From IMG/VR virus record IMGVR_UViG_3300031414_000029: DNA of 53,718 bases; one strand, 5' to 3'. The first letter of the stretch is position 1; the number at the start of each line of letters is the position of its first letter. The stretch comes from a virus. The position numbers were made by a program, and so were the translations under genes. The notes under the pieces were generated by a model, which saw only the letters and a program-made list of their open reading frames with translations, had not been told where the DNA came from and did not search any database. Positions 1 through 53,718 of this stretch are shown here, piece after piece.

Positions 1-127
1 CTGGGCCAGACTCCAACTCAGGCTCCGGTTGAAAACAAAGCATCTGAAGAACAGGTTGATGAAGCAATGAAAGCAGAACTGGAAGCTCAGGCTAAAGCCA
101 AAGCAGAACGTGAAGCCGCTGCTGCTG
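1..127. repeat. Window-closing overlap: 1-127 is identical to 53592-53718 (unit genome 53,591 bp, circular map)
   Basis: Read directly: both copies run ctgggccagactccaactcagg...gaagccgctgctgctg. The ORF still open at 53718 continues in frame to the stop at 163-165. Confidence 0.95.
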
Positions 128-165
128 CATCTGGTGGCGATGCCCCGACAGACCTGCCATTCTAA
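1..165 (+). CDS. 3' end of the ssDNA-binding-like protein gene that starts at 52881 (wraps through the junction); ends ...GGDAPTDLPF*
   Basis: Frame 1 is open from base 1 to TAA at 163-165 and is the continuation of the ORF open at the window end. Confidence 0.8.
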   Translation: MGQTPTQAPVENKASEEQVDEAMKAELEAQAKAKAEREAAAAASGGDAPTDLPF

Positions 166-214
166 GTAACACACTGCATCTGCGTTGGGTAGATGCCTTG
201 CTTTAATAAGCAAA

Positions 215-245
215 GGAGGTCACACATTTGTGGCCTCCTCTTTTA
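215..245 (+). terminator. Rho-independent terminator after the ssDNA-binding-like gene
   Basis: 10-bp stem GGAGGTCACA/TGTGGCCTCC with a CATT loop, followed by TCTTTT. Confidence 0.8.
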
Positions 246-261
246 ATGGAATTTAGCAAAG

Positions 262-1269
262 ATGATTAAGAAGAAAAAGATTCTGTTGCTGGTTGATGGT
301 GACATGGTTGCCTTTTCCCACGCAGCGGCGGAAGAATACGGCAAGGAATCTGATGAAATCAGCTTTGCTAAAATTCAAATGTCGATGGAAGCCAAGATGG
401 ACTTTATGTCCAAACGTCTTCAGGCTACAGAAGTTATCACTCTTATTTCTGGTGATAACAATATGCGAAACATTATTGCGTCAACGTATAAAGCGAACCG
501 CGATGGTGTTTGGCGTCCTGAGAATCTCCGTAATGCCAAAGCTGCTTTAATGGCTGGATACGACGGAATCAAGATGGATTATCTGGAAGCTGATGACCTT
601 ATTGGTATCCTCGCTCGAAACAAAGTTGAGATGGAAATGGGTAAGCGTGGTTTAATTAAATCACTGCACACAACTCGCCTTCTCACTACCGACGATTACG
701 ACGAAATTTATATCGCATCGTTGGATAAAGATTTGAAACAAATCTGCACTCGTCCGGGTGGCCCTGTGATTAAGCACTACCGCTGGGAAACAGGAACGAC
801 AGGTGAAAAGATTTCTCACACAACTGGATTTGGTGAACTTAATTGTATCATCAAAGACAATGGCAAAACCAAGAAGAAAGAAATTAAGGGCGCTGGCCCT
901 AAATTCTTCCTCTGGCAGTTGCTTGTTGGTGACCCAACTGATGGTGTCATGGGTTGCGGTATCAGTGAAACTAAGATGTATAAAACTGGTGCTAAAGCTG
1001 GTGAAGAATATCAGAAGCGTTGCGGCGTCGGTGCTATTGAAGCATTCGAATTGCTCGACAAAATTGACAACTATGCAGACGGTTTGAAAGCCGTAGCCAC
1101 ACAGTATGTCATGCGCTTTGGTGATGGTTGGCAAGAACATCTTCTCACAAACGGCCGATTGCTCTACATGTCAAATACGGTGGCGGAAGGTAGCAAGGTT
1201 AGACTCTGGCATTACCAATCAAATGTGCTGGAATATTTCGACCTTAAAACCAAAACTGTAACAGCGTAG
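262..1269 (+). CDS. 5'-3' exonuclease / flap endonuclease (T7 gp6 / Pol I 5'-nuclease family)
   Basis: ILLLVDGDMVAF N-terminal acidic motif, LEADDLIG and SLDKDL acidic clusters, H3TH-like GVGAIEAFELL. Confidence 0.8.
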   Translation: MIKKKKILLLVDGDMVAFSHAAAEEYGKESDEISFAKIQMSMEAKMDFMSKRLQATEVITLISGDNNMRNIIASTYKANRDGVWRPENLRNAKAALMAGYDGIKMDYLEADDLIGILARNKVEMEMGKRGLIKSLHTTRLLTTDDYDEIYIASLDKDLKQICTRPGGPVIKHYRWETGTTGEKISHTTGFGELNCIIKDNGKTKKKEIKGAGPKFFLWQLLVGDPTDGVMGCGISETKMYKTGAKAGEEYQKRCGVGAIEAFELLDKIDNYADGLKAVATQYVMRFGDGWQEHLLTNGRLLYMSNTVAEGSKVRLWHYQSNVLEYFDLKTKTVTA

Positions 1270-1319
1270 GTTTATTCGTGCGGCATTCTGCTTAAACATT
1301 AGTAGGATGTGAATTTGCC

Positions 1320-1838
1320 ATGTATGGTTATTGTGGAACGGAGGCCAAGTTTACAGCTTGGCTTCAATCAGCTCTAAGGAGCGTGTGGGCAAAGCATCCA
1401 TCTAAACTCAGCCTTCTTCAAAAGAAGCGAGTTGCATTGAAAGTAGGCACAAGCAACAAAGCCATTTTCCATGTTCAGTGTGAGCATTGCCACAAATTAT
1501 TCAAACTCAAGGAGATAGAGGTTAACCACAAAAATAAATGTGGTGGTCTGTCTGACTTGAGAAGATTGAACGAATTCGTGAACAACTTATTGTTAGTTCA
1601 AGAATCGGATTTGGAACTTCTCTGCCACGATTGTCACGGTGTCGTAACCTATATGGAGCGATACAATGTCACCAAACGGGAAGCCATTATCGAGAAGAAA
1701 GTAATTGCTTTCGGCAAACTGACTGACAAAGCTCAGATTGAGAAATGCAAACAAGCTGGGTTCAATCCCATTCCCAAAACAAAAATCGGTCGTAAGAATG
1801 CGGTCCGAGAATATCTTAAGAAGGCTATCCCGCAATGA
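1320..1838 (+). CDS. HNH endonuclease
   Basis: CEHCHKLF...EVNHKN...CHDCHG: Cys/His pairs and HNH-type spacing. Confidence 0.6.
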   Translation: MYGYCGTEAKFTAWLQSALRSVWAKHPSKLSLLQKKRVALKVGTSNKAIFHVQCEHCHKLFKLKEIEVNHKNKCGGLSDLRRLNEFVNNLLLVQESDLELLCHDCHGVVTYMERYNVTKREAIIEKKVIAFGKLTDKAQIEKCKQAGFNPIPKTKIGRKNAVREYLKKAIPQ

Positions 1839-2599
1839 CGATTAAGTTATTGGACGACGGAACATCTTATACAAAGGCGCATGCTCATGATTGGGAAGAC
1901 GCAAATTGTTTGCTCAAAGGTCGCTGTGAAATCTATATTAAGATTGACGGCATTCGAGCAATTCGCAATAAGCATGGTAAGGTATGGAGTCGAAATTCCA
2001 AACCCTTACCACACCTCGACCACCTCTCTTTTAAAGACGCTGAAATCTTCCGAAATTCTTGGAATGAAACCTCTAGCATCCTCGGCAGCATTGCACCGCC
2101 TTCCACTGCTTTAACGCAGGAAAATGTGTACGAGTTGAGCGACGGCGCTATTGACAAACGTCTTTACCTCGGTTGGGCTGATAACCCAAGCAATGAAAAC
2201 CTTCATGAGCTGATGCTGAAAATGCTGAAACTTGGTCACGAGGGCCTCATTGTTCGCTGTGTCGATAAGAAAAATCGGATTCTATGGTGGAAGATTGTAC
2301 CATATAAATATGCCGATATTAAAGTCACAGGTATGAAAGAAGGCACCAATAAGAACAAAGGTATGTGCGGCTCTATCGCCACAGACTACGGCTCTGCCGG
2401 TTCGATGGTTGCTGATTGCCTGCAAGACCACGGCATTGTTGGTGATGCCAATATCCGGGCATGGTTGTGGAAGAATCGCCACCAGCTCATTGGTAAAATT
2501 ATTCAGGTGCGTTACCGCGAAAAGACAGAAGCAGGAAAACTCCGCTTCCCTTCTTTGGTGCGTTTGCGTACTGATAAGTCGGAAGAGAGTTTTGACTAA
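1835..2599 (+). CDS. ATP-dependent DNA ligase (compact, 254 aa)
   Basis: Motif I KIDGIRA (KxDGxR), EGLIVR (motif IV), WWKIVPY..DIKV (motif V), LRFPSLVRLRTDK (motif VI). ATGA overlap with the upstream gene. Confidence 0.8.
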   Translation: MTIKLLDDGTSYTKAHAHDWEDANCLLKGRCEIYIKIDGIRAIRNKHGKVWSRNSKPLPHLDHLSFKDAEIFRNSWNETSSILGSIAPPSTALTQENVYELSDGAIDKRLYLGWADNPSNENLHELMLKMLKLGHEGLIVRCVDKKNRILWWKIVPYKYADIKVTGMKEGTNKNKGMCGSIATDYGSAGSMVADCLQDHGIVGDANIRAWLWKNRHQLIGKIIQVRYREKTEAGKLRFPSLVRLRTDKSEESFD

Positions 2600-3201
2600 T
2601 GAGTCAATTCAAACTTGGTGTGGTCCTTAGTGGGCCTCCCGGTTGTGGCAAAGACACAATCGCAAATATCATTGTGGAGCGTTTCGGATTTACGAAGCAC
2701 CAATTCAAGGATGCGCTCTATGCGGAAACTGCTAAACATTTTGAAGTTGATTTGGATAAGTTCATCCACTTCGCCTCTGACCGTAGCCTTAAAGATTCGA
2801 AATCCTTGGCGGGATTGGGCGGAAGAACTCCTCGTGAAGCACTCATCTATGTCAGCGAGTCAGTTCTCAAACCTCGTTTCGGTAACGATTACTTTGGCAA
2901 GGCTGAGGTTAATCGTTTGGAAGAACTGTTGGGGCATTTGGATGGCAATGTTAATGTCATCTATCCCGATGGTGGCTTTCCAGATGAAGTGGTATGTGTT
3001 GAATCCTACTTCACTCATGTTGTTGTCATTCGTCTTCATCGAGATTCTTTTGATTTCTCGGGCGATAGTCGCAACTACCTTTACCCCAAACACTCCGATA
3101 AATGTTCTTCCGCTGACGTCCATTTGATTGATGAACGTATTGAAGACGCGGTCGAAGATGTTATGTCGGCAATCACTGCTGTAAGAGAACTCTATGCCTA
3201 A
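2599..3201 (+). CDS. P-loop deoxynucleoside monophosphate kinase-like protein
   Basis: Walker A LSGPPGCGKDT at the N-terminus. Size and position beside dUTPase are typical of phage dNMP kinases. Confidence 0.55.
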   Translation: MSQFKLGVVLSGPPGCGKDTIANIIVERFGFTKHQFKDALYAETAKHFEVDLDKFIHFASDRSLKDSKSLAGLGGRTPREALIYVSESVLKPRFGNDYFGKAEVNRLEELLGHLDGNVNVIYPDGGFPDEVVCVESYFTHVVVIRLHRDSFDFSGDSRNYLYPKHSDKCSSADVHLIDERIEDAVEDVMSAITAVRELYA

Positions 3202-3655
3202 GTCTCAAGTTGTACGTATTAAACTGCTTCACCCTGCGGCTCAAAAGCCTGTCTTTGGTTCGGCACTTGCTGCTGGTGCAGACGTACACTCTGTTACCGA
3301 AACTGTAATCATGCCCGGCGCATCTGCTGTAATTGAAACTGGCCTGGCTTTCGAGCTGCCAGAAGGTTACATGATTGAAGCCGTTGGCCGTTCAGGTCTG
3401 GGCTTTAAATTCGGAATTCGTCTGGCGAATTGCATCGGTGTAATTGACCAAGATTACACCGGCGAGCTGAAACTGAAACTGGTTAACGATGGCAATGCCC
3501 CGTTCAAAGTTGAGGTTGGCGACCGTATTGGTCAAATCCTTCTGCGTGAATATACACAAATGCAGTTCGAAGAAGTCTCTGAGATTTCCGAAACTGCTCG
3601 TGGTTCAGGCGGCTTTGGTTCATCTGGTGGTTCTGCGCACTTAGCAGCCCACTAA
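3194..3655 (+). CDS. dut: dUTP pyrophosphatase (dUTPase)
   Basis: AAGADV, GRSGLG, IGVIDQDYTGEL, GDRIGQ and C-terminal RGSGGFGSSG motifs. Confidence 0.95.
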   Translation: MPKSQVVRIKLLHPAAQKPVFGSALAAGADVHSVTETVIMPGASAVIETGLAFELPEGYMIEAVGRSGLGFKFGIRLANCIGVIDQDYTGELKLKLVNDGNAPFKVEVGDRIGQILLREYTQMQFEEVSEISETARGSGGFGSSGGSAHLAAH

Positions 3656-3662
3656 TTGCTCA

Positions 3663-3866
3663 ATGGAGAATCCGAGCATGATTAAATTGTTTGATGACCT
3701 TCTGTCTCATTTGAACGCAGAAGACAACGAAACAGCCCTTAAGTTTCGTGCAAAACTGGCTGCAATGGAAGAACGTCTTGAGAAGTTAGACGCTCTTGAA
3801 GCTGGCGGTGTTGATAACTGGTCTGGGTATGGCGACTGCTTTGAGGAATTCGAAGAAGATGAATAA
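3663..3866 (+). CDS. Hypothetical small acidic protein
   Basis: ORF track; tight spacing with neighbours. Confidence 0.5.
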   Translation: MENPSMIKLFDDLLSHLNAEDNETALKFRAKLAAMEERLEKLDALEAGGVDNWSGYGDCFEEFEEDE

Positions 3867-4266
3867 AATCAAACGTGGTCCTGTACCAAGCAAAGCATTT
3901 CTCATTATTGCGAAGTATATCTTTGACGACCCAGAAACGGTTGAAGAGGATTATCTGAAGCATGATGAACTTCGCATCAAGCAGGTGGCACACATTGCCT
4001 TTGCTGATTTGCATTCACTGCATTCTCGTCTTATGGGTGAGGATGTAGGAGTTCTTGAAGGCGTTAAACTCTCAGAGCTTGAAGGTCACTGGATGCTGGA
4101 AGGAACTCGTTCCAACAATAACGGCATGTACTGGGACGAAGTTACTGAGATTATTAAATGCCACGAAGTTGAAGAAGTAATAACTGTAACCAAGTGGAAA
4201 CCAATCGAAGATGAAACTCAGTCCTCAGAAGAAAGTGTACCAGCGCGACCCGTTGGTAAAAAATAA
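3859..4266 (+). CDS. Hypothetical protein (start moved to ATG 3859, MNKIKRG...)
   Basis: The first 21 codons of the 3796 ORF overlap the previous gene out of frame. ATG 3859 overlaps its stop region. Confidence 0.5.
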   Translation: MNKIKRGPVPSKAFLIIAKYIFDDPETVEEDYLKHDELRIKQVAHIAFADLHSLHSRLMGEDVGVLEGVKLSELEGHWMLEGTRSNNNGMYWDEVTEIIKCHEVEEVITVTKWKPIEDETQSSEESVPARPVGKK

Positions 4267-4564
4267 AGTCGGCGTAAACTTTGTTTACCTCCATTCCAAA
4301 GTCACATCGAAAGGTGGTGGCACTTATATTTCAAGAGCACTGGCAGCCCGTAATGATACAGGTGCTGATGTAATTGTATTTATGATTCCATCGTCTGAGA
4401 ATGCACTGGAAACTCTGGAGCGTATAAAACGTTGTCGCGAGGACTTGGCATCTGCCGTTCGTCCGTTGATTCTGCCATTTAAAATTGTGGCTGTTATTAG
4501 CGAGAATCAGAAGCATCTTGAGAATTTCTTCTCAGATTCTACTTGGAACGATGTAAGGTACTAA
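4211..4564 (+). CDS. Hypothetical protein (start uncertain)
   Basis: ORF track; 56-nt overlap with the upstream ORF suggests a later start. Confidence 0.45.
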   Translation: MKLSPQKKVYQRDPLVKNKVGVNFVYLHSKVTSKGGGTYISRALAARNDTGADVIVFMIPSSENALETLERIKRCREDLASAVRPLILPFKIVAVISENQKHLENFFSDSTWNDVRY

Positions 4565-4582
4565 GCGATACGCCGAAAATTG

Positions 4583-4609
4583 GGAGGTCATTTGGCCTCC
4601 TGTTTTCTT
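4583..4609 (+). terminator. Rho-independent terminator
   Basis: GGAGGTC-ATTT-GGCCTCC stem-loop followed by TGTTTTCTT. The sequence is related to the terminator at 215-245. Confidence 0.7.
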
Positions 4610-4621
4610 GGAGTACCGCCT

Positions 4622-4804
4622 ATGCGCACAATTGATTGTAAGGACTGCGGTTACTCAATTGGTGAAGATGATTTCGCCATGATGCTGTGTCCGATTTGTG
4701 ATTCCTACATGGAATTAAACCGACTTGACTCAAAAGCCAAACCAGAGTTGTGCAAAATAATTCGAGTTGATGGAACAAAGAAGTTATCCAATAAGGTTCA
4801 GTAA
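4622..4804 (+). CDS. Small zinc-ribbon protein
   Basis: MRTIDCKDCGY...CPICDSY (two CxxC pairs). GGAG lies 8 nt upstream of ATG 4622. The TTG 4580 start in the ORF track lies inside the terminator hairpin. Confidence 0.5.
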   Translation: MRTIDCKDCGYSIGEDDFAMMLCPICDSYMELNRLDSKAKPELCKIIRVDGTKKLSNKVQ

Positions 4805-6813
4805 TGGCAGATTTGGGCGAAGAATACGACAACACAGTCGTCTTCCACTTATTAAAGTTTTATGGCGACTTACTCAAAGTTAGCCGTTCAAGATTCTGCC
4901 TACAAACTCTGCCAATACTGCGTAAGTATATCGCGAGCAGTCCAGAAATTATTCGTGATTACTACGAAGCTCTTGACGCAGAGATTGAAGGTCAGGGCTT
5001 AAAAGATAACGCTGTGTTGCGTTCACTTGTCACAGCTCAACGAGAAAGATTGGAAGCTGGTGACTCAAAAGATTCCACGGCATACGCCAGTGAAATCGAA
5101 AAGATGATTAAGGATGGTAAGACAGACCGTGTACCCGGTTCGACTATTGAGGCCGACACTGCTGAGCACGATGCTACCTCTGAACTCATTGACAAAATTC
5201 TTGATGACCCGCTAAACGTAGACCCAACTGTAATTTCTAAAAGAGTTGCAGATGAAGTCAGGAAGATTTTAACTTCTAGCTTTGAGCGGTTCGGCAAATG
5301 GTCATTCCATATTCAAATGGGATTCCCATTCCAGTCGCAGGATTTCCACGATGTGATATTCGATGTGGGGCAGCAAATTGTTGACGGTAAAATTGACCGT
5401 GTAATCATAACAATTCCTCCACGACATTCGAAGACACAACTGCTATCTATTGCGCTGCCTTTGTATTCTTTCTGCCACAACGTAACCAGCCACAACATTA
5501 TTACTTCCTATGCGGAAGACGTTGTGTTGGAATCATCTGGCTATATTCGTACTGTGATGCTTGACCCATTGTTCCAGCGCATATTCCCAAATGTTCGTAT
5601 CGACCCCGGCAAGCGTTCGCTTGAGCGTTGGGGTACAACGAAACAGGGCGTAATGCATGCTGTTCCAACGGGCGGTAAAATGACAGGTAAAGGTGCTGGC
5701 TTACTGGCTCCTAAATACTCTGGCTGCTTTGTCGTAGATGACGTTATCAAACCAAAAGATGCGTATTCCGACACAGTGCGAATGGAAATAAATGACCGTT
5801 ACGATAACACATTTATGTCTCGTCTTGCTAACGATGGTGTGATTACAAACCCAGATGGAACCTTGCAGAAATGTGCGAGAACTCCAATGGTTATCATCAT
5901 GCAGCGTGTTCACGATTCAGACCTTGTTGGTTATCTGTTGCGTGGCGGTTCGTCTGACAAATATCATTACCTCAACATTCCTGCAATTGTTGAGAAAGAT
6001 ACTGGTTCTGCCGAGTATTACGACAGGCTCATTAAGAAGCAAAACTATACGCATGCGATTCCAATCTTATATGATTTGAAACGAGATGCCGAAAAGTCTG
6101 CTCTATGGCCGTCACGTAAAAGCCTCGAATCTCTCGAAGCAATGAAGTTGGCAAACCCGTACACTTACAACAGTCAGTATGCAGGCGACCCAACGGCAAA
6201 TGGTACTGGATTAATTAAGGAAGATTGGTGGCGTGAATACGACCCTGAGACTTTCGATTATTCCAAAATTGTTCGCTCGTTTATTACAGCGGACACAGCT
6301 TCGACTGCCAAAACATATTCAGACTATGCAGTGTTGAAACATTGGGGCGTCACGAAAGAACGTGATGTTTTCTGTCTGGATATAATGCTCGGCAAGTATG
6401 AAGTACCAGAGCTTAAAAAAGCTGTAATTGATTTCTGGAATAAGCGTAATAAGTTTGTCTTGTCAGCGCCTTGTTTAATTCCACGTGCATTGTACATGGA
6501 AGATAAGTCGTCTGGACAATTCCTTAACCAAGAGTTTGCTCGCGCAGGTAATATCAGGTTGATGCCTGTACCGCGTGACAAATCTGGTGGCGATAAGGTT
6601 GCACGATTCCTGAATACCATTCCATATTTCTCAACTGGTAAAATATTCTGGCCTGCTGGTCACGAACATATTGACCATGTTAAACGAGAAATTCTTGGAA
6701 TGACTTCTCTTGGCTCCGGCACTGGTCATGATGACTGCTGCGATAATGTCTCTGATATGGTCGCAATTGAATTCTCCGGCATAAGCGCCAATTACTCTAG
6801 TTGGGTTGACTAA
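4804..6813 (+). CDS. Terminase large subunit
   Basis: 669 aa directly upstream of the portal gene. ATPase-like IPPRHSKTQL and CFVVDDVIKP (Walker B-like), and a C-terminal nuclease-like FITADTAST...HDDCCD. Confidence 0.8.
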   Translation: MADLGEEYDNTVVFHLLKFYGDLLKVSRSRFCLQTLPILRKYIASSPEIIRDYYEALDAEIEGQGLKDNAVLRSLVTAQRERLEAGDSKDSTAYASEIEKMIKDGKTDRVPGSTIEADTAEHDATSELIDKILDDPLNVDPTVISKRVADEVRKILTSSFERFGKWSFHIQMGFPFQSQDFHDVIFDVGQQIVDGKIDRVIITIPPRHSKTQLLSIALPLYSFCHNVTSHNIITSYAEDVVLESSGYIRTVMLDPLFQRIFPNVRIDPGKRSLERWGTTKQGVMHAVPTGGKMTGKGAGLLAPKYSGCFVVDDVIKPKDAYSDTVRMEINDRYDNTFMSRLANDGVITNPDGTLQKCARTPMVIIMQRVHDSDLVGYLLRGGSSDKYHYLNIPAIVEKDTGSAEYYDRLIKKQNYTHAIPILYDLKRDAEKSALWPSRKSLESLEAMKLANPYTYNSQYAGDPTANGTGLIKEDWWREYDPETFDYSKIVRSFITADTASTAKTYSDYAVLKHWGVTKERDVFCLDIMLGKYEVPELKKAVIDFWNKRNKFVLSAPCLIPRALYMEDKSSGQFLNQEFARAGNIRLMPVPRDKSGGDKVARFLNTIPYFSTGKIFWPAGHEHIDHVKREILGMTSLGSGTGHDDCCDNVSDMVAIEFSGISANYSSWVD

Positions 6814-7001
6814 TGAGTGTGATTACTCGTATTGACTCTCGGAGCAAAAACAATTCCGGCTTCGAAATTCGTTGCGCGGAAACTGGCAAAACGCTGGTGT
6901 TTGTCGAAGCTCTGGGGCACGAAACTGAACTCCGTATTAGTTCTAGCGATGCAGTTGAAATCGTAAAGTCTAATGGGGTTAAGCTCAAAAGGAAGAAATA
7001 A
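6813..7001 (+). CDS. Hypothetical small protein
   Basis: ORF track; ATGA overlap with terminase. Confidence 0.5.
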   Translation: MSVITRIDSRSKNNSGFEIRCAETGKTLVFVEALGHETELRISSSDAVEIVKSNGVKLKRKK

Positions 7002-8321
7002 ATGTCTTCCAGAAGAAACCGGTCTAAACCAAAAGGTTCGACTAAACTCGGTGACGGACTTGAAAACGTCATCAGTGGAATGGGTGGAGAAAAAGATAAG
7101 TCTGTGTATAACACATGGACTTTCTCCAATAAGAATGCCGACTATCGACAACTCATGCATCGCTTCCGCGAAGATTGGGTTAGTCAGAAAGTCTGCACAA
7201 TCGTTCCACAGGATATGACGCGTAACTGGCGCAAGATTAGTACGCCTGAAGGCATAGAAGCAGACAAGAAATTGAAACTGCGTAAGCTGTGTCGTGAAGG
7301 CTACCAATGGGCCAGACTCTATGGAACCTCGTTCATGCTCCTTGATATTAAAGGAACAGGTGCGTTGAATACTCCATTGCGTTTGGATAATTTGAAGAAG
7401 GGCTGTATCAAATCCCTGAGAATTATTGACCGTTCACGCTTATTCGCGGCTGGTAACATCGTGCTGGATGCACTTTCACCTCACTATGGTTTGCCTGAGT
7501 ATTACACTCTTGCAGGCAATCCGGGGTGGATTCACCACACGCGCTTCTTGCGTTTCGAAGGAACCGAACTTCCACTGTTCGAATTCCAACGTAACCAATG
7601 GTATTCGGATTCGGTGTTGATACCACTGATGAACACCATTGACCAGTTCTACACAACAGCCGCTGCTGCTGCGCAACTTGCACAGGAAGCAACCATTGAT
7701 GTAGTAACGGTCGCCGGACTTCAATCCCTTCTGACAAATCCAGAAGGTGAACGTTCCGTGATGAAGCGATTCCGATTAATGAAGCAAGCTAAGAGCCTTT
7801 ATAACGTTCTTATTCTTGATGACTCGGAAGAATATAATACCAAGTCCATCGCCCTTTCTGGCGTAAAAGATTTGATTTGGGAATATCTTAAAATCGTAGC
7901 TGCTGCGGTTGGTATTCCTGCGACTCGTTTCCTGTCTGCTTCTCCTGATGGTATGAATGCCACTGGTGAATCTGACCTCGTAAACTATATTGACCTTCTC
8001 TCTGGATTACAGACAGCAATCTTTGAACCTCGTTTAGAGATTCTGGACCAACTGGCTTGCGCACATTTCGGCATTTCCGAATACACTTATGAGTGGTGTG
8101 ACATATTCCCAGAGTCGAATGTTGATAAAGCCAAGCGTGCTCTTGATACAGCAAATGCACTTAATCTTTTAGTTGAATCGGGAACTATTACCCGACAGAA
8201 TGCGAACAAGATTCTTGAGCATAGCCGTGTATTTGGCATGTGTGAAATCGAAGCCGCTCCAACAACTCCACCACAAGCTCCAAAGGATAGTGGTAATGCA
8301 AAACAAACTGGTTCCAGTTAG
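7002..8321 (+). CDS. Portal protein
   Basis: 439 aa, positioned between terminase and scaffold. The N-terminal basic tail and overall pattern resemble DUF1073-type portals. Confidence 0.7.
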   Translation: MSSRRNRSKPKGSTKLGDGLENVISGMGGEKDKSVYNTWTFSNKNADYRQLMHRFREDWVSQKVCTIVPQDMTRNWRKISTPEGIEADKKLKLRKLCREGYQWARLYGTSFMLLDIKGTGALNTPLRLDNLKKGCIKSLRIIDRSRLFAAGNIVLDALSPHYGLPEYYTLAGNPGWIHHTRFLRFEGTELPLFEFQRNQWYSDSVLIPLMNTIDQFYTTAAAAAQLAQEATIDVVTVAGLQSLLTNPEGERSVMKRFRLMKQAKSLYNVLILDDSEEYNTKSIALSGVKDLIWEYLKIVAAAVGIPATRFLSASPDGMNATGESDLVNYIDLLSGLQTAIFEPRLEILDQLACAHFGISEYTYEWCDIFPESNVDKAKRALDTANALNLLVESGTITRQNANKILEHSRVFGMCEIEAAPTTPPQAPKDSGNAKQTGSS

Positions 8322-9357
8322 CTTTATTGATGAAGAGTCTGTTGCTCAGCCTGTAGTTTTATTTGCTGACCGTCAGACTATTGCATCTGCCAGAGTTCTG
8401 CGTGATTCTGGCGAAATGATTGCGCCAGTTACGATTGCACGCACTGGCGATATGCTTTACAAGGCCAAAGAACTTGGCCCACAGTTTGCCGACCTGCCGC
8501 CTGAACAGGCCGTACGTGTCACAACTCCGCCGGAAGTTCTGTTTGACGAAGAGACAATTAATCTTTGTCGCTCTATGGCAGTAACAATCGGTCATCCTGC
8601 TTCGGACGTAAGTCTGGACAATCACAGAGAGTTGCGTAAAGGTTTCCTTGAAGGAACTCCAACTCCTGATGGCACGCACCTGTCTGGTTTCGTTGTACTC
8701 ACCGATAAAGACGCTATTAATTTAGTTGATTCGGGGGTTGACCAAACTTCGTGGGGCCATGACGCATTAGTTGAACGTGTGGAAAAGAATGGTGTTGTGT
8801 CTGCTGTTAAGACCAAAATCACTTCTGTTAACCACCTTGCAATTGTTCGTCGCGGACGTGCCCAGACAACTCGTATCGGTGATTCCGGTGAAGAGATTGC
8901 AATCGTAGACCGTTCTCAGTTTGAAGCTGTTGAAGCTCAGCGTGATGAACTGTCTGTGAAAGTTGAAACTCTCACTGCGAAACTGGCTGATGCCGAAGTT
9001 GCTCGCCTGTCTGATGAACAAATTCAGACTCTCGTAGATGAACGTGTTAAGTCACGTCTGGTTCTGCTGACTCAAGTAGCTCAGCTGGGCGACGAGTTTG
9101 TGAAGATGGACTTCGCAGGCAAAGACGAAATGGCGATTAAGCGTGAAGTTCTTGCTGTCTTGCGTGATGCAGATATGTCAGACAAGAGCGACGACTATGT
9201 AAACGTCCGTTTCGAAATCGCGCTGGAAGATGGTGAAACTGTTTCGCTGTCTGATGCGCTGTCAACTTCCCTACAGTCGGGTGAACCGTCTGAAGAAGTA
9301 AAACCATCTGTTCGTGATGAAGCTCTCGCTCGTCGCGAAGCTCGTTACTCCAAGTAA
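8296..9357 (+). CDS. Scaffold / prohead-protease-like protein (DUF2213-like); start moved to ATG 8296
   Basis: Position between portal and capsid. The C-terminal half is a charged coiled coil. The 8173 start would overlap the portal gene by 149 nt. Confidence 0.5.
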   Translation: MQNKLVPVSFIDEESVAQPVVLFADRQTIASARVLRDSGEMIAPVTIARTGDMLYKAKELGPQFADLPPEQAVRVTTPPEVLFDEETINLCRSMAVTIGHPASDVSLDNHRELRKGFLEGTPTPDGTHLSGFVVLTDKDAINLVDSGVDQTSWGHDALVERVEKNGVVSAVKTKITSVNHLAIVRRGRAQTTRIGDSGEEIAIVDRSQFEAVEAQRDELSVKVETLTAKLADAEVARLSDEQIQTLVDERVKSRLVLLTQVAQLGDEFVKMDFAGKDEMAIKREVLAVLRDADMSDKSDDYVNVRFEIALEDGETVSLSDALSTSLQSGEPSEEVKPSVRDEALARREARYSK

Positions 9358-9368
9358 GGATTCAGTCA

Positions 9369-9842
9369 ATGCCAAAGCAAGACTTTAATATCAACACCAA
9401 AGCAGCTGCGGCTGGTGACGTGTATGGTCTGGCCTTTACCAACTCACAGCGTCTGACCTACATCACTGAAGATTCTCAGACTGCATACGGTCTGGCTGTT
9501 CAGCAGGGCGCTAAAGCAAACACCATCAAAGTTGGCTCTGTAGACGGTGAAGTTCTGGGCATTACCATGCGTCAGAATATTGTCGAATCTGCGAAACGTC
9601 CGGGCGACGGTACTCTGGTTCTGGTTCCGGGTACTCCACTGGCTGTAATGCTGGATGGTCCGATTAACGTTAAGCTGAACACTGCTATCACTGATGGCAA
9701 TATCGGCATTAACGCCAAAGGCGAATTCGGCGGTGTGGCTGATGGCTACACTCAGGCAACAAACATCAAAGCGCTGGAATATCCGGCTGCTGCTGGCGAT
9801 GTTATTGCTGTTATGGTGGTCATGCAAGGCCCAAAAGCCTAA
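9369..9842 (+). CDS. Head decoration-like structural protein, short (0-frame) form
   Basis: 157-aa Gly/Ala/Val-rich protein just upstream of the capsid gene; highly biased (ctg/cgt/ggt) codon usage. Confidence 0.55.
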   Translation: MPKQDFNINTKAAAAGDVYGLAFTNSQRLTYITEDSQTAYGLAVQQGAKANTIKVGSVDGEVLGITMRQNIVESAKRPGDGTLVLVPGTPLAVMLDGPINVKLNTAITDGNIGINAKGEFGGVADGYTQATNIKALEYPAAAGDVIAVMVVMQGPKA

Positions 9843-10126
9843 CGCCACCTGCTGCAACCATTAAACCTGTTGCTGCAAACATTGCTGATATAAAAGCCAG
9901 CGATGGTGGTTATATTTCGTTCTCTCAACTGTTTGAGATTACAAACTCTGTTCCAACAGACTACACCTATACTCGCGGGAGTGGGTTGGGTGCTGCTGTT
10001 GATGAAGGAGGTAATGTCTCCATCAAATCTGGTGCTGACAAGCGAACTGTAACAATCACCGCAACAGGGAAAGTTGGTGGCGTTGCTGACGGATTAAGTG
10101 CTGCGAAGCAATTTAATATCGTCTAA
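9369..10126 (+). CDS. Same protein, long form made by -1 frameshift at C_CCA_AAA (9830-9836), adding an Ig-like (Big_2-type) domain
   Basis: The -1 frame is open from the heptamer to TAA at 10124-10126, has no start codon of its own, and reads ...GGYISFSQLFEITNSVPTDYTYT...RTVTITATGKVGG.... Confidence 0.6.
9830..9836 (+). other. -1 programmed frameshift slippery heptamer CCCAAAA
   Basis: X_XXY_YYZ in the 0 frame (ggC CCA AAA gcc taa). Both tRNAs re-pair perfectly after the -1 slip. Confidence 0.55.
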
Positions 10127-10174
10127 ATGCTCGCAAACTCCTGCGATTAATTATTTATTATTTGGATTGAATAG

Positions 10175-11185
10175 ATGCCAAAGCTGATTAAACTGAACGA
10201 TGGTTCAGAGTTCCACCTGGATGATGCACTGGTCGCCATTCAGTCACAACCAAATGCCGTCACTCTGAGCGATGACGATGCTGTGTTCTTCCAGCGTCAG
10301 CTTGAATACATTGAAGCTCAGACGTACGATACCCTGTACCCGGACTTGGAAGCGCGTGACGCTTTCGGTGTTGATAACACTGGTGGTCCCGGCGTCCAGA
10401 CTCTGACCTTCCGTAGCTATGACCATGTTGGTAAAGCTAAAGTAATTAACGCGCGTGCAACTGACCTGCCGAAATCAAACATTTCTGGCCGCGAATATTC
10501 CATCCCTGTTAAGTCTATAGGTACTTCCTACGACTACGACATTGATGAAGTTGCTGCTGCTGCGCTGGTTGGCCTGCCGCTGGAAACTCGTAAAGCAATG
10601 GCGTCAACTCGCGGTTACGAGCAGTACATCAACTCTGCCGCATGGTATGGTGATGCTGCTGGTGGTTTCGTTGGTTTCTTCCAGAACACCGAAGTTACCA
10701 AATCCACTGTTGCCGCTGGTGCGTCTGGCAAAACAACTTGGCCGGACAAAACTCCTGCTGAAATTCTGCGTGACCTGAACACTGCAACTGCTGCAATGTT
10801 TGCGTCTACTCTGAAAATCATGCGTCCTGATGAACTGTGGCTGCCGGTTGATAAGCACCAGTACATCATGAACACTGCACGTTCTGACCAGTCGGACAAA
10901 ACCATTCTCAACTACTTCGTTGAGAACAACGAGTTCATCAACGACCGCGCTAAAATCCGTCCTCTGAATGCTATCAAAGGTCAGGGTGCTGGTGGTTCTG
11001 ATTGCTTCGTTCTGGTTTGCCGTACTGTTAACGGCCTGAAGACTTTCCGTCTGCGCGAACCTCTGGGCCTGACTTGGATGCCAGTACAGCTGCACGGTCT
11101 GGTATACGAAATTCCGGGCCGTGGTCGTTTCGCTGGTTTCCAGGTTATGTACCCAGCTGCAATTGCAATCTACTCAGGTATCTAA
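10175..11185 (+). CDS. Major capsid protein
   Basis: 336 aa with strongly expression-biased codons. FFQRQLEYIEAQTYDTLYPDL N-terminal pattern of the DUF2184-type capsid family. Followed by a hairpin terminator. Confidence 0.8.
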   Translation: MPKLIKLNDGSEFHLDDALVAIQSQPNAVTLSDDDAVFFQRQLEYIEAQTYDTLYPDLEARDAFGVDNTGGPGVQTLTFRSYDHVGKAKVINARATDLPKSNISGREYSIPVKSIGTSYDYDIDEVAAAALVGLPLETRKAMASTRGYEQYINSAAWYGDAAGGFVGFFQNTEVTKSTVAAGASGKTTWPDKTPAEILRDLNTATAAMFASTLKIMRPDELWLPVDKHQYIMNTARSDQSDKTILNYFVENNEFINDRAKIRPLNAIKGQGAGGSDCFVLVCRTVNGLKTFRLREPLGLTWMPVQLHGLVYEIPGRGRFAGFQVMYPAAIAIYSGI

Positions 11186-11196
11186 GTAGGTTTGTT

Positions 11197-11222
11197 GGCG
11201 GGAGCAATCCCGCCTCAGTTTC
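11197..11222 (+). terminator. Hairpin terminator/attenuator after the capsid gene
   Basis: GGCGGGA-GCAA-TCCCGCC (GNRA loop) followed by a weak U tract. Confidence 0.55.
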
Positions 11223-11239
11223 AACAATAAGAGAACAAC

Positions 11240-11668
11240 ATGCTTTTAAAAAATAACCGTTCAGGTAATGCGCAACTGTTTTATTCAACCAAAGACCAAA
11301 ACGGTCCAAAGGTTGATTACGTGCACATTCCCGGCGGCGCTACTGTTGAACTAAAAGATGAAATCTTTGAACTTCTGTGTAAGCCGACTACACTGATTCG
11401 CGAGCAAACCGTCGAAGAAGTTGAAATCGAAGGCGAAGCAGAAATCAAAATGGATAAGAAGAATGTATCCATCAAAGAGTTCTACGAAACTGGCGAAACT
11501 CGTGTAGTCAATTTGTTCCGTGAGCAAATCAAAGCTGGCGACTTCACTGTTATTGAGCGTCCGAAAACCAGCAAAGAAGATATGCTGAAAGTTCTGGCTC
11601 AGAACAGCATCGCGGCTGAGAAGCTTTCCGATGAACAGATTGTTGCGCTGTACGATAAACTGGTGTAA
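11240..11668 (+). CDS. Hypothetical virion-module protein
   Basis: ORF track; position after the capsid gene. Confidence 0.55.
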   Translation: MLLKNNRSGNAQLFYSTKDQNGPKVDYVHIPGGATVELKDEIFELLCKPTTLIREQTVEEVEIEGEAEIKMDKKNVSIKEFYETGETRVVNLFREQIKAGDFTVIERPKTSKEDMLKVLAQNSIAAEKLSDEQIVALYDKLV

Positions 11669-11671
11669 CAA

Positions 11672-12052
11672 ATGCTGACACTCACTGATTTGATTAAGCG
11701 TTATCCGGCGATGGCCGACCTTCCCCAAGACAGGTTTGACATCTTTCAGGAAGATGCGGTTCTTATCATGGGTACGGATGACGGGCGCTGGCTTAACTTT
11801 TATAATCCAGCGCAAGCCGCTTTAATCGCACACAGGGTTACAACTTCTGGTGCGCTTGAAGGCGACGAAGATTCTGCTGGAATGGCGAACGCTCCTGTAA
11901 CTCGCACAGATGTTGATGATGTTCAGGTTGAGTTCGCAGAACGGATTTGGGACAAGCTCCCATATCAGGAAGCAGATTTATATTCAACCTCATACGGACA
12001 AGATTATGTTCGTTGGCGTCGTATGGCTTTTGCGGGGCCGAGGGTTGCATGA
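11672..12052 (+). CDS. Head-tail connector protein (DUF4054-like)
   Basis: Position, plus the ...RFDIFQEDAVLIMG...AQAALIAHRV pattern. Confidence 0.5.
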   Translation: MLTLTDLIKRYPAMADLPQDRFDIFQEDAVLIMGTDDGRWLNFYNPAQAALIAHRVTTSGALEGDEDSAGMANAPVTRTDVDDVQVEFAERIWDKLPYQEADLYSTSYGQDYVRWRRMAFAGPRVA

Positions 12053-12411
12053 TAAATCAAAAGAAGGCTTTCAATCGGTTTACCACAGCCAAACACGAAG
12101 TCTCGATTTATCAGGAAGGCGGGTACGACGAAAAGAATAATTGGGTTGGGGATTTGTATCTTCCACCTGTGAAAATTCGCTGTACTCCAATTCCGTATGG
12201 CGACCGTGATTCGGGCATTGGTGGTCAGAAATTAATGGCTACTGATGTTGGTGAACGTCAACCTGCATTCATGCGTATTCATACCAGAAAAGTTCTTCCA
12301 ATAAAGTCGCTGTTTAATATCTATGGAATTCAGTATAAGGTCGTTGAAAAAGATGACGTAACTGATGCCGGATTCTGTGTGTATATTGCGGCTAAAGTTC
12401 TGGAGAAATAA
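12049..12411 (+). CDS. Head-tail joining / neck protein (start moved to ATG 12049)
   Basis: ATGA overlap with the upstream stop. The 11947 start lies inside the upstream gene. Confidence 0.5.
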   Translation: MINQKKAFNRFTTAKHEVSIYQEGGYDEKNNWVGDLYLPPVKIRCTPIPYGDRDSGIGGQKLMATDVGERQPAFMRIHTRKVLPIKSLFNIYGIQYKVVEKDDVTDAGFCVYIAAKVLEK

Positions 12412-12924
12412 GTGGATATTCAGGAACGCGAAATACAGGCGATGAAAGAAATCGTCGATGTGTGTGTTGGCATAGAACGATACACATATGAAATGCAACT
12501 TAATGCTCCACGTCCCAATGGCGATTATGCAGCGGTTAAGTGCCTATCAAGTTCTAATCCGGGCTTCGATGAAACGCGTGTTGTATCAATTGACGGCGTG
12601 GATAAGTTTCGAACTCGCGGTCTTAGAATCCTGACATTTTATATCCTCTTTAGTCGGGAAGGTCAGGAGTATATTGATTTCGATAATTCATTTTATCGAC
12701 CCGATGTTAATGCTATTTTGCGCAAACATGGTTTTGCAGCACTAGGCAAAGAGCCGTTAAATCTGGCTACAGTTCAGCTTGAAACTAATTGGGAAGTTCG
12801 TAAAGGCGTGAAGATGCAATTCAATGTCTTACGCGAACAAATCTCCGACATTGGTATCATGTCTGATGCAGTTGTCGATGGCAAATTCATAGACGGCGAC
12901 CAAGTCGTCTTGATTAAAGGATAA
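12412..12924 (+). CDS. Neck / tail-completion position protein (GTG start)
   Basis: ORF track; abuts neighbours. Confidence 0.5.
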   Translation: MDIQEREIQAMKEIVDVCVGIERYTYEMQLNAPRPNGDYAAVKCLSSSNPGFDETRVVSIDGVDKFRTRGLRILTFYILFSREGQEYIDFDNSFYRPDVNAILRKHGFAALGKEPLNLATVQLETNWEVRKGVKMQFNVLREQISDIGIMSDAVVDGKFIDGDQVVLIKG

Positions 12925-12927
12925 CGA

Positions 12928-14376
12928 ATGTCCGTTCCAATTTCCGACCTCGTTGACGTACAAATTGCGATTGCTCCAAACGCAGTTGCTGTTGACGGTT
13001 ATGGTCCAATTTCGTTCATGTCGAAAGAGTTCCAGCCAAATGCTGCTGAAAGTCAGATTCTGATTTTCACTAGCAAGAAAGCTGTGGAAGACCAGTTCCC
13101 AACTGGCGGCACTGAGATTCTGAAAGCTGCGGAAGCGTGGTATTCTCAGAAGCCAACTCCAAAGACATTCATTGTCGGCTCTATCTCAGCTCAGTCTGGT
13201 CAGGCTGCAACTTCTGGTAAGCTCGTTGGTGGCGCTGCCGCTGTACTGGCGGACCTGAAAGCAATCACTGCTGGCACTATGGCACTGTCTGTAAACGGCA
13301 CTGTTCAGAACGTCACAGGTTTAGACCTGTCAGGCGCTGCTGATTTGGCGGCTGTTGCAACTCTGCTGGAAGCTCAACTGACTGGCGTGTCTGTAACTCA
13401 GTCTGGCGGTGTGTTCACTGTCAAAACTGTTGCTACTGGTGCATCAACTGTCATTGAAATTCCTGCAACCGCTCCGCTGACTACAGCGTTGAAGTGGACA
13501 AGCACCACTGGAGCAACTTCGACTCCGGGTTCTGATGCAGTTGGTATCACAACTGACCTCGCTCGCATGTCTAATGCTGCCATGAAAGCTAAGCAATCTT
13601 TCTTCTATGTTGGTGTTGAACGCTCTCTGCGTGGCACTTCACAGATTCTGGAAGTTGCTGCATGGGCTGAGTCAAATGGTAAAGTGTTTGGTCACGCGTC
13701 TTCTGATTCGTCTGTTCTGAAAATTGGTAACACTACCAACTATTTCTATCAGGCCAAACAGCGTAACTTCATGCGCACCATTAACGTCTATGACGCTTCA
13801 AGCGGTGGCGTTGAATACCCAGAAGTCTCAATCCTCGGTCGTGCTTCAACTGTCAACTTTAACGTTGCAAACTCCGCACTGATTCTTGCATACAAGAAAG
13901 GCCCAGCAATCACAACTGCTGACCTGACTTCTGGCGAGAAGACTGCGCTGGAATCTTACAACGGTAATGCCTTCATTGATGTTGATGGCAACGTTCTGTT
14001 CTGGAACGGTAAGATGGCGGATGGCACTTGGTTCGATACAGTGCAGGGTACTTCTTGGCTGGGCGCTAAAGTTCAGGCAAACGTATTCAATCTGTTCTAC
14101 CAGTCAACCACGAAAATTCCGTGGACTGAAACTGGTGTTGCTCTGGTTAACCAGCAAATTACGCTGGCACTCGAACTGGCTGTTACCAACGGTTTGATTG
14201 CTCCGGGCTACGATAACGAAGGGACCTTCTACCCAGATGGTTACAAAGTTATCTCAACAGATTTGTCTCTGCTGCAATCTCAGAAAGGTGCGCGTATTTG
14301 GGAAGGTTCTTCCTTTATCGCTATCGGCTCTGGTGCGCTTCAGGGTGCAGTTATTTCAGGCAGCTTCGTACAATAA
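12928..14376 (+). CDS. Tail sheath protein
   Basis: 482 aa immediately upstream of a tube-sized gene, the chaperone and the tape measure. Expression-biased codons. Confidence 0.7.
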   Translation: MSVPISDLVDVQIAIAPNAVAVDGYGPISFMSKEFQPNAAESQILIFTSKKAVEDQFPTGGTEILKAAEAWYSQKPTPKTFIVGSISAQSGQAATSGKLVGGAAAVLADLKAITAGTMALSVNGTVQNVTGLDLSGAADLAAVATLLEAQLTGVSVTQSGGVFTVKTVATGASTVIEIPATAPLTTALKWTSTTGATSTPGSDAVGITTDLARMSNAAMKAKQSFFYVGVERSLRGTSQILEVAAWAESNGKVFGHASSDSSVLKIGNTTNYFYQAKQRNFMRTINVYDASSGGVEYPEVSILGRASTVNFNVANSALILAYKKGPAITTADLTSGEKTALESYNGNAFIDVDGNVLFWNGKMADGTWFDTVQGTSWLGAKVQANVFNLFYQSTTKIPWTETGVALVNQQITLALELAVTNGLIAPGYDNEGTFYPDGYKVISTDLSLLQSQKGARIWEGSSFIAIGSGALQGAVISGSFVQ

Positions 14377-14387
14377 AGGTGCGCTAA

Positions 14388-14843
14388 GTGAAACAGTATT
14401 CCTTTTATAATACCGACCTGCTGATTGATGGAAGCCGCGTTGACGGCTTCACTGCTGGTCAGGCAATTATCACAGCGCGTCGTAACATTCCACAGCATCT
14501 TCCAGTGATGGATGCATACGGTAAACTTGCCGTTGCAACCACTGCTGATTTGTCTGGTGTGATTACATTCCCGCTGCTGCAAACTGCCGACTGGAACCAG
14601 ATTCTGTATGAGAAAGCTCAGCTTACTCAGGCTACAGGTCTGTCCGGTAATAAGTCTCTCTGGCAACCAATTCAGATTCAGGTTGTCGATAAGATGGGTG
14701 ATATGCTGGTTAACGGTGTTAACGGCGTTATCCTGCAACAGCCTGCAATCCAGCGTGGCGTTTCGTTCACATCAAACCTGTGGGCGATTTACGTTGAGCG
14801 TCTTCAGTTTAAGACTGGTTCTTATCCTGAAGTTGGCGTTTAA
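14388..14843 (+). CDS. Tail tube protein (GTG start)
   Basis: 151 aa between the sheath and chaperone genes. Confidence 0.6.
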   Translation: MKQYSFYNTDLLIDGSRVDGFTAGQAIITARRNIPQHLPVMDAYGKLAVATTADLSGVITFPLLQTADWNQILYEKAQLTQATGLSGNKSLWQPIQIQVVDKMGDMLVNGVNGVILQQPAIQRGVSFTSNLWAIYVERLQFKTGSYPEVGV

Positions 14844-14862
14844 TCTATAAAGAGAGAATCAC

Positions 14863-15315
14863 ATGCCTTGTGAACTGCTTACGCGGGAAATTGAAAACGC
14901 TGCTGGCGAAAAACGAATTTTCACAGTGCGTCAACTTCCTCCAACCAAAGCACTCGAATTGCATGTTGAAATCGTAAACAAGTTGGGAAGCACTAGCTTC
15001 CCTCTTATCGACAACAACTACAATTTCGGTGACATTATTACGTTGATGCGTGCAAACGAACATCCCGTAGTATCTGAATTAATGAAGCGAGTTGTTTGTC
15101 TCGCCAACTACGAAGGACATGAGATTAAGCCTCATAACTTCGACCTCTCTTTCGACGGCGAGCTGATGATGGTTTGTAGAGCTTTTGCATTTGTCCTAGA
15201 GGCAAACTTCAAAAGTTTTTTCAAGCAAGGGCTCGAAATGAACGAACAGAAACGATTGGAGGCGGAGGCGCTATCAGCGCAGGCCAAGCAACAGAGTTCG
15301 AGTCCGAAGACTTAA
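14863..15315 (+). CDS. Tail assembly chaperone, short form (gpG-like)
   Basis: Canonical position upstream of the tape measure. Contains the slippery site T_TTT_TTC. Confidence 0.65.
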   Translation: MPCELLTREIENAAGEKRIFTVRQLPPTKALELHVEIVNKLGSTSFPLIDNNYNFGDIITLMRANEHPVVSELMKRVVCLANYEGHEIKPHNFDLSFDGELMMVCRAFAFVLEANFKSFFKQGLEMNEQKRLEAEALSAQAKQQSSSPKT

Positions 15316-15491
15316 CAAGTCAGTTCCCGGATATTAGCTACTTTTTGCATCGCCCGGTAATTGAAGACAGTTCGTTGTGTAGTTTGAAAGAACTCAGCGA
15401 CGGAACTTATTCTCTTGTTGACCTGCTTCTGTTTCACGACATTCTCGACCTGAGAAAGAAATTAACTCCACCAGTTGAATCGGAACAGTAA
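14863..15491 (+). CDS. Tail assembly chaperone, -1 frameshift long form (gpGT-like)
   Basis: The -1 frame is open from 15180 to TAA at 15489-15491 (overlapping the tape-measure ATG). It fills the otherwise non-coding 15316-15490 gap. Confidence 0.6.
15216..15222 (+). other. -1 programmed frameshift slippery heptamer TTTTTTC
   Basis: agT TTT TTC in the 0 frame (K S F F K). Confidence 0.6.
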
Positions 15492-18400
15492 TGGCAAGCA
15501 AAAAAGAAATGTTGGGCATGGGTGTTGAGACACTCCGTATGCTCGGACTTGAGGCGGGTTTGAATTTCGAACCCGGCTTATCAAAGTCTAAAATGGTTAT
15601 GCAACTTGAACAGCATCAAGCGTCAGGTTGGATGGAAACCAATAGCCAACTTCTCCATGCAACTGAGGAAGGTGGTTTCGACCACATGCAAGGCTTCACC
15701 GGACACGAAGGTGAAACCCTTTCAGATGCAGCACGCGTTGCTCAATCATTAGCTGGTGCTGGCTATACAGAAACATTCCATCATGTAATGAGTTCTGGAC
15801 TCGACCATCATGTCGAAGCGCTACACGGTTATATGGAAAAGCTGGGTGTTTCGTCTGACGATGTTTGGAAACATATGCCAAAGGCTAATCCAAACATTGC
15901 ACCACAACCGTTTAATTATCTGAAAGGATATTTGAACAACCATTGGAATGATTATCAGGATATTATGCCACCATTACAGGGGCATTATGCTGGTGATATT
16001 ATGGGTGAATACGCTACCAATAAAGGTAACGTAGGTGATTCTTATAATCATCTGGCCCACATGTATTTAAATAAAGCTGCATACAACAATGAGCAATCGT
16101 ACAACCACGATGTTTCAACTGTTGCATCGCGTTTGGCTTCGGCAATGGGAGGCCAATTCCTTGAGGTTGCACACGCTTCTGCCACTGGCGGTAAAGTTGG
16201 TTACCATTCAATTCTTCCTCAATTGGGTTCTGATGTTGTTTCTGGAACTCAGCACGCGCGGGAACCTTTAAATGCAGCTGGTTTACCTCTTGGTTCTTAT
16301 GGTTCTGCTGTGGGCGACCGTGGCCAATACTCGCTTGTAGCTTCTCTGACAGGCAGGCCAGAAAGTTCGGATGCGACTTCAACAGCAATCCGTCAGGAAG
16401 TATCGGAAACGATGCGTTCTCTTGCTTCGTCTTATAAAGGCGGTGGCGAGACAGGTATGAATCCACATCGTCATCAAACTTCTGATTACGATATGATTAT
16501 GGATTCGGCAACTCGATATGTTGATATTGAGGATGCCCGCTCAGGTTACAACAACTTGGACTCCGACCGGTACTCTGGTTCTGCTATTCGTTCTGTTGTT
16601 GAAAACAAATACGACCAGTTAGAATCTCAAACAGTGCAGTCGTTTGACCCTGCAAGCCGTGCTCGTGCTGCAATGGCTTCATTCAAACCTGACCAAGTTG
16701 GTTCTGGATTTACTGCACAGTTTGGTGAACCTCAAAACTGGAACTCAGCTCGCTCTCGTATTGAAAGCAAACGCATTGCGGATTTGGATGCAGCTCATGC
16801 AAACTTCCGTGATGTTGCAGATGGACAGCGATACAATCCTGTTCATTTCCATAATCTCGAACAGGGTTCACAGGAATGGTTTGACTTCCGCAGTCAACAT
16901 GACATTACTGGCTCAACTGTTGGTGCGCTTCTTGGTTCATCTGAATACAACAGGCCGTGGGCTGCTTTAAATGACCGTCTTGGATTAGAGCGTGGTGAGA
17001 AGTCTCGTTCGAATTTCCAAGAAAGAATCTTCGCACTTGGCCATAAGCGTGAAGAAGAAGCTCGTGCTCGTGTGTCGGAAAGATTAGGTCAGTCAATCGA
17101 ACAGGTTGGCGCAATTACAAATGACCAATATCCCGGCATGATGTATTCACCAGATGGATTAATTGGTGATGACGCATTGTGGGAGCATAAAGCTCCAGAG
17201 CGTGCTGGTAAATTTGCGGACTTGTTATCTGGAGACCATCCAGACTACATGGACCAGATTCAAATGGGTATGACTCTCTCTGGCAGAAGTCGTACTTTGT
17301 TCTCTCAAACTATTGGTAACGAAACTCGTGACCAGTGGATTGACCACGACCCAAGCTGGTATGAGCGAAATCAGAATCGACTTGATTCTATTCGTGGACG
17401 ACTGGCAGCAGGACGTGAGTTCGTAGAGAACAACAGTCATCTTGAGGGACGTGACCTTATCAATGGTGCGCGTGCTGCAATGCAGGGTGACGGAATCTGG
17501 AAAGATGTTCGTCAGAAATCCGACCGTGGTTATTCTCCAACTGCTGGTACTCCAAATGACCCGTACATTGGTCTTGGTGGTTCAACATATTCAGACGCTG
17601 TTCAGCCTTCGAATTATATTCCTAATTTCGTAACCGGTGCTGGCAACGGATTGATGAATGTGCCACAACAGGACGGTGCCGGTACAGGCGCTGAGACGGG
17701 CATGGCGCTTGCGGTTAAGCAAGGCATACTGGCGGCAAGGGACGAGGCCAAACGCAGCGAGGCTGGCGCTGGCGCTCAATCTGCCGCATTCGGTCAGGAA
17801 GATGCCGACTTTGACGACCTCGGAAATCCTCGCGGCTTCAGCCGGAAACGGATTGATGACGCATTCAGCGACGGCAACGGCGGGGGCGGTGGTGGTGGAC
17901 GTAAGCCGCCTCCTAGCTGGATGGATAACTTCGGACGTGGGATTGAGTCGGGTATTATGTCCGGCTCTCTCCGTGGGCTACAGGGCGGCTTCATGCGTGA
18001 GCTGTCACAAGCTGGCCCAATTGGACAGACCATCGGATTAGGTATTGGTGCCACTTCGATTGGCGGTGAAATCATGTCTACAATGAATGATTATCTCGGA
18101 ACCGCTCAGGACTTTGGTTCAAACAATCCAATCCAATTTGATGCACAGCAACAAGGCATGGAAATGCTGGGGCTTAATAAAGCTCAGGCTCAACATGCAA
18201 ACGAGGCTGTACATTCTGCTTATAACAGAATGGCAAACGGCGACCCTTCTGCTGCTGTACAAATGTCCGTTGCAACTCGTGGTTTACTGTCTTTAGCCGA
18301 TGTGCGTAGTAGTGGTGGCGACCCTGTTAAGTTAGCGGCCACTTTCAGAGAACGTGCTCGGTCAAGAGGCTGGAGTCAGGAACGTATTGCTGGCGCTGCT

Positions 18401-19219
18401 GAAATGGCTGGTCTTGATGGATTTGCTCGTACTGTTAATAACAGTGACCAAATTCAAAATGCTGCTGAGGGACTAGATGATACTCGCGGTAGACAAGATA
18501 CAAGCGATTTTAATCAAAGTGTGCGTCGAGATAATTCCGTCCGTGTTGTTGTTTCACCTGACTACAATGTTCAACGATACGGTGCTCAGAACTACGACCG
18601 TTTAGTTGATGGCATGGCCGAAGGTATGGCTGGTGCTTATAACAGAGTAGACAGTCTTGAAAAGGCAACTCATGCGGGAAGTCTGGCAGAAGCAACACGA
18701 CAGCTAGAGTCTGGAGGACGGGACTACGATAATCAGGGTAATCCGATTGTCAGTAAAACTGGTGCCAAGTATGGTATGCAGGTTCTTCCTTCAACAGCGC
18801 GTGACCCAGGCTACGGAATTAAACCAGCAACGAGTGATACACCGGAAGAATACAACCGTGTTGGGCGCGACCTTTTAAATAAAATGGTAGGGCGTTACGA
18901 TGGCGACTTGGACAAAGCTGCGGCTGCTTACACTGATGGAGCAGGAACCGTTGATGCTGCTGTTCGTGAGCATGGTGCTGATTGGTTAAAGCATATGCCA
19001 GCTCAGGCTCAGAAACGTGTCAGCGACTTGCGTAAATTAGGTGCGGGTGCGGATACCTTCCGGCAAACTGGCTCCAGCGGTGCAACTATTGGCACTGTTA
19101 ATGTAAATGTTACTGCAACAGTAAATGGGCGTGAAGCAAGAGCGACAGCTAATGTTAACGGTCAATCGCAGTCACACGAAATTAATGTTGGCAATGGTTC
19201 GGTACAACAACGCCGCTAA
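15491..19219 (+). CDS. Tape-measure-position multidomain protein with an internal YqaJ-type PD-(D/E)xK nuclease domain and a C-terminal lytic transglycosylase domain
   Basis: Position after the frameshifted chaperone. aa 455-625 read LEQGSQEWFDFRSQHDITGS...YSPDGLIGDDALWEHKAP (YqaJ signature). aa ~1065-1170 read QLESGGRDYD...GAKYGMQVLPSTA (SLT). Gly run GNGGGGGGGRK. Confidence 0.75.
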   Translation: MASKKEMLGMGVETLRMLGLEAGLNFEPGLSKSKMVMQLEQHQASGWMETNSQLLHATEEGGFDHMQGFTGHEGETLSDAARVAQSLAGAGYTETFHHVMSSGLDHHVEALHGYMEKLGVSSDDVWKHMPKANPNIAPQPFNYLKGYLNNHWNDYQDIMPPLQGHYAGDIMGEYATNKGNVGDSYNHLAHMYLNKAAYNNEQSYNHDVSTVASRLASAMGGQFLEVAHASATGGKVGYHSILPQLGSDVVSGTQHAREPLNAAGLPLGSYGSAVGDRGQYSLVASLTGRPESSDATSTAIRQEVSETMRSLASSYKGGGETGMNPHRHQTSDYDMIMDSATRYVDIEDARSGYNNLDSDRYSGSAIRSVVENKYDQLESQTVQSFDPASRARAAMASFKPDQVGSGFTAQFGEPQNWNSARSRIESKRIADLDAAHANFRDVADGQRYNPVHFHNLEQGSQEWFDFRSQHDITGSTVGALLGSSEYNRPWAALNDRLGLERGEKSRSNFQERIFALGHKREEEARARVSERLGQSIEQVGAITNDQYPGMMYSPDGLIGDDALWEHKAPERAGKFADLLSGDHPDYMDQIQMGMTLSGRSRTLFSQTIGNETRDQWIDHDPSWYERNQNRLDSIRGRLAAGREFVENNSHLEGRDLINGARAAMQGDGIWKDVRQKSDRGYSPTAGTPNDPYIGLGGSTYSDAVQPSNYIPNFVTGAGNGLMNVPQQDGAGTGAETGMALAVKQGILAARDEAKRSEAGAGAQSAAFGQEDADFDDLGNPRGFSRKRIDDAFSDGNGGGGGGGRKPPPSWMDNFGRGIESGIMSGSLRGLQGGFMRELSQAGPIGQTIGLGIGATSIGGEIMSTMNDYLGTAQDFGSNNPIQFDAQQQGMEMLGLNKAQAQHANEAVHSAYNRMANGDPSAAVQMSVATRGLLSLADVRSSGGDPVKLAATFRERARSRGWSQERIAGAAEMAGLDGFARTVNNSDQIQNAAEGLDDTRGRQDTSDFNQSVRRDNSVRVVVSPDYNVQRYGAQNYDRLVDGMAEGMAGAYNRVDSLEKATHAGSLAEATRQLESGGRDYDNQGNPIVSKTGAKYGMQVLPSTARDPGYGIKPATSDTPEEYNRVGRDLLNKMVGRYDGDLDKAAAAYTDGAGTVDAAVREHGADWLKHMPAQAQKRVSDLRKLGAGADTFRQTGSSGATIGTVNVNVTATVNGREARATANVNGQSQSHEINVGNGSVQQRR

Positions 19220-19220
19220 A

Positions 19221-19249
19221 GTGCGGGGCTTCGGCCCCGTGCTGTTTTT
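19221..19249 (+). terminator. Rho-independent terminator after the tape-measure gene
   Basis: GTGCGGGGC-TTCG-GCCCCGTGC stem-loop followed by TGTTTTT. Confidence 0.85.
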
Positions 19250-19283
19250 AATATTATTTGAATTTGATTATTAAGGTGTCATC

Positions 19284-20393
19284 ATGTGGCTCAGACGAGT
19301 TCAGGTCATCATAACAAATAAAGATGACCCAAGTAAGAAGACAGTGTTTGAGAAGCACAGCATTGAATTTGAAGTGCGTTCCATAATTGGTTGGGGTGCT
19401 GACACAGCAACCGTAACTATTTATAACCTGTCGTTGGAAGAAGTTAAGTTCCTACAGAATAAAGAGTTCGGCGATTTGCCAGTAGAAATTCGTGCTGGTT
19501 ATGCAGATATGCTTGCTTCTGGTGGAATCAACAACAGAACAACTACCAGCTCAACGAAGACTTCAAGCAGCGGTTCGGTCATTGAAATCAATGATGGTGC
19601 TGTATTGCCTACAATCTTCTCTGGTGTTATTACAAATGCTGTTGGATTTAAACGCGCACCTGAACACATTACGACTCTGTTCTGTGTTTCTAAAGCTGCT
19701 ACAAATTCATCAACGTTTATCCAAATGCAGGATATTCCTGCTGGCGCTACTTTGCGCAATGCAATTAAATCTATGTGTGGTGATTACGGTTTTAATACTG
19801 TGTCGGCATTCGGAATTAATGATGCAGATTTGGATGTTGTTCTTCCTACAGGTCGTGTATTCCATGACACCTTCATAAACGAATTTACTGCCTTATTAGG
19901 CGAACACAATTTACGGTTCTACATGGCAACATCGGAAGTTCAAATATTCCCTGATACCTATGGCGATGCTGATGCAGTTAGCCGAATGTCGAAAGACCGT
20001 GAACCAATAAAGATAGATGCCAACTCAGTTATCGGTACGCCTGTTGCGGGAATCGGTATATTCGATTTGGATGTTTATCTTCGCGCAGATTTACAGCCCG
20101 GAATGATTATTGATATTTCGCCGTTGCTTGGGACAGACCTACTCGCAAACGGTGTTGTGAATGTCAACAATCAGAAACAGCTTCTGAACTATGACGATTC
20201 TGTTTTCCGTTACGGTATGCGCGACACGTACATGATTGAATCTGTAATCTCTTATGGATGCACTCATGACGAAACTTTCCAAACCTCTATCCACGGCATT
20301 CTGGATGGCATGGCTTCCAATGGATTGAACGAATCCAATTGGCAAAACTGGTATGCCAGAAGTGGTATGAGCATGACAAGTGAAGGCTTCTAA
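19284..20393 (+). CDS. Baseplate hub / tail protein (gpD/XkdQ-like position)
   Basis: First gene after the tape measure. IEFEV...ATVTIYNLS pattern. Confidence 0.45.
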   Translation: MWLRRVQVIITNKDDPSKKTVFEKHSIEFEVRSIIGWGADTATVTIYNLSLEEVKFLQNKEFGDLPVEIRAGYADMLASGGINNRTTTSSTKTSSSGSVIEINDGAVLPTIFSGVITNAVGFKRAPEHITTLFCVSKAATNSSTFIQMQDIPAGATLRNAIKSMCGDYGFNTVSAFGINDADLDVVLPTGRVFHDTFINEFTALLGEHNLRFYMATSEVQIFPDTYGDADAVSRMSKDREPIKIDANSVIGTPVAGIGIFDLDVYLRADLQPGMIIDISPLLGTDLLANGVVNVNNQKQLLNYDDSVFRYGMRDTYMIESVISYGCTHDETFQTSIHGILDGMASNGLNESNWQNWYARSGMSMTSEGF

Positions 20394-21295
20394 TGTCTGA
20401 TATTTCAGGATTCATTACTGACGCTGCCGCAACTGCGAAGAAGCGATTCAGCTATGGGCCACATCCATCTGTCATCATGTGGGCTGCTGGAAGTGCGGCC
20501 CAAGTAAAAGAAGAACCAACAAGCACTCTTGGTAAAGTTGTTGGCGCTGTTAGCTCAGCACGTACAAGCCTTGAGAACTTAGTTGCTTCTCCGGCCCCAG
20601 ATAACTTCAACCAATTCAAGTTCGATGCAATGGTTAGCGAAGGTCATCTTGCTCAAACGCGAGTTACCCGCAGACCAACATCAACTGGCTTTGTTGTGGC
20701 AGACCACATTATTAATGAGAACAGAATTCTCAAACTGGAAGCTGTTGCAGTTAATATGCAGAACAGCTCTCTGGGTATCGTTTCTGCTCAAGGTTTGTCA
20801 GTTATCTCTGGCGCAATCTTCGACAACCCAATCCTCCCAGCAATTGGTGGATTGTATGGTGTTGTCTCTTCCGCATTCGAAACTGAAAATCGAATCCAAA
20901 GTACCTATAACTTATTTAATGAGTTACGTACTTCGGGAACCAAGCTCTATATATCCACAATTCTGGGAACGTATCTTAACTGCCAAATTGTTGAGATTCG
21001 GACGAAGCATGACCGTATGACAAGTGCAATGCTGGCTGTCGAAATCACGCTTGAAGAATTGCAAGTTATCGGAAGTGATGCCTTAGCTGACGCAGCAAAA
21101 GCAGCCATTGAATCTTCGTATGATTATTCGGAGTTTTCTAAAATGGCTACTAGCTTGGGCATCGGTGTGTTAGGCGGTGTTCCGCTTCCGGGGCTTGGTT
21201 CAATCTCTCGACCTACGGCACAGCTTGCCACGTTGAAAGACAAAGTTTCGAAATTGGCTCAGCCTATCTCTTCTGTTAAAGGACGTCTGCTGTGA
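20393..21295 (+). CDS. Baseplate/tail protein, hypothetical
   Basis: ORF track; ATGA-type overlap inside the baseplate module. Confidence 0.45.
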   Translation: MSDISGFITDAAATAKKRFSYGPHPSVIMWAAGSAAQVKEEPTSTLGKVVGAVSSARTSLENLVASPAPDNFNQFKFDAMVSEGHLAQTRVTRRPTSTGFVVADHIINENRILKLEAVAVNMQNSSLGIVSAQGLSVISGAIFDNPILPAIGGLYGVVSSAFETENRIQSTYNLFNELRTSGTKLYISTILGTYLNCQIVEIRTKHDRMTSAMLAVEITLEELQVIGSDALADAAKAAIESSYDYSEFSKMATSLGIGVLGGVPLPGLGSISRPTAQLATLKDKVSKLAQPISSVKGRLL

Positions 21296-21657
21296 CAATT
21301 CGTGAAGAACGCGATGCTTTAAATGAAATAGCAAACCTCCTTCCTCCCGGATACATTAAGAAGGTTCCGTTCTCAATCTCGAAAGATATTTCGTTTGAGT
21401 ACAACGGCATAACCGTAAAGATGTCAGCTCTGTATTTGAACAAGCCAATGAACTGCTACATGTTCGATTTGTCTTGGTCATCAACTGACAAACTTTACGG
21501 CATACCGATTCGCTGTGGCTTGGATATGCTGAAGCAATTCAAAACTCCGTTGCCAAATTTGTATGCGAATAACCACAGTTATCCGGGCCTTGAAATCACG
21601 AGCTGGGAACAGCTTGATTTAATCATCATTGATGAATCGGTGCTTGAGCGTGGCTAG
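21292..21657 (+). CDS. Hypothetical baseplate-module protein (GTG start)
   Basis: ORF track; overlaps the upstream stop. Confidence 0.45.
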   Translation: MTIREERDALNEIANLLPPGYIKKVPFSISKDISFEYNGITVKMSALYLNKPMNCYMFDLSWSSTDKLYGIPIRCGLDMLKQFKTPLPNLYANNHSYPGLEITSWEQLDLIIIDESVLERG

Positions 21658-22420
21658 TCATAACAACAACAGGTTGCCAGATATTAATACTGGCTATCCG
21701 GGATTTGCATATAATTTTAATGCGAAAACCCAAACATGCGAAGTTCAACTTGCAATTGAAAACCTGTTCATTGGAATGAAAGACCCGTACCAGATAATCA
21801 AAAAGAAAAGATTAGTTGGTGTTCCAGTTCAGTTTATTCAAGGTGGCGGTTGGTCGTTAACGCATCCGGTTCCTGACGGTACTCCAGTGTATGTTCATTT
21901 CGCCCAGCGTGGAATATCACATTGGTTAGCAGAAGGCAAAGAAGAAGCAGGGCTTGTTAATGGCAAACCCGCTCCAGCTTTCAGCCAGTTGTTTTCACAC
22001 AACGCTGCGACTTGTACTGTTGGGAACCAACCTCTTACCAAAACGATTAAAGACTTCAACGGTGCTGTTGCCGAGTTTCGTAATGCTGACAGAAGCCAGC
22101 GCGTGACATTAGTTGGTGGCGGCTTGATTGAAATAGTATCAGGAGACACTTACATCCATGTGCAGAATGGCTCGGTCGAAGTCCTTACGAAACAGACAAC
22201 AATTAAGTCGGAGACGATTACGCTGGATGGCGACACTACCGTCACGAAATCTCTTACCGTTCTTGGAGGCATGAGTGTTTCTGGTGGTTCTGGTGAGACA
22301 CTGAAGACCACAGGTAATGTTGTTCATAATGGCTCTTATACATTGAACGGCATTAAAGTTGATGGTCACGTACATCCTAACCCAGAAGGCGGCAAAGTTG
22401 GGCCAATGGAGGCCGGTTAA
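21629..22420 (+). CDS. Baseplate central spike (gpV / Mu gp45-like)
   Basis: C-terminal beta-helix-like ITLDGDTTVTKSLTVLGGMSVSGG... ending in GHVHPNPEGG (HxH tip motif). Position before gpW/gpJ. Confidence 0.55.
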   Translation: MMNRCLSVASHNNNRLPDINTGYPGFAYNFNAKTQTCEVQLAIENLFIGMKDPYQIIKKKRLVGVPVQFIQGGGWSLTHPVPDGTPVYVHFAQRGISHWLAEGKEEAGLVNGKPAPAFSQLFSHNAATCTVGNQPLTKTIKDFNGAVAEFRNADRSQRVTLVGGGLIEIVSGDTYIHVQNGSVEVLTKQTTIKSETITLDGDTTVTKSLTVLGGMSVSGGSGETLKTTGNVVHNGSYTLNGIKVDGHVHPNPEGGKVGPMEAG

Positions 22421-22779
22421 TGGCTGGTAATTTAAAGCTGGATTCAAACCACGATATCATAATTGGTCGTGGTGCAACTCGCGTTGGCGGTGTTGAATTT
22501 GTAGCTCAGCTTGTTAAATGCAGGCTGCTAACTCTTCTCGGCGAATGGCAAAATGATACGTCGCTCGGTGTTCCGTGGTTTGAACAAATTCTTACCAAGA
22601 ACTCAAAAGTGGCAGACATTCAAGTTGTCATTGCAAACATAATCAGAAACACGAACCATGTTCGCCAGATACTTTCTCTGGAAGTTCTTGCAGATTACCG
22701 GACTCGTGTACTGACTATTAATTTCACAGCCATATCTGATTATGGCGATGTAACGGAACTCGTTGAATGGCGGCTATAA
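22420..22779 (+). CDS. Baseplate wedge protein (gpW / gp25-like)
   Basis: 119 aa directly upstream of the gpJ-like gene. Confidence 0.5.
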   Translation: MAGNLKLDSNHDIIIGRGATRVGGVEFVAQLVKCRLLTLLGEWQNDTSLGVPWFEQILTKNSKVADIQVVIANIIRNTNHVRQILSLEVLADYRTRVLTINFTAISDYGDVTELVEWRL

Positions 22780-23939
22780 CTTATGGAGTAACAGATAAAG
22801 GATTTGTTCGTAAGCCTTTGTCTGCTATCATTGATGGTTTAAATTCCAAATTCACTGCTGCCTTTGGTTCTACGTTTGACGTTTCTCCTGAGTCTCCAGA
22901 CGGCCAAGTAATTGGTATCGTCGGTAACGAAATCTCGTTGCTGTGGGAACAAGGGCAGTATGCTTTCAACTCGTATCGTCCGGGTGCAATGGAAGGTGAA
23001 GGACTGGATGCAGTCTGTGAACTAACCAACACCAAGCGGTATGTGAACAAGCCAACTCAGGTAACTGTATTACTCAATACAGTTAACAGCGAAGGGACAG
23101 TTGTTCCTGCTGGCATTCTGGTTGGTGATGATGCTGGTAATCAATTCTTAACTCAGTCTGAGGTAACTCTGCCGGGTGATGTAACTGCTGTATGCACTAA
23201 ATCAGGCGAGCTTTATGTTGGCCCGAACACAGTTACTAAGATTATTACAACCGGCATCAAAGGTTTAGATTCTTGCACAAACCCTGAAGAAGGGCAGACA
23301 GGAATAGACTACGAACAAGACCCGGCATTGCGTGCTCGCCGTGACAGAACAACAATCAGTTCTGGCACCGCAACTGTCGAAGCAATTTACGATGCTGTTG
23401 CAGACCTCGACCTTGAGTATATTCGTATTCGTGATAACGACACGAAAGAAGCAATTGGTGAGCAGCCTGCAAACACAATCTGGGTTGTTGTTGATGGCGG
23501 TACGGTAAACGATATTGCTCGGAAAATCTTTGAGAACAAAGCAGGTGGTGTGCCTACTTACGGCAGCGTCTCTGTTACTGTGAAAGATTCAAAAGGTTAT
23601 CCGAAGACAATCAACTTCAGCCGAACGACCAAAGTTCCAATCTTCTTTGATATTGTTGTTCGCAGACTTCCAACTTCGAACCTAAGTTCAAACGATGTAA
23701 TCTATTCTGTTCAGGATGCAGTTCAATCATACATGGATGCACTCAAACCGGGCGCGCCTGTTGTTTGGTCTTATGTTATTCCTCAGATTCTTGCAACCAC
23801 AAGCGGTATTCAGATTGATGATTTGTCTGTTGGCTTGAGCGCCGCATCTGTTGGTAAAACAACTCTGGTCATGGATATTAACCAGCGTCCGACAACTGTT
23901 ACTGCAAACATCAAAGTAACAGACGCCACGAATAAATAA
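22767..23939 (+). CDS. Baseplate J-like wedge protein
   Basis: 390 aa; size, position and the N-terminal GVTDKGFVRKPL...I pattern are typical of the gpJ family. Confidence 0.6.
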   Translation: MAAITYGVTDKGFVRKPLSAIIDGLNSKFTAAFGSTFDVSPESPDGQVIGIVGNEISLLWEQGQYAFNSYRPGAMEGEGLDAVCELTNTKRYVNKPTQVTVLLNTVNSEGTVVPAGILVGDDAGNQFLTQSEVTLPGDVTAVCTKSGELYVGPNTVTKIITTGIKGLDSCTNPEEGQTGIDYEQDPALRARRDRTTISSGTATVEAIYDAVADLDLEYIRIRDNDTKEAIGEQPANTIWVVVDGGTVNDIARKIFENKAGGVPTYGSVSVTVKDSKGYPKTINFSRTTKVPIFFDIVVRRLPTSNLSSNDVIYSVQDAVQSYMDALKPGAPVVWSYVIPQILATTSGIQIDDLSVGLSAASVGKTTLVMDINQRPTTVTANIKVTDATNK

Positions 23940-23947
23940 GGTTTCAA

Positions 23948-24592
23948 ATGGCCGATAAACGCGGATTGGATATGCTGCTGTCTCAGTACAAGCACAGTCC
24001 AAATTTAAAGAAGTATATTAAATGCTTTCTGGACGAGCTGGCAGAAGTTGATACAGCTCTCCAGAACGTTGTGAAGTATCGCTATCTGGCCAATTCGTTT
24101 GGTGTCATGGTTGATGACATTGCTTATATTGTTGGTGCAAGCAGGGTTCTTTATGGTGCCGCAGCTCTTGGCTATTTCGGTTACTATGAAAACCCTGCTG
24201 CTGAGTCAACTGGTGATGATAATCGTCCCGGCGTTGGTGGCATACTTCGTTCTGATTCTGACCGTGCATCTGGTGATTTCATTCGTACAGATTCACAACT
24301 CAAAGCTGCAATACGTGCCCGCATTATTAAGCTGGTAACTAACTGCAAAATTGATGACCTTCTTGCGTTCTGCGATTTGGTTGTTGGCCGCAGCTTGGAT
24401 TTGGAAATAGTTGAAGGTGTGCTCGAATTGAAGTTTATTGTTCATGATACTTTATCTGTTCCAGAACGTGTGCTTCTTTCGTTTATGATTCCTGACATTA
24501 AACCGGCAGGCATTAGCGCATCCCTTAAAGATGACTCAGGCAACATTGCTCTGGTCTATTATTCAACTGACTATCCAGCGGATGTGATATGA
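23948..24592 (+). CDS. Baseplate wedge / fibre-connector protein (DUF2612, gpI-like)
   Basis: LLSQYKHSPNLKKYIKCFLDEL...YRYL pattern; follows gpJ. Confidence 0.5.
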   Translation: MADKRGLDMLLSQYKHSPNLKKYIKCFLDELAEVDTALQNVVKYRYLANSFGVMVDDIAYIVGASRVLYGAAALGYFGYYENPAAESTGDDNRPGVGGILRSDSDRASGDFIRTDSQLKAAIRARIIKLVTNCKIDDLLAFCDLVVGRSLDLEIVEGVLELKFIVHDTLSVPERVLLSFMIPDIKPAGISASLKDDSGNIALVYYSTDYPADVI

Positions 24593-26085
24593 CAAACAGA
24601 GCGAATGACCTTGATTTAATCTGGGCCTCGAAGGGTGAAGCAACAGACCCTGATTTAGATACAGAGCATCCGATTTTCCAACCAAATAAATATCTTAAAG
24701 GTTGGATTGTCGAGAAAGAACCGCACCAGTGGCAAAACTTCTTGTATCAAATCACGGACCAGAAGTTGGAGATTCAAGCCGAAGAACAATTCTTTGAATG
24801 GGAATCGGATATTGAATATGCTCCAATGGCTGTTGCCAGAAACAATGGTAAGATTTACATCAATGCATCTGGCATGGTTAGTCAGAATGTTGAACCAAAG
24901 GATAATCCAAACTTTTGGTTTGAGGTGCTTGGTGTCACTGCCGATGATGTGAATGCTGCGAGAAACTTCTTGCAGAAAACTCTTGACGACCACTTGGCCG
25001 CAGACAATCCACACAATGATAACATTCATGACATTGGTGGATATGAGAAAGAAGAAATTGATAAATTCTTCAACGATGAAAACGACCCAAGAACTATTCG
25101 CTATCATGTGAAGCAGACTGGGAAAGTACACAGTGAAACGCCAAAACAACTTGGAACACTTCCGGTTGCTGGCGGAACATTTACTGGTGATGTTGCTTTT
25201 GCTGGAGGTGTTAATCTCGGCGCAAATGGTAATACAATCGTTGATGCAACTTCTGTAAAACTCGGTAACTCTGCTGGCGCACTTTATTTAAATAAAGATG
25301 GTTCAGTTAAGCAAGCATTTGCAAATGCATCTGACCGCTATGATGTAACCACTGTTGCCAACTTCCAGCAACAACAAAGAGCAGTTAATTTCTTATTTGC
25401 TCTACCTGTACCACGAACTGAAGTTGATTTCCGTAAATCGTTTAGTTCAATGACGATTGGCAATCATAGAATCGAGAGCAGTGTTAACCCTGTTATGTCC
25501 TACAAGGGTTGGCAGATTGCTGATGGATTCACAATTTACAATCTGGATTATGCCATAGCTCGAACTGATTTGGTTGAGTATTATGTCAATGATGTATTCA
25601 GACGTGTGGTTGTTGATTCGACTGTGAACATTTCTGGTGGTGCAGACCTCAAAGCTATTGCTCAACGTATTGCACCAGATGCGACACACATTCAGCGAGT
25701 GGTTGTTTATCCTCAGCTGAACAAATATCAGAAAGCAAACTTGCTTCCGAAATTTGCATCGTTGCATGTCCAGAATGATACATCAAATAACCCCGGCACT
25801 GCTTGGTACATTAGTAAGATTGATAACAATCTATACGAAATGCCAAATGCCACAGCCCCGAAAGGTGCTCAGTATATTGGTGTGTTCCAGATGGATGCCA
25901 ACGGTGTTCGTGGTGGTCGAATTGATAACACTGCTGTATGGACAACTTCTGATTCGTCAGTTGTGAATATCTCCAGCGTGAGTTCATCTGGTCAGGCAAT
26001 TGTTGGAATCCAGAAAGCTGGTACAGCCGTGCTGACAGTTAAGTGGAATGGATTTGTAGCACAAGTAACAATTACTGCTAAATAG
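24589..26085 (+). CDS. Tail fibre protein with a C-terminal Ig-like (Big_2) domain
   Basis: The N-terminus is paralogous to the next fibre. C-terminus reads WTTSDSSVVNISS...GTAVLTVKWNGFVAQVTITAK. Confidence 0.65.
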   Translation: MTNRANDLDLIWASKGEATDPDLDTEHPIFQPNKYLKGWIVEKEPHQWQNFLYQITDQKLEIQAEEQFFEWESDIEYAPMAVARNNGKIYINASGMVSQNVEPKDNPNFWFEVLGVTADDVNAARNFLQKTLDDHLAADNPHNDNIHDIGGYEKEEIDKFFNDENDPRTIRYHVKQTGKVHSETPKQLGTLPVAGGTFTGDVAFAGGVNLGANGNTIVDATSVKLGNSAGALYLNKDGSVKQAFANASDRYDVTTVANFQQQQRAVNFLFALPVPRTEVDFRKSFSSMTIGNHRIESSVNPVMSYKGWQIADGFTIYNLDYAIARTDLVEYYVNDVFRRVVVDSTVNISGGADLKAIAQRIAPDATHIQRVVVYPQLNKYQKANLLPKFASLHVQNDTSNNPGTAWYISKIDNNLYEMPNATAPKGAQYIGVFQMDANGVRGGRIDNTAVWTTSDSSVVNISSVSSSGQAIVGIQKAGTAVLTVKWNGFVAQVTITAK

Positions 26086-26093
26086 GAATTCTG

Positions 26094-27464
26094 ATGTTAA
26101 GACCAAAACTTGGCAGACTTTGGGGAAACTCAAATGCTGTCGTTCGTCGTGACCCAGGCGACGAAAAATATTTAGTGGGTTGGCTGTCTGAAATTCCTAC
26201 TTACCAAGTTCTGAACTTCCTTCAATGGAAGACCGACGCCACGATTCAGGCGTTGGCAGAACGTGGTGTTCTTGAGTGGGGCAGCGATGTAACTTACAAA
26301 AACGGTGCTGCTGTTTGGAACGAAGCAGATGGTAAGATTTATGTTGCTACTCTGGATGGACCAACCGACCAACCAAGTGCAAGCTCTACTCAATGGGTTG
26401 GCTCTGCAATCCAGTTGACTCGTAATGAATACGACAAAACTGTTTCTGCAATCAACCAGCATATTGATGATGTAACTAGTAACCCGCATAAGTTAACCCC
26501 CGGTCGTTTGGGTACTTACACAGCTGCCCAGATTGATGCGCTCGTTGCTGCATATCGTGCTGAAGTTCTTGCGCACGTACAAGACACAAACAACCCACAC
26601 AAATTAACTGCTGCGATTGTTGGTGCTGTTCCTGTAACTGGTGGTACATACACCGGTGCTGTGACTATGCAGACTGGTCAGTTGCTTCTGTCATCTGATG
26701 GAAGCCAGTTAGTCAAAGCTGATACCACTGGAGTTTATTTAAAGAACTCTGCTGGTTCAGTTGGTGTTGATGCAAATGGTAAGGGCTTTGTTAAAACAGG
26801 TTCTGCTGCTGCAACTGAAATTGTAACTCAACAGACATTCGCTGATTTCAAGCTGAACGTTGAGCCAAACTATGCGACACCTTCTCCAATTTTCCTGATG
26901 CCGTTAATCCGCGACATTAATATTTATATTGGTGGCGGGACAACAAGTACCAGCTTCACTCCTTCCTATGATGCCGCAGGTCGATTAACTCTGCCGCAAC
27001 AGGCTGGTGTTGGTAATAACTTGCAGCTTTCTGATTATTTGCTTACGGGCAAATCAGAAGTAACAATGGCTGTTGACTTAGTCTTTGGGACTCTGAGTTC
27101 AGGCGATGTTATTGCTTATAGCATTGGATTAGGTGGAGGCACTGGTTCTGGAAGTATCCGATTCAGCTTTAGCTCCACCGGTAAGGTTCGTGCTGCTGGT
27201 GATGGCAACTCAATTGCAACTGCTGTTATCTCAGATGGTAAACCACATCGTGCAGTGATTCGCAGGTCAGCAACTAAGATTGCTCTGTTCCTTGATGGAG
27301 TTCTTGTGAATGAAATCACTGTAACAAGTGCTGCGCTTGTAAGTTTCGCCAACCTGATTGAAACTTCTGGAACTGCTACGGCAGCTCAAATGATTCCAGT
27401 GAATATTGCAAACTTTCGTGTTTGGGATTCTCTGCTATCTGATAATCAAATCTCAGCTTTATAA
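26094..27464 (+). CDS. Tail fibre protein with a C-terminal LamG/concanavalin-like domain
   Basis: Shares the DP..KY..GW...P...NFL...EW.SD..Y...GKIY and NPH..T...G..P..GGT.TG blocks with 24589. C-terminus reads ...IALFLDGVLVNE...NFRVWDSLLSDNQI. Confidence 0.65.
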   Translation: MLRPKLGRLWGNSNAVVRRDPGDEKYLVGWLSEIPTYQVLNFLQWKTDATIQALAERGVLEWGSDVTYKNGAAVWNEADGKIYVATLDGPTDQPSASSTQWVGSAIQLTRNEYDKTVSAINQHIDDVTSNPHKLTPGRLGTYTAAQIDALVAAYRAEVLAHVQDTNNPHKLTAAIVGAVPVTGGTYTGAVTMQTGQLLLSSDGSQLVKADTTGVYLKNSAGSVGVDANGKGFVKTGSAAATEIVTQQTFADFKLNVEPNYATPSPIFLMPLIRDINIYIGGGTTSTSFTPSYDAAGRLTLPQQAGVGNNLQLSDYLLTGKSEVTMAVDLVFGTLSSGDVIAYSIGLGGGTGSGSIRFSFSSTGKVRAAGDGNSIATAVISDGKPHRAVIRRSATKIALFLDGVLVNEITVTSAALVSFANLIETSGTATAAQMIPVNIANFRVWDSLLSDNQISAL

Positions 27465-27472
27465 GGTATAAC

Positions 27473-28762
27473 ATGGCTAAGGGTTGGTCTTTTGGGGCAT
27501 TAACAGATGCCCTCAAGTCTTCGGCATTCGTGGACACAACCGACGTTGCTGGTGCGGTTGCTGGTAACGCAATGACCGTTGGCTTCATGAACCTCGGCAG
27601 AACCAACTTACCCAAAGTGTCTATTTTAAACATGGGCACTTATCGTTGGAAATTTGGTGAGGTTGTATATTGCAGCTGGGCTAACGTTACTTGGCCTGAT
27701 GGTGCTTCAACACAGTCCAAAATGAGTTTCGTAAGTGGTGATGCTGTTCGATTCTCTTGCATTGGATTTGCAGACCAAGTTGCCACAGTGTTGGTTCAAA
27801 ACTCTATACTGTTCTATGTTTTAACTGTTAACCAAAATACATCAACAACCACATTTGATGTTAAACAGCTTATTGCAAGTGATGGTGCAGACAGTGTTCA
27901 GATTACGCAGTCTCAGTTGTCATTTGGTGGAAATTCTAATTATGCCACCTTATACTTGCGTGACCGTAGGGATGGAAACAAGGTAGGGTACATTCAGTAT
28001 GATTCAAGTATTAACAACTTGTATCTTGCTGCTGTTCCGGGTGGTTCAAACAGGTCAACAATACTTGCTGACGGCACCTTAAGAACTGACGGTGTTCTGC
28101 AAAGCAACAATGCCAATGCTGCCAGCTCTATCCCCAGATTCCGTTCAATTAACTTCTCGGTAAATGGTCCACCGGGAAATGTAATATTTGCCAACGAGCA
28201 AGGTATGCACGTCGGTTGGAATGAATCTGGTGCTTCTGGTATGGGTTCGTTTATCTGCAACAAAGGTGGCGGCACTGGCGGATACAGATTCCGTGTTGTT
28301 AATTCAGACAACTCTGTGGAAACTGCTTCATGGATTATGGATGGTAGCTCGGGAAACTTCAAAGCAACCGGCGACATTATTGCAGCCCGCAATGTTTACT
28401 CAGGAAATGGCAGCTCATTCATGGCTACAGATGGAAACATCTATGGTGGTGTTTGGGGCGGATATCTGAGTAACTATATTGCTGGTCAGATTGGTAATGT
28501 GAATAACAATATCAATAATGTAAACAATAACATCTATGCCAACTTCAATGCCAACTCCATGTCTGATGGTGGTCGTGGTGGTCAGCAGTATAAAGGTGGT
28601 TCAGGTACTGGTCAGGGTATGGCATATGAATGCCCTCCCGGCTGTTTCTTAACTGGCATCAACACGAACGTTGCAGATGGTCGTGGTATGGGTGTTTACT
28701 TCCGGCAATTTATTGGCCGTAAAATTAACGGTGGCACGTTTGCCATTGGAGACTTCGCATGA
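27473..28762 (+). CDS. Tail fibre protein (P2 H / Mu S-type distal tip)
   Basis: Gly-rich C-terminus ...DGNIYGGVWGGYLSNYI..., followed by a small chaperone-sized gene. Confidence 0.6.
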   Translation: MAKGWSFGALTDALKSSAFVDTTDVAGAVAGNAMTVGFMNLGRTNLPKVSILNMGTYRWKFGEVVYCSWANVTWPDGASTQSKMSFVSGDAVRFSCIGFADQVATVLVQNSILFYVLTVNQNTSTTTFDVKQLIASDGADSVQITQSQLSFGGNSNYATLYLRDRRDGNKVGYIQYDSSINNLYLAAVPGGSNRSTILADGTLRTDGVLQSNNANAASSIPRFRSINFSVNGPPGNVIFANEQGMHVGWNESGASGMGSFICNKGGGTGGYRFRVVNSDNSVETASWIMDGSSGNFKATGDIIAARNVYSGNGSSFMATDGNIYGGVWGGYLSNYIAGQIGNVNNNINNVNNNIYANFNANSMSDGGRGGQQYKGGSGTGQGMAYECPPGCFLTGINTNVADGRGMGVYFRQFIGRKINGGTFAIGDFA

Positions 28763-29121
28763 TTAACAAAGCCACACGCTCTTTTAAGGGCGTTGTCTAT
28801 ACAGGTATGCGTCTTCATAAGAAGGCGTTATCTGGAATTGAAATGCCGGACGGAGGAGTTTCTAACCTTCAAAAGGTTATGTGTTTCTCTGACGACAAAG
28901 GCCGTGATTGGTACGACGAACGTGAAGACAACGATTGGGGTGCTATTGTAGCAACCGACCGTCAAGGTACTGTTTGCGCTATGGCCGACACTGGAATGAA
29001 CTTTATTCCAATCGAGGGTTACGACATTTGGGAAGTTGACCCAAACAAACTCCCATCCAAAGCTCCAATGGATGTGCTGGGAATGTATCGTTATGACGGC
29101 GAGACATTCGAGAAATTGTAA
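28759..29121 (+). CDS. Putative tail fibre assembly chaperone
   Basis: 120 aa, ATGA overlap with the fibre gene. The call is by position only. Confidence 0.35.
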   Translation: MINKATRSFKGVVYTGMRLHKKALSGIEMPDGGVSNLQKVMCFSDDKGRDWYDEREDNDWGAIVATDRQGTVCAMADTGMNFIPIEGYDIWEVDPNKLPSKAPMDVLGMYRYDGETFEKL

Positions 29122-29122
29122 G

Positions 29123-29476
29123 ATGGATAGACTTGTGGATAGACAAACTCTCCATGACGTCTTCGCTATTGCCTACCAATTTGGAATTATGCATGGCCTG
29201 CTTGCGGGCCTCACTGCATTAATCCGTGGAGCATACGAAAGTGAAGGCTTAGTGAAATCGCTGCTTGATGCAGCACTGTGTGCAGTTATTGGAACGTTTG
29301 TCTTCTCTTTACCTATTCTCGATTCATACCTCGTTACCCATCCTCGTGCTGGTTTGGTTGTATGCCTCGTAATTGGTATTGTTGGTGCGAAGTTAATTAT
29401 CACTACATTGAGAGATTCGTTTTCGACAGCAATCAAACAACTGAATCCATTAACGTGGTTCAAAAAGGCAAAATAA
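29123..29476 (+). CDS. Holin (start moved to ATG 29123)
   Basis: 117 aa with three hydrophobic segments and a charged C-terminus (WFKKAK), directly upstream of the endolysin. Confidence 0.6.
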   Translation: MDRLVDRQTLHDVFAIAYQFGIMHGLLAGLTALIRGAYESEGLVKSLLDAALCAVIGTFVFSLPILDSYLVTHPRAGLVVCLVIGIVGAKLIITTLRDSFSTAIKQLNPLTWFKKAK

Positions 29477-29488
29477 GGATGAAAGAGT

Positions 29489-30043
29489 TTGCGGATAATT
29501 ACCGTTGCATTCTTCCTCCTGTTAGCTTCATGGAATGCCTCGGCTTCGGTCGGGGTATCTTCCAAATGGAATCAGCAGTTGGTGGAATTTACAAGAGTTT
29601 CCTACTTAGATGGAAGTTTGAAACTATCTACTTCACAACTTCGAGATATAGATTGCTTAGCAAAAGCGGTGTTCTTCGAAGCAAGAGGAGAAAGTTTCAC
29701 TGGTAAGAAGATGGTTGCCAATGTCGTAATTAACCGGACTAAATACGGCAAGCCATTCGCAACCAATATTTGTAAAGTTGTATACCAACCTAACCAGTTT
29801 TCATGGACGAGAAACAAATGGAAAAGAAACACCAGCTTTAAGCAGGTAGCTTTAAAATTCAGTAAACTTGAGCAGAAAAGTGTGGATGATAGCCTCGAAA
29901 TTGCAATAAAATATGTGATTTTGGAGCCTAAAAACACTGGAATTTCGACTCATTTTAGCTCTGGAAACGTGAAATTTAATCGAGTTTTGTTCATAAAACA
30001 GGTCGGAAATCACAAATTTTATCAATATTTAGGTAACGGATAA
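29489..30043 (+). CDS. Endolysin, SleB/Hydrolase_2-type cell-wall hydrolase with an N-terminal signal or SAR segment (TTG start)
   Basis: MRIITVAFFLLLASWNASA, then DIDCLAKAVFFEARGES...VANVVINR...QPNQFSW. Confidence 0.75.
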   Translation: MRIITVAFFLLLASWNASASVGVSSKWNQQLVEFTRVSYLDGSLKLSTSQLRDIDCLAKAVFFEARGESFTGKKMVANVVINRTKYGKPFATNICKVVYQPNQFSWTRNKWKRNTSFKQVALKFSKLEQKSVDDSLEIAIKYVILEPKNTGISTHFSSGNVKFNRVLFIKQVGNHKFYQYLGNG

Positions 30044-30165
30044 TGGTTAGAGATGCCGCTTGGGTTGCCGAAGTTAACAGACTTTTGGCCGAAATGGAAC
30101 AGTGTGTTGAACGTGTTAAGGCACTGCGTATCAAATGGGAATATAGGTTGGTGAATAATGGATAG
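30043..30165 (+). CDS. Possible 40-aa ORF (MVRDAAWVAEVNRLLAEMEQ...)
   Basis: taATG overlap with the endolysin stop. Below the ORF-track size cut-off; no TM segment or lipobox. Confidence 0.3.
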   Translation: MVRDAAWVAEVNRLLAEMEQCVERVKALRIKWEYRLVNNG

Positions 30166-30274
30166 AGAGAAACGCGATTCCATCAATCGTATGTACGAAT
30201 TGAGCCTAAGACTTAATGTTCTTGTTGCTCAGATGCGTGAACGTGCATTCAAAATGTATGGTTTTGTCAGTTAG
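30158..30274 (+). CDS. Possible 38-aa ORF (MDREKRDSINRMYELS...)
   Basis: Overlaps the previous mini-ORF; helical-looking. Confidence 0.25.
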   Translation: MDREKRDSINRMYELSLRLNVLVAQMRERAFKMYGFVS

Positions 30275-30494
30275 ATGCTGAGGGAAGGTGGTCGCGTAAG
30301 CGAACATCCTTTCCGATGCTAATAAATAAAGAATAAGTTAACATATTTATAATCCCAATATTGCAACAATATTAGTTATGGATGCACTATTGGAGTGGTT
30401 AATGAATTGTCGGTCAGCTGTACCTACTCGGTCTGGTTTCATTGTCAGTTAATCGTTCCTCGTCAGTCGGCTATACGAAATTAAATCCAATTCG

Positions 30495-30535
30495 AGATTC
30501 GTATAAGATTCTAAATTTAGATTCCGGCGAGATTC
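30495..30535. repeat. Four phased AGATTC repeats (starts 30495, 30506, 30519, 30530)
   Basis: Read directly. Spacings are 11, 13 and 11 bp. An A/T-rich tract and a T11 run (30552-30562) follow. Confidence 0.8.
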
Positions 30536-30882
30536 AAATTTAATTATAATATTTTTTTTTTTATCCGGTACTTGGGCGATTCGATTAATGTGCCAATTTA
30601 TAAATTTATTTTTGGAGTCGAGGAACAGAGGCCCAACAACGTCCTGTCGGACTTAAAATACGGTCCCTAAACCCTTTTTCTCTCACGAGCCTATCGGCTC
30701 TCAAAGTTCCAAAGCAAAGTAGCTCCCACTTCGTGGGCACAGGTCAACACAATCTCCATCAGTAGCGAGCCTAGTAGGTATCTCAATGAGAAGGCTACGC
30801 TAGTTAAATCCGTTTCATTGGGAATCGGAGCTGGTTGTTAGCTTAGTTGATTGTGCATTCTGACTACTAATTGGAGCTTACC

Positions 30883-32775
30883 ATGACTAATTCAAACGTT
30901 GTTAAATCTGTTGTTCCTGCTGTTACTTCTGCTATCTACCGTGCTAAAGAACAACAGGCATACATGCAGCCACAGACTTGTGCTATTGCTGCCTTAGCCA
31001 TGTTCCACATGATGACGTCTTTCACACGTGATGACGTTGTACCGGCTATCTCACTTGTTGCTCTTGCTGATGCCTCAATCAAGAAGGCTAACTCAACTAA
31101 CAATGACCTGAAAGCGTTCCACTACAATGACCCATCCATCAACCTGATTGGATTGGCTAAGCATCTTGGCTTCCTGTCAATGGCTGAAGATAAGTCATTC
31201 ACTATGACAGAGCGTTGGATTGAGCTTGTATCAACTAAAGAAACTTGCACTCCATTCACTGAGCAGGTTACTGAACTCAATCGTCGTAAGCCTTTCATCA
31301 AGGGTGGCAAACGTAAGCCTTCCAAACTGATGACAGAAGCAATCGACTTCCTGCAATCAACTGAGTATCACGTTGACTCTGCAATGGTTGACATTGTTGG
31401 TGACGTACTTGGCATGTCACATGAAGTTCCAGCTGTGATTCAACAGGAGCTGCATGTTTGGAACAACGCTCGTAACATGGCTAAAGAAGATGTGCTGTTC
31501 TCAGATTACTTCGCTGATAACCGTGGTCGTCTGTATCATGTAGCATGTGCTGGTCCAAATCCACAGTCATCTGACTTTGCTCGTTCACTGTATTCTCACA
31601 ATGTTGAGAACATCGTAGAACGTGGTTCAGAAGCATACAACATGTTCATGGCAGAGCTTGATGATGTAGCTGGTGGCAAATGGGTTGAGTCTAAGATGTT
31701 GACTCGTGTTGCTCAGAATCCAGTTGGTGCATTGAAACACATGCTGTCATCTGGTGATGCTCCTAAGAAGCCATTCACTTACATTCGTCTGGCATTGGAT
31801 TGGTTCAAGTTTGAAACAACTGGTGTCTGTGATTCACGCATTGGCTTTGGCTTAGATGCTAAATGTTCAGGCACTCAGTATCTGGCATTCATTGCAGGCA
31901 ACATGGAAATGGCTCGTGCAACTGGTTTAGTCAATTCAGACTCCAAAGCATCTGACCCATACCAGCTTTCATTGGTACAGTTGCTGAAACTGTTAGAGAA
32001 GTCATCAATGAATCCATCTGATGAAATTAAGGCTAAGTATTTCAATCCGAAAGACGGTCGTAACTTCATCAAGACTCCATACATGGCAGTTCAGTATGGT
32101 GGTGGTAAAGCTGCATTAACTGGCGACAAAAACTTTGCAACTACAGTTATCAGCATCTTTGGTGCAGACAAACTGGAAGCATTTGCAGAGCTGGCTGTTG
32201 AAGCTGTTAAGGCTGCACTTGGTGAGAAGATTAACCTGTTCATTGCTAAAGCGATGGAAGCAGTTAAAGCCAAATGTGAGAAAGAATCTAAGCTGTACAT
32301 TGATTACCGTCACACAGATGGTCAGGTTGTTCATAAGCCTTGCTATCCATCTCGTGCAATCTGTGATGCATTCAGCATTCGTGTTGATTCACAGACTCGT
32401 GTAATCTTTGGGAACATCGTTGAAGAAACTGAGTGGAAGATTCGTGAAACTCAGCCAACTGTTGAAGAATTCGCTCGTACCTTTGTTGTTAACTACATTC
32501 AGGGTATTGACGCGCTGGTGGCTCGTACTGTTGCTAAGTATGCTAAGAAAGCTGGTCTTCGTGGATTCACTTCTATTCACGATTGCTTCCGTTGCTGCTT
32601 AGCAGATGCTCCAAAAATGATGGCTGTGATTCGTGAAGCATACATTGAAATCTTTGTACGCAACAATCAGTTCGAATCTCTGTCCAAGCAGATTGGTGGC
32701 ATTGATATGTTCCATACCAATATCGTTACAGAAGAGCTGTTGAATTCAGAGCACGCTTATTACTTCTGTCAGTAA
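30883..32775 (+). CDS. Single-subunit DNA-directed RNA polymerase (T7-like), compact 630 aa
   Basis: GLDAKCSGTQYLA (T7 motif A region DGSCSGIQH), RNFIKTPYMAVQYGGG (motif B), TSIHDCFRC (motif C HDSF). GGAG lies 8 nt upstream of ATG 30883. Confidence 0.9.
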   Translation: MTNSNVVKSVVPAVTSAIYRAKEQQAYMQPQTCAIAALAMFHMMTSFTRDDVVPAISLVALADASIKKANSTNNDLKAFHYNDPSINLIGLAKHLGFLSMAEDKSFTMTERWIELVSTKETCTPFTEQVTELNRRKPFIKGGKRKPSKLMTEAIDFLQSTEYHVDSAMVDIVGDVLGMSHEVPAVIQQELHVWNNARNMAKEDVLFSDYFADNRGRLYHVACAGPNPQSSDFARSLYSHNVENIVERGSEAYNMFMAELDDVAGGKWVESKMLTRVAQNPVGALKHMLSSGDAPKKPFTYIRLALDWFKFETTGVCDSRIGFGLDAKCSGTQYLAFIAGNMEMARATGLVNSDSKASDPYQLSLVQLLKLLEKSSMNPSDEIKAKYFNPKDGRNFIKTPYMAVQYGGGKAALTGDKNFATTVISIFGADKLEAFAELAVEAVKAALGEKINLFIAKAMEAVKAKCEKESKLYIDYRHTDGQVVHKPCYPSRAICDAFSIRVDSQTRVIFGNIVEETEWKIRETQPTVEEFARTFVVNYIQGIDALVARTVAKYAKKAGLRGFTSIHDCFRCCLADAPKMMAVIREAYIEIFVRNNQFESLSKQIGGIDMFHTNIVTEELLNSEHAYYFCQ

Positions 32776-32790
32776 TCCAGTTCCAACTAA

Positions 32791-32818
32791 GGGCTTCTTC
32801 GGAGGCCCTTTTCTTTTT
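32791..32818 (+). terminator. Rho-independent terminator after the RNAP gene
   Basis: GGGCTTC-TTCG-GAGGCCC followed by TTTTCTTTTT. Confidence 0.85.
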
Positions 32819-32856
32819 AAACAAAAACAAAATCCTATTCTGATACCAAAGTGTTG

Positions 32857-32887
32857 TTGCAATATTGCGAGAATATTTTGGCATTAG
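32857..32887 (+). promoter_or_regulatory. 31-nt promoter-like motif TTGCAATATTGCGAGAATATTTTGGCATTAG (sister copy at 44277-44307)
   Basis: The two copies share TTGCAATAT..G.GAG.AAT.T.TT.GGCATTAG with identical spacing. Confidence 0.45.
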
Positions 32888-33253
32888 TTGGAAGTGGAGA
32901 AACAACAATCCGCATGACATATTCGAAACTGGTGTACAACAGTATTGAGCATGTCAACTTAGTTACAGTGAATGTTACAGGTTTAGTCAACTGTAGAACT
33001 CCCTGAGACGGCTACTCAAAGTTCCAGCTTCCATGATTGAGTAGGAGAGTTGCAATCCATTTGAAACAGAGAAAGCATGTCCAGTTAGTAACAGTCGAGT
33101 CCGTCCTATTATCAAGGCCCTAACACAAGCCGGGACAATGTCGATTGGAACTTAGTGGAATATTGTTCGAAACTGTAGAGAAATCGAAAGCGTAGCGAAG
33201 TCCGAGAAAGCATATGATTCTTCGACCGTTTGCCGCGCTAAAATTAGTAGCAA

Positions 33254-33664
33254 ATATTGTGGCATTATTGCATGTAAATATTGTCCCAATGCTGTGATTA
33301 CTTCAGCATGTTAGAATGTGACCAAATTGCTAGGGAGCTAATCACCCGTAGATGCAATGAAACTGGTCAATCCGGCATGTGTTTCGTTTACAGTATTGTG
33401 ACAGTTTAAGCATGTAATATTGCCACAGCTTTTTGCATGTCCCTCTGTAGCCCGCGTGGTTACTGGCTTTGTATCAATATTGCCACAGTTGTCGCATGTA
33501 TAGTTTGTGACAATATGTGGAGTAAACCTTTATTTTCTTTCTTTCTTTTTTGGTTGATGGTCACTCAGTTGCACCAACTTTCCACACTTTGAATGTGCCG
33601 AATACGCTCAAAGGGTAGGGAGTAAATGTAGCTATGACCGCATGTAAATAATGTGACAATTTAG
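33254..33664 (+). promoter_or_regulatory. Array of at least 7 promoter-like motifs (A)TATTG(T/C)(G/C)(A/C)CA..T..-GCATGT(A) in an ORF-free kb
   Basis: Copies at 33254-33276, 33278-33290 (partial), 33315-33328, 33393-33416, 33417-33440, 33477-33500, 33501-33520 and 33646-33664. Confidence 0.5.
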
Positions 33665-33866
33665 TGAGATTCGGCCTCACAGAATTGGCCCAGATTAGTT
33701 GCATGTGAATGAAAAGACAGAGTTTATCTCAGAATTTATTCTCGAATTAGCATGTAGAATTCGTGGAGTAAGTTGCGAGATAGGCTCCAAACTATCATTA
33801 GGATGTACATCTGGCACTATGCTAGTCACATGGTGCCTTTCTTAATTAAGTTATTGGAGATATAAA

Positions 33867-34034
33867 ATGCGTAAGAAATTTGACGAAATCAAAGATGGAG
33901 AGAAATTCATCTTCGCTGGTGTGCGTTATATTAAAGTGATGGAAGAATCTGTCTATTATAACGCTGTTGAAGAACGTCATTCAGGCCGTGCTTCGGCTTT
34001 CGCTGGTGGTGAAGTATGTATCGTTTGTTCTTAA
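33867..34034 (+). CDS. Hypothetical 55-aa early protein
   Basis: GGAGATATAAAATG ribosome-binding context. First ORF after the promoter array; not in the ORF track (under 60 aa). Confidence 0.5.
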   Translation: MRKKFDEIKDGEKFIFAGVRYIKVMEESVYYNAVEERHSGRASAFAGGEVCIVCS

Positions 34035-34219
34035 AAGTTAAAGATGAGAAGGGAGAGACTGAACAGTCTTTCTCTTCGCTCCACAAAGTTCACAAACATA
34101 TTCTGACAATTGACACTTCAACTGTAGAATATATCCTTCTCGAACGTGGCAATGAAACTGTTGGTGAATCTATCGACGAACTCGTTGCCTACTGTGAATT
34201 CTGGGATGGTCTGGAATGA
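34016..34219 (+). CDS. Hypothetical early protein
   Basis: ORF track. Confidence 0.5.
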   Translation: MYRLFLKVKDEKGETEQSFSSLHKVHKHILTIDTSTVEYILLERGNETVGESIDELVAYCEFWDGLE

Positions 34220-34503
34220 GATACAAATTGTGGCTGTTCAATAACGAAGGTCATCATAACTTGTTTCTCGAAGATACAGTTATGAAGGCAGGAACCAAAG
34301 GTTCTTTCATGTTGCGCGACCAATCAAGTTATGCTGAAGATAATGGCAAACTTGTATGGAAAGACGCAGCACATCCTGTGGCAATTCATGCGTTGATTGC
34401 AAAGAACAAAGCTATCTGTATTGCAACAGCAATGCATATATCAACAATCGACCCAAATATGAATTGGCGTGTTCTGGATTATCTCTGGAAGAATTGCCAA
34501 TGA
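34216..34503 (+). CDS. Hypothetical early protein
   Basis: ORF track; ATGA overlap. Confidence 0.55.
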   Translation: MRYKLWLFNNEGHHNLFLEDTVMKAGTKGSFMLRDQSSYAEDNGKLVWKDAAHPVAIHALIAKNKAICIATAMHISTIDPNMNWRVLDYLWKNCQ

Positions 34504-34709
34504 GTCGATTTGATTGTAAAAACAAACTGTACAAAAACGCTGAGCATAAAATGATTTTACGTCATTGGATTGAGCAGCGTCACGGTTGGGATTACTATTT
34601 ATGGAATGGGTTTATGTGGGTACGTGCAGGAAATCAGCTCTATTGTGAGCACTCCTGTAATTATTACTGCAAACTCATTGGCATTAATCTTTCAAACACA
34701 GGTCTATAA
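34500..34709 (+). CDS. Hypothetical early protein (start moved to ATG 34500)
   Basis: ATGA overlap with the upstream stop. The 34356 start lies inside the upstream gene. Confidence 0.5.
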   Translation: MSRFDCKNKLYKNAEHKMILRHWIEQRHGWDYYLWNGFMWVRAGNQLYCEHSCNYYCKLIGINLSNTGL

Positions 34710-34957
34710 TGAAAACTGGTGAACTCGTTGTAATGCGGCGTAGTGAACGTGGCTTGAACGGGTTCACTGCGTACAAAGTTTATACCATTCTGGCTGGTGA
34801 AGGTGAAACAAATCAGTCAGCGTGTGCAATGCGTTTGGGTACAATGCTCAAACACAGTGAACGTACTTTTAATCTGGTTGATGACAATGGTGTTATTCGC
34901 TTTGTATCAGACCAGCACTTCAAACCATTCAACTCAGAATTGGGATTGTTCAAATGA
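34709..34957 (+). CDS. Early protein, paralog family member 1
   Basis: NGFTAYKVYTILAGEG and FNLVDDNGVIRFVSDQHF blocks shared with 36608-36931. Confidence 0.55.
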   Translation: MKTGELVVMRRSERGLNGFTAYKVYTILAGEGETNQSACAMRLGTMLKHSERTFNLVDDNGVIRFVSDQHFKPFNSELGLFK

Positions 34958-35112
34958 TTCAGTTAACAGGCAAGCCGCTTCAAGATTTCCTAGCGTTTCT
35001 GGCTGACGCATATCCTGAAATTGTTGCAGAGCCTGTTAATGGTGTTCTGAACATTTCAACCGATTCTATGATGTTCAAAGCGTGGGAAGAATTCGATGAG
35101 TATTGCGGATAA
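34954..35112 (+). CDS. Hypothetical 52-aa early protein
   Basis: ATGA overlap. Acidic and plausible in composition; below the ORF-track cut-off. Confidence 0.4.
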   Translation: MIQLTGKPLQDFLAFLADAYPEIVAEPVNGVLNISTDSMMFKAWEEFDEYCG

Positions 35113-35380
35113 CCGCAGCGTACTGGATGAACAAGTTCGTAATGAACTAAATCGTCAGTACGACTACTACAAACAAATGCTCTACGCTTTAACCTACAAT
35201 GCCCGTTTCGTGGCAATAGTTAACATAAGCGTGGAAACAACAAATCCTGAATTAAAAGAAAGCTGCATTCGACTTTCTGACGAAGAGCTGATTTCTATTA
35301 TCTCAAAACGCAGGGAACTCGTACATGTCCAACTTAACCGCATTAATGAATTTAGCACGTCGGGCACAAGAGAAGGCTGA
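35096..35380 (+). CDS. Hypothetical early protein
   Basis: ORF track. Confidence 0.5.
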   Translation: MSIADNRSVLDEQVRNELNRQYDYYKQMLYALTYNARFVAIVNISVETTNPELKESCIRLSDEELISIISKRRELVHVQLNRINEFSTSGTREG

Positions 35381-35579
35381 TAACTCAATCAGTCTTCTTG
35401 AGAACATGCCAATCACAACTAATTGTGGTGTGGTGCTCTTCGCTGCAAAACGTATCGGCGAACTGGAAACAGCGTTGCTCGATGCGAACACTGAACTTAC
35501 TGAGTTGCGTAAATTACGTGACGAAGTATCCGTTTCCTACAAAAGTATCGAAACTGGAAATCATCCGTTATTGAAATAG
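35325..35579 (+). CDS. Hypothetical early protein (coiled-coil-like)
   Basis: ORF track. Confidence 0.5.
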   Translation: MSNLTALMNLARRAQEKADNSISLLENMPITTNCGVVLFAAKRIGELETALLDANTELTELRKLRDEVSVSYKSIETGNHPLLK

Positions 35580-35815
35580 TGGTTGTCGGTGGCTCTATTG
35601 GTCATCGCATCGTCTCTGAAATTTTAAGCAACATTCGTGGAATTCAATTCGTATCCTTTATCGAGCCAGATTGGAACGTTATTGAATTTACAGGCATCAT
35701 TTGCGAAAAAGCACCAAGCCCTGACACGAGTGTAAACCATAAGCCCGCAAGCGTGCGGCATCCGGTTTGGGCTTATGCCCTGTTGAAAGTTTGGCGACGA
35801 ATATATCATGCTTGA
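35579..35815 (+). CDS. Hypothetical early protein (GTG start)
   Basis: ORF track. Confidence 0.4.
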   Translation: MVVGGSIGHRIVSEILSNIRGIQFVSFIEPDWNVIEFTGIICEKAPSPDTSVNHKPASVRHPVWAYALLKVWRRIYHA

Positions 35816-35997
35816 GTTGGCAATTGTGAAACTCCCGATGGCTCAGTGATGCGGTTCGAGCATAATTGATTGTGAATGCAATCATTCAGAAATGAAGTAG
35901 CTTTTGTATTTGTTGTCAGTTGTTGTAATCGAATCCTTGATTCCAGAATTTGCAACTCTCAGCAAATACCAGATGTTACTTAACTTTGGAGAATATC

Positions 35998-36306
35998 ATG
36001 GCAATTTTACGCCGCAAGCACAATGGTCAGTTTAAGAAAGCTCTTGTTCGCGTGGGCGATGTTGTTGTGAGCGATTCTACAACTCCGTGGTTAGGCATTA
36101 CTGCTAACCGTGGCTACAAAGTTGTGGCAACAACACTTTCACTCAAGCGTGTGAGCGACTTTCACAGTGAGTGTACTCGACCAGAGCATTTCATCATTAT
36201 CAATGATTTTGGTGAAAAGTTGGTCCAGGCACTTCCACGTAATAATGCAGTTCTTCCAGCGCCAAACAGACATTTCTGTAATTGGCAAAATTCATCAGTT
36301 AAATAA
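35998..36306 (+). CDS. Early protein, distant paralog family member 3 (start moved to ATG 35998)
   Basis: GGAGAATATCATG context. LGITANRGYKVVAT and FIIINDFGEKL blocks. Confidence 0.55.
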   Translation: MAILRRKHNGQFKKALVRVGDVVVSDSTTPWLGITANRGYKVVATTLSLKRVSDFHSECTRPEHFIIINDFGEKLVQALPRNNAVLPAPNRHFCNWQNSSVK

Positions 36307-36362
36307 GAGGTACGAATTATGTCCTATTATGTAGATAAGCACGGCGTTGTGGTGTTTGTAAA

Positions 36363-36611
36363 ATGATTACACCAGATAAACTCGAAACAGTTGTGGCAGT
36401 GTTTGTCACAATTTGGTATTACGGACTTATTCCGGCGTTTGTTTGCTTTATTTCCATACACTCGTGGCTAGTATCGCACGGCAAAGAGAAGTCAGATGCA
36501 GAAGTTTTAGTAGCAACTCTGTTGTGGCCGTGGTATGCAGCAGAAATCGTGGTTTGTATCATTTCAACTATGATTGGAACCATCATCAAATATACGAGAA
36601 ACGCGAAATGA
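36363..36611 (+). CDS. Small membrane protein
   Basis: Two to three hydrophobic segments. Confidence 0.5.
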   Translation: MITPDKLETVVAVFVTIWYYGLIPAFVCFISIHSWLVSHGKEKSDAEVLVATLLWPWYAAEIVVCIISTMIGTIIKYTRNAK

Positions 36612-36931
36612 ATCGTAACAGTAAAGTACTCTGCCTCGAAGATATCGGACAAATCTATGCAAACAAAGCAAACTCGAAAGCTGCAGGCTTCACCAAAGGA
36701 CGTGTTTATCGCGTTGTTGCTGGTCTTGGGGACGGCGACATTAGCCGCACTGACGGGAAAGTTGGTGGTTTTCTGCTTAACCCTAACCAAGTGTGTCTTA
36801 AAGACGACTTTGGCAATATCCGCTTAATGCGAATTGACCATCGTTTCGAAGTTGTGTCACTGGCTGAAAGCCGTTATCCGACGCGCGTTCCAGTAACACA
36901 CGTTTATATCCCACTTCCAGCTGCACGGTGA
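36608..36931 (+). CDS. Early protein, paralog family member 2 (start moved to ATG 36608)
   Basis: AGFTKGRVYRVVAGLG and VCLKDDFGNIRLMRIDHRF blocks. ATGA overlap. Confidence 0.55.
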   Translation: MNRNSKVLCLEDIGQIYANKANSKAAGFTKGRVYRVVAGLGDGDISRTDGKVGGFLLNPNQVCLKDDFGNIRLMRIDHRFEVVSLAESRYPTRVPVTHVYIPLPAAR

Positions 36932-36935
36932 TTTC

Positions 36936-37121
36936 ATGACTTGGGAAGAAGCAATTCGGGCAATGCTGGACGGGCAAAGAGTTCGTCACATAAACTTCAC
37001 ACGAGAAGAGTTCTTCGAAATTCGTCAAGGCATAATTTATGCTGAAGATGGTTGCCCGATGCGCGGCTGGTATCGTGGCGAAGATTGGCAGAAACAGGGC
37101 TTTTCAATTGTGAGCCGATAG
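36936..37121 (+). CDS. DUF2829-like small protein (fold family of the Thoeris anti-defence protein Tad2)
   Basis: MTWEEAIRAMLDGQRVRH...GEDWQ resembles the F.EAl.al..Gk.v.R..W....eDW pattern of DUF2829. Confidence 0.4.
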   Translation: MTWEEAIRAMLDGQRVRHINFTREEFFEIRQGIIYAEDGCPMRGWYRGEDWQKQGFSIVSR

Positions 37122-37137
37122 GCCACAGGAGCTAACT

Positions 37138-37353
37138 ATGATTTTCGGTTCTATCTTTAATAACGGTTGGGGTGGACAAGATTTCATTATTCATCGTAAC
37201 CGCAAAGCTGGGCCGAAATTCATGGGAAGTTATCCGTGGTATTTCCGTGCATTTGTGTTGGCTGTGTTTGGCTACACAATCCACAAATATGGCTTTGGCT
37301 TAACTCCCAACATGGAAGCATTTATATCATGCGTGGATTCATTTCTGAAGTAA
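37138..37353 (+). CDS. Small membrane protein
   Basis: AGGAGCTAACTATG context; hydrophobic core. Confidence 0.5.
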   Translation: MIFGSIFNNGWGGQDFIIHRNRKAGPKFMGSYPWYFRAFVLAVFGYTIHKYGFGLTPNMEAFISCVDSFLK

Positions 37354-37559
37354 TATTGCCTATTGCGATTATCTTCTTAATTGTATCATCCGTATTTCTA
37401 GCTGTAGTCCAAATCGGCACCAGTTGGAGTTGCAATAGTGTAGGCAATTTGTACAACGTTGAAACTAAGACAGCTGCTTTGGAGTGTTACGTAAATACTC
37501 CAATAGGTTGGGTTAAACAAAACGATTTCGAAATTGGCCGAATTGTTGGTAAATTCTAA
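37329..37559 (+). CDS. Small membrane protein (start moved to ATG 37329)
   Basis: N-terminal TM segment ILPIAIIFLIVSSVFLAVV. Confidence 0.45.
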   Translation: MRGFISEVILPIAIIFLIVSSVFLAVVQIGTSWSCNSVGNLYNVETKTAALECYVNTPIGWVKQNDFEIGRIVGKF

Positions 37560-37766
37560 TGGGAATGTTTAAAATTATTCTCATTTCTTCCATCATCGGA
37601 ACATTGTGTGGCATGGGTCTTACGACATTAATGCAATCACTATTACAAATTTGAATACAAAGTGTCTTCTTTGAGGGCACTTCAATATTCAACATTAGTT
37701 GGATGTGAAGAGAACCAAAGCATCGGAACTCAAATTTAAACTCAATTTAACAGTAAAGGTAATATC

Positions 37767-38132
37767 ATGTCTACAACTCAGAAGCAGTACGATGACACTA
37801 ACACAGGCATCATCGGCAAAAACGACTACAAACAGAAAGAAACTCATCCTGACCAGCGCGGACGTGTAAACGTTGCCGGTATCTGGTATTGGGTTTCTGG
37901 CTGGGATAAGAACGCTGGCGGTCGTCAGTTTACTTCTCTGGCATTCACCGAAATGACTCAGGATGAAGTTGACAAAATGATGGCGAAACGTGCTGAAAAG
38001 CAAGCGCCACAGCAGCGTCCACAACAGCAGCAACAGCAGCAGGCTCCTCAGCAGTCAGCCCCTCAGCAGCAAACTCCACCGACTCAGAACAACGAGCCGC
38101 CAATGGACTTTGATGACGACATTCCATTCTAA
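37767..38132 (+). CDS. Small protein carrying a copy of the host SSB linker and C-terminal tip (...APQQSAP...NNEPPMDFDDDIPF)
   Basis: The last residues, EPPMDFDDDIPF, are identical to the E. coli SSB C-terminus as I recall it. A Gln/Pro-rich linker precedes them. The ~75-aa N-terminal domain is not a canonical SSB OB fold. Confidence 0.7.
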   Translation: MSTTQKQYDDTNTGIIGKNDYKQKETHPDQRGRVNVAGIWYWVSGWDKNAGGRQFTSLAFTEMTQDEVDKMMAKRAEKQAPQQRPQQQQQQQAPQQSAPQQQTPPTQNNEPPMDFDDDIPF

Positions 38133-38566
38133 TGGAAGAAACAGAATCCATCGAAGCCCGACTCATTGAGAAGGGCGATGTTATTTTCGTGGAGAATAAG
38201 TGGATGATGGTTGTCAGCACTTGGACAAATCCACGTTCTCCGTATAACAGAATCGGTGTGGTTGATGAAGGAAAGGGAATGAAAGATATTCCCTTATCCT
38301 TAAAACTGTACCTGACAACAAGGTATTATCGTAAAACTATGCAGCCTACAAAGCAACTGCATTTCTCGTCAGCTGTTGAAGAAATGGTTTCTCTTCAAAT
38401 TGCAATAGAGGAATACGATAAGGCAAATAATTTGCCTGAAAAGGTGAAACTGGAAAACACTAACTTCGAAGTAGAAGCTGTTATTATCCAGCGTCAGTGT
38501 CATGAGAAAATGATGGCCTCATTCAATCGTCTGAAGAACGCAATCAACGCGGTTCAAAAGCCGTGA
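38132..38566 (+). CDS. Hypothetical protein
   Basis: ORF track; taATG overlap. Confidence 0.55.
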   Translation: MEETESIEARLIEKGDVIFVENKWMMVVSTWTNPRSPYNRIGVVDEGKGMKDIPLSLKLYLTTRYYRKTMQPTKQLHFSSAVEEMVSLQIAIEEYDKANNLPEKVKLENTNFEVEAVIIQRQCHEKMMASFNRLKNAINAVQKP

Positions 38567-38644
38567 AAGTAATTCCACCAGCATTAGCTGTTATACTCTG
38601 GCTGTCTGTGTTGGTGTTTTGCTACTCACAAGGCTGGAGGTAAT

Positions 38645-38812
38645 ATGAACAAAGAACTTCCAAAGTTCCATGCCCCATTCGACTGGTCTAAGTTCAACTT
38701 TGAGAAACTGGAGCTAGACTTACTTGCAACAGTTCCCGAAGGTCGTAACCCGAAAGAATGGTTTGAAGAGCAATATCTTAACCGACCTGTTTCATTCGAA
38801 CCACAGAAGTAG
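38645..38812 (+). CDS. Hypothetical 55-aa protein
   Basis: TGGAGGTAATATG context; below the ORF-track cut-off. Confidence 0.45.
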   Translation: MNKELPKFHAPFDWSKFNFEKLELDLLATVPEGRNPKEWFEEQYLNRPVSFEPQK

Positions 38813-38876
38813 CAGTTAAAGTTTCGATGCTTTTATCTCCGATAGGAGCATCTATAATTTTAATTGGAGGTGTAAT

Positions 38877-39041
38877 TTGAAAATTAACGATAAAGTTTCG
38901 ATTACAAGTTACGCCGACTTAATCCAGATTGTTGCATTTGGAGAAGACGAAGGCATTGTAGCCGACTTGTCACCAGAAGATGCTCTAAAATTAGCAGCAC
39001 TTCTAACTCATCATGCAACCAGAATTTTGCTGGAGGTGTAA
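38877..39041 (+). CDS. Hypothetical 54-aa protein (TTG start)
   Basis: Preceded by TGGAGGTGTAATTTG. The same cassette precedes the next gene. Confidence 0.4.
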   Translation: MKINDKVSITSYADLIQIVAFGEDEGIVADLSPEDALKLAALLTHHATRILLEV

Positions 39042-39042
39042 T

Positions 39043-39393
39043 TTGTATATCTATTACGAAAACTATTGTTTCAGTAATGGTTCCAAGAACTACTTTGGTC
39101 GTGCATTTTATACTCATCAGATTACAGTTCACGAGAACCAGTCTCAAGAGCAATATGAGAAACTCAAGGAGAAACATTTCCGAGATAAAGTCTCATACAG
39201 CAAAGGAGCAAAGCGTGTGTACATTCGTGTGCTGGCACGTCGAGTAAAATTCAACAGAATGCTTCCAAGTCATCCTCATTGGAATCGTTCAACTCAACCT
39301 CATTGGGCAGAAGTAAGAAACTATTTGCTCAATATCTTCTACAGGATTGACTATGAAAATGGCGATAAAATTATCGGCAATGTTTTGGATTAG
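39043..39393 (+). CDS. Hypothetical protein (start moved to TTG 39043)
   Basis: Identical TGGAGGTGTAATTTG initiation cassette. The ATG 39013 start would lie inside the previous ORF. Confidence 0.45.
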   Translation: MYIYYENYCFSNGSKNYFGRAFYTHQITVHENQSQEQYEKLKEKHFRDKVSYSKGAKRVYIRVLARRVKFNRMLPSHPHWNRSTQPHWAEVRNYLLNIFYRIDYENGDKIIGNVLD

Positions 39394-39751
39394 TGTAATT
39401 ACGGTAATCCTTTTCAGCTGTTCTCCACATCCAGTACATGCAGCCGACAAGTCAGCCACTTTCGATTGCACCGGTGAGCGAATCACCATGACCCAGAAAG
39501 GTCAGAATCCTATCATCATGTCAATTGCACGTGAGAAAGGAACTTGGATGCAGTTGCCTTTAAATGGAACTGGTCCGAAAACGTTTACACTTTTCTATAA
39601 TATCGACAGCGGCGAAGTTGCCAAAGTCGGGAAGAACTATGCTGGCGTCTATCATATCGAGTTCTTCAAAGATGTTGATTACGCCAATGCCTTCAAACCA
39701 GAGAGGGTGTTAAAGTGCCAACTCGGCTTTATTCCGACATACAAGCCTTAA
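39353..39751 (+). CDS. Secreted protein or lipoprotein candidate
   Basis: Signal-like MKMAIKLSAMFWISVITVILFSCSPHPVHAAD (possible LFSC lipobox or VHA-A cleavage site). Confidence 0.5.
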   Translation: MKMAIKLSAMFWISVITVILFSCSPHPVHAADKSATFDCTGERITMTQKGQNPIIMSIAREKGTWMQLPLNGTGPKTFTLFYNIDSGEVAKVGKNYAGVYHIEFFKDVDYANAFKPERVLKCQLGFIPTYKP

Positions 39752-39909
39752 TCACTAAACTGAATTACAACCACCTCGTAAGAGGAACTGTAGTTGCAGA
39801 CGGTGGCGGCGAACTACGGGTGGAGTTAGAACTTTCAGCTGACGAATTGTTAGCAATACTCCACCAGCGAGCAGCGAAAATCTATCATCTTGGGAGAAAT
39901 GGAAATTGA
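39715..39909 (+). CDS. Hypothetical protein (GTG start)
   Basis: ORF track. Confidence 0.4.
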   Translation: MPTRLYSDIQALITKLNYNHLVRGTVVADGGGELRVELELSADELLAILHQRAAKIYHLGRNGN

Positions 39910-40154
39910 GTGGACAGCACACCAGTTTTCAAATTGACAACGTAAACTATCAACTGAGTTCGGATTGCATTCAAGCACTCTGGCCTCGTTTGGTTGACAA
40001 AGTTGCGCGTCATTTGGAACGTATCGGCAAATTTGCCGCTGCGGATATGTACGGTCACAGCGCGACAGCGCGAGGCTATACAACCATCAACAAGCAGTTA
40101 ATCAAATATGATTTAACTGTGAACCCAAAAGGATTGCAGATTGCAACTAAGTGA
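39906..40154 (+). CDS. Hypothetical protein (TTG start)
   Basis: ORF track. Confidence 0.4.
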   Translation: MSGQHTSFQIDNVNYQLSSDCIQALWPRLVDKVARHLERIGKFAAADMYGHSATARGYTTINKQLIKYDLTVNPKGLQIATK

Positions 40155-40422
40155 TTTGGAACCAACAATCGCAAAACTACAGGCAACTGTAGCTGACGAA
40201 GATATTGTGTTGGACAGCCTTCGTAAAATTATCGAAGGCTCTGGTAACAAAGCTGTTGAAGATGTGTTCTTCACGAAATCAAGCAAGTGGTTGAAGCTTT
40301 CAGCTCCAGCTATCCTGTCTGTGATTTCAAGTCAACGCGATGCTGACCAGGCGCAGTTAGAACAATATCAGGCACTGTACAAACAGTTGCAGGATATGTT
40401 GAGTGGAGCTGTGAATCCATGA
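40141..40422 (+). CDS. Hypothetical protein (TTG start)
   Basis: ORF track. Confidence 0.4.
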   Translation: MQLSDLEPTIAKLQATVADEDIVLDSLRKIIEGSGNKAVEDVFFTKSSKWLKLSAPAILSVISSQRDADQAQLEQYQALYKQLQDMLSGAVNP

Positions 40423-40817
40423 GCAATGTAAAACTCAGCAAAGCAAGTCAGGAAAAGCTGAACGCTGTTCGCGGCGACCTGAAAAATGTGTTCAACGAAG
40501 CAGCCAAAACGCTGCCATTCGATGTAACCATTATCGAAGGCTATCGCACCAAAGAGCGTCAGCAGGAACTATTTAACAAGGGTGCCACCAAGGTTCTGAC
40601 AAGCCGCCATATGTCCGGCAACGCTCTGGACATTGCTCCGTATCCAATCGACTGGAACGATACCGCACGTTTCGTTACGCTGGCGCATCACATGTTTGCA
40701 GCAGCTAAGAAACTCGGCGTCACCATTCGTTGGGGCGGTAACTGGTCGCGTATTGATGAACTTCAAGCGCCACCAAGTTCATTTGTGGATATGCCACACT
40801 TCGAACTTCCTGCATAA
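40419..40817 (+). CDS. Peptidase M15 (VanY / L-alanyl-D-glutamate peptidase-type) cell-wall hydrolase
   Basis: GYRTKERQQELF...SRHMSGNALDIAP...RWGGNW...DMPHFEL (H..D..H zinc ligand pattern). Confidence 0.8.
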   Translation: MSNVKLSKASQEKLNAVRGDLKNVFNEAAKTLPFDVTIIEGYRTKERQQELFNKGATKVLTSRHMSGNALDIAPYPIDWNDTARFVTLAHHMFAAAKKLGVTIRWGGNWSRIDELQAPPSSFVDMPHFELPA

Positions 40818-40829
40818 ATAGGTAAATCC

Positions 40830-41360
40830 ATGTCTCCAAGTGAAATAAAAAGCCAGATTGAGCGGGCAACAAACATCCGTAACCTCTGTGTCCGATTTAA
40901 TAATTTCGAGGCATGGATTGATGCGGATGAATATGCAGATACCATCAGTATGGCTGATTTTCTGGAATTCCATTGCGATTTGACAGAAGAACAGGCCAAA
41001 AATCTCGTTGATGGTGACTTCATATTTGTTCACGCAGAAGGTTTGGCTGCAAAATTCATTAAAAATGATTGCTTCGATAAATTGGGCTATGAAAACGCCT
41101 CAATCTTTGCTTTAAATAGCTCAGATGAAGCGGCGATAGCCGGATTAAGTATTGGGATTGACCCAAACAAACTGTCAGATGCATATGTCGGGCAATATGA
41201 TAATTTCGAAGCATTTGTTGAAGAACGCTGGGACGAACAGAACCCAGAACTTCCTGAATATATCAGAAGGTACATCAGCTATGAAGCAATCGCGACAGAT
41301 TGGAAAGCGTGCGGAGACTTCTCAGAAGTCGATGGCTATGTCTTTGCCAATACAGCCTGA
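40830..41360 (+). CDS. ArdA-like antirestriction protein (DNA mimic)
   Basis: Acidic protein. The C-terminus ELPEYIRRYISYEAIATDWKACGDFSEVDGYVF parallels the ArdA pattern P..L..YIDY.A...DL...G.F....G..F. Confidence 0.55.
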   Translation: MSPSEIKSQIERATNIRNLCVRFNNFEAWIDADEYADTISMADFLEFHCDLTEEQAKNLVDGDFIFVHAEGLAAKFIKNDCFDKLGYENASIFALNSSDEAAIAGLSIGIDPNKLSDAYVGQYDNFEAFVEERWDEQNPELPEYIRRYISYEAIATDWKACGDFSEVDGYVFANTA

Positions 41361-41631
41361 AAAATGGGTTGGTGGTGAGATTATTTATCACCAAGACCGG
41401 CAGCACTATTATCAAACCATCAACAAAGTCACTATTAAGTGTCGCGACAACAATGGTGATGTTAGCTGGTGCGATGGTTGGAATTATGTTCGCGTGTCTG
41501 ACCTTTACGGCAATCAAACTTGCTTTGAAATTGATTGTGACCCGGATAAATTCCAAATGTTCTGCCGACCAAACGAATTCTTTGACTCGAATTGGATTCA
41601 AATTGGATTCGGGAATCGGCCGCTGCTTTAA
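41332..41631 (+). CDS. Hypothetical Cys-rich protein (start moved to ATG 41332)
   Basis: The 41152 start lies inside the ArdA-like gene. Confidence 0.45.
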   Translation: MAMSLPIQPEKWVGGEIIYHQDRQHYYQTINKVTIKCRDNNGDVSWCDGWNYVRVSDLYGNQTCFEIDCDPDKFQMFCRPNEFFDSNWIQIGFGNRPLL

Positions 41632-41817
41632 TTTTGCAACAGTGTGGCGCTTCGCGCAATTGGCATTAGCTGGTTGTGGCGAGGTGCCGACTTACTTGGA
41701 ACTTTTGAGGTTTGTCTGGAACGATTACGAATCCCAATTCAACTAAGCTCGTTCCAAGCTGTTCCTTAGCTGAACCAAGCATGTTGCAGTGTTCCAATTA
41801 ACGTCAAATGCATTATA

Positions 41818-41834
41818 CAGTTTGTGACAAAACC
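41818..41834 (+). promoter_or_regulatory. Promoter-like motif copy CAGTTTGTGACAAAACC
   Basis: Shares the TTGTGACA core with the 33.3-33.7 kb array. Confidence 0.35.
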
Positions 41835-42069
41835 TTGTCCAACAGCGATTTACGGTAGATTTGGTATGATTAACCACTTTTTCCGATTAACCAGTAAAAC
41901 AGGTAATACCGTTGTGAAACTATCGGTAAAACAGATTAGTCACAAAGTCTGTTTCACGATGGCGTCATAACCATCAAACACTACTCAATTAATTCATCTG
42001 ACAAGACGTGAGATAAAATTAAAAGAAGTCGTGACTACATAGGTGAACGAAACTTATTATTAATTTAAT

Positions 42070-42440
42070 GAGCTACATATGGGGTGTATTCGTTTACCGG
42101 TTTGTGCCAGGAATAAGCGAGCTGCTAGGGCTGATAATTTCGGGCGACCGGCGCTTATTTCCGACATTCTCGCAAGCCAGCGGCACGGTGCCGCGTTGTA
42201 ACATTAGTTGGATGTGGTTGTATCGGGTAGGGCATAGGGCCAGCCGCGAGCGATTAATGAGCCATACGGGTATGCCCGGTTTGAGGCTACACGCCGATGT
42301 GCAGGCTTTTTGTCCTACCCAATGCAATCATGCAACATACCTTAACAAACGCCTGTGTGTGCGGAGCATCCAGCATACAGCGGGTTTCGGAGCGGCCTTG
42401 CCACCAGCGGAGGCCAGCAGTATTGTCACATCATTCATTT
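42070..42440 (+). ncRNA. G+C-rich structured island (candidate ncRNA or long structured leader of the 42456 operon)
   Basis: Long-range helices: GGAATAAGCG 42110-42119 with CGCTTATTTCC 42152-42162; GGGCATA 42230-42236 with TATGCCC 42271-42277; GGGTAGG 42225-42231 with CCTACCC 42314-42320; GNRA hairpin CGG-GCGA-CCG 42141-42150. The only ORF has rare codons, no RBS and junk-like composition. Confidence 0.45.
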
Positions 42441-42455
42441 TGAAAAGAGAAATCT

Positions 42456-42761
42456 ATGTCAAAGAAATCAGTCAAACAGCGCGCTTTGTGTTGTAAGTTC
42501 CTTATGGATGATGGTGATATTTATCATTACGTCCGTATCGGTGGTCGTTGGTATTACAACGGTCGCAAGAGTCTTGAACTTAATAAAGTTCAGGCAACCG
42601 AATCAGGTTTCTGGTTGGATAATTATGTTTACATGCTGACCAGAAACAGTGCGTATACATTCCGTGAAATGGTTAATGCTGCTTCTATTCACAACGGTAG
42701 CAAGAAGCCTAAACTTATTTCTTATATCCGTGAATGGCTTCCAACGGGAGATACAGCATGA
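42456..42761 (+). CDS. Hypothetical protein
   Basis: AGAGAAATCTATG initiation context (the same 13-mer precedes 47889). Confidence 0.55.
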   Translation: MSKKSVKQRALCCKFLMDDGDIYHYVRIGGRWYYNGRKSLELNKVQATESGFWLDNYVYMLTRNSAYTFREMVNAASIHNGSKKPKLISYIREWLPTGDTA

Positions 42762-42973
42762 AATACGGTAAAGTTGTTTTACCAAACGGTGACATACTCT
42801 GCGAAGGGTACGATGCTGAACAGCTCGATGAATTAATCGACGGCTGGAAAACAAACGCCGAGTCAATTGGTTCTGACCTGTACGATATGACAGGCGATTT
42901 AGCAATTGGTCCGCAAATCATGACAGACCTGTTAAATCGGGTTAAAGAACTGGAGGCCAAACTTGGCTCGTAA
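42758..42973 (+). CDS. Hypothetical acidic protein (start moved to ATG 42758)
   Basis: ATGA overlap with the upstream stop. Confidence 0.5.
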   Translation: MKYGKVVLPNGDILCEGYDAEQLDELIDGWKTNAESIGSDLYDMTGDLAIGPQIMTDLLNRVKELEAKLGS

Positions 42974-43304
42974 AACCTTAAAGAAGAAGCTCCAACATAA
43001 AGTGCGCGTTCAGCGTCAGGTGTTGGGACTTCAACATGAACTATTAGCCGTAGAGCATGAGAAAGCAGGTCTTACAATTAACTACGAACTGCAAGCAATG
43101 CAGTCTGTAGCAATGGCGCACGGCCTGATGGTAGGTCTGACCGAAGTTAAAAACCACTTCGATATTGAAAGTGATGCTGGTAAAGCTGGCTTCGAATCAT
43201 ACCAGCAGTTGGCTCAAAGCCGTATTGCACAGTGTGTTGTTCAGTTAATGGGTATGGGCTTGTCTCAGGACGAAGCGAACAAACGTATTTTACAGGGGCA
43301 TTAA
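42963..43304 (+). CDS. Hypothetical protein (TTG start)
   Basis: ORF track. Confidence 0.45.
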   Translation: MARKTLKKKLQHKVRVQRQVLGLQHELLAVEHEKAGLTINYELQAMQSVAMAHGLMVGLTEVKNHFDIESDAGKAGFESYQQLAQSRIAQCVVQLMGMGLSQDEANKRILQGH

Positions 43305-43305
43305 T

Positions 43306-43593
43306 ATGGCCCGTAAAAAGCAACCAGCATTTACGGAAGTGGAGTTGAAATATCTCTCTGCTTCTTTAATGGCTTCATGCCTTCGGAACAACGTTCTGCT
43401 GTTAGTTGATTCTGGAGCTGACGCATCGCCAGAAATTGGTAAGATTATTATGCACCTTGCGAAAGGTTCAAACATCTACCACAAAGAAGCGATGCAAATC
43501 TCTGAAACACTATACCTCAACGCTGTGTCTGATATAGCCGCAGCCGAAAGATTAGAGTTGTTGGAGAACATCATCAATGGCGAAAGCAAATGA
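43306..43593 (+). CDS. Hypothetical protein
   Basis: ORF track. Confidence 0.5.
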   Translation: MARKKQPAFTEVELKYLSASLMASCLRNNVLLLVDSGADASPEIGKIIMHLAKGSNIYHKEAMQISETLYLNAVSDIAAAERLELLENIINGESK

Positions 43594-44254
43594 ACAAGAC
43601 CGCATCATAGCACTTGAAACCATTAAAATGTGGTTAGAAGAGCATGATGCCGTTTATCTTGCAAAAGAAAACATCGTACTTCACTGGCAACACTTCTCGC
43701 CTGAATCAAAGAAAGGTGAGTGGGTTAAATTAAAACCAGCCGAAGCAAGTCGAATCATTAAGGCCACACGCGCCGGGTTCGATGCGATGAAGTTGATTAA
43801 ACTCGACCTCATTATGCAGGCCGCGCAGGAAACAGAACGTGTCTATAAACAAGCTGTTTATTCTCGTTCCAACGTTCCTGACGAATATTTCAACTTATGC
43901 CGTAACCAGCATTTTAACCGCATGGAACTTCTGACTCTCTGCATGTTGCAGGAATTAGTTGGTCGTGGGTGGAATGTTGAAGCAGTGTGTCTTGGTAAGC
44001 TGATGGCCTCAGTATTTCAGCATCAAGGATTCGTCATTCCAAACCGAACCATTCGGTGGAAATATCTGCGAGCGGTATCAGATGAAGCTGGTATGCTAAT
44101 TCGTGACAGGAAAGACCGCTTAACCGTAACAGGTGTTGGCCGGTTTGTTTGCCTGCAAATCGAAGGCATTACCGATTCAATCAAAACGGAATTCACAGTT
44201 GATGAATGGCAGAGTCTTCTGCTTGAAATCGCTGTACGTTTCTCGAAAACATAA
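43577..44254 (+). CDS. Hypothetical 225-aa protein
   Basis: ORF track. Confidence 0.55.
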   Translation: MAKANEQDRIIALETIKMWLEEHDAVYLAKENIVLHWQHFSPESKKGEWVKLKPAEASRIIKATRAGFDAMKLIKLDLIMQAAQETERVYKQAVYSRSNVPDEYFNLCRNQHFNRMELLTLCMLQELVGRGWNVEAVCLGKLMASVFQHQGFVIPNRTIRWKYLRAVSDEAGMLIRDRKDRLTVTGVGRFVCLQIEGITDSIKTEFTVDEWQSLLLEIAVRFSKT

Positions 44255-44276
44255 TTTTTTTTAATTTTGTTTTTGT

Positions 44277-44307
44277 TTGCAATATCGGAGCAATTCTTCG
44301 GCATTAG
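44277..44307 (+). promoter_or_regulatory. 31-nt promoter-like motif TTGCAATATCGGAGCAATTCTTCGGCATTAG (sister of 32857-32887)
   Basis: Follows a T-rich tract and lies ~90 nt upstream of the strongly codon-biased gene 44400. Confidence 0.45.
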
Positions 44308-44399
44308 CTGATTGGGGAATTGTTTCAAATTAAACTCATTATTCTGATGTAAACACACAAACGTTGTGTTCATCTATCCAACAAAAGGAAATCGCCAAA

Positions 44400-44774
44400 A
44401 TGGCTAAAGTTATTCAAGTTACTCAGTACGAAGCAAACGACGGTTCACTGTTCCTGTCTGCGGCAGAAGCCGATGCGCACGATTTCAAACTGGAAAACGG
44501 TGAGAAAATCCGCGTCATGACCGAAGCGTTCCTGAACACCACCGGCGCAATCGACCGTAGCCGCAACATGCAGGCGAACGTAATCGAAGCGTTCCTGGCC
44601 TTCACTCTGCCGCGTCTGGCTGCTGGCACCGAGCTGGAAGAAGTTGAGCGTACTGTGTTCGATACTCCGAAACCGGAGAAAGTTGTGAGCGAAGGCGCTG
44701 CTGATGCTGCTGCTGATGCTGTTGCCCCGGCTGACAAAGTTGAAGGCGAAGACGCTCCAGCACCACTGTTCTAA
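44400..44774 (+). CDS. Abundant-looking acidic protein ending ...EGEDAPAPLF (start moved to ATG 44400)
   Basis: AAGGAAATCGCCAAAATG context. ctg/cgt/gaa/ggc codon bias like the capsid gene. Own promoter-like motif and terminator. Confidence 0.65.
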   Translation: MAKVIQVTQYEANDGSLFLSAAEADAHDFKLENGEKIRVMTEAFLNTTGAIDRSRNMQANVIEAFLAFTLPRLAAGTELEEVERTVFDTPKPEKVVSEGAADAAADAVAPADKVEGEDAPAPLF

Positions 44775-44807
44775 TCTGATCTGACCGGCGTCTGATAAGC
44801 GCGGCGT

Positions 44808-44835
44808 AAACCCGATGTTGTATTCGGGTTTATTT
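44808..44835 (+). terminator. Rho-independent terminator
   Basis: AAACCCGA-N8-TCGGGTTT followed by ATTT. Confidence 0.75.
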
Positions 44836-45509
44836 AATATCCGGAATCCCATTCTGCCAACCACAGGCCAAATTGCCCGAGAGTTGAGAGTGGGCTTCTG
44901 GATGATTTGAATAGCACAATATTCAGGACGAGCATGCACACAGAAATCTGGAATTTTATTATGGCCTGAGAAACCATCGTATGTCCAAGTTTCGTGAGGA
45001 AGTGCATCTGTACTTGTGTGAAAGACGGAACAATTACTCAAATTGCCCGGACTCTTAGAGTCGTCATCCAGAAGTTTTCGTTCGTTAGAGTCGATTATTT
45101 TTACTTATAAAATAAGTGCAAACGATAATGAAATGCGAGCAGCCGCTTAATTAAATTTAAGTGCTCTCCGTGGTCTTTCGATTCCATGTAACCAAATTCG
45201 ACGCAGTGGCCCGCTGTGATTAATAATGGGCACAACTTTACATTTTGAGCTGCATACTTGATTAGACGCGGGAGGATGGCCGATGCCCGTTATGTCATGG
45301 CCCAGAAGTGTGCAGCGTCAAAGTGCAAAGCAAGCACCGGAACGAAATTTTGGCGGGACTAGCCCCCCGCTGTTAAAGTAGTTCCACCTATTCGTATCAA
45401 CTTGCTTAAGGTGAGGTAGTCACTGCAAGTTCGTACAATCGACCTCGGCATGTCGTTAAACGAGCCTCAATTTCATAAGAGAGCTTTAGTGGTTCATTGT
45501 TAATTCAAT

Positions 45510-52880: not shown

Positions 52881-53718
52881 ATGGCCCTTTTTCAAGCACC
52901 AACGAAAGATTCCGGTAAAGCACCTTCCAAAGCACCTCTGTTAGAATCAGGCGGCTATCCTGCTCGTCTGGTTCGTCTGATTGACCTCGGCAAACAGCCG
53001 GGTTCTGGTCAGTACCCAGACCCTTCATATAAACTGCTGGCGACCTTTGAGTTGCTGGACGAATACATGAAGGAAACCAATGAAGCTGGTGAAATCGTCA
53101 TGGTTCAAGACCCTGATGGTGAGCCAGGCGAAATGATTGGCAAAGACCTGCTGGATAAACCACGCTGGTTCGATTACGAATTCACCTATAATCCTGATGG
53201 ATTCATGGGTGACCGTTCGCACATCTACAAATTCATTTCTGCAATTGATGGCTTTGAAGTTAAGCCAGACCCGGCAAACAACATCGCTGGTCATCCGGCT
53301 AAACAGCTGAATGAAATGCTTGGCGAACCGCTGAACGTAACTCTGGTGTCTTACACCAAGAAAAGCGGTAAGAACGCTGGCCAGTTGGCTAACAAAATCT
53401 CTGGTTTCACTTCAATGAAAACCAAAGAGAAGCGCGAAGCTCGTGCTCTGGTTAACCCAACTATCTTCTTCGACCTCGGCAATCCTGATATCGAAGTGTT
53501 CAGCAAGCTGCCGGGCGGCGACCACGAGTTCGCAATCAAGAACCGTATTCTGAACAACTTGGAATTCAACGGCTCTAAACTGCAACTCGCGCTGGGCCAG
53601 ACTCCAACTCAGGCTCCGGTTGAAAACAAAGCATCTGAAGAACAGGTTGATGAAGCAATGAAAGCAGAACTGGAAGCTCAGGCTAAAGCCAAAGCAGAAC
53701 GTGAAGCCGCTGCTGCTG
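52881..53718 (+). CDS. ssDNA-binding-like protein (gp2.5-position), 291 aa in total; continues through the junction to base 165
   Basis: GGAGAAACAAAATG context. Position after the DNA polymerase. Ala/Glu/Lys-rich linker and an acidic tail ending DLPF. Confidence 0.55.
   Translation, partial: MALFQAPTKDSGKAPSKAPLLESGGYPARLVRLIDLGKQPGSGQYPDPSYKLLATFELLDEYMKETNEAGEIVMVQDPDGEPGEMIGKDLLDKPRWFDYEFTYNPDGFMGDRSHIYKFISAIDGFEVKPDPANNIAGHPAKQLNEMLGEPLNVTLVSYTKKSGKNAGQLANKISGFTSMKTKEKREARALVNPTIFFDLGNPDIEVFSKLPGGDHEFAIKNRILNNLEFNGSKLQLALGQTPTQAPVENKASEEQVDEAMKAELEAQAKAKAEREAAAA

Follow-up and report, generated by a model that had tools for sequence, protein, structure and literature searches.

Enzymes of the lambda exonuclease, LHK-Exo and YqaJ family are free cytoplasmic proteins of 200-300 residues, and lambda-exonuclease-type enzymes that carry the R28 arginine require a free double-stranded DNA end. 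Tape measures and other ejected phage proteins are known to carry wall-degrading domains. The tape measures T5 pb2 and mycobacteriophage TM4 Tmp have embedded enzymatic domains that are peptidoglycan hydrolases, and T7 gp16, an ejected head core protein of a podovirus, has an N-terminal SLT domain and no nuclease. T4 gp2 and Mu N, which are delivered from the virion and target the ends of an incoming linear genome ahead of phage gene expression, are not nucleases. Other contractile machines deliver nucleases that are toxins against target-cell DNA, either as separate cargo or as spike fusions (the T6SS DNase effectors and the Pne1 nuclease of MACs). We know of no tape measure or ejected protein that carries a DNA-processing enzyme, and none was found in the searchable literature. 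Polyvalent proteins combine several unrelated enzymatic domains, frequently including lysozyme-type domains, and have been proposed to be co-delivered with DNA and to act early (Iyer et al. 2017, PMC5512222).

The locus described here lies in a window of 53,718 nucleotides (the whole stretch of DNA that was analysed) from a Chaseviridae (Loessnervirus-like) myovirus. It encodes a virion protein of 1242 residues in which a nuclease domain is embedded at residues ~448-667, rather than standing free as in YqaJ family enzymes. The domain has in common with lambda exonuclease, LHK-Exo and the YqaJ family its fold, its sequence profile, the D, ExK and QxQ motifs and an arginine aligned with R28. Unlike in the two-component recombinases (Red-alpha/beta, RecET and YqaJ/YqaK), the gene has tail genes as neighbours and no adjacent gene for an annealing protein.

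Like T5 pb2 and TM4 Tmp, the protein is large, is encoded after a putatively frameshifting chaperone gene, includes a muralytic SLT domain and has an orthologue in virions, but it differs from them in its additional DNA exonuclease, in matching no tape-measure protein (TMP) family and in a model that resembles globular beads on a string. It shares with T7 gp16 a length of >1200 residues, an SLT domain and a phage background with T7-like RNA polymerase and replication genes, and differs in having its gene in a myovirus tail module, in the C-terminal placement of the SLT domain and in the presence of the nuclease. T4 gp2 and Mu N differ in not being part of a tail protein, and no homology to them is expected. 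As with the T6SS and MAC effectors, a contractile sheath-tube machine would expel the nuclease from its lumen; unlike these effectors, the domain is of an end-dependent exonuclease type and belongs to the polypeptide that fills the tape-measure slot in a true phage. Similarity to the polyvalent proteins lies in the two enzymatic domains of one polypeptide. Unlike them, the protein occupies a structural tail slot; the zincin-like processing peptidase usual in polyvalent proteins was not detected in it by Pfam scans, and the paper on polyvalent proteins makes no mention of YqaJ, lambda exonuclease, SLT or tape measures (PMC5512222).

Gene neighbourhood and architecture of the 1242-residue protein

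The gene order at the locus is tail sheath, tail tube, chaperone with an in-phase slippery site, the 1242-residue ORF and baseplate hub, with the following features:

12928-14376, + strand: tail sheath gene (phrog_205, E 1.4e-91; syntenic with the SSEM1 and Y2 sheath genes)
14388-14843, + strand: tail tube gene (phrog_280, E 3e-29; the syntenic SSEM1 gene is annotated 'putative tail tube protein')
14863-15315, + strand: tail assembly chaperone gene, G-like (phrog_11820, E 7.6e-61)
15180-15491, + strand: -1 frame extension of the chaperone, GT-like (open for 103 codons; stops where the large ORF starts)
15216-15222, + strand: candidate -1 slippery heptamer T_TTT_TTC in the chaperone gene (correct X_XXY_YYZ phase)
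15491-19219, + strand: multi-domain virion protein of 1242 residues in the tape-measure slot (ORF list and translation; full-length match to phrog_19855 'virion structural protein')
19284-20393, + strand: baseplate hub gene (phrog_196, E 2e-44; the Y2 orthologue is annotated 'baseplate hub')

The original prediction placed the protein at the tape-measure position, after a G/GT chaperone. The chaperone is recovered here, in that the ORF at 14863-15315 matches chaperone PHROGs and its orthologues carry PF21822 (Phage_TAC_15), and the in-phase heptamer within an open -1 frame suggests that frameshifting occurs at this site. The position also stands: the ORF lies between this chaperone and the hub, the same slot is occupied by four distant homologues (P0090, P0110, P0170 and P0183), and no other tape-measure candidate was found among the window ORFs.

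The tape-measure label nevertheless rests on position and not on homology or fold. Pfam yielded no TMP family, not even when the non-enzymatic parts were scanned at E<=10, and the best PHROG match is 'virion structural protein'. A profile search of the PDB retrieved no tape-measure chain, its matches being confined to the nuclease and SLT regions. Queried with either end of the protein, tblastn returned Chaseviridae-type records and, elsewhere, SLT-only matches, so that homology gives a tape-measure identity no support. A TMP-like fold is likewise missing from the AlphaFold model, which consists of helical modules and long disordered linkers rather than an extended coiled coil, and a Foldseek search with a 1200-residue model left the N-terminal and middle helical modules unmatched. 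Without the two enzymatic domains ~900 residues are left, which would span ~135 nm if helical, in a monomer model that is not one coiled coil; reported tail lengths are 110-166 nm. A strongly hydrophobic segment is absent (maximum Kyte-Doolittle mean over 19 residues of 0.97), which, like the missing TMP match and coiled coil, counts against the ejection and resection model favoured below.

The protein is a cysteine-free chain of folded modules on flexible linkers, in which we distinguish the following regions:

15722-16606, + strand: N-terminal folded, mostly helical region, residues ~78-372 (AlphaFold block, pLDDT mostly 70-90)
16832-17491, + strand: lambda-exonuclease/YqaJ-type PD-(D/E)xK nuclease domain, residues ~448-667 (predicted from sequence and fold matches)
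17492-18076, + strand: Gly-rich, predicted-disordered linker, residues 668-862, with a GGGGGGG run (pLDDT mostly <50)
18077-18541, + strand: conserved helical domain, residues 863-1017 (AlphaFold block, pLDDT mostly 80-92)
18680-19036, + strand: SLT lytic transglycosylase domain, residues ~1064-1182 (PF01464, E 4.6e-7)
19037-19216, + strand: C-terminal tail with three predicted beta strands, residues 1183-1242 (model secondary structure, low confidence)

The linker is 21% Gly and ranks among the least conserved regions of the protein, and the helical domain reaches 54-64% identity in sliding windows inside residues 851-1000. Relaxed Pfam scans (E<=10) found no family in the N-terminal 450 residues, including the region at residues ~78-372, nor in the linker, the helical domain or the C-terminal tail. 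The beta tail may interact with the baseplate hub. We further note the order of the modules along the chain, which runs from the N-terminal helical region through the nuclease, the Gly-rich linker, the helical domain and the SLT domain to the short beta tail.

A lytic transglycosylase had been proposed for the C-terminal part, and PF01464 (SLT) indeed matches there above its gathering score (29.8 bits against a cut-off of 21.3). The catalytic glutamate is E1073 at 18707-18709, and both E1073 and S1074 are invariant in the orthologue alignment. Foldseek matches this part to Slt70-type enzymes and, weakly, to a core-protein chain of mature T7 (9jyy_I, E 0.75, probability 0.98).

The embedded nuclease domain

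Window positions 16853-17365 encode residues 455-625, reading NLEQGSQEWFDFRSQHDITGS...SPDGLIGDDALWEHKAP..., and this segment was originally proposed to be a YqaJ-type nuclease. All coordinates then given are exact, including those of D555, E565-H-K567 and the SLT residue Glu1073, and the proposal is supported by both profile and structure comparisons. Pfam PF09588 (YqaJ) matches residues 462-599 over profile positions 1-149 of 150, at 38.4 bits (gathering score 22; E 1.9e-9), and PHROG families of RecE-like exonucleases match the domain at E about 1e-15 to 1e-16. Against the PDB, phmmer finds LHK-Exo (3syy) at E 9e-9, and the family profile finds 3syy at E 3e-15 and lambda exonuclease at E 9e-8. 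The AlphaFold model of residues 440-655 has a pLDDT of 91.2 and a pTM of 0.87, and its best Foldseek matches (3sz4, 3syy, 3slp, 1avq and 3sm4; E 1e-9 to 3e-8) are LHK-Exo and lambda exonuclease, with target-normalised TM-scores of 0.62-0.78. A chance match of motifs is ruled out by these E-values and by the fold. The NCBIfam model TIGR03033 (phage_rel_nuc) scores 42.4 bits (E 7e-11), below its cut-off of 68.05; by sequence, the domain is thus related to this subfamily of free-standing enzymes and is not a member of it.

Alignment to 6m9k/1avq pairs R467, D555, E565 and K567 with lambda exonuclease R28, D119, E129 and K131, R28 being the 5'-phosphate-binding residue of lambda exonuclease. The motifs are located as follows:

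16889-16891, + strand: R467, aligned to lambda exonuclease R28 (invariant in orthologues)
17153-17155, + strand: D555, aligned to the metal ligand D119 of lambda exonuclease (invariant)
17183-17191, + strand: E565-H566-K567, an ExK motif aligned to E129/K131 of lambda exonuclease (invariant)
17246-17263, + strand: Y586-M-D-Q-I-Q591, aligned to the YMAQVQ motif of lambda exonuclease (Y586, D588, Q589 and Q591 invariant in the orthologue alignment)

On these comparisons, the domain belongs to the PD-(D/E)xK nucleases of the lambda-exonuclease/YqaJ type, and its predicted catalytic set is complete. It has no Fe-S cysteine cluster, which assigns it to the lambda-exonuclease type rather than the Cas4/AddB type; a Cas4-type Fe-S nuclease is ruled out for a domain without cysteine.

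The architecture of nuclease and SLT domain is family-wide in Chaseviridae. We found 87 homologues of the 1242-residue protein, nearly all of them full-length and most with both precomputed Pfam domains, which rules out an assembly or gene-fusion artefact. Conservation of the catalytic residues, on which the original proposal depended, was assessed in orthologue alignments of 24, 35 and 37 rows, whose members include orthologues 40-93% identical to the window protein. R467, D555, E565 and K567 are invariant in 36 aligned orthologues across this range of identity, and T473-G-S475, G517, H518, E521, R525, Y586, D588, Q589 and Q591 are also invariant in all three alignments. The five homologues that have no precomputed Pfam hit (P0003, P0004, P0012, P0045 and P0083) retain all catalytic residues in the alignment and are not cases of domain loss. 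In far more distant large homologues (~960-1530 residues), which score 34-76 bits against PF09588, the D, ExK and QxQ motifs are kept in 11 out of 11 and the N-terminal arginine at the R467 position in all except P0096 (10 of 11).

Residues 526-625 form the best-conserved stretch of the whole protein, with 70-78% identity in sliding windows against a mean of 51%, and the dN/dS of the nuclease domain is 0.03-0.12. The nuclease is thus under strong purifying selection across the family. A degenerate relic is ruled out by the invariant catalytic residues together with the low dN/dS.

Another pattern shared by the large proteins is the absence of cysteine. None of the 98 large proteins (the window protein, 86 homologues and the 11 distant ones) contains a single cysteine; given the cysteine frequency of the window, the chance of this for the window protein is 2.5e-6. 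Free-standing relatives of 200-300 residues, collected by an exhaustive HMMER search with the isolated nuclease domain, are abundant; 122 out of 126 contain cysteine, and their first 220 residues hold 2.8 cysteines on average. In these relatives ExK is most often followed by Cys, which is not so in the window protein. The absence of cysteine from the large homologues and its presence in the cytoplasmic relatives indicate that its evolution was constrained in the manner of a virion or exported protein.

Virion presence and possible roles of the nuclease

Presence in virions is shown for an orthologue: the protein of Escherichia phage 4HA13 (P0027, 47% identical) was detected with 64-67% coverage in CsCl-purified virions, in a preparation that was not perfectly clean since SSB, a non-structural protein, was also present (PMC9699118). 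The architecture had been thought undescribed. This is upheld for the searchable literature, in which we found no paper describing an exonuclease domain in a tape-measure-slot protein or its function. It does not extend to databases, where the domain match is already visible in precomputed annotation and one GenBank record names an orthologue 'putative endonuclease'.

A conserved exonuclease domain in a virion protein of the tape-measure slot suggests that Chaseviridae phages probably inject a DNA-end-processing enzyme together with their genome. The role that we favour, with a probability of roughly 40%, is 5'-to-3' resection, directed at the ends of the terminally redundant genome as it comes in. 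By analogy with tape measures, the protein would be housed in the tail lumen and expelled C-terminus first upon sheath contraction. The SLT domain would then cut peptidoglycan during expulsion, and the N-terminal half would enter after it, together with the genome. The N-terminal half of tape measures is nearest the head, and would thus be nearest the leading DNA end. Refolded nuclease domains of the expelled copies, possibly as a toroidal trimer like lambda exonuclease and LHK-Exo, would load onto the incoming phage DNA at its 5'-phosphorylated end. Ahead of all phage gene expression, they would degrade the 5' strand of the direct terminal repeat (~3 kb) and leave a 3' single-stranded tail. 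Such a tail would be a poor substrate for RecBCD, and its annealing to the repeat at the other end could circularise or concatemerise the genome.

This model is in keeping with the linear, non-permuted genomes of Chaseviridae and their ~3 kb terminal repeats (ICTV profile, PMC12842549). The arginine aligned with R28 also points to linear ends as the substrate, rather than circular host DNA. Several observations weigh on the other side. A separate FEN/T7 gp6-like 5'-3' exonuclease is encoded in the replication module at 262-1269, and T7-type terminally redundant phages are not known to need an injected exonuclease. Resection of the phage's own leading end would be risky, as the related SSEM1 record has its RNA polymerase gene near the start. 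No annealing protein of the RecT, Red-beta, Erf or Sak type was found in the SSEM1 annotation or in the 20 larger ORFs of the early/middle region, where SSB alone was recognised. In a variant of the resection model that we regard as quite unlikely, the nuclease would be tethered to an ejected trans-envelope conduit formed by the same polypeptide and would processively degrade the leading repeat (~3 kb) on its 5' strand during DNA entry. Phosphodiester hydrolysis would then pull the first kilobases inward independently of protein synthesis and would at the same time leave a RecBCD-resistant 3' tail, primed for annealing to the other repeat.

Other roles can be considered for an ejected nuclease. 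It could be a weapon at entry against DNA of the host, a plasmid, a prophage, a competing phage or a defence system, a role that would resemble that of the nuclease effectors of other contractile injection machines. The predicted catalytic set is intact and under purifying selection, the contractile tail would deliver the nuclease within a protein whose orthologue is found in virions, and multi-domain proteins injected with DNA are thought to be common conflict effectors (PMC5512222). The phage also has other genes for counter-defence at the entry stage, such as that of an ArdA-like anti-restriction protein at 40830-41360. We consider such a weapon doubtful, however, as the R28-type arginine implies a need for a free double-stranded end that a circular chromosome or plasmid does not offer, only a few copies would be delivered per virion with the phage's own DNA end as the nearest one, and host DNA could be dealt with by two other enzymes once expressed, the separate exonuclease and an HNH endonuclease. 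It is unlikely, too, that the domain is a clamp with minimal or regulated-off catalysis, which would grip the leading DNA end so that expulsion from the tail drags the DNA in and the end is shielded from RecBCD, a function like that of T4 gp2 or Mu N. Such a clamp would explain conservation of the R28-aligned arginine and of the whole DNA-end pocket, and tape-measure topology would place the head-proximal half beside the DNA end; the lack of a RecBCD inhibitor in the SSEM1 annotation and the 20 larger early/middle ORFs is weak evidence in the same direction. Binding alone, however, needs no invariant D555, E565, K567 and QxQ across very distant homologues, and the clamp model gives no account of how the domain would be stopped from cutting adjacent DNA in the virion.

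Alternatively, the nuclease may act late in the producer cell, on recombination, concatemers or host DNA while the large protein is free or chaperone-bound, with its presence in virions being incidental. This would agree with the normally cytoplasmic role of YqaJ-type enzymes in phage recombination, with the abundance of their short free-standing forms and with expression alongside the late tail genes, as judged from gene position. We hold it to be improbable, given the lack of cysteine in the protein and in 97 of 97 large homologues versus the cysteine-containing cytoplasmic relatives, the stable retention of the fusion in the same slot over deep divergence, and the exonuclease already present in the phage's replication module. 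The proposal with almost no chance of being right is that the protein is a tail fibre whose likeness to nucleases is irrelevant or degenerate. Most GenBank records do name the orthologues 'tail fiber', and orthologues have been described as the main tail fibre protein (PMC8762354). Yet Pfam scans, including relaxed ones at E<=10, found no fibre-like domain or repeat, the gene sits between the putatively frameshifting chaperone and the baseplate hub, and the relatives SSEM1 and Y2 have three separate tail-fibre genes downstream of the large ORF. The SLT domain with its invariant catalytic glutamate and the invariant nuclease motifs are further points against a fibre, and gene position and domain content together rule out this identity. 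The labels 'tail fiber' and 'hypothetical protein' carried by a large share of the listed GenBank orthologue records therefore need correcting.

Consequences for phage entry

If the nuclease is active and ejected, end processing or attack on foreign DNA would start at entry, before the phage genes are expressed. Resection of the incoming ends, which is the role we favour, would if true offer a new explanation of how a genome that is linear and terminally redundant withstands RecBCD and becomes competent for replication. An entry motor, if true, would amount to a new way of bringing a phage genome into the cell, and tape measures would gain a new function. An active, ejected nuclease would also show that a true phage can use its tail lumen to deliver catalytic cargo with DNA as its target. 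Cultured relatives infect E. coli, Erwinia, Pantoea, Yersinia and Pectobacterium, which makes the case directly testable.

The tail module and its large protein

The gene order sheath-tube-chaperone-large ORF-hub matches the annotation of the relative phages Y2 and SSEM1, and the tail-module order is also kept around four distant homologues (metagenomes and one genome assembly). Neighbouring genes of the large ORF were assigned by PHROG scans.

Genes and sequence elements in the window
262-1269, FEN/T7 gp6-like exonuclease, replication module
1320-1838, HNH endonuclease, replication module
1835-2599, ATP-dependent ligase, replication module
12412-12924, tail completion protein (PHROG)
12928-14376, sheath (PHROG)
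14388-14843, tube (PHROG)
14863-15315, tail assembly chaperone (PHROG)
15180-15491, -1 frame, 103 codons open, its stop falling exactly on the large-ORF ATG
15216-15222, in-phase slippery heptamer T_TTT_TTC within the chaperone gene
15491-19219, + strand, large ORF, 1242 codons
19284-20393, baseplate hub (PHROG)
30871-32775, RNA polymerase gene

The original prediction had a G/GT chaperone precede the large ORF, and this is borne out by the PHROG chaperone, the in-phase heptamer and the open -1 frame, which as read from the sequence form the classic arrangement. The tape-measure position likewise stands, with the chaperone on the 5' side and the hub on the 3' side, while the tape-measure identity is purely positional: the large ORF matches no TMP family in Pfam and no TMP chain in the PDB. 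No other tape-measure candidate is found among the window's ORFs. Homologues of the non-enzymatic parts are confined to Chaseviridae-type records, and a megablast search with the locus hits Loessnervirus (Chaseviridae) phages of Erwinia and Pantoea alone, the nucleotide identity being 71-78% across parts of the gene.

Predicted modules of the large protein (model of residues 43-1242, mean pLDDT 65, confident within modules only)
Residues ~78-372 (window 15722-16606), N-terminal folded region, mostly helical, block pLDDT mostly 70-90
Between the N-terminal region and the nuclease, disordered linker
Residues 448-667, nuclease
Residues 668-862, Gly-rich disordered stretch (21% Gly) with a GGGGGGG run
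Residues 863-1017, helical domain, pLDDT 80-92
Residues 1064-1182, SLT domain
C-terminal, three beta strands

The SLT domain lies at the C-terminal end, as had been claimed, with its catalytic E1073 (18707-18709) and S1074 invariant in the alignment. The N-terminal region has no match in Pfam or the PDB and is found in Chaseviridae-type records only; several of its His, Asp and Tyr residues are invariant. The protein has no strongly hydrophobic segment, the highest 19-residue Kyte-Doolittle mean being 0.97 at about residues 844-866. Presence in the virion is confirmed for an orthologue only: in CsCl-purified particles of Escherichia phage 4HA13, LC-MS/MS detected the phage's protein P0027 (47% identical) at 64-67% sequence coverage, second in the top-twelve protein list, from a preparation that was not perfectly pure, SSB also being present (PMC9699118).

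Identity and conservation of the nuclease domain

The predicted YqaJ-type nuclease lies exactly where it had been placed, at 16853-17365 (residues 455-625), with D555 at 17153-17155 and E565-H-K567 at 17183-17191. The similarity is real: in Pfam, PF09588 (YqaJ) covers residues 462-599, practically the entire profile, at E 1.9e-9, scoring 38.4 bits where the gathering score is 22. The domain also hits three PHROG 'RecE-like / exonuclease' families at E ~1e-15 to 1e-16, and NCBIfam TIGR03033 ('lambda-exonuclease family protein') with an E of 7e-11, under its curated cut-off; judged by sequence, the domain lies outside the TIGR03033 subfamily. Sequence searches of the PDB return LHK-Exo (3syy, E 9e-9) with the domain alone, and LHK-Exo (3e-15) and lambda exonuclease (9e-8) with a profile of 24 family members.

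Structure prediction further supports this fold. An AlphaFold model of residues 440-655, made with 36 homologues, has a pLDDT of 91.2 and a pTM of 0.87, and among PDB structures Foldseek places it nearest to LHK-Exo and lambda exonuclease, with E 1e-9 to 9e-9 and a target-normalised TM-score of 0.62-0.78. The Cas4-like nuclease R354 of mimivirus ranks next, with RecE and Cas4 far weaker, and in a viral structure library free-standing YqaJ enzymes top the list after one Chaseviridae orthologue. HMMER aligns R467, D555, E565 and K567 with R28, D119, E129 and K131 of lambda exonuclease, and Y586-MDQIQ with its YMAQVQ motif. The domain belongs to the YqaJ / lambda-exonuclease fold family, though outside any two-component recombinase locus. 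A Cas4/AddB-type Fe-S cluster nuclease is excluded, since the domain has no cysteine.

A word-index search finds 87 homologues (40-100% identical, nearly all full-length), most with precomputed PF09588 and PF01464 matches. D555, E565 and K567 are invariant across alignments of 24, 35 and 37 rows, the first of which deliberately took in members without a precomputed YqaJ match. Also invariant in all three are, among others, Q458, G459, W463, R467, T473-G-S475, G517, H518, E521, R525, S553-P-D-G556, H566, Y586, D588, Q589 and Q591. Residues 526-625 are the best-conserved stretch of the protein, with 70-78% identity to the window sequence in sliding windows against a mean of 51%. In comparisons with three metagenomic relatives the domain's dN/dS (Nei-Gojobori) is 0.05, 0.03 and 0.09, and with SSEM1 and Y2 it is 0.10-0.12; dS nears saturation in the more distant comparisons. 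HMMER, run exhaustively over 1.84 billion representatives, gives 1134 matches; among the best 23, 16 are proteins of ~1190-1300 aa in which the domain sits at a similar internal position. More large proteins (960-1530 aa) stand lower among the matches listed, the rest of which are free enzymes of ~140-640 aa at roughly 27-41% identity. Eleven large proteins from among the most distant all keep the D, ExK and QxQ motifs, and 10 of them keep the N-terminal Arg. Because of these invariant motifs, top conservation, low dN/dS and motif retention in distant homologues, we reject the view that the nuclease is a relic.

We further note mosaicism in this gene. Its N-terminal 440 residues share ~71% identity with the Y2 and Fifi44 groups alike, the nuclease segment has its nearest match in the Fifi44/Aioli group (78%, the Y2 group giving 68-71%), and the C-terminal 413 residues share 74% identity with the Y2 group and only 48% with the Fifi44 group. 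Against the relative locus L007, dS is 3.0 in the nuclease segment vs 0.4-1.0 in other regions. Between phages ST32 and phiEcoM-GJ1 this gene is 76% identical and the neighbouring genes listed in that paper's table 98-100% (PMC6266442). Among distant loci, the baseplate modules hold a RelA_SpoT (PF04607) gene (L004, 17583-18629) and a PAAR-motif gene (L009, 14239-14535). L004 and L005 carry several additional small genes between the nuclease-bearing protein and the baseplate genes. In L009, ~2.7 kb without a called gene (4909-7669) separates the chaperone region from a 962-aa nuclease-bearing ORF, possibly reflecting a split or interruption of the large gene.

Possible roles of a nuclease encoded in the tail module

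Cysteine is absent from the window protein, all 86 retrieved homologues and all 11 distant large homologues; at the 1.03% Cys frequency of 16 other window ORFs, a protein of 1242 residues would lack it with a probability of 2.5e-6. The window's sheath, tube and two fibre proteins likewise lack it. Free-standing YqaJ relatives have Cys in their first 220 residues in 122 of 126 cases (mean 2.8), and right after the ExK lysine Cys is their commonest residue (57/126), where the window protein has Ala. This pattern indicates that the nuclease evolved under the kind of constraint that virion or exported proteins typically face, which argues for travel with the virion protein and against work solely in the producer cytoplasm; a role in the producer cell is therefore very unlikely.

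An intact, selected lambda-exonuclease-type site, a tail-module slot, an orthologue in the virion and a C-terminal SLT domain are established. Lambda exonuclease, a toroidal trimer, requires a 5'-phosphorylated dsDNA end and removes the 5' strand processively. By analogy with other long-tailed phages, the large protein would occupy the lumen of the tail, its C-terminus lying at the baseplate, and would be the first to be expelled when the tail contracts. The wall would be cut by the SLT domain, and the nuclease, lying in the head-proximal half, would come in beside the leading DNA end. Our preferred reading, a tentative one at a probability of about 0.4, is that the nuclease would resect the phage's own genome ends, giving 3' tails able to escape RecBCD and to anneal via the terminal repeats. 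Genomes of the Chaseviridae are linear and not permuted; they have direct terminal repeats of ~3 kb and carry T7-like genes for transcription and replication (PMC12842549). The window represents a complete genome assembled as a circle (unit length 53,591 bp), and its bases 1-127 are identical to 53592-53718, as in a circularised assembly, so the repeat has probably been collapsed and the window, with the RNA polymerase gene at 30871-32775, is a permuted form of the physical genome.

Several points count against own-end resection. No annealase is recognised in the scanned window ORFs or a relative's annotation. The FEN-type gene in the replication module (262-2599) gives the phage a second, unrelated 5'-3' exonuclease, and to our knowledge T7-type phages manage without an injected one. 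An ejected weapon against foreign DNA is unlikely, given that the enzyme type is end-dependent and the copy number low, and a largely non-catalytic DNA-end clamp is decidedly doubtful with an invariant catalytic triad.

GenBank names for the orthologues are inconsistent: most records read 'tail fiber', 'virion structural protein', 'tape measure' or 'hypothetical', others 'tail tube initiator protein', and one 'putative endonuclease'. That the protein is a tail fibre deserves almost no credence. The nuclease and SLT architecture is already visible in precomputed domain matches, and the host protein behaves like tape measures with embedded enzymes, or else like 'polyvalent' injected proteins, the survey of which names neither YqaJ nor tape measures (PMC5512222). 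In line with the original prediction, literature searches found no account of a tape-measure nuclease, nor of one in this family. The biological role is one that we infer rather than demonstrate; the architecture itself, a nuclease within a protein of the tail module, is real, family-wide and undescribed.

Follow-up and report, generated by a model that had tools for sequence, protein, structure and literature searches.

A miniature SSB-like phage protein carries the host SSB tip on a small beta domain modelled as a non-OB fold

Introduction

Phage and plasmid SSBs that end in the tip of the host SSB are well known, but they have an OB fold. A 121-aa protein with such an end is encoded in the window studied here, that is, the whole stretch of 53,718 nucleotides of the IMG/VR virus record IMGVR_UViG_3300031414_000029 that was analysed. 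The initial annotation had regarded its N-terminal domain as something other than a canonical OB fold. The question raised by this locus is what kind of domain carries the tip, where the tip came from and which partners it serves. In this study, we describe the protein (referred to below as the mini-SSB), its family, the positions of its genes and the role that it may have.

Results and Discussion

The phage genome and the mini-SSB gene

The last 127 bases of the window (53592-53718) are a copy of the first 127 (1-127). This terminal repeat points to an assembly that is circularly closed or permuted, with a length of about 53,591 bp (~53.6 kb). The structural genes have approximately 75% DNA identity to those of Erwinia phage Y2, Pantoea phage SSEM1 and their relatives, and by its sequence the window is assigned to a Loessnervirus-like phage (Chaseviridae, Cleopatravirinae). 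The phage is predicted to encode its own replisome, which includes the following genes:

48825..50588, + strand: T7-type primase-helicase (phrog_239, E=2e-131; Toprim domain)
50662..52599, + strand: family A DNA polymerase (phrog_17, E=4e-97; PF00476)

The mini-SSB gene lies about 10 kb away from the replisome genes, within a block of small early-type genes near ArdA. It is followed by a gene that overlaps it:

37767..38132, + strand: gene of the 121-aa mini-SSB-like protein (from translation), orthologue of Y2 gp18, SSEM1 gp19 and phiEcoM-GJ1 gp15
38132..38566, + strand: 144-aa gene (phrog_20048), whose ATG overlaps the mini-SSB stop codon by 1 nt (TAATG)

The mini-SSB ORF begins with ATG and has 121 codons, and a Shine-Dalgarno-like AAAGG is located a few bases 5' of the start. 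Promoter-like sites around the gene showed no excess over the shuffled expectation. Terminator-like sites numbered 5 against a shuffled expectation of 1.7, and in this local scan none was placed so as to delimit a transcription unit. The 144-aa gene and the mini-SSB gene are translationally coupled, and their order is kept in SSEM1 and Y2. Because it is co-conserved in these two phages, the 144-aa protein may be a functional partner of the mini-SSB. The window also contains an ArdA-type anti-restriction gene (40830-41360, + strand) and a ThyX thymidylate synthase gene (48164-48811, + strand).

Orthologues and the 'SSB' label

The mini-SSB matched phrog_7364, the Chaseviridae 'single strand DNA binding protein', with E=7.9e-42 over residues 6-91. 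Its identity to the proteins of SSEM1, Aioli and 4HA13 was 71-77%, and the same downstream gene follows in SSEM1 and Y2. For the window phage, then, similarity identifies it as a conserved gene whose orthologues are already annotated in Chaseviridae. Y2 gp18, SSEM1 gp19 and phiEcoM-GJ1 gp15 are annotated as "ssDNA-binding protein" and have the same tip at the end. In the ST32 genome paper, 'SSB' was assigned via BLAST to GJ1 gp15 (PMC6266442). The record of Vibrio phage VP2 reads "similar to Vibrio cholerae SSB", a wording that fits nothing but the tail. Judged from these sequences, the database label 'SSB' of the mini-SSB family is one of similarity only and follows from the tail.

Linker and tail

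The mini-SSB is divided into the following parts:

37797..37952, + strand: conserved beta domain, residues ~11-62 (AF2 pLDDT 88-94; domain-only profile; conservation)
37959..38003, + strand: C-terminal alpha helix, residues 65-79 (AF2), present in the Chaseviridae subfamily and missing from many distant members
38004..38090, + strand: Gln/Pro-rich intrinsically disordered linker, residues 80-108 (low pLDDT, composition), of varying length across the family
38091..38129, + strand: SSB-Ct acidic tip NEPPMDFDDDIPF, residues 109-121, which many gammaproteobacteria have unchanged at the end of their chromosomal SSB

The block-mean pLDDT of the AlphaFold2 model was 46-58 from residue 81 to the C-terminus, as for a disordered region. 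The protein ends in ...QNNEPPMDFDDDIPF before the stop codon (a longer stretch of the C-terminus reads ...TPPTQNNEPPMDFDDDIPF), and the E. coli SSB ends in ...SRPQQSAPAAPSNEPPMDFDDDIPF (PDB 1eqq; chromosomal ssb in L003). The final NEPPMDFDDDIPF of the mini-SSB is therefore identical to the last 13 residues of the E. coli protein. The initial annotation had claimed an exact tip of 12 residues; the E. coli sequence that it gave is right, and the identity is one residue longer. It had also proposed that part of the Gln/Pro linker is shared, and the string PQQSAP is indeed common to both linkers.

The match of the tail goes beyond chance. The profile of the mini-SSB family reached E. coli-type SSBs through the linker and tail, and only there, with E=5e-6 and 2e-5 for the E. 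coli and related SSBs. NCBIfam PRK09010 matched the mini-SSB in the tail only (E=1.6e-7), and all close homologues keep DDDIPF. The peptide NEPPMDFDDDIPF, followed by a stop, is encoded in at least 120 species of Enterobacterales, Vibrionales and Aeromonadales. The tip is thus shared by three gammaproteobacterial orders instead of being a mark of E. coli, and cannot identify the host of the phage.

Origin of the tail

A tail identical to that of the host raises the possibility of a recent host ssb fragment fused to an unrelated phage ORF, and the nucleotide alignment that the initial annotation had proposed as a check on recent capture was run. At face value, part of the result fits capture. 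In a blastn search against 5,426 E. coli genomes, the last 42 nt of the gene were 93-95% identical (39-40/42), and 12 of the 14 codons of the tail are the same as in E. coli ssb. However, the match was confined to these 42 nt, and nothing matched 5' of them beyond position 325, except for one weak match with E=1. The 60 nt 5' of the tail were at background level against 120 listed bacterial sequences with the same tail peptide (mean 24.9/60). Over the tail itself, the phage 42 nt had 32-41 identities with these 120 bacterial tails (mean 35.6), and the best two matches among them were from Vibrio species. The identity to E. coli is therefore at the top of, yet inside, the range set by codon constraint. 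Synonymous codons also differ among relatives: in SSEM1, only 8 of the 14 codons for this peptide agree with E. coli (counted from the codon listing). The tail-only blastn match, the synonymous differences and the 120-tail baseline all contradict recent capture from host ssb, and we consider it very improbable.

DDDIPF was present in all of the ~80 close homologue clusters of the mini-SSB, which indicates that the tip is ancestral and has been kept by selection on the peptide. The tip variant of Y2, EPAMDFDDDIPF, was found in no sampled bacterial genome; small tip variants are thus not copies of host variants.

Structure and conservation of the core domain

An AlphaFold2 model of the mini-SSB was built on a 43-sequence alignment. 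The model has strands at residues 14-18, 30-36, 39-50 and 53-62 and a helix at 65-79, with a pLDDT of 88-94 over residues 11-75. As modelled, the core consists of four strands and a helix, unlike the five-stranded barrel of an OB fold. Residues 1-80 were recognised by no Pfam or NCBIfam model; the matches that the protein gave were of low complexity or confined to the tail. PF00436 matched neither the mini-SSB nor any of 43 homologues, and the NCBIfam SSB models covered only residues 60-121, with scores far under their cutoffs. With the family profile, PDB sequences were matched in the linker and tail and nowhere else, except for a weak match to Shiga-toxin B (E=0.08). The earlier view that the N-terminal domain departs from the canonical OB fold agrees with both the missing Pfam SSB/OB match and the model.

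Residues N12, G14, N19, K22, P28, D29, G32, G38, Y41, W42, S44, W46, K48, F55, S57 and L58 are conserved across the family. The invariant aromatic and basic residues of the domain are Y41, W42, W46, F55, K22 and K48. Aromatic and lysine residues of this kind could serve base stacking and backbone contacts. The net charge of the domain is approximately neutral, and the domain is not detectably basic.

Foldseek found no significant match in the PDB for the core. The top fold matches were of the PC4/Sub1 type (MoSub1 4agh, 5zg9 and 4bhm), and they were weak (E 0.1-0.4, TM 0.2-0.36). Alignment with PC4/MoSub1 by hhalign gave a probability of 7.5% over 18 columns only (PD-x-KG...YW), and no PDB sequence match to the T5 SSB (4bg7) was obtained. 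The beta-beta-beta-beta-alpha unit of the PC4-like/Whirly type is present in the mini-SSB model (pLDDT ~90). The link to PC4 is one of resemblance, not membership.

Size of the family, tips and tandem copies

With a profile of the N-terminal domain alone (A2) and clusters defined at 50% identity, the family comprised 5,805 cluster representatives at E<=1e-3 and 1,717 at E<=1e-10. The matched representatives were mostly 70-170 aa long, and their public names were nearly all "hypothetical", now and then "SSB". Among the best 144 new representatives, 99 had an acidic-x-(I/L/V)P(F/W/Y) end; the tip types in this set included IPF (65), VPF (13) and LPF (11), and DDDIPF occurred in 27. This proportion indicates that a small beta domain, a variable disordered linker and an SSB-Ct-like tip are the rule and not a peculiarity of the window phage. 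Together with the 5,805 clusters, it indicates that domain and tip are selected together.

In 21 of 343 family proteins (6%), two adjacent copies of the domain stand ahead of the tip. These tandem copies are consistent with single-copy proteins acting as dimers, and it is because such two-domain versions exist that we infer a dimeric unit.

Some records depart from this plan. In P0059, P0068, P0072, P0081 and P0119, which are SSBs or mini-SSBs, the protein runs about 15-20 residues past DDDIPF, so that the tip is internal. These extensions share the motif ...DDDIPFAPxGLxYGR... and represent either a real extension or read-through. In the long protein P0142 (1158 aa), the second half of the domain is matched in part 21 times, which suggests a tandem repeat that has been translated or else an artefact of assembly.

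Genomic positions of family members

The places beside ERF, YqaJ and DNA polymerase genes are the usual positions of phage ssb genes, and members of the family were found in each of them. The mini-SSB gene is directly 3' of the gene of an ERF annealing protein in two contigs (L004 and L010), and in a Bordetella prophage it comes after a YqaJ exonuclease gene. In the PurZ-carrying contig L008, the mini-SSB gene (5001-5342) lies between DNA polymerase and purZ. Acinetobacter phage DMU1 (L135, 31372-31674) has the order helicase, polymerase, mini-SSB gene and PurZ, and both L008 and DMU1 carry the 2-aminoadenine (PurZ) gene set. In Vibrio phage VP2 (L134, 28861-29337), a two-domain version adjoins the polymerase; no purZ is annotated in this sparsely annotated record.

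Unfiltered phmmer searches of all six-frame ORFs of the window, VP2 and DMU1 detected no canonical OB SSB, a result that divergent OB proteins could escape. The sole SSB matches in the three genomes were the tails of the mini-domain proteins.

On a temperate-phage-like contig (L007), the gene right after the mini-SSB gene (5308-5532) has an Acb2/Tad1-type hairpin domain, which is a mark of the anti-CBASS/Thoeris sponge family.

Two other proteins with aromatic-ended tails

The initial annotation had pointed to two more acidic tails with a terminal Phe, and both were found as described and are conserved in relatives. They are ...GGDAPTDLPF of the protein in the position of gp2.5 (stop at 163-165) and ...EGEDAPAPLF of the protein at 44400-44774. 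The corresponding features are as follows:

52881..53718, continued at window 128-165, + strand: 291-aa protein directly after DNA polymerase A (junction reconstruction; phrog_862)
1..165, + strand: 3' end of the 291-aa gene, ending ...GGDAPTDLPF before the stop; bases 1-127 repeat the window end
44400..44774, + strand: 124-aa acidic protein (phrog_17419), with a folded N-terminus, an Ala/Glu-rich linker and a terminal ...APLF

The 291-aa protein has an acidic, Ala-rich helix and a terminal ...DLPF. Its ~100 homologue clusters are all aromatic-ended (IPF, MPF, VPF, SPY etc.), and distant homologues have strongly acidic SSB-Ct-like tails such as DDLDDEIPF. The AF2 model of the protein has a pLDDT of 89. 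About 28 of its top 50 Foldseek matches were OB-fold ssDNA binders, the best with E=0.02 and none of them significant; a PDB sequence search gave nothing. Based on this model, the 291-aa protein may be an OB-type SSB that faces the phage replisome. Like T7 gp2.5, it is acidic, aromatic-ended and encoded in the replisome gene block, and its top structural matches are mostly OB-fold SSBs. It differs from gp2.5 in its larger size and long C-terminal helix, and the two show no significant sequence or fold match; gp2.5 was absent from its top 50 Foldseek matches.

Orthologues of the 124-aa protein in Carltongylesvirus, Suwonvirus and Yersinia phages keep the folded N-terminus and the Ala/Glu linker and end in P(V/M/L)F (...APVF or ...QPMF). 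The order of the motif in this tail is unlike that of the SSB tip.

Proposed role of the mini-SSB

We believe that the mini-SSB is probably a dimeric miniature ssDNA-binding protein that links phage ssDNA to the partners of the host SSB. The ~60-residue aromatic, lysine-rich beta domain, probably as a dimer, would bind ssDNA, and the disordered Gln/Pro linker would hold out the host-type tip ...MDFDDDIPF. The substrate would be phage ssDNA that arises in replication or recombination or as an intermediate of injected DNA. Readers of the host SSB such as chi, PriA, RecQ, RecO, ExoI and Ung, and possibly phage partners as well, would dock on the tip, and as an outcome phage ssDNA would resemble SSB-coated host ssDNA. 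This work is likely shared with the polymerase-adjacent 291-aa protein, whose aromatic-ended tail would face the phage replisome.

We favor this role because the tip is identical to that of the host and conserved in all close homologues, and because members occupy ssb-type positions while the window, VP2 and DMU1 are without a detectable canonical OB SSB. The invariant residues are aromatic or basic and the top PDB fold matches are PC4/Sub1 ssDNA binders of the same topology, which also argues for it. The SSB tip of E. coli binds at least 17 proteins (PMC10018359). In phage HK620, the last six residues of the SSB load the phage Sak4 recombinase (PMC5928155). The mini-SSB need not be the replicative SSB, because its gene is about 10 kb off the replication module and a second SSB-like candidate exists. 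Counting against ssDNA binding by the mini-SSB are the weak PC4 fold likeness, the hhalign probability of 7.5%, the near-neutral charge, the origin of the label in the tail, and the absence from distant members of the helix that PC4-type dimers use.

The same tip could also work free in solution. The mini-SSB would then be an abundant early protein, a non-DNA-binding and possibly oligomeric scaffold that acts as a decoy of the SSB tip and competes for ExoI, RecJ/RecQ, PriA, Ung and chi. The effect would be to stop the host from restarting replication and carrying out repair, or to shield phage DNA ends and ssDNA from nucleases recruited by SSB. The gene does lie in a small early-type block near ArdA, outside the replication module, a separate SSB-like candidate adjoins the polymerase, and the domain is not detectably basic and is without a proven nucleic-acid-binding homologue. 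In lambdoid phages, erf-adjacent genes can also be inhibitors of host nucleases. However, invariant aromatic and lysine residues over thousands of clusters would be superfluous in a decoy, as would tandem duplication and, in phages where no further SSB is recognisable, a constant position next to the DNA polymerase. The genomic context thus makes titration less likely, and we regard a decoy as unlikely for this protein. The broader version, in which the beta domain does not bind and the mini-SSB and its thousands of relatives are soluble SSB-tip decoys or adaptors in phages and prophages, seems to us slightly less credible again. If it were true, the host SSB interactome (ExoI, RecQ, PriA, Ung and chi) would be jammed or redirected, or SSB-monitoring defences would be blinded, and a widespread class of host-takeover or counter-defence proteins would be hidden beneath the 'SSB' label.

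Another explanation concerns the partners of the tip. It may serve phage proteins only (the annealing protein, the polymerase, the primase-helicase or the 144-aa protein), its identity to the host tip being inherited from an ancestral SSB-like module and not kept for host contacts. The loading of Sak4 by the HK620 tip (PMC5928155) is one precedent. T7 gp2.5 is another, since its C-terminal Phe serves it for the polymerase and helicase of T7 (bioRxiv 10.64898/2026.02.22.705581; PMC13402713). Members of the family adjoin ERF or polymerase genes, and the 144-aa gene is translationally coupled and co-conserved. Yet all 13 residues, including the NEPPM before the acidic hexapeptide, equal the host tip, which is hard to explain without host clients, and no ERF/RecT-type gene stands beside the mini-SSB gene in the window. 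We consider it improbable that the tip serves phage proteins alone.

Searches of Pfam, NCBIfam, PDB sequences and the literature found no curated family, solved structure or experiment for the beta domain. No paper on the mini-SSB family was found, and those on the SSBs of T5, T7 and HK620 treat other folds. The searchable literature does not mention that a non-OB core with thousands of clusters, mostly with an SSB-Ct-type tip, goes under the 'SSB' label. Here, the linker and tip sit on a ~60-residue beta domain that defines at least 5,800 clusters, from phages and prophages across many groups of bacteria, and in some phages with their own polymerase the mini-domain protein is the only SSB candidate. 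If ssDNA binding by the mini-SSB holds true, its core would be among the smallest SSB cores and a distinct structural class of SSB. The family bears on phage SSBs that trigger defence systems (Retron-Eco8, DARNA, AbpAB) and on recombineering, where annealing proteins need the tips of SSBs. For both kinds of work, a minimal SSB whose tip equals that of the host would be a natural reagent.

Comparison with known systems

The mini-SSB and the E. coli SSB (PF00436, TIGR00621) have the same three-part plan of a core, a disordered Gly/Gln/Pro linker and an acidic tip. The last 13 residues, NEPPMDFDDDIPF, are the same, and in both proteins the tip is expected to act as a hub for SSB-interacting proteins. 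The cores are different. That of the mini-SSB has ~60 residues, compared with ~115 in bacterial SSB, is modelled as non-OB and has no PF00436 match. Bacterial SSB is a homotetramer, whereas the mini-SSB is probably a dimer, as suggested by the tandem copies.

PC4-like proteins are dimeric non-OB ssDNA binders, including the SSB of phage T5 (PMC7549692, PMC7145681). The set contains human PC4, fungal Sub1, L. lactis YdbC (DUF2128), S. pneumoniae SP_0782 and T5 SSB (PDB 4bg7). Both dimeric (type II) and tandem-repeat (type I) forms occur among them (PMC7549692), which is comparable to the tandem copies of the mini-SSB family. A local motif is also similar, PD-x-KG...(E)YW in the mini-SSB and F-KGK...REYW in PC4-like proteins. 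However, the similarity is non-significant (Foldseek E~0.1; hhalign 7.5%), many members of the mini-SSB family are without the helix, and the bacterial SSB-Ct tip is not reported for PC4-like proteins.

Pfam DUF736 (PF05284), found mostly in mobile elements, is distantly linked to the mini-SSB family. The matches of distant members are weak but real (P0124, 22.6 bits against a cutoff of 22.1; P0186, E=1e-3), and a DUF736 phage protein was among the fold matches of the mini-SSB. The DUF736 profile matched neither the mini-SSB nor its 42 closest relatives. No function of DUF736 was found in the searchable literature, so the link gives no mechanism.

The 141-aa 'Ssb' of T1-like phages (Citrobacter phage CF1, Salmonella phage FSL SP-126) has a nearly identical Gln/Pro linker and an identical NNEPPMDFDDDIPF tip, whereas its small core has no Pfam match and is unrelated in sequence to the mini-SSB core. 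The same linker and tip on an unrelated core indicate that they behave as a module, which appears to move between cores. Records of this 141-aa 'Ssb' in our set are P0085, P0090 and P0116, from T1-like phages and Salmonella prophages.

Follow-up and report, generated by a model that had tools for sequence, protein, structure and literature searches.

Genomic Context of the Island

The analyzed stretch of DNA (IMG/VR record IMGVR_UViG_3300031414_000029, 53,718 nucleotides, in the following termed the window) belongs to a Loessnervirus (Chaseviridae, Cleopatravirinae), an Erwinia/Pantoea phage. All genes are carried by the plus strand, among them that of a T7-like RNA polymerase (30871-32775), and the replisome is likewise T7-like, with a primase-helicase and a Pol I-type polymerase. 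Downstream of ArdA-like and gp29-like early genes, a non-coding gap extends from the stop codon at 41631 to the ATG at 42456. Within this gap a G+C-rich, structured island had been predicted at 42070-42440. The compositional claim was confirmed, as positions 42100-42399 showed a G+C content of 55% compared to 44.6% for the genome, which lies within the top 1% of 300-nt segments (value reached by only 0.9%). The predicted limits proved too narrow, with structured and conserved sequence reaching upstream to about 41873. The same conserved non-coding block contains a three-tier hairpin on the plus strand (41911-41971, loop with UUAGUCACAAAG), which shares 83-85% identity with relatives, while its flanks are more poorly conserved, and which gave a fold z-score of -3.4 on the plus and -0.5 on the minus strand. 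The hairpin beside it reads GAUGG..CCAUC here, GAUAGC..GCUAUC in Y2 and GAUGGAA..UCCAUC in GJ1. The three-tier hairpin may be part of the same RNA as the island.

Two promoter-like motifs of the original prediction found no support as plus-strand promoters. TTGTGACA at 41818 sits in the spacer of a minus-strand sigma-70-like promoter, and GTATTGTCACA at 42420 is the window's form of a conserved AUCAGUCACA tail. A scan of 41300-42800 for intrinsic, host-type terminators yielded no terminator-like site.

The Open Reading Frame Across the Island Is Not a Gene

The longest open reading frame (ORF) of the gap (42068-42496, plus strand, 142 codons) spans the island; it is spurious, and the island region is non-coding. 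As predicted, no Shine-Dalgarno sequence was found ahead of 42068 (ACTTATTATTAATTTAATG), and the translation is enriched in all of Cys, Arg, Trp and His. The claim of unusual codons held for ATA, AGG, CGG and CTA, which were 6-12 times more common than in a comparison set of 20 long ORFs of the genome, but not for GGA, which was not enriched. Mean log-odds per codon were -0.27 for the ORF compared to +0.09 to +0.23 for the neighboring genes. When compared with 5.8 billion proteins the 142-aa translation matched only itself, and a Pfam search returned nothing. Annotated ORFs over the region disagree between relatives in frame and extent, with indels that are not in multiples of three, and tblastn of the relatives' endonucleases against the island detected no significant similarity. 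As protein searches, Pfam and tblastn were all empty, the island is neither a gene nor a recognizable decayed endonuclease gene. Several public records place hypothetical proteins over the region (Y2 gp30, SSEM1 gp34 and gp35, Aioli 00013), and these calls need revisiting.

Three Covarying Arms on the Plus Strand

On the plus strand, the island forms the core of a structured RNA region with several arms, which Cleopatravirinae chaseviruses conserve at this position. Three arms, termed A, B and C, are held by base pairs that covary across genera. Together with the conservation of the island and the lack of a conserved protein, these covarying pairs bear out the original view of a structured non-coding RNA or riboregulatory leader.

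Arm A (42099-42178, plus strand) was delineated by covariance model R1 and by covariation as a three-way junction. Its outer helix GGUUUGUG/CGCAAGCC (42099-42106/42171-42178) belongs to the minimum-energy fold, and SA91KD, L031 and phiA050 form it from different sequences. Helix P1, GGAAUAAGCG/CGCUUAUUUCC (42110-42119/42152-42162), had been predicted as a 10-bp helix GGAATAAGCG/CGCTTATTTCC; this helix is real and covaries in relatives, and so does the enclosed GCGA-capped hairpin P2, CGG-GCGA-CCG (42141-42150). Between them lies the near-invariant 21-nt junction strand AGCUGCUAGGGCUGAUAAUUU (42120-42140), within which a 4-bp mini-hairpin AGCU/GGCU covaries (AGCU..GGCU in the window versus GGCU..GGCC in GJ1). 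Model R1 scored 61 bits at 42106-42166 and gave one match, on the plus strand, in each of 28 loci. Among 15 sequences from at least six genera, 18 columns of arm A are invariant. In all cases arm A lies upstream of a gene.

Several other readings of arm A, and two further pairings, were tried and rejected. A phage promoter or a host-derived sequence is contradicted by the single occurrence of the junction strand in the window; whole-collection scans retrieved only contigs of chasevirus size (52-57 kb) and a few chance-like matches without the flanking helices. The motif CUGAUAA resembles a hammerhead, but the GAAA strand is missing and Rfam gave no match. A long-range helix that would close the element, between GUUUGUG(A/C)C and GUCACA.., was hardly more stable for cognate than for non-cognate partners (-10.5 versus -9.9 kcal/mol) despite matching variants, and the local partner CGCAAGCC pairs more stably with GUUUGUG(A/C)C than GUCACA.. 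does. A pairing of GUUUGU with ACAAAC is broken without compensation in the Fifi44 group.

Hairpin hp2 (42180-42194, GCGGC-ACGGU-GCCGC) follows on the plus strand. It had been predicted as CGGCA-CGG-TGCCG and turned out to be conserved, with an invariant stem and a variable loop (ACGGU, UCCGU, UACGU, CUUGU and CUAGU across Loessnervirus relatives); its evidence is weaker, because covariation is lacking.

Between arms A and B, at 42200-42216 of the plus strand, a perfect 17-mer (AACATTAGTTGGATGTG) was observed which the original prediction had overlooked. It agrees at 17 of 17 positions with the 'putative phage promoter' AAACATTAGTTGGATGTGGA of phiEcoM-GJ1, also matches the 'putative phage promoter' features of SA91KD, and is a perfect copy of the family's putative promoter for the phage single-subunit RNA polymerase. 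The window holds five plus-strand copies (1295, 32880, 33691, 37691 and 42200), none of them within a conserved or otherwise supported coding frame; the first four are intergenic. The copy between the arms is kept in Loessnervirus and Faunus and absent from this place in L031, phiA050 and SA91KD. By its similarity to the phiEcoM-GJ1 type we regard 42200-42216 as a putative phage-polymerase promoter. According to the ICTV profile, chasevirus promoters are not yet identified (PMC12842549); those in PMC6989608 and in database features are predictions only.

Arm B (42214-42331, plus strand) is a long hairpin with a variable tip. At its base GUGGUUGUAUC-GGGUAGGGC (42214-42233) pairs with GUCCUACCC-AAUGCAAUCAU (42312-42331), in the window as 8 bp, a 1x1 mismatch and 9-10 bp, in a helix of roughly 20 bp. 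The predicted helix GGGTAGG/CCTACCC (42225/42314) forms the base of this long covarying helix, and GGGCATA/TATGCCC falls within the variable tip, outside the minimum-energy fold. The fold z-score was -5.15 on the plus strand (0 of 200 shuffles) compared to -1.85 on the minus strand. Equivalent helices were found in 12 phages, in which cognate strands gave a mean duplex energy of -22.8 kcal/mol versus -15.9 kcal/mol for non-cognate ones. The tips are mosaic, with at least four unrelated versions in close relatives.

Arm C (42346-42433, plus strand) consists of CAAACGCC, hairpin C1 (42351-42385, loop GGAGCAUCCA), the linker GGGUUUCGGAGCGG, hairpin C2 (42394-42415) and a tail with GUCACA (42425-42430). 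Model R2 scored 80 bits at 42342-42433 and matched 18 loci, all on the plus strand. Three CGGAG repeats noted earlier do exist but do not constitute a functional repeat: only the first, which forms the C1 loop, is conserved, while the second and third copies read CGGAAC and CGGGAG in relatives.

Compensatory change supported arms A and C beyond slid-partner and shuffle controls. Both sides had changed in 15 of 16 pairs of arm A and in 13 of 19 pairs of arm C, and for either arm the observed covariation score was reached by none of 500 shuffles. Cells were paired to 78.7% in arm A versus about 40% with slid partners, and to 89.1% in arm C versus 41-58% in the control, the alignments (A2 and A4) being fitted to the models, which favors structure, with the slid-partner controls still dropping to 36-58% paired. 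The structure signal is specific for the plus strand. The whole island gave a fold z-score of -2.1 on the plus and +0.4 on the minus strand, and R1 and R2 matched at most once per locus, always on the plus strand. In arm C 63 G-U pairs were counted versus 10 A-C pairs; the corresponding numbers for arm A (10 versus 10) are uninformative on the strand.

The Downstream Gene

The element is followed by a gene of 101 aa (42446-42761, plus strand; codon log-odds +0.23) with ribosome binding site (RBS) and ATG in AGAGAAATCTATG. As predicted, this initiation region is shared with gene 47889: AGAGAAATCTATG occurs at 42446 and 47879 and nowhere else in the window. In each genus with arm C, the distance from the end of the arm to the RBS is 20-35 nt. 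As read from their sequences, Papaline and the phages of E. coli and Aeromonas have homologous genes in first place after the element. In Fifi44, Mauresque and Calisson a different small gene comes first, which argues against regulation tied to one gene product.

Distribution in Cleopatravirinae and an Endonuclease Cassette

The island is present in relatives infecting Erwinia, Pantoea, Escherichia, Yersinia and Aeromonas. The position of the gap is conserved in the Cleopatravirinae sampled, following ArdA-like and gp29-like genes in Loessnervirus, Carltongylesvirus, Sabourvirus, Faunusvirus, Suwonvirus and Myducvirus. In the Nefertitivirinae representatives pAh6-C, Spp001 and VPs20, arms A and C were not detected within 4 kb of the marker gene. 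Myduc and L015 carry arm A without the other arms, in Myduc about 25 nt ahead of a gene start.

In Calisson, Papaline and phiEcoM-GJ1 a different cassette replaces the segment that begins shortly ahead of arm A and reaches the 3' strand of arm B. It comprises a variant arm A (AGCUUUUGGGGCU..), an ORF of 124-134 aa for a small HNH-type endonuclease (phrog_2340), and its own arm B base, and one cassette type is common to Erwinia and E. coli phages. At its 3' end the endonuclease ORF extends into a stretch homologous to hp2 and the promoter-like motif. Faunus and PM1 have the variant arm A without the endonuclease ORF. One public record names the endonuclease 'SbcC', a call that needs revisiting.

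Five French phage records open inside the island. At the junction a 21-mer with the multi-copy promoter motif is duplicated, and the record break is therefore probably an assembly artefact. A genome terminus or pac site was accordingly rejected; the Y2 record (56.6 kb) has the gap at 11.9-12.7 kb, some 12 kb from its start.

Proposed Function and Alternative Explanations

Tentatively, and with slightly less than even confidence, we favor the view that the element acts in cis on transcripts of the phage polymerase, as a leader or processing module. Rightward transcription would cover the region along with the genes, starting at the copies of the phage-polymerase promoter where the gap begins and in Loessnervirus additionally at the internal copy (42200-42216), and the resulting RNA would serve in cis as a leader or an intercistronic module. 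Arm B, whose 5' end coincides with the likely start of transcription from the internal promoter or follows it closely, could stabilize the 5' end of the mRNA with its helix of about 20 bp, or could alternatively be an RNase III-type processing site comparable to the intercistronic sites of T7. In T7, RNase III sites are found just downstream of promoters, and transcripts often carry a stabilizing hairpin at their start. Arm B resembles a site of this type in being an imperfect RNA duplex of about 20 bp that lies between cistrons. Immediately ahead of the RBS, arm C would impose a defined fold on the RNA. For arm A, whose conservation greatly exceeds that of the sequence around it, we therefore propose a role in recognition: its conserved partner, either a host factor or a small ligand, would set the expression level of the downstream cluster. 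Like a riboswitch, arm A combines an aptamer-like conserved junction and covarying flanking helices with a position upstream of a gene.

The leader reading is consistent with the lack of terminator-like sites in 41300-42800, with the short distances of arm C from the RBS (20-35 nt) and of the Myduc arm A from its gene (about 25 nt), and with the presence of a promoter motif in a phage whose genes, including that of the T7-like RNA polymerase, all lie on the plus strand. Other observations fit it less well. The first gene after the element is not constant, and only some lineages have the internal promoter copy. Neither a stabilizing hairpin nor an RNase III site would need an invariant junction of 21 nt and hairpins with GNRA caps. 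An expression platform was not recognized, as there is no terminator-like site and inspection, which was not exhaustive, revealed no conserved alternative pairing. Finally, a plain leader does not explain the exchange of arm A to arm B for a version with an endonuclease. In the literature searched, we found neither reports on a chasevirus transcriptome or non-coding RNA nor papers with the motifs.

The constancy of the element while the following gene varies would also suit a discrete, stable RNA, about 330 nt long or, if the upstream hairpin is included, about 560 nt, processed from a polycistronic transcript and acting in trans, a rather unlikely alternative. The target would be a conserved one of host or phage, and a part in taking over the host or in countering its defences would be an example, in agreement with the anti-restriction neighbor, the adjoining ArdA-like gene, and with the position among early genes. 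Size, multi-arm fold, GNRA loops and invariant junction resemble stand-alone RNAs more than simple leaders, and a possible end-to-end helix GUUUGUG(A/C)C/GUCACA.. has matching variants in some lineages. However, this helix fails its control as described above, arm C ends close to the RBS, Myduc and L015 have arm A by itself, and the scan for host-type intrinsic terminators found no terminator-like site.

Covariation on the plus strand would equally be expected from folded DNA, for instance the displaced strand of an R-loop, which touches the RNA reading as such and also fits a part of a replication origin. As in the primary origin of T7, DNA synthesis would be primed by transcripts that the phage polymerase starts at tandem promoters, with the G-rich RNA or the displaced plus DNA strand forming a persistent hybrid or a site of priming or loading. 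The 5' half of the gap holds fitting features, namely the promoter motif, which relatives carry there in two to four tandem copies, A+T-rich stretches with TGGAAC/TGGAATAA repeats, and a near-consensus leftward sigma-70-type promoter that is also readable in PM1, Faunus and GJ1. Further support comes from a GC skew of +0.17 to +0.19 over 42000-42300, and from the T7-like replisome. Nevertheless, we judge this reading improbable. Cumulative GC and AT skew of the genome gave no origin signal at the island, the many G-U pairs point to RNA, which tolerates G-U better than DNA does G-T, and the island itself, downstream of the origin-like features, does not resemble known origin elements.

Of similarly low probability is the idea that arm A, together with B and C, represents a new class of RNA with a complex fold, either a sensor that gates the switch from early to later expression in these myoviruses with their T7-like polymerase or an intron-like mobile RNA. 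In the first case the near-invariant three-way junction would bind a small molecule or a conserved host machine; in the second, a mobile RNA with its own homing endonuclease would reside outside any host gene.

The replacement cassette with its phrog_2340 endonuclease ORF in Calisson, Papaline and phiEcoM-GJ1 suggests a further explanation, that the island is the ORF-less form of a selfish, intron-like endonuclease cassette, whose RNA would serve the mobile element, by aiding endonuclease expression or self-processing, and not the phage. In its favor, Erwinia and E. coli phages share the cassette type, arm B has mosaic tips, and the overlap of the ORF 3' end with the homologue of hp2 and the promoter motif recalls intron ORFs, which often enter core structure. 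Still, this is very unlikely: no group I or II intron or ribozyme was found in Rfam even at E <= 10, the flanks of the island are non-coding and there are thus no exons to join, the island has no protein-level similarity to endonucleases, Faunus and PM1 possess the variant arm A without an ORF, and arms A and C are conserved beyond the cassette.

A protein-coding gene, real or recently decayed, in the form of the 142-aa ORF or of a 77-aa ORF on the minus strand, is already disfavored and barely tenable, since the open frame across the island and annotations such as Y2 gp30 and SSEM1 gp35 are outweighed by the lack of homologues, Pfam match and RBS, the codon log-odds, the discordant frames, extents and indels in relatives, and the compensatory nature of the helix substitutions.

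Comparison With Known Systems

Chaseviruses are candidates for biocontrol and therapy against Erwinia, Pectobacterium, E. coli and Aeromonas, and their gene regulation is essentially unstudied. Against this background two features stand out: a junction strand that is near-invariant across at least six phage genera, which usually marks a specific molecular partner, and a candidate phage-polymerase promoter inside the element, which offers a concrete site for the mapping of transcription starts.

At the gathering threshold, the sole Rfam match in the whole window was tRNA-like (47349-47417), with none in the island. Scanning 41500-42600 with 4227 families at E <= 10 yielded only a chance match to mir-1010 on the minus strand. 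The island thus matches none of the riboswitch, group I intron and leader families and fits an undescribed RNA. We consider the element a well-supported structured RNA family without a match in Rfam or in the papers searched.

With phage group I introns carrying HNH or GIY-YIG endonucleases the element shares a structured RNA of 300-400 nt and, in some relatives, an optional endonuclease ORF between variant arm A and arm B. In contrast to them it interrupts no gene, as the upstream gene ends with its stop at 41631 and the downstream gene has its own RBS and ATG (42446-42458), and single arms stand alone elsewhere. No P3-P9 core with P3/P7 pseudoknot and guanosine-binding site was recognized by eye, and there was no Intron_gpI match.

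The primary origin of T7 consists of tandem phage promoters followed by an A+T-rich region. Chaseviruses resemble it in their tandem phage-promoter motifs, A+T-rich repeats and T7-like replisome, but these origin-like features lie in the 5' half of the gap, outside the island. To our knowledge, the T7 origin has no comparable structured G+C-rich element.

Closer parallels are the processing and stabilizing hairpins of the T7 group. In both cases a T7-like single-subunit polymerase is present, structured RNA lies between gene clusters beside promoter-like motifs, and, with arm B, about two turns of imperfect double-stranded RNA drift in sequence while pairing is kept. Different from the T7 R sites, the element is several times larger, occurs once per genome compared to about ten R sites, and has a near-invariant three-way junction in arm A; cleavage of arm B is putative. 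Finally, the element resembles RNA motifs from comparative genomics, as collected in Rfam, in its covarying helices around highly conserved unpaired strands, its GNRA loops, and its G+C-rich region in an A+T-richer genome, and differs from them in being limited to one phage subfamily.

A structured non-coding island in Cleopatravirinae phages

Sequence comparison showed the G+C-rich island at about 42070-42440 to be a non-coding region of fixed genomic position with a covarying multi-arm structure on the plus strand in the Cleopatravirinae phages sampled. The structured non-coding RNA proposed in the original prediction is supported and the finding is real. The gap (41632-42455), the 142-codon ORF within it (42068-42496), the lack of an RBS and the raised G+C content were all confirmed, the last at 55% for 42100-42399 versus 44.6% for the genome, a value reached by 0.9% of 300-nt windows. 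Of the codons said to be avoided by the phage elsewhere, ATA, AGG, CGG and CTA were found 6-12x over-represented in this ORF, while GGA was not. Codon log-odds were negative for the ORF and positive for the adjoining genes. A conserved protein encoded here, detectable by a blastx-type search, had been named as evidence against an RNA; the ORF retrieved only itself from 5.8 billion proteins and had no Pfam match, so this check does not refute the RNA reading. Rfam, also proposed as a check, yielded no match for the island at either the gathering or the E <= 10 threshold. The element interrupts no gene, and the core of a group I intron was not detected in it, which makes such an intron unlikely. 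An intrinsic terminator was not found downstream of the element.

The window holds a phage genome assembled as a circle, with 53,591 bp of unique sequence. Bases 1-127 are identical to 53592-53718, which is a 127-nt k-mer overlap of the circular assembly, not a terminal repeat. BLAST placed it in Loessnervirus (Chaseviridae, Cleopatravirinae), next to Erwinia phage Y2, Pantoea phage SSEM1, Fougasse, Berlingot and Fifi44. According to the ICTV profile, these phages are myoviruses that have a T7-like polymerase and ~3-kb terminal repeats and whose promoters are “not yet identified” (PMC12842549); the ~3-kb repeat expected in the family is collapsed in the window assembly. Every long ORF is on the plus strand. 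The one at 30871-32775 encodes a T7-like single-subunit RNA polymerase and the one at 40830-41360 an ArdA-like anti-restriction protein; others encode a primase-helicase, a Pol I-type DNA polymerase and the large terminase subunit. Long stretches of the early region (30044-30870, 32776-34015, 44775-45698, 46464-47191) carry no plus-strand ORF of at least 60 aa.

The non-coding block was kept in all Loessnervirus relatives at 69-80% identity, with similarity ending just 5' of the downstream gene. A gap of 0.5-1.1 kb after ArdA-like and gp29-like genes was also found in phiEcoM-GJ1, SA91KD, ST32, Mangalitsa, 4HA13, PYps16N, Faunus, PM1, Myduc and phiA050. Neither of the folded parts termed arm A and arm C was found near the marker gene in three Nefertitivirinae phages.

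Covariation in the arms of the island

Arm A (42099-42178) is built on a 12-bp helix, P1, which has one bulge and encloses a 21-nt strand, AGCUGNUAGGGCUGA(A)UAAUU; after the strand come a variable hairpin, P2, and one purine. An outer helix, GGUUUGUG/CGCAAGCC in the window, lengthens the arm. Fifteen distinct sequences, from phages of Erwinia, Pantoea, Escherichia, Yersinia, Aeromonas and Proteus and from three uncultured contigs, carry the strand in near-invariant form. A variant strand, AGCUUUUGGGGCU.., occupies the same helices in Faunus, PM1, GJ1, Calisson and Papaline. The covariance model of arm A found 28 loci, with at most one match per locus and always on the plus strand; window positions 42106-42166 score 61 bits. 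In the model alignment both sides had changed in 15 of 16 pairs, 78.7% of cells were paired versus 36-42% with slid partners, and none of 500 shuffles matched the covariation score. Within the strand, AGCU..GGCU can pair as a 4-bp mini-hairpin, which reads GGCU..GGCC in phiEcoM-GJ1. As this is a compensatory change, arm A is probably a three-way junction. Scans of the whole collection for the strand returned nothing but chasevirus-sized contigs and a few helix-less matches, apparently by chance.

In arm B (42214-42331) the base pairs GUGGUUGUAUC-GGGUAGGGC with GUCCUACCC-AAUGCAAUCAU and the tip is variable, with at least four unrelated tips among close relatives. The GGGTAGG/CCTACCC helix noticed earlier is part of this base, and the putative GGGCATA/TATGCCC helix falls in the tip. 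Across 12 phages both strands of the base differ in sequence while pairing is retained, with a mean duplex energy of -22.8 kcal/mol for cognate versus -15.9 for non-cognate strands. The fold z was -5.15 on the plus strand (0/200 shuffles) versus -1.85 on the minus strand.

Arm C (42346-42433) comprises CAAACGCC, hairpin C1 with a conserved GGAG(C/A)AUCC apex, the linker GGUUUCGGA(A/G)CGG, hairpin C2 and a tail; most relatives have AUCAGUCACAU as this tail, and the window has UUGUCACAUC. Among the three CGGAG copies pointed out originally, conservation is limited to the copy in the C1 loop. With a second covariance model, arm C was found at 18 loci, those of Faunus, PM1 and phiA050 among them, and never on the minus strand. 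Both sides had changed in 13 of 19 pairs, and 89.1% of cells were paired versus 41-58% with slid partners. G-U pairs outnumbered A-C pairs by 63 to 10, which shows that folding is on the plus strand; judged from sequence, that fold may be one of plus-strand DNA instead of RNA.

Upstream, 41873-41996 is conserved as well (fold z = -3.4 on the plus versus -0.5 on the minus strand), and an A+T-rich spacer separates it from the island. In SSEM1 (L002 3881-4000) the loop of this upstream hairpin holds an insert of ~110-120 nt, annotated gp34. ST32, SA91KD and contig L031 have a segment with 75% similarity to it, and in ST32 and SA91KD promoter motifs lie on either side of that segment. The insert is possibly a small module, mobile or RNA-coding.

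A putative phage promoter within the island

Between arms A and B lie the plus-strand hairpin hp2 (42180-42194; GCGGC-NNNNN-GCCGC, invariant stem, variable loop) and a plus-strand 17-mer, AACATTAGTTGGATGTG (42200-42216). Further plus-strand copies were found at 1295, 32880, 33691 and 37691, all between genes and the second directly 3' of the polymerase gene; weaker ones occur at 41665 and 43954. The 17-mer matches “putative phage promoter” features in the phiEcoM-GJ1 and SA91KD records, and versions stand at equivalent positions in the Cleopatravirinae loci examined. A similar promoter prediction exists for PP101 (PMC6989608). The copies make up a candidate promoter set of the T7-like polymerase in this phage. 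At the 42200-42216 position the motif is present in Loessnervirus and Faunus and absent in L031, phiA050 and the E. coli phages, which marks it as a lineage-specific addition outside the RNA core.

Five French phage records begin within the island, probably on account of this repeated motif. A 21-mer is duplicated at the junction, which argues for an artefact of assembly and against a genome end; in the records of Berlingot (L010+L011) and Mauresque (L012+L013) the 21-mer is TTTAGCTTTAGTTGGATGTGA, probably an untrimmed overlap at the multi-copy promoter motif.

Possible functions

We tentatively favour, as the most probable reading of the sequence data, an element that works in cis within phage-polymerase transcripts, as a leader or an intercistronic module. 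Arm B would serve as a stabilising hairpin at the 5' end, as an RNase III-type site or in both roles, while the RNA immediately 5' of the RBS would be shaped by arm C, and arm A would be a recognition module for a conserved partner. The start region AGAGAAATCTATG noted originally is indeed identical at 42446-42458 and 47879-47891, opening the first gene after each of two non-coding blocks. The second block holds a plus-strand tRNA-like sequence with terminal CCA (47349-47417; Rfam tRNA 37.8 bits, gathering score 29), which ARAGORN did not call; relatives carry tRNA genes there (GJ1 tRNA-Arg, “may contain an intron”; PM1 tRNA-Cys; Myduc tRNA-Arg).

A processed trans-acting RNA is unlikely. An origin-linked RNA or displaced-strand structure is a shade more doubtful, and draws on the 5' half of the gap, with its tandem promoter copies, A+T-rich TGGAA repeats and leftward sigma-70-type promoter. 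The latter (41812-41841, minus strand; TGGACA-18-TATAAT, 11/12 matches) is near-consensus and opposed to all genes. TTGACA-18-TATAAT is readable at the equivalent place in PM1, Faunus and phiEcoM-GJ1; the spacing is broken in the Y2 group. TGGAAC/GTTCCA motifs are repeated at 41690-41800, and relatives show TGGAATAA repeats in an A+T-rich stretch flanked by tandem phage-promoter copies. Together with the leftward promoter, the 41690-41800 repeats resemble a replication origin region.

That the island is an intron-like endonuclease cassette is improbable, and no protein-level similarity was found between the island and the cassette ORFs of relatives. In Calisson, Papaline and phiEcoM-GJ1 the region from ~42098 to the arm B 3' strand is replaced. 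In its place stand the variant arm A, an ORF of 124-134 aa and another 5' strand, which still pairs with the conserved ..AAUCAU. Searches with the ORF gave a match to phrog_2340 (endonuclease) and a weak one to an HNH family, and a Pfam scan did not recognise it; the PHROG match stops near residue 79, and the remainder of the ORF coincides with sequence homologous to hp2 and to the promoter motif. Its label in Calisson (L004 2025-2429) and phiEcoM-GJ1 (L022 2101-2502), “putative exonuclease SbcC”, looks wrong, since the ORF is that of a small Cys/His-box endonuclease.

The element is worth experimental follow-up. The predicted RNA forms a new family within a general kind already known, and its probable three-way junction is conserved to an unusual degree.
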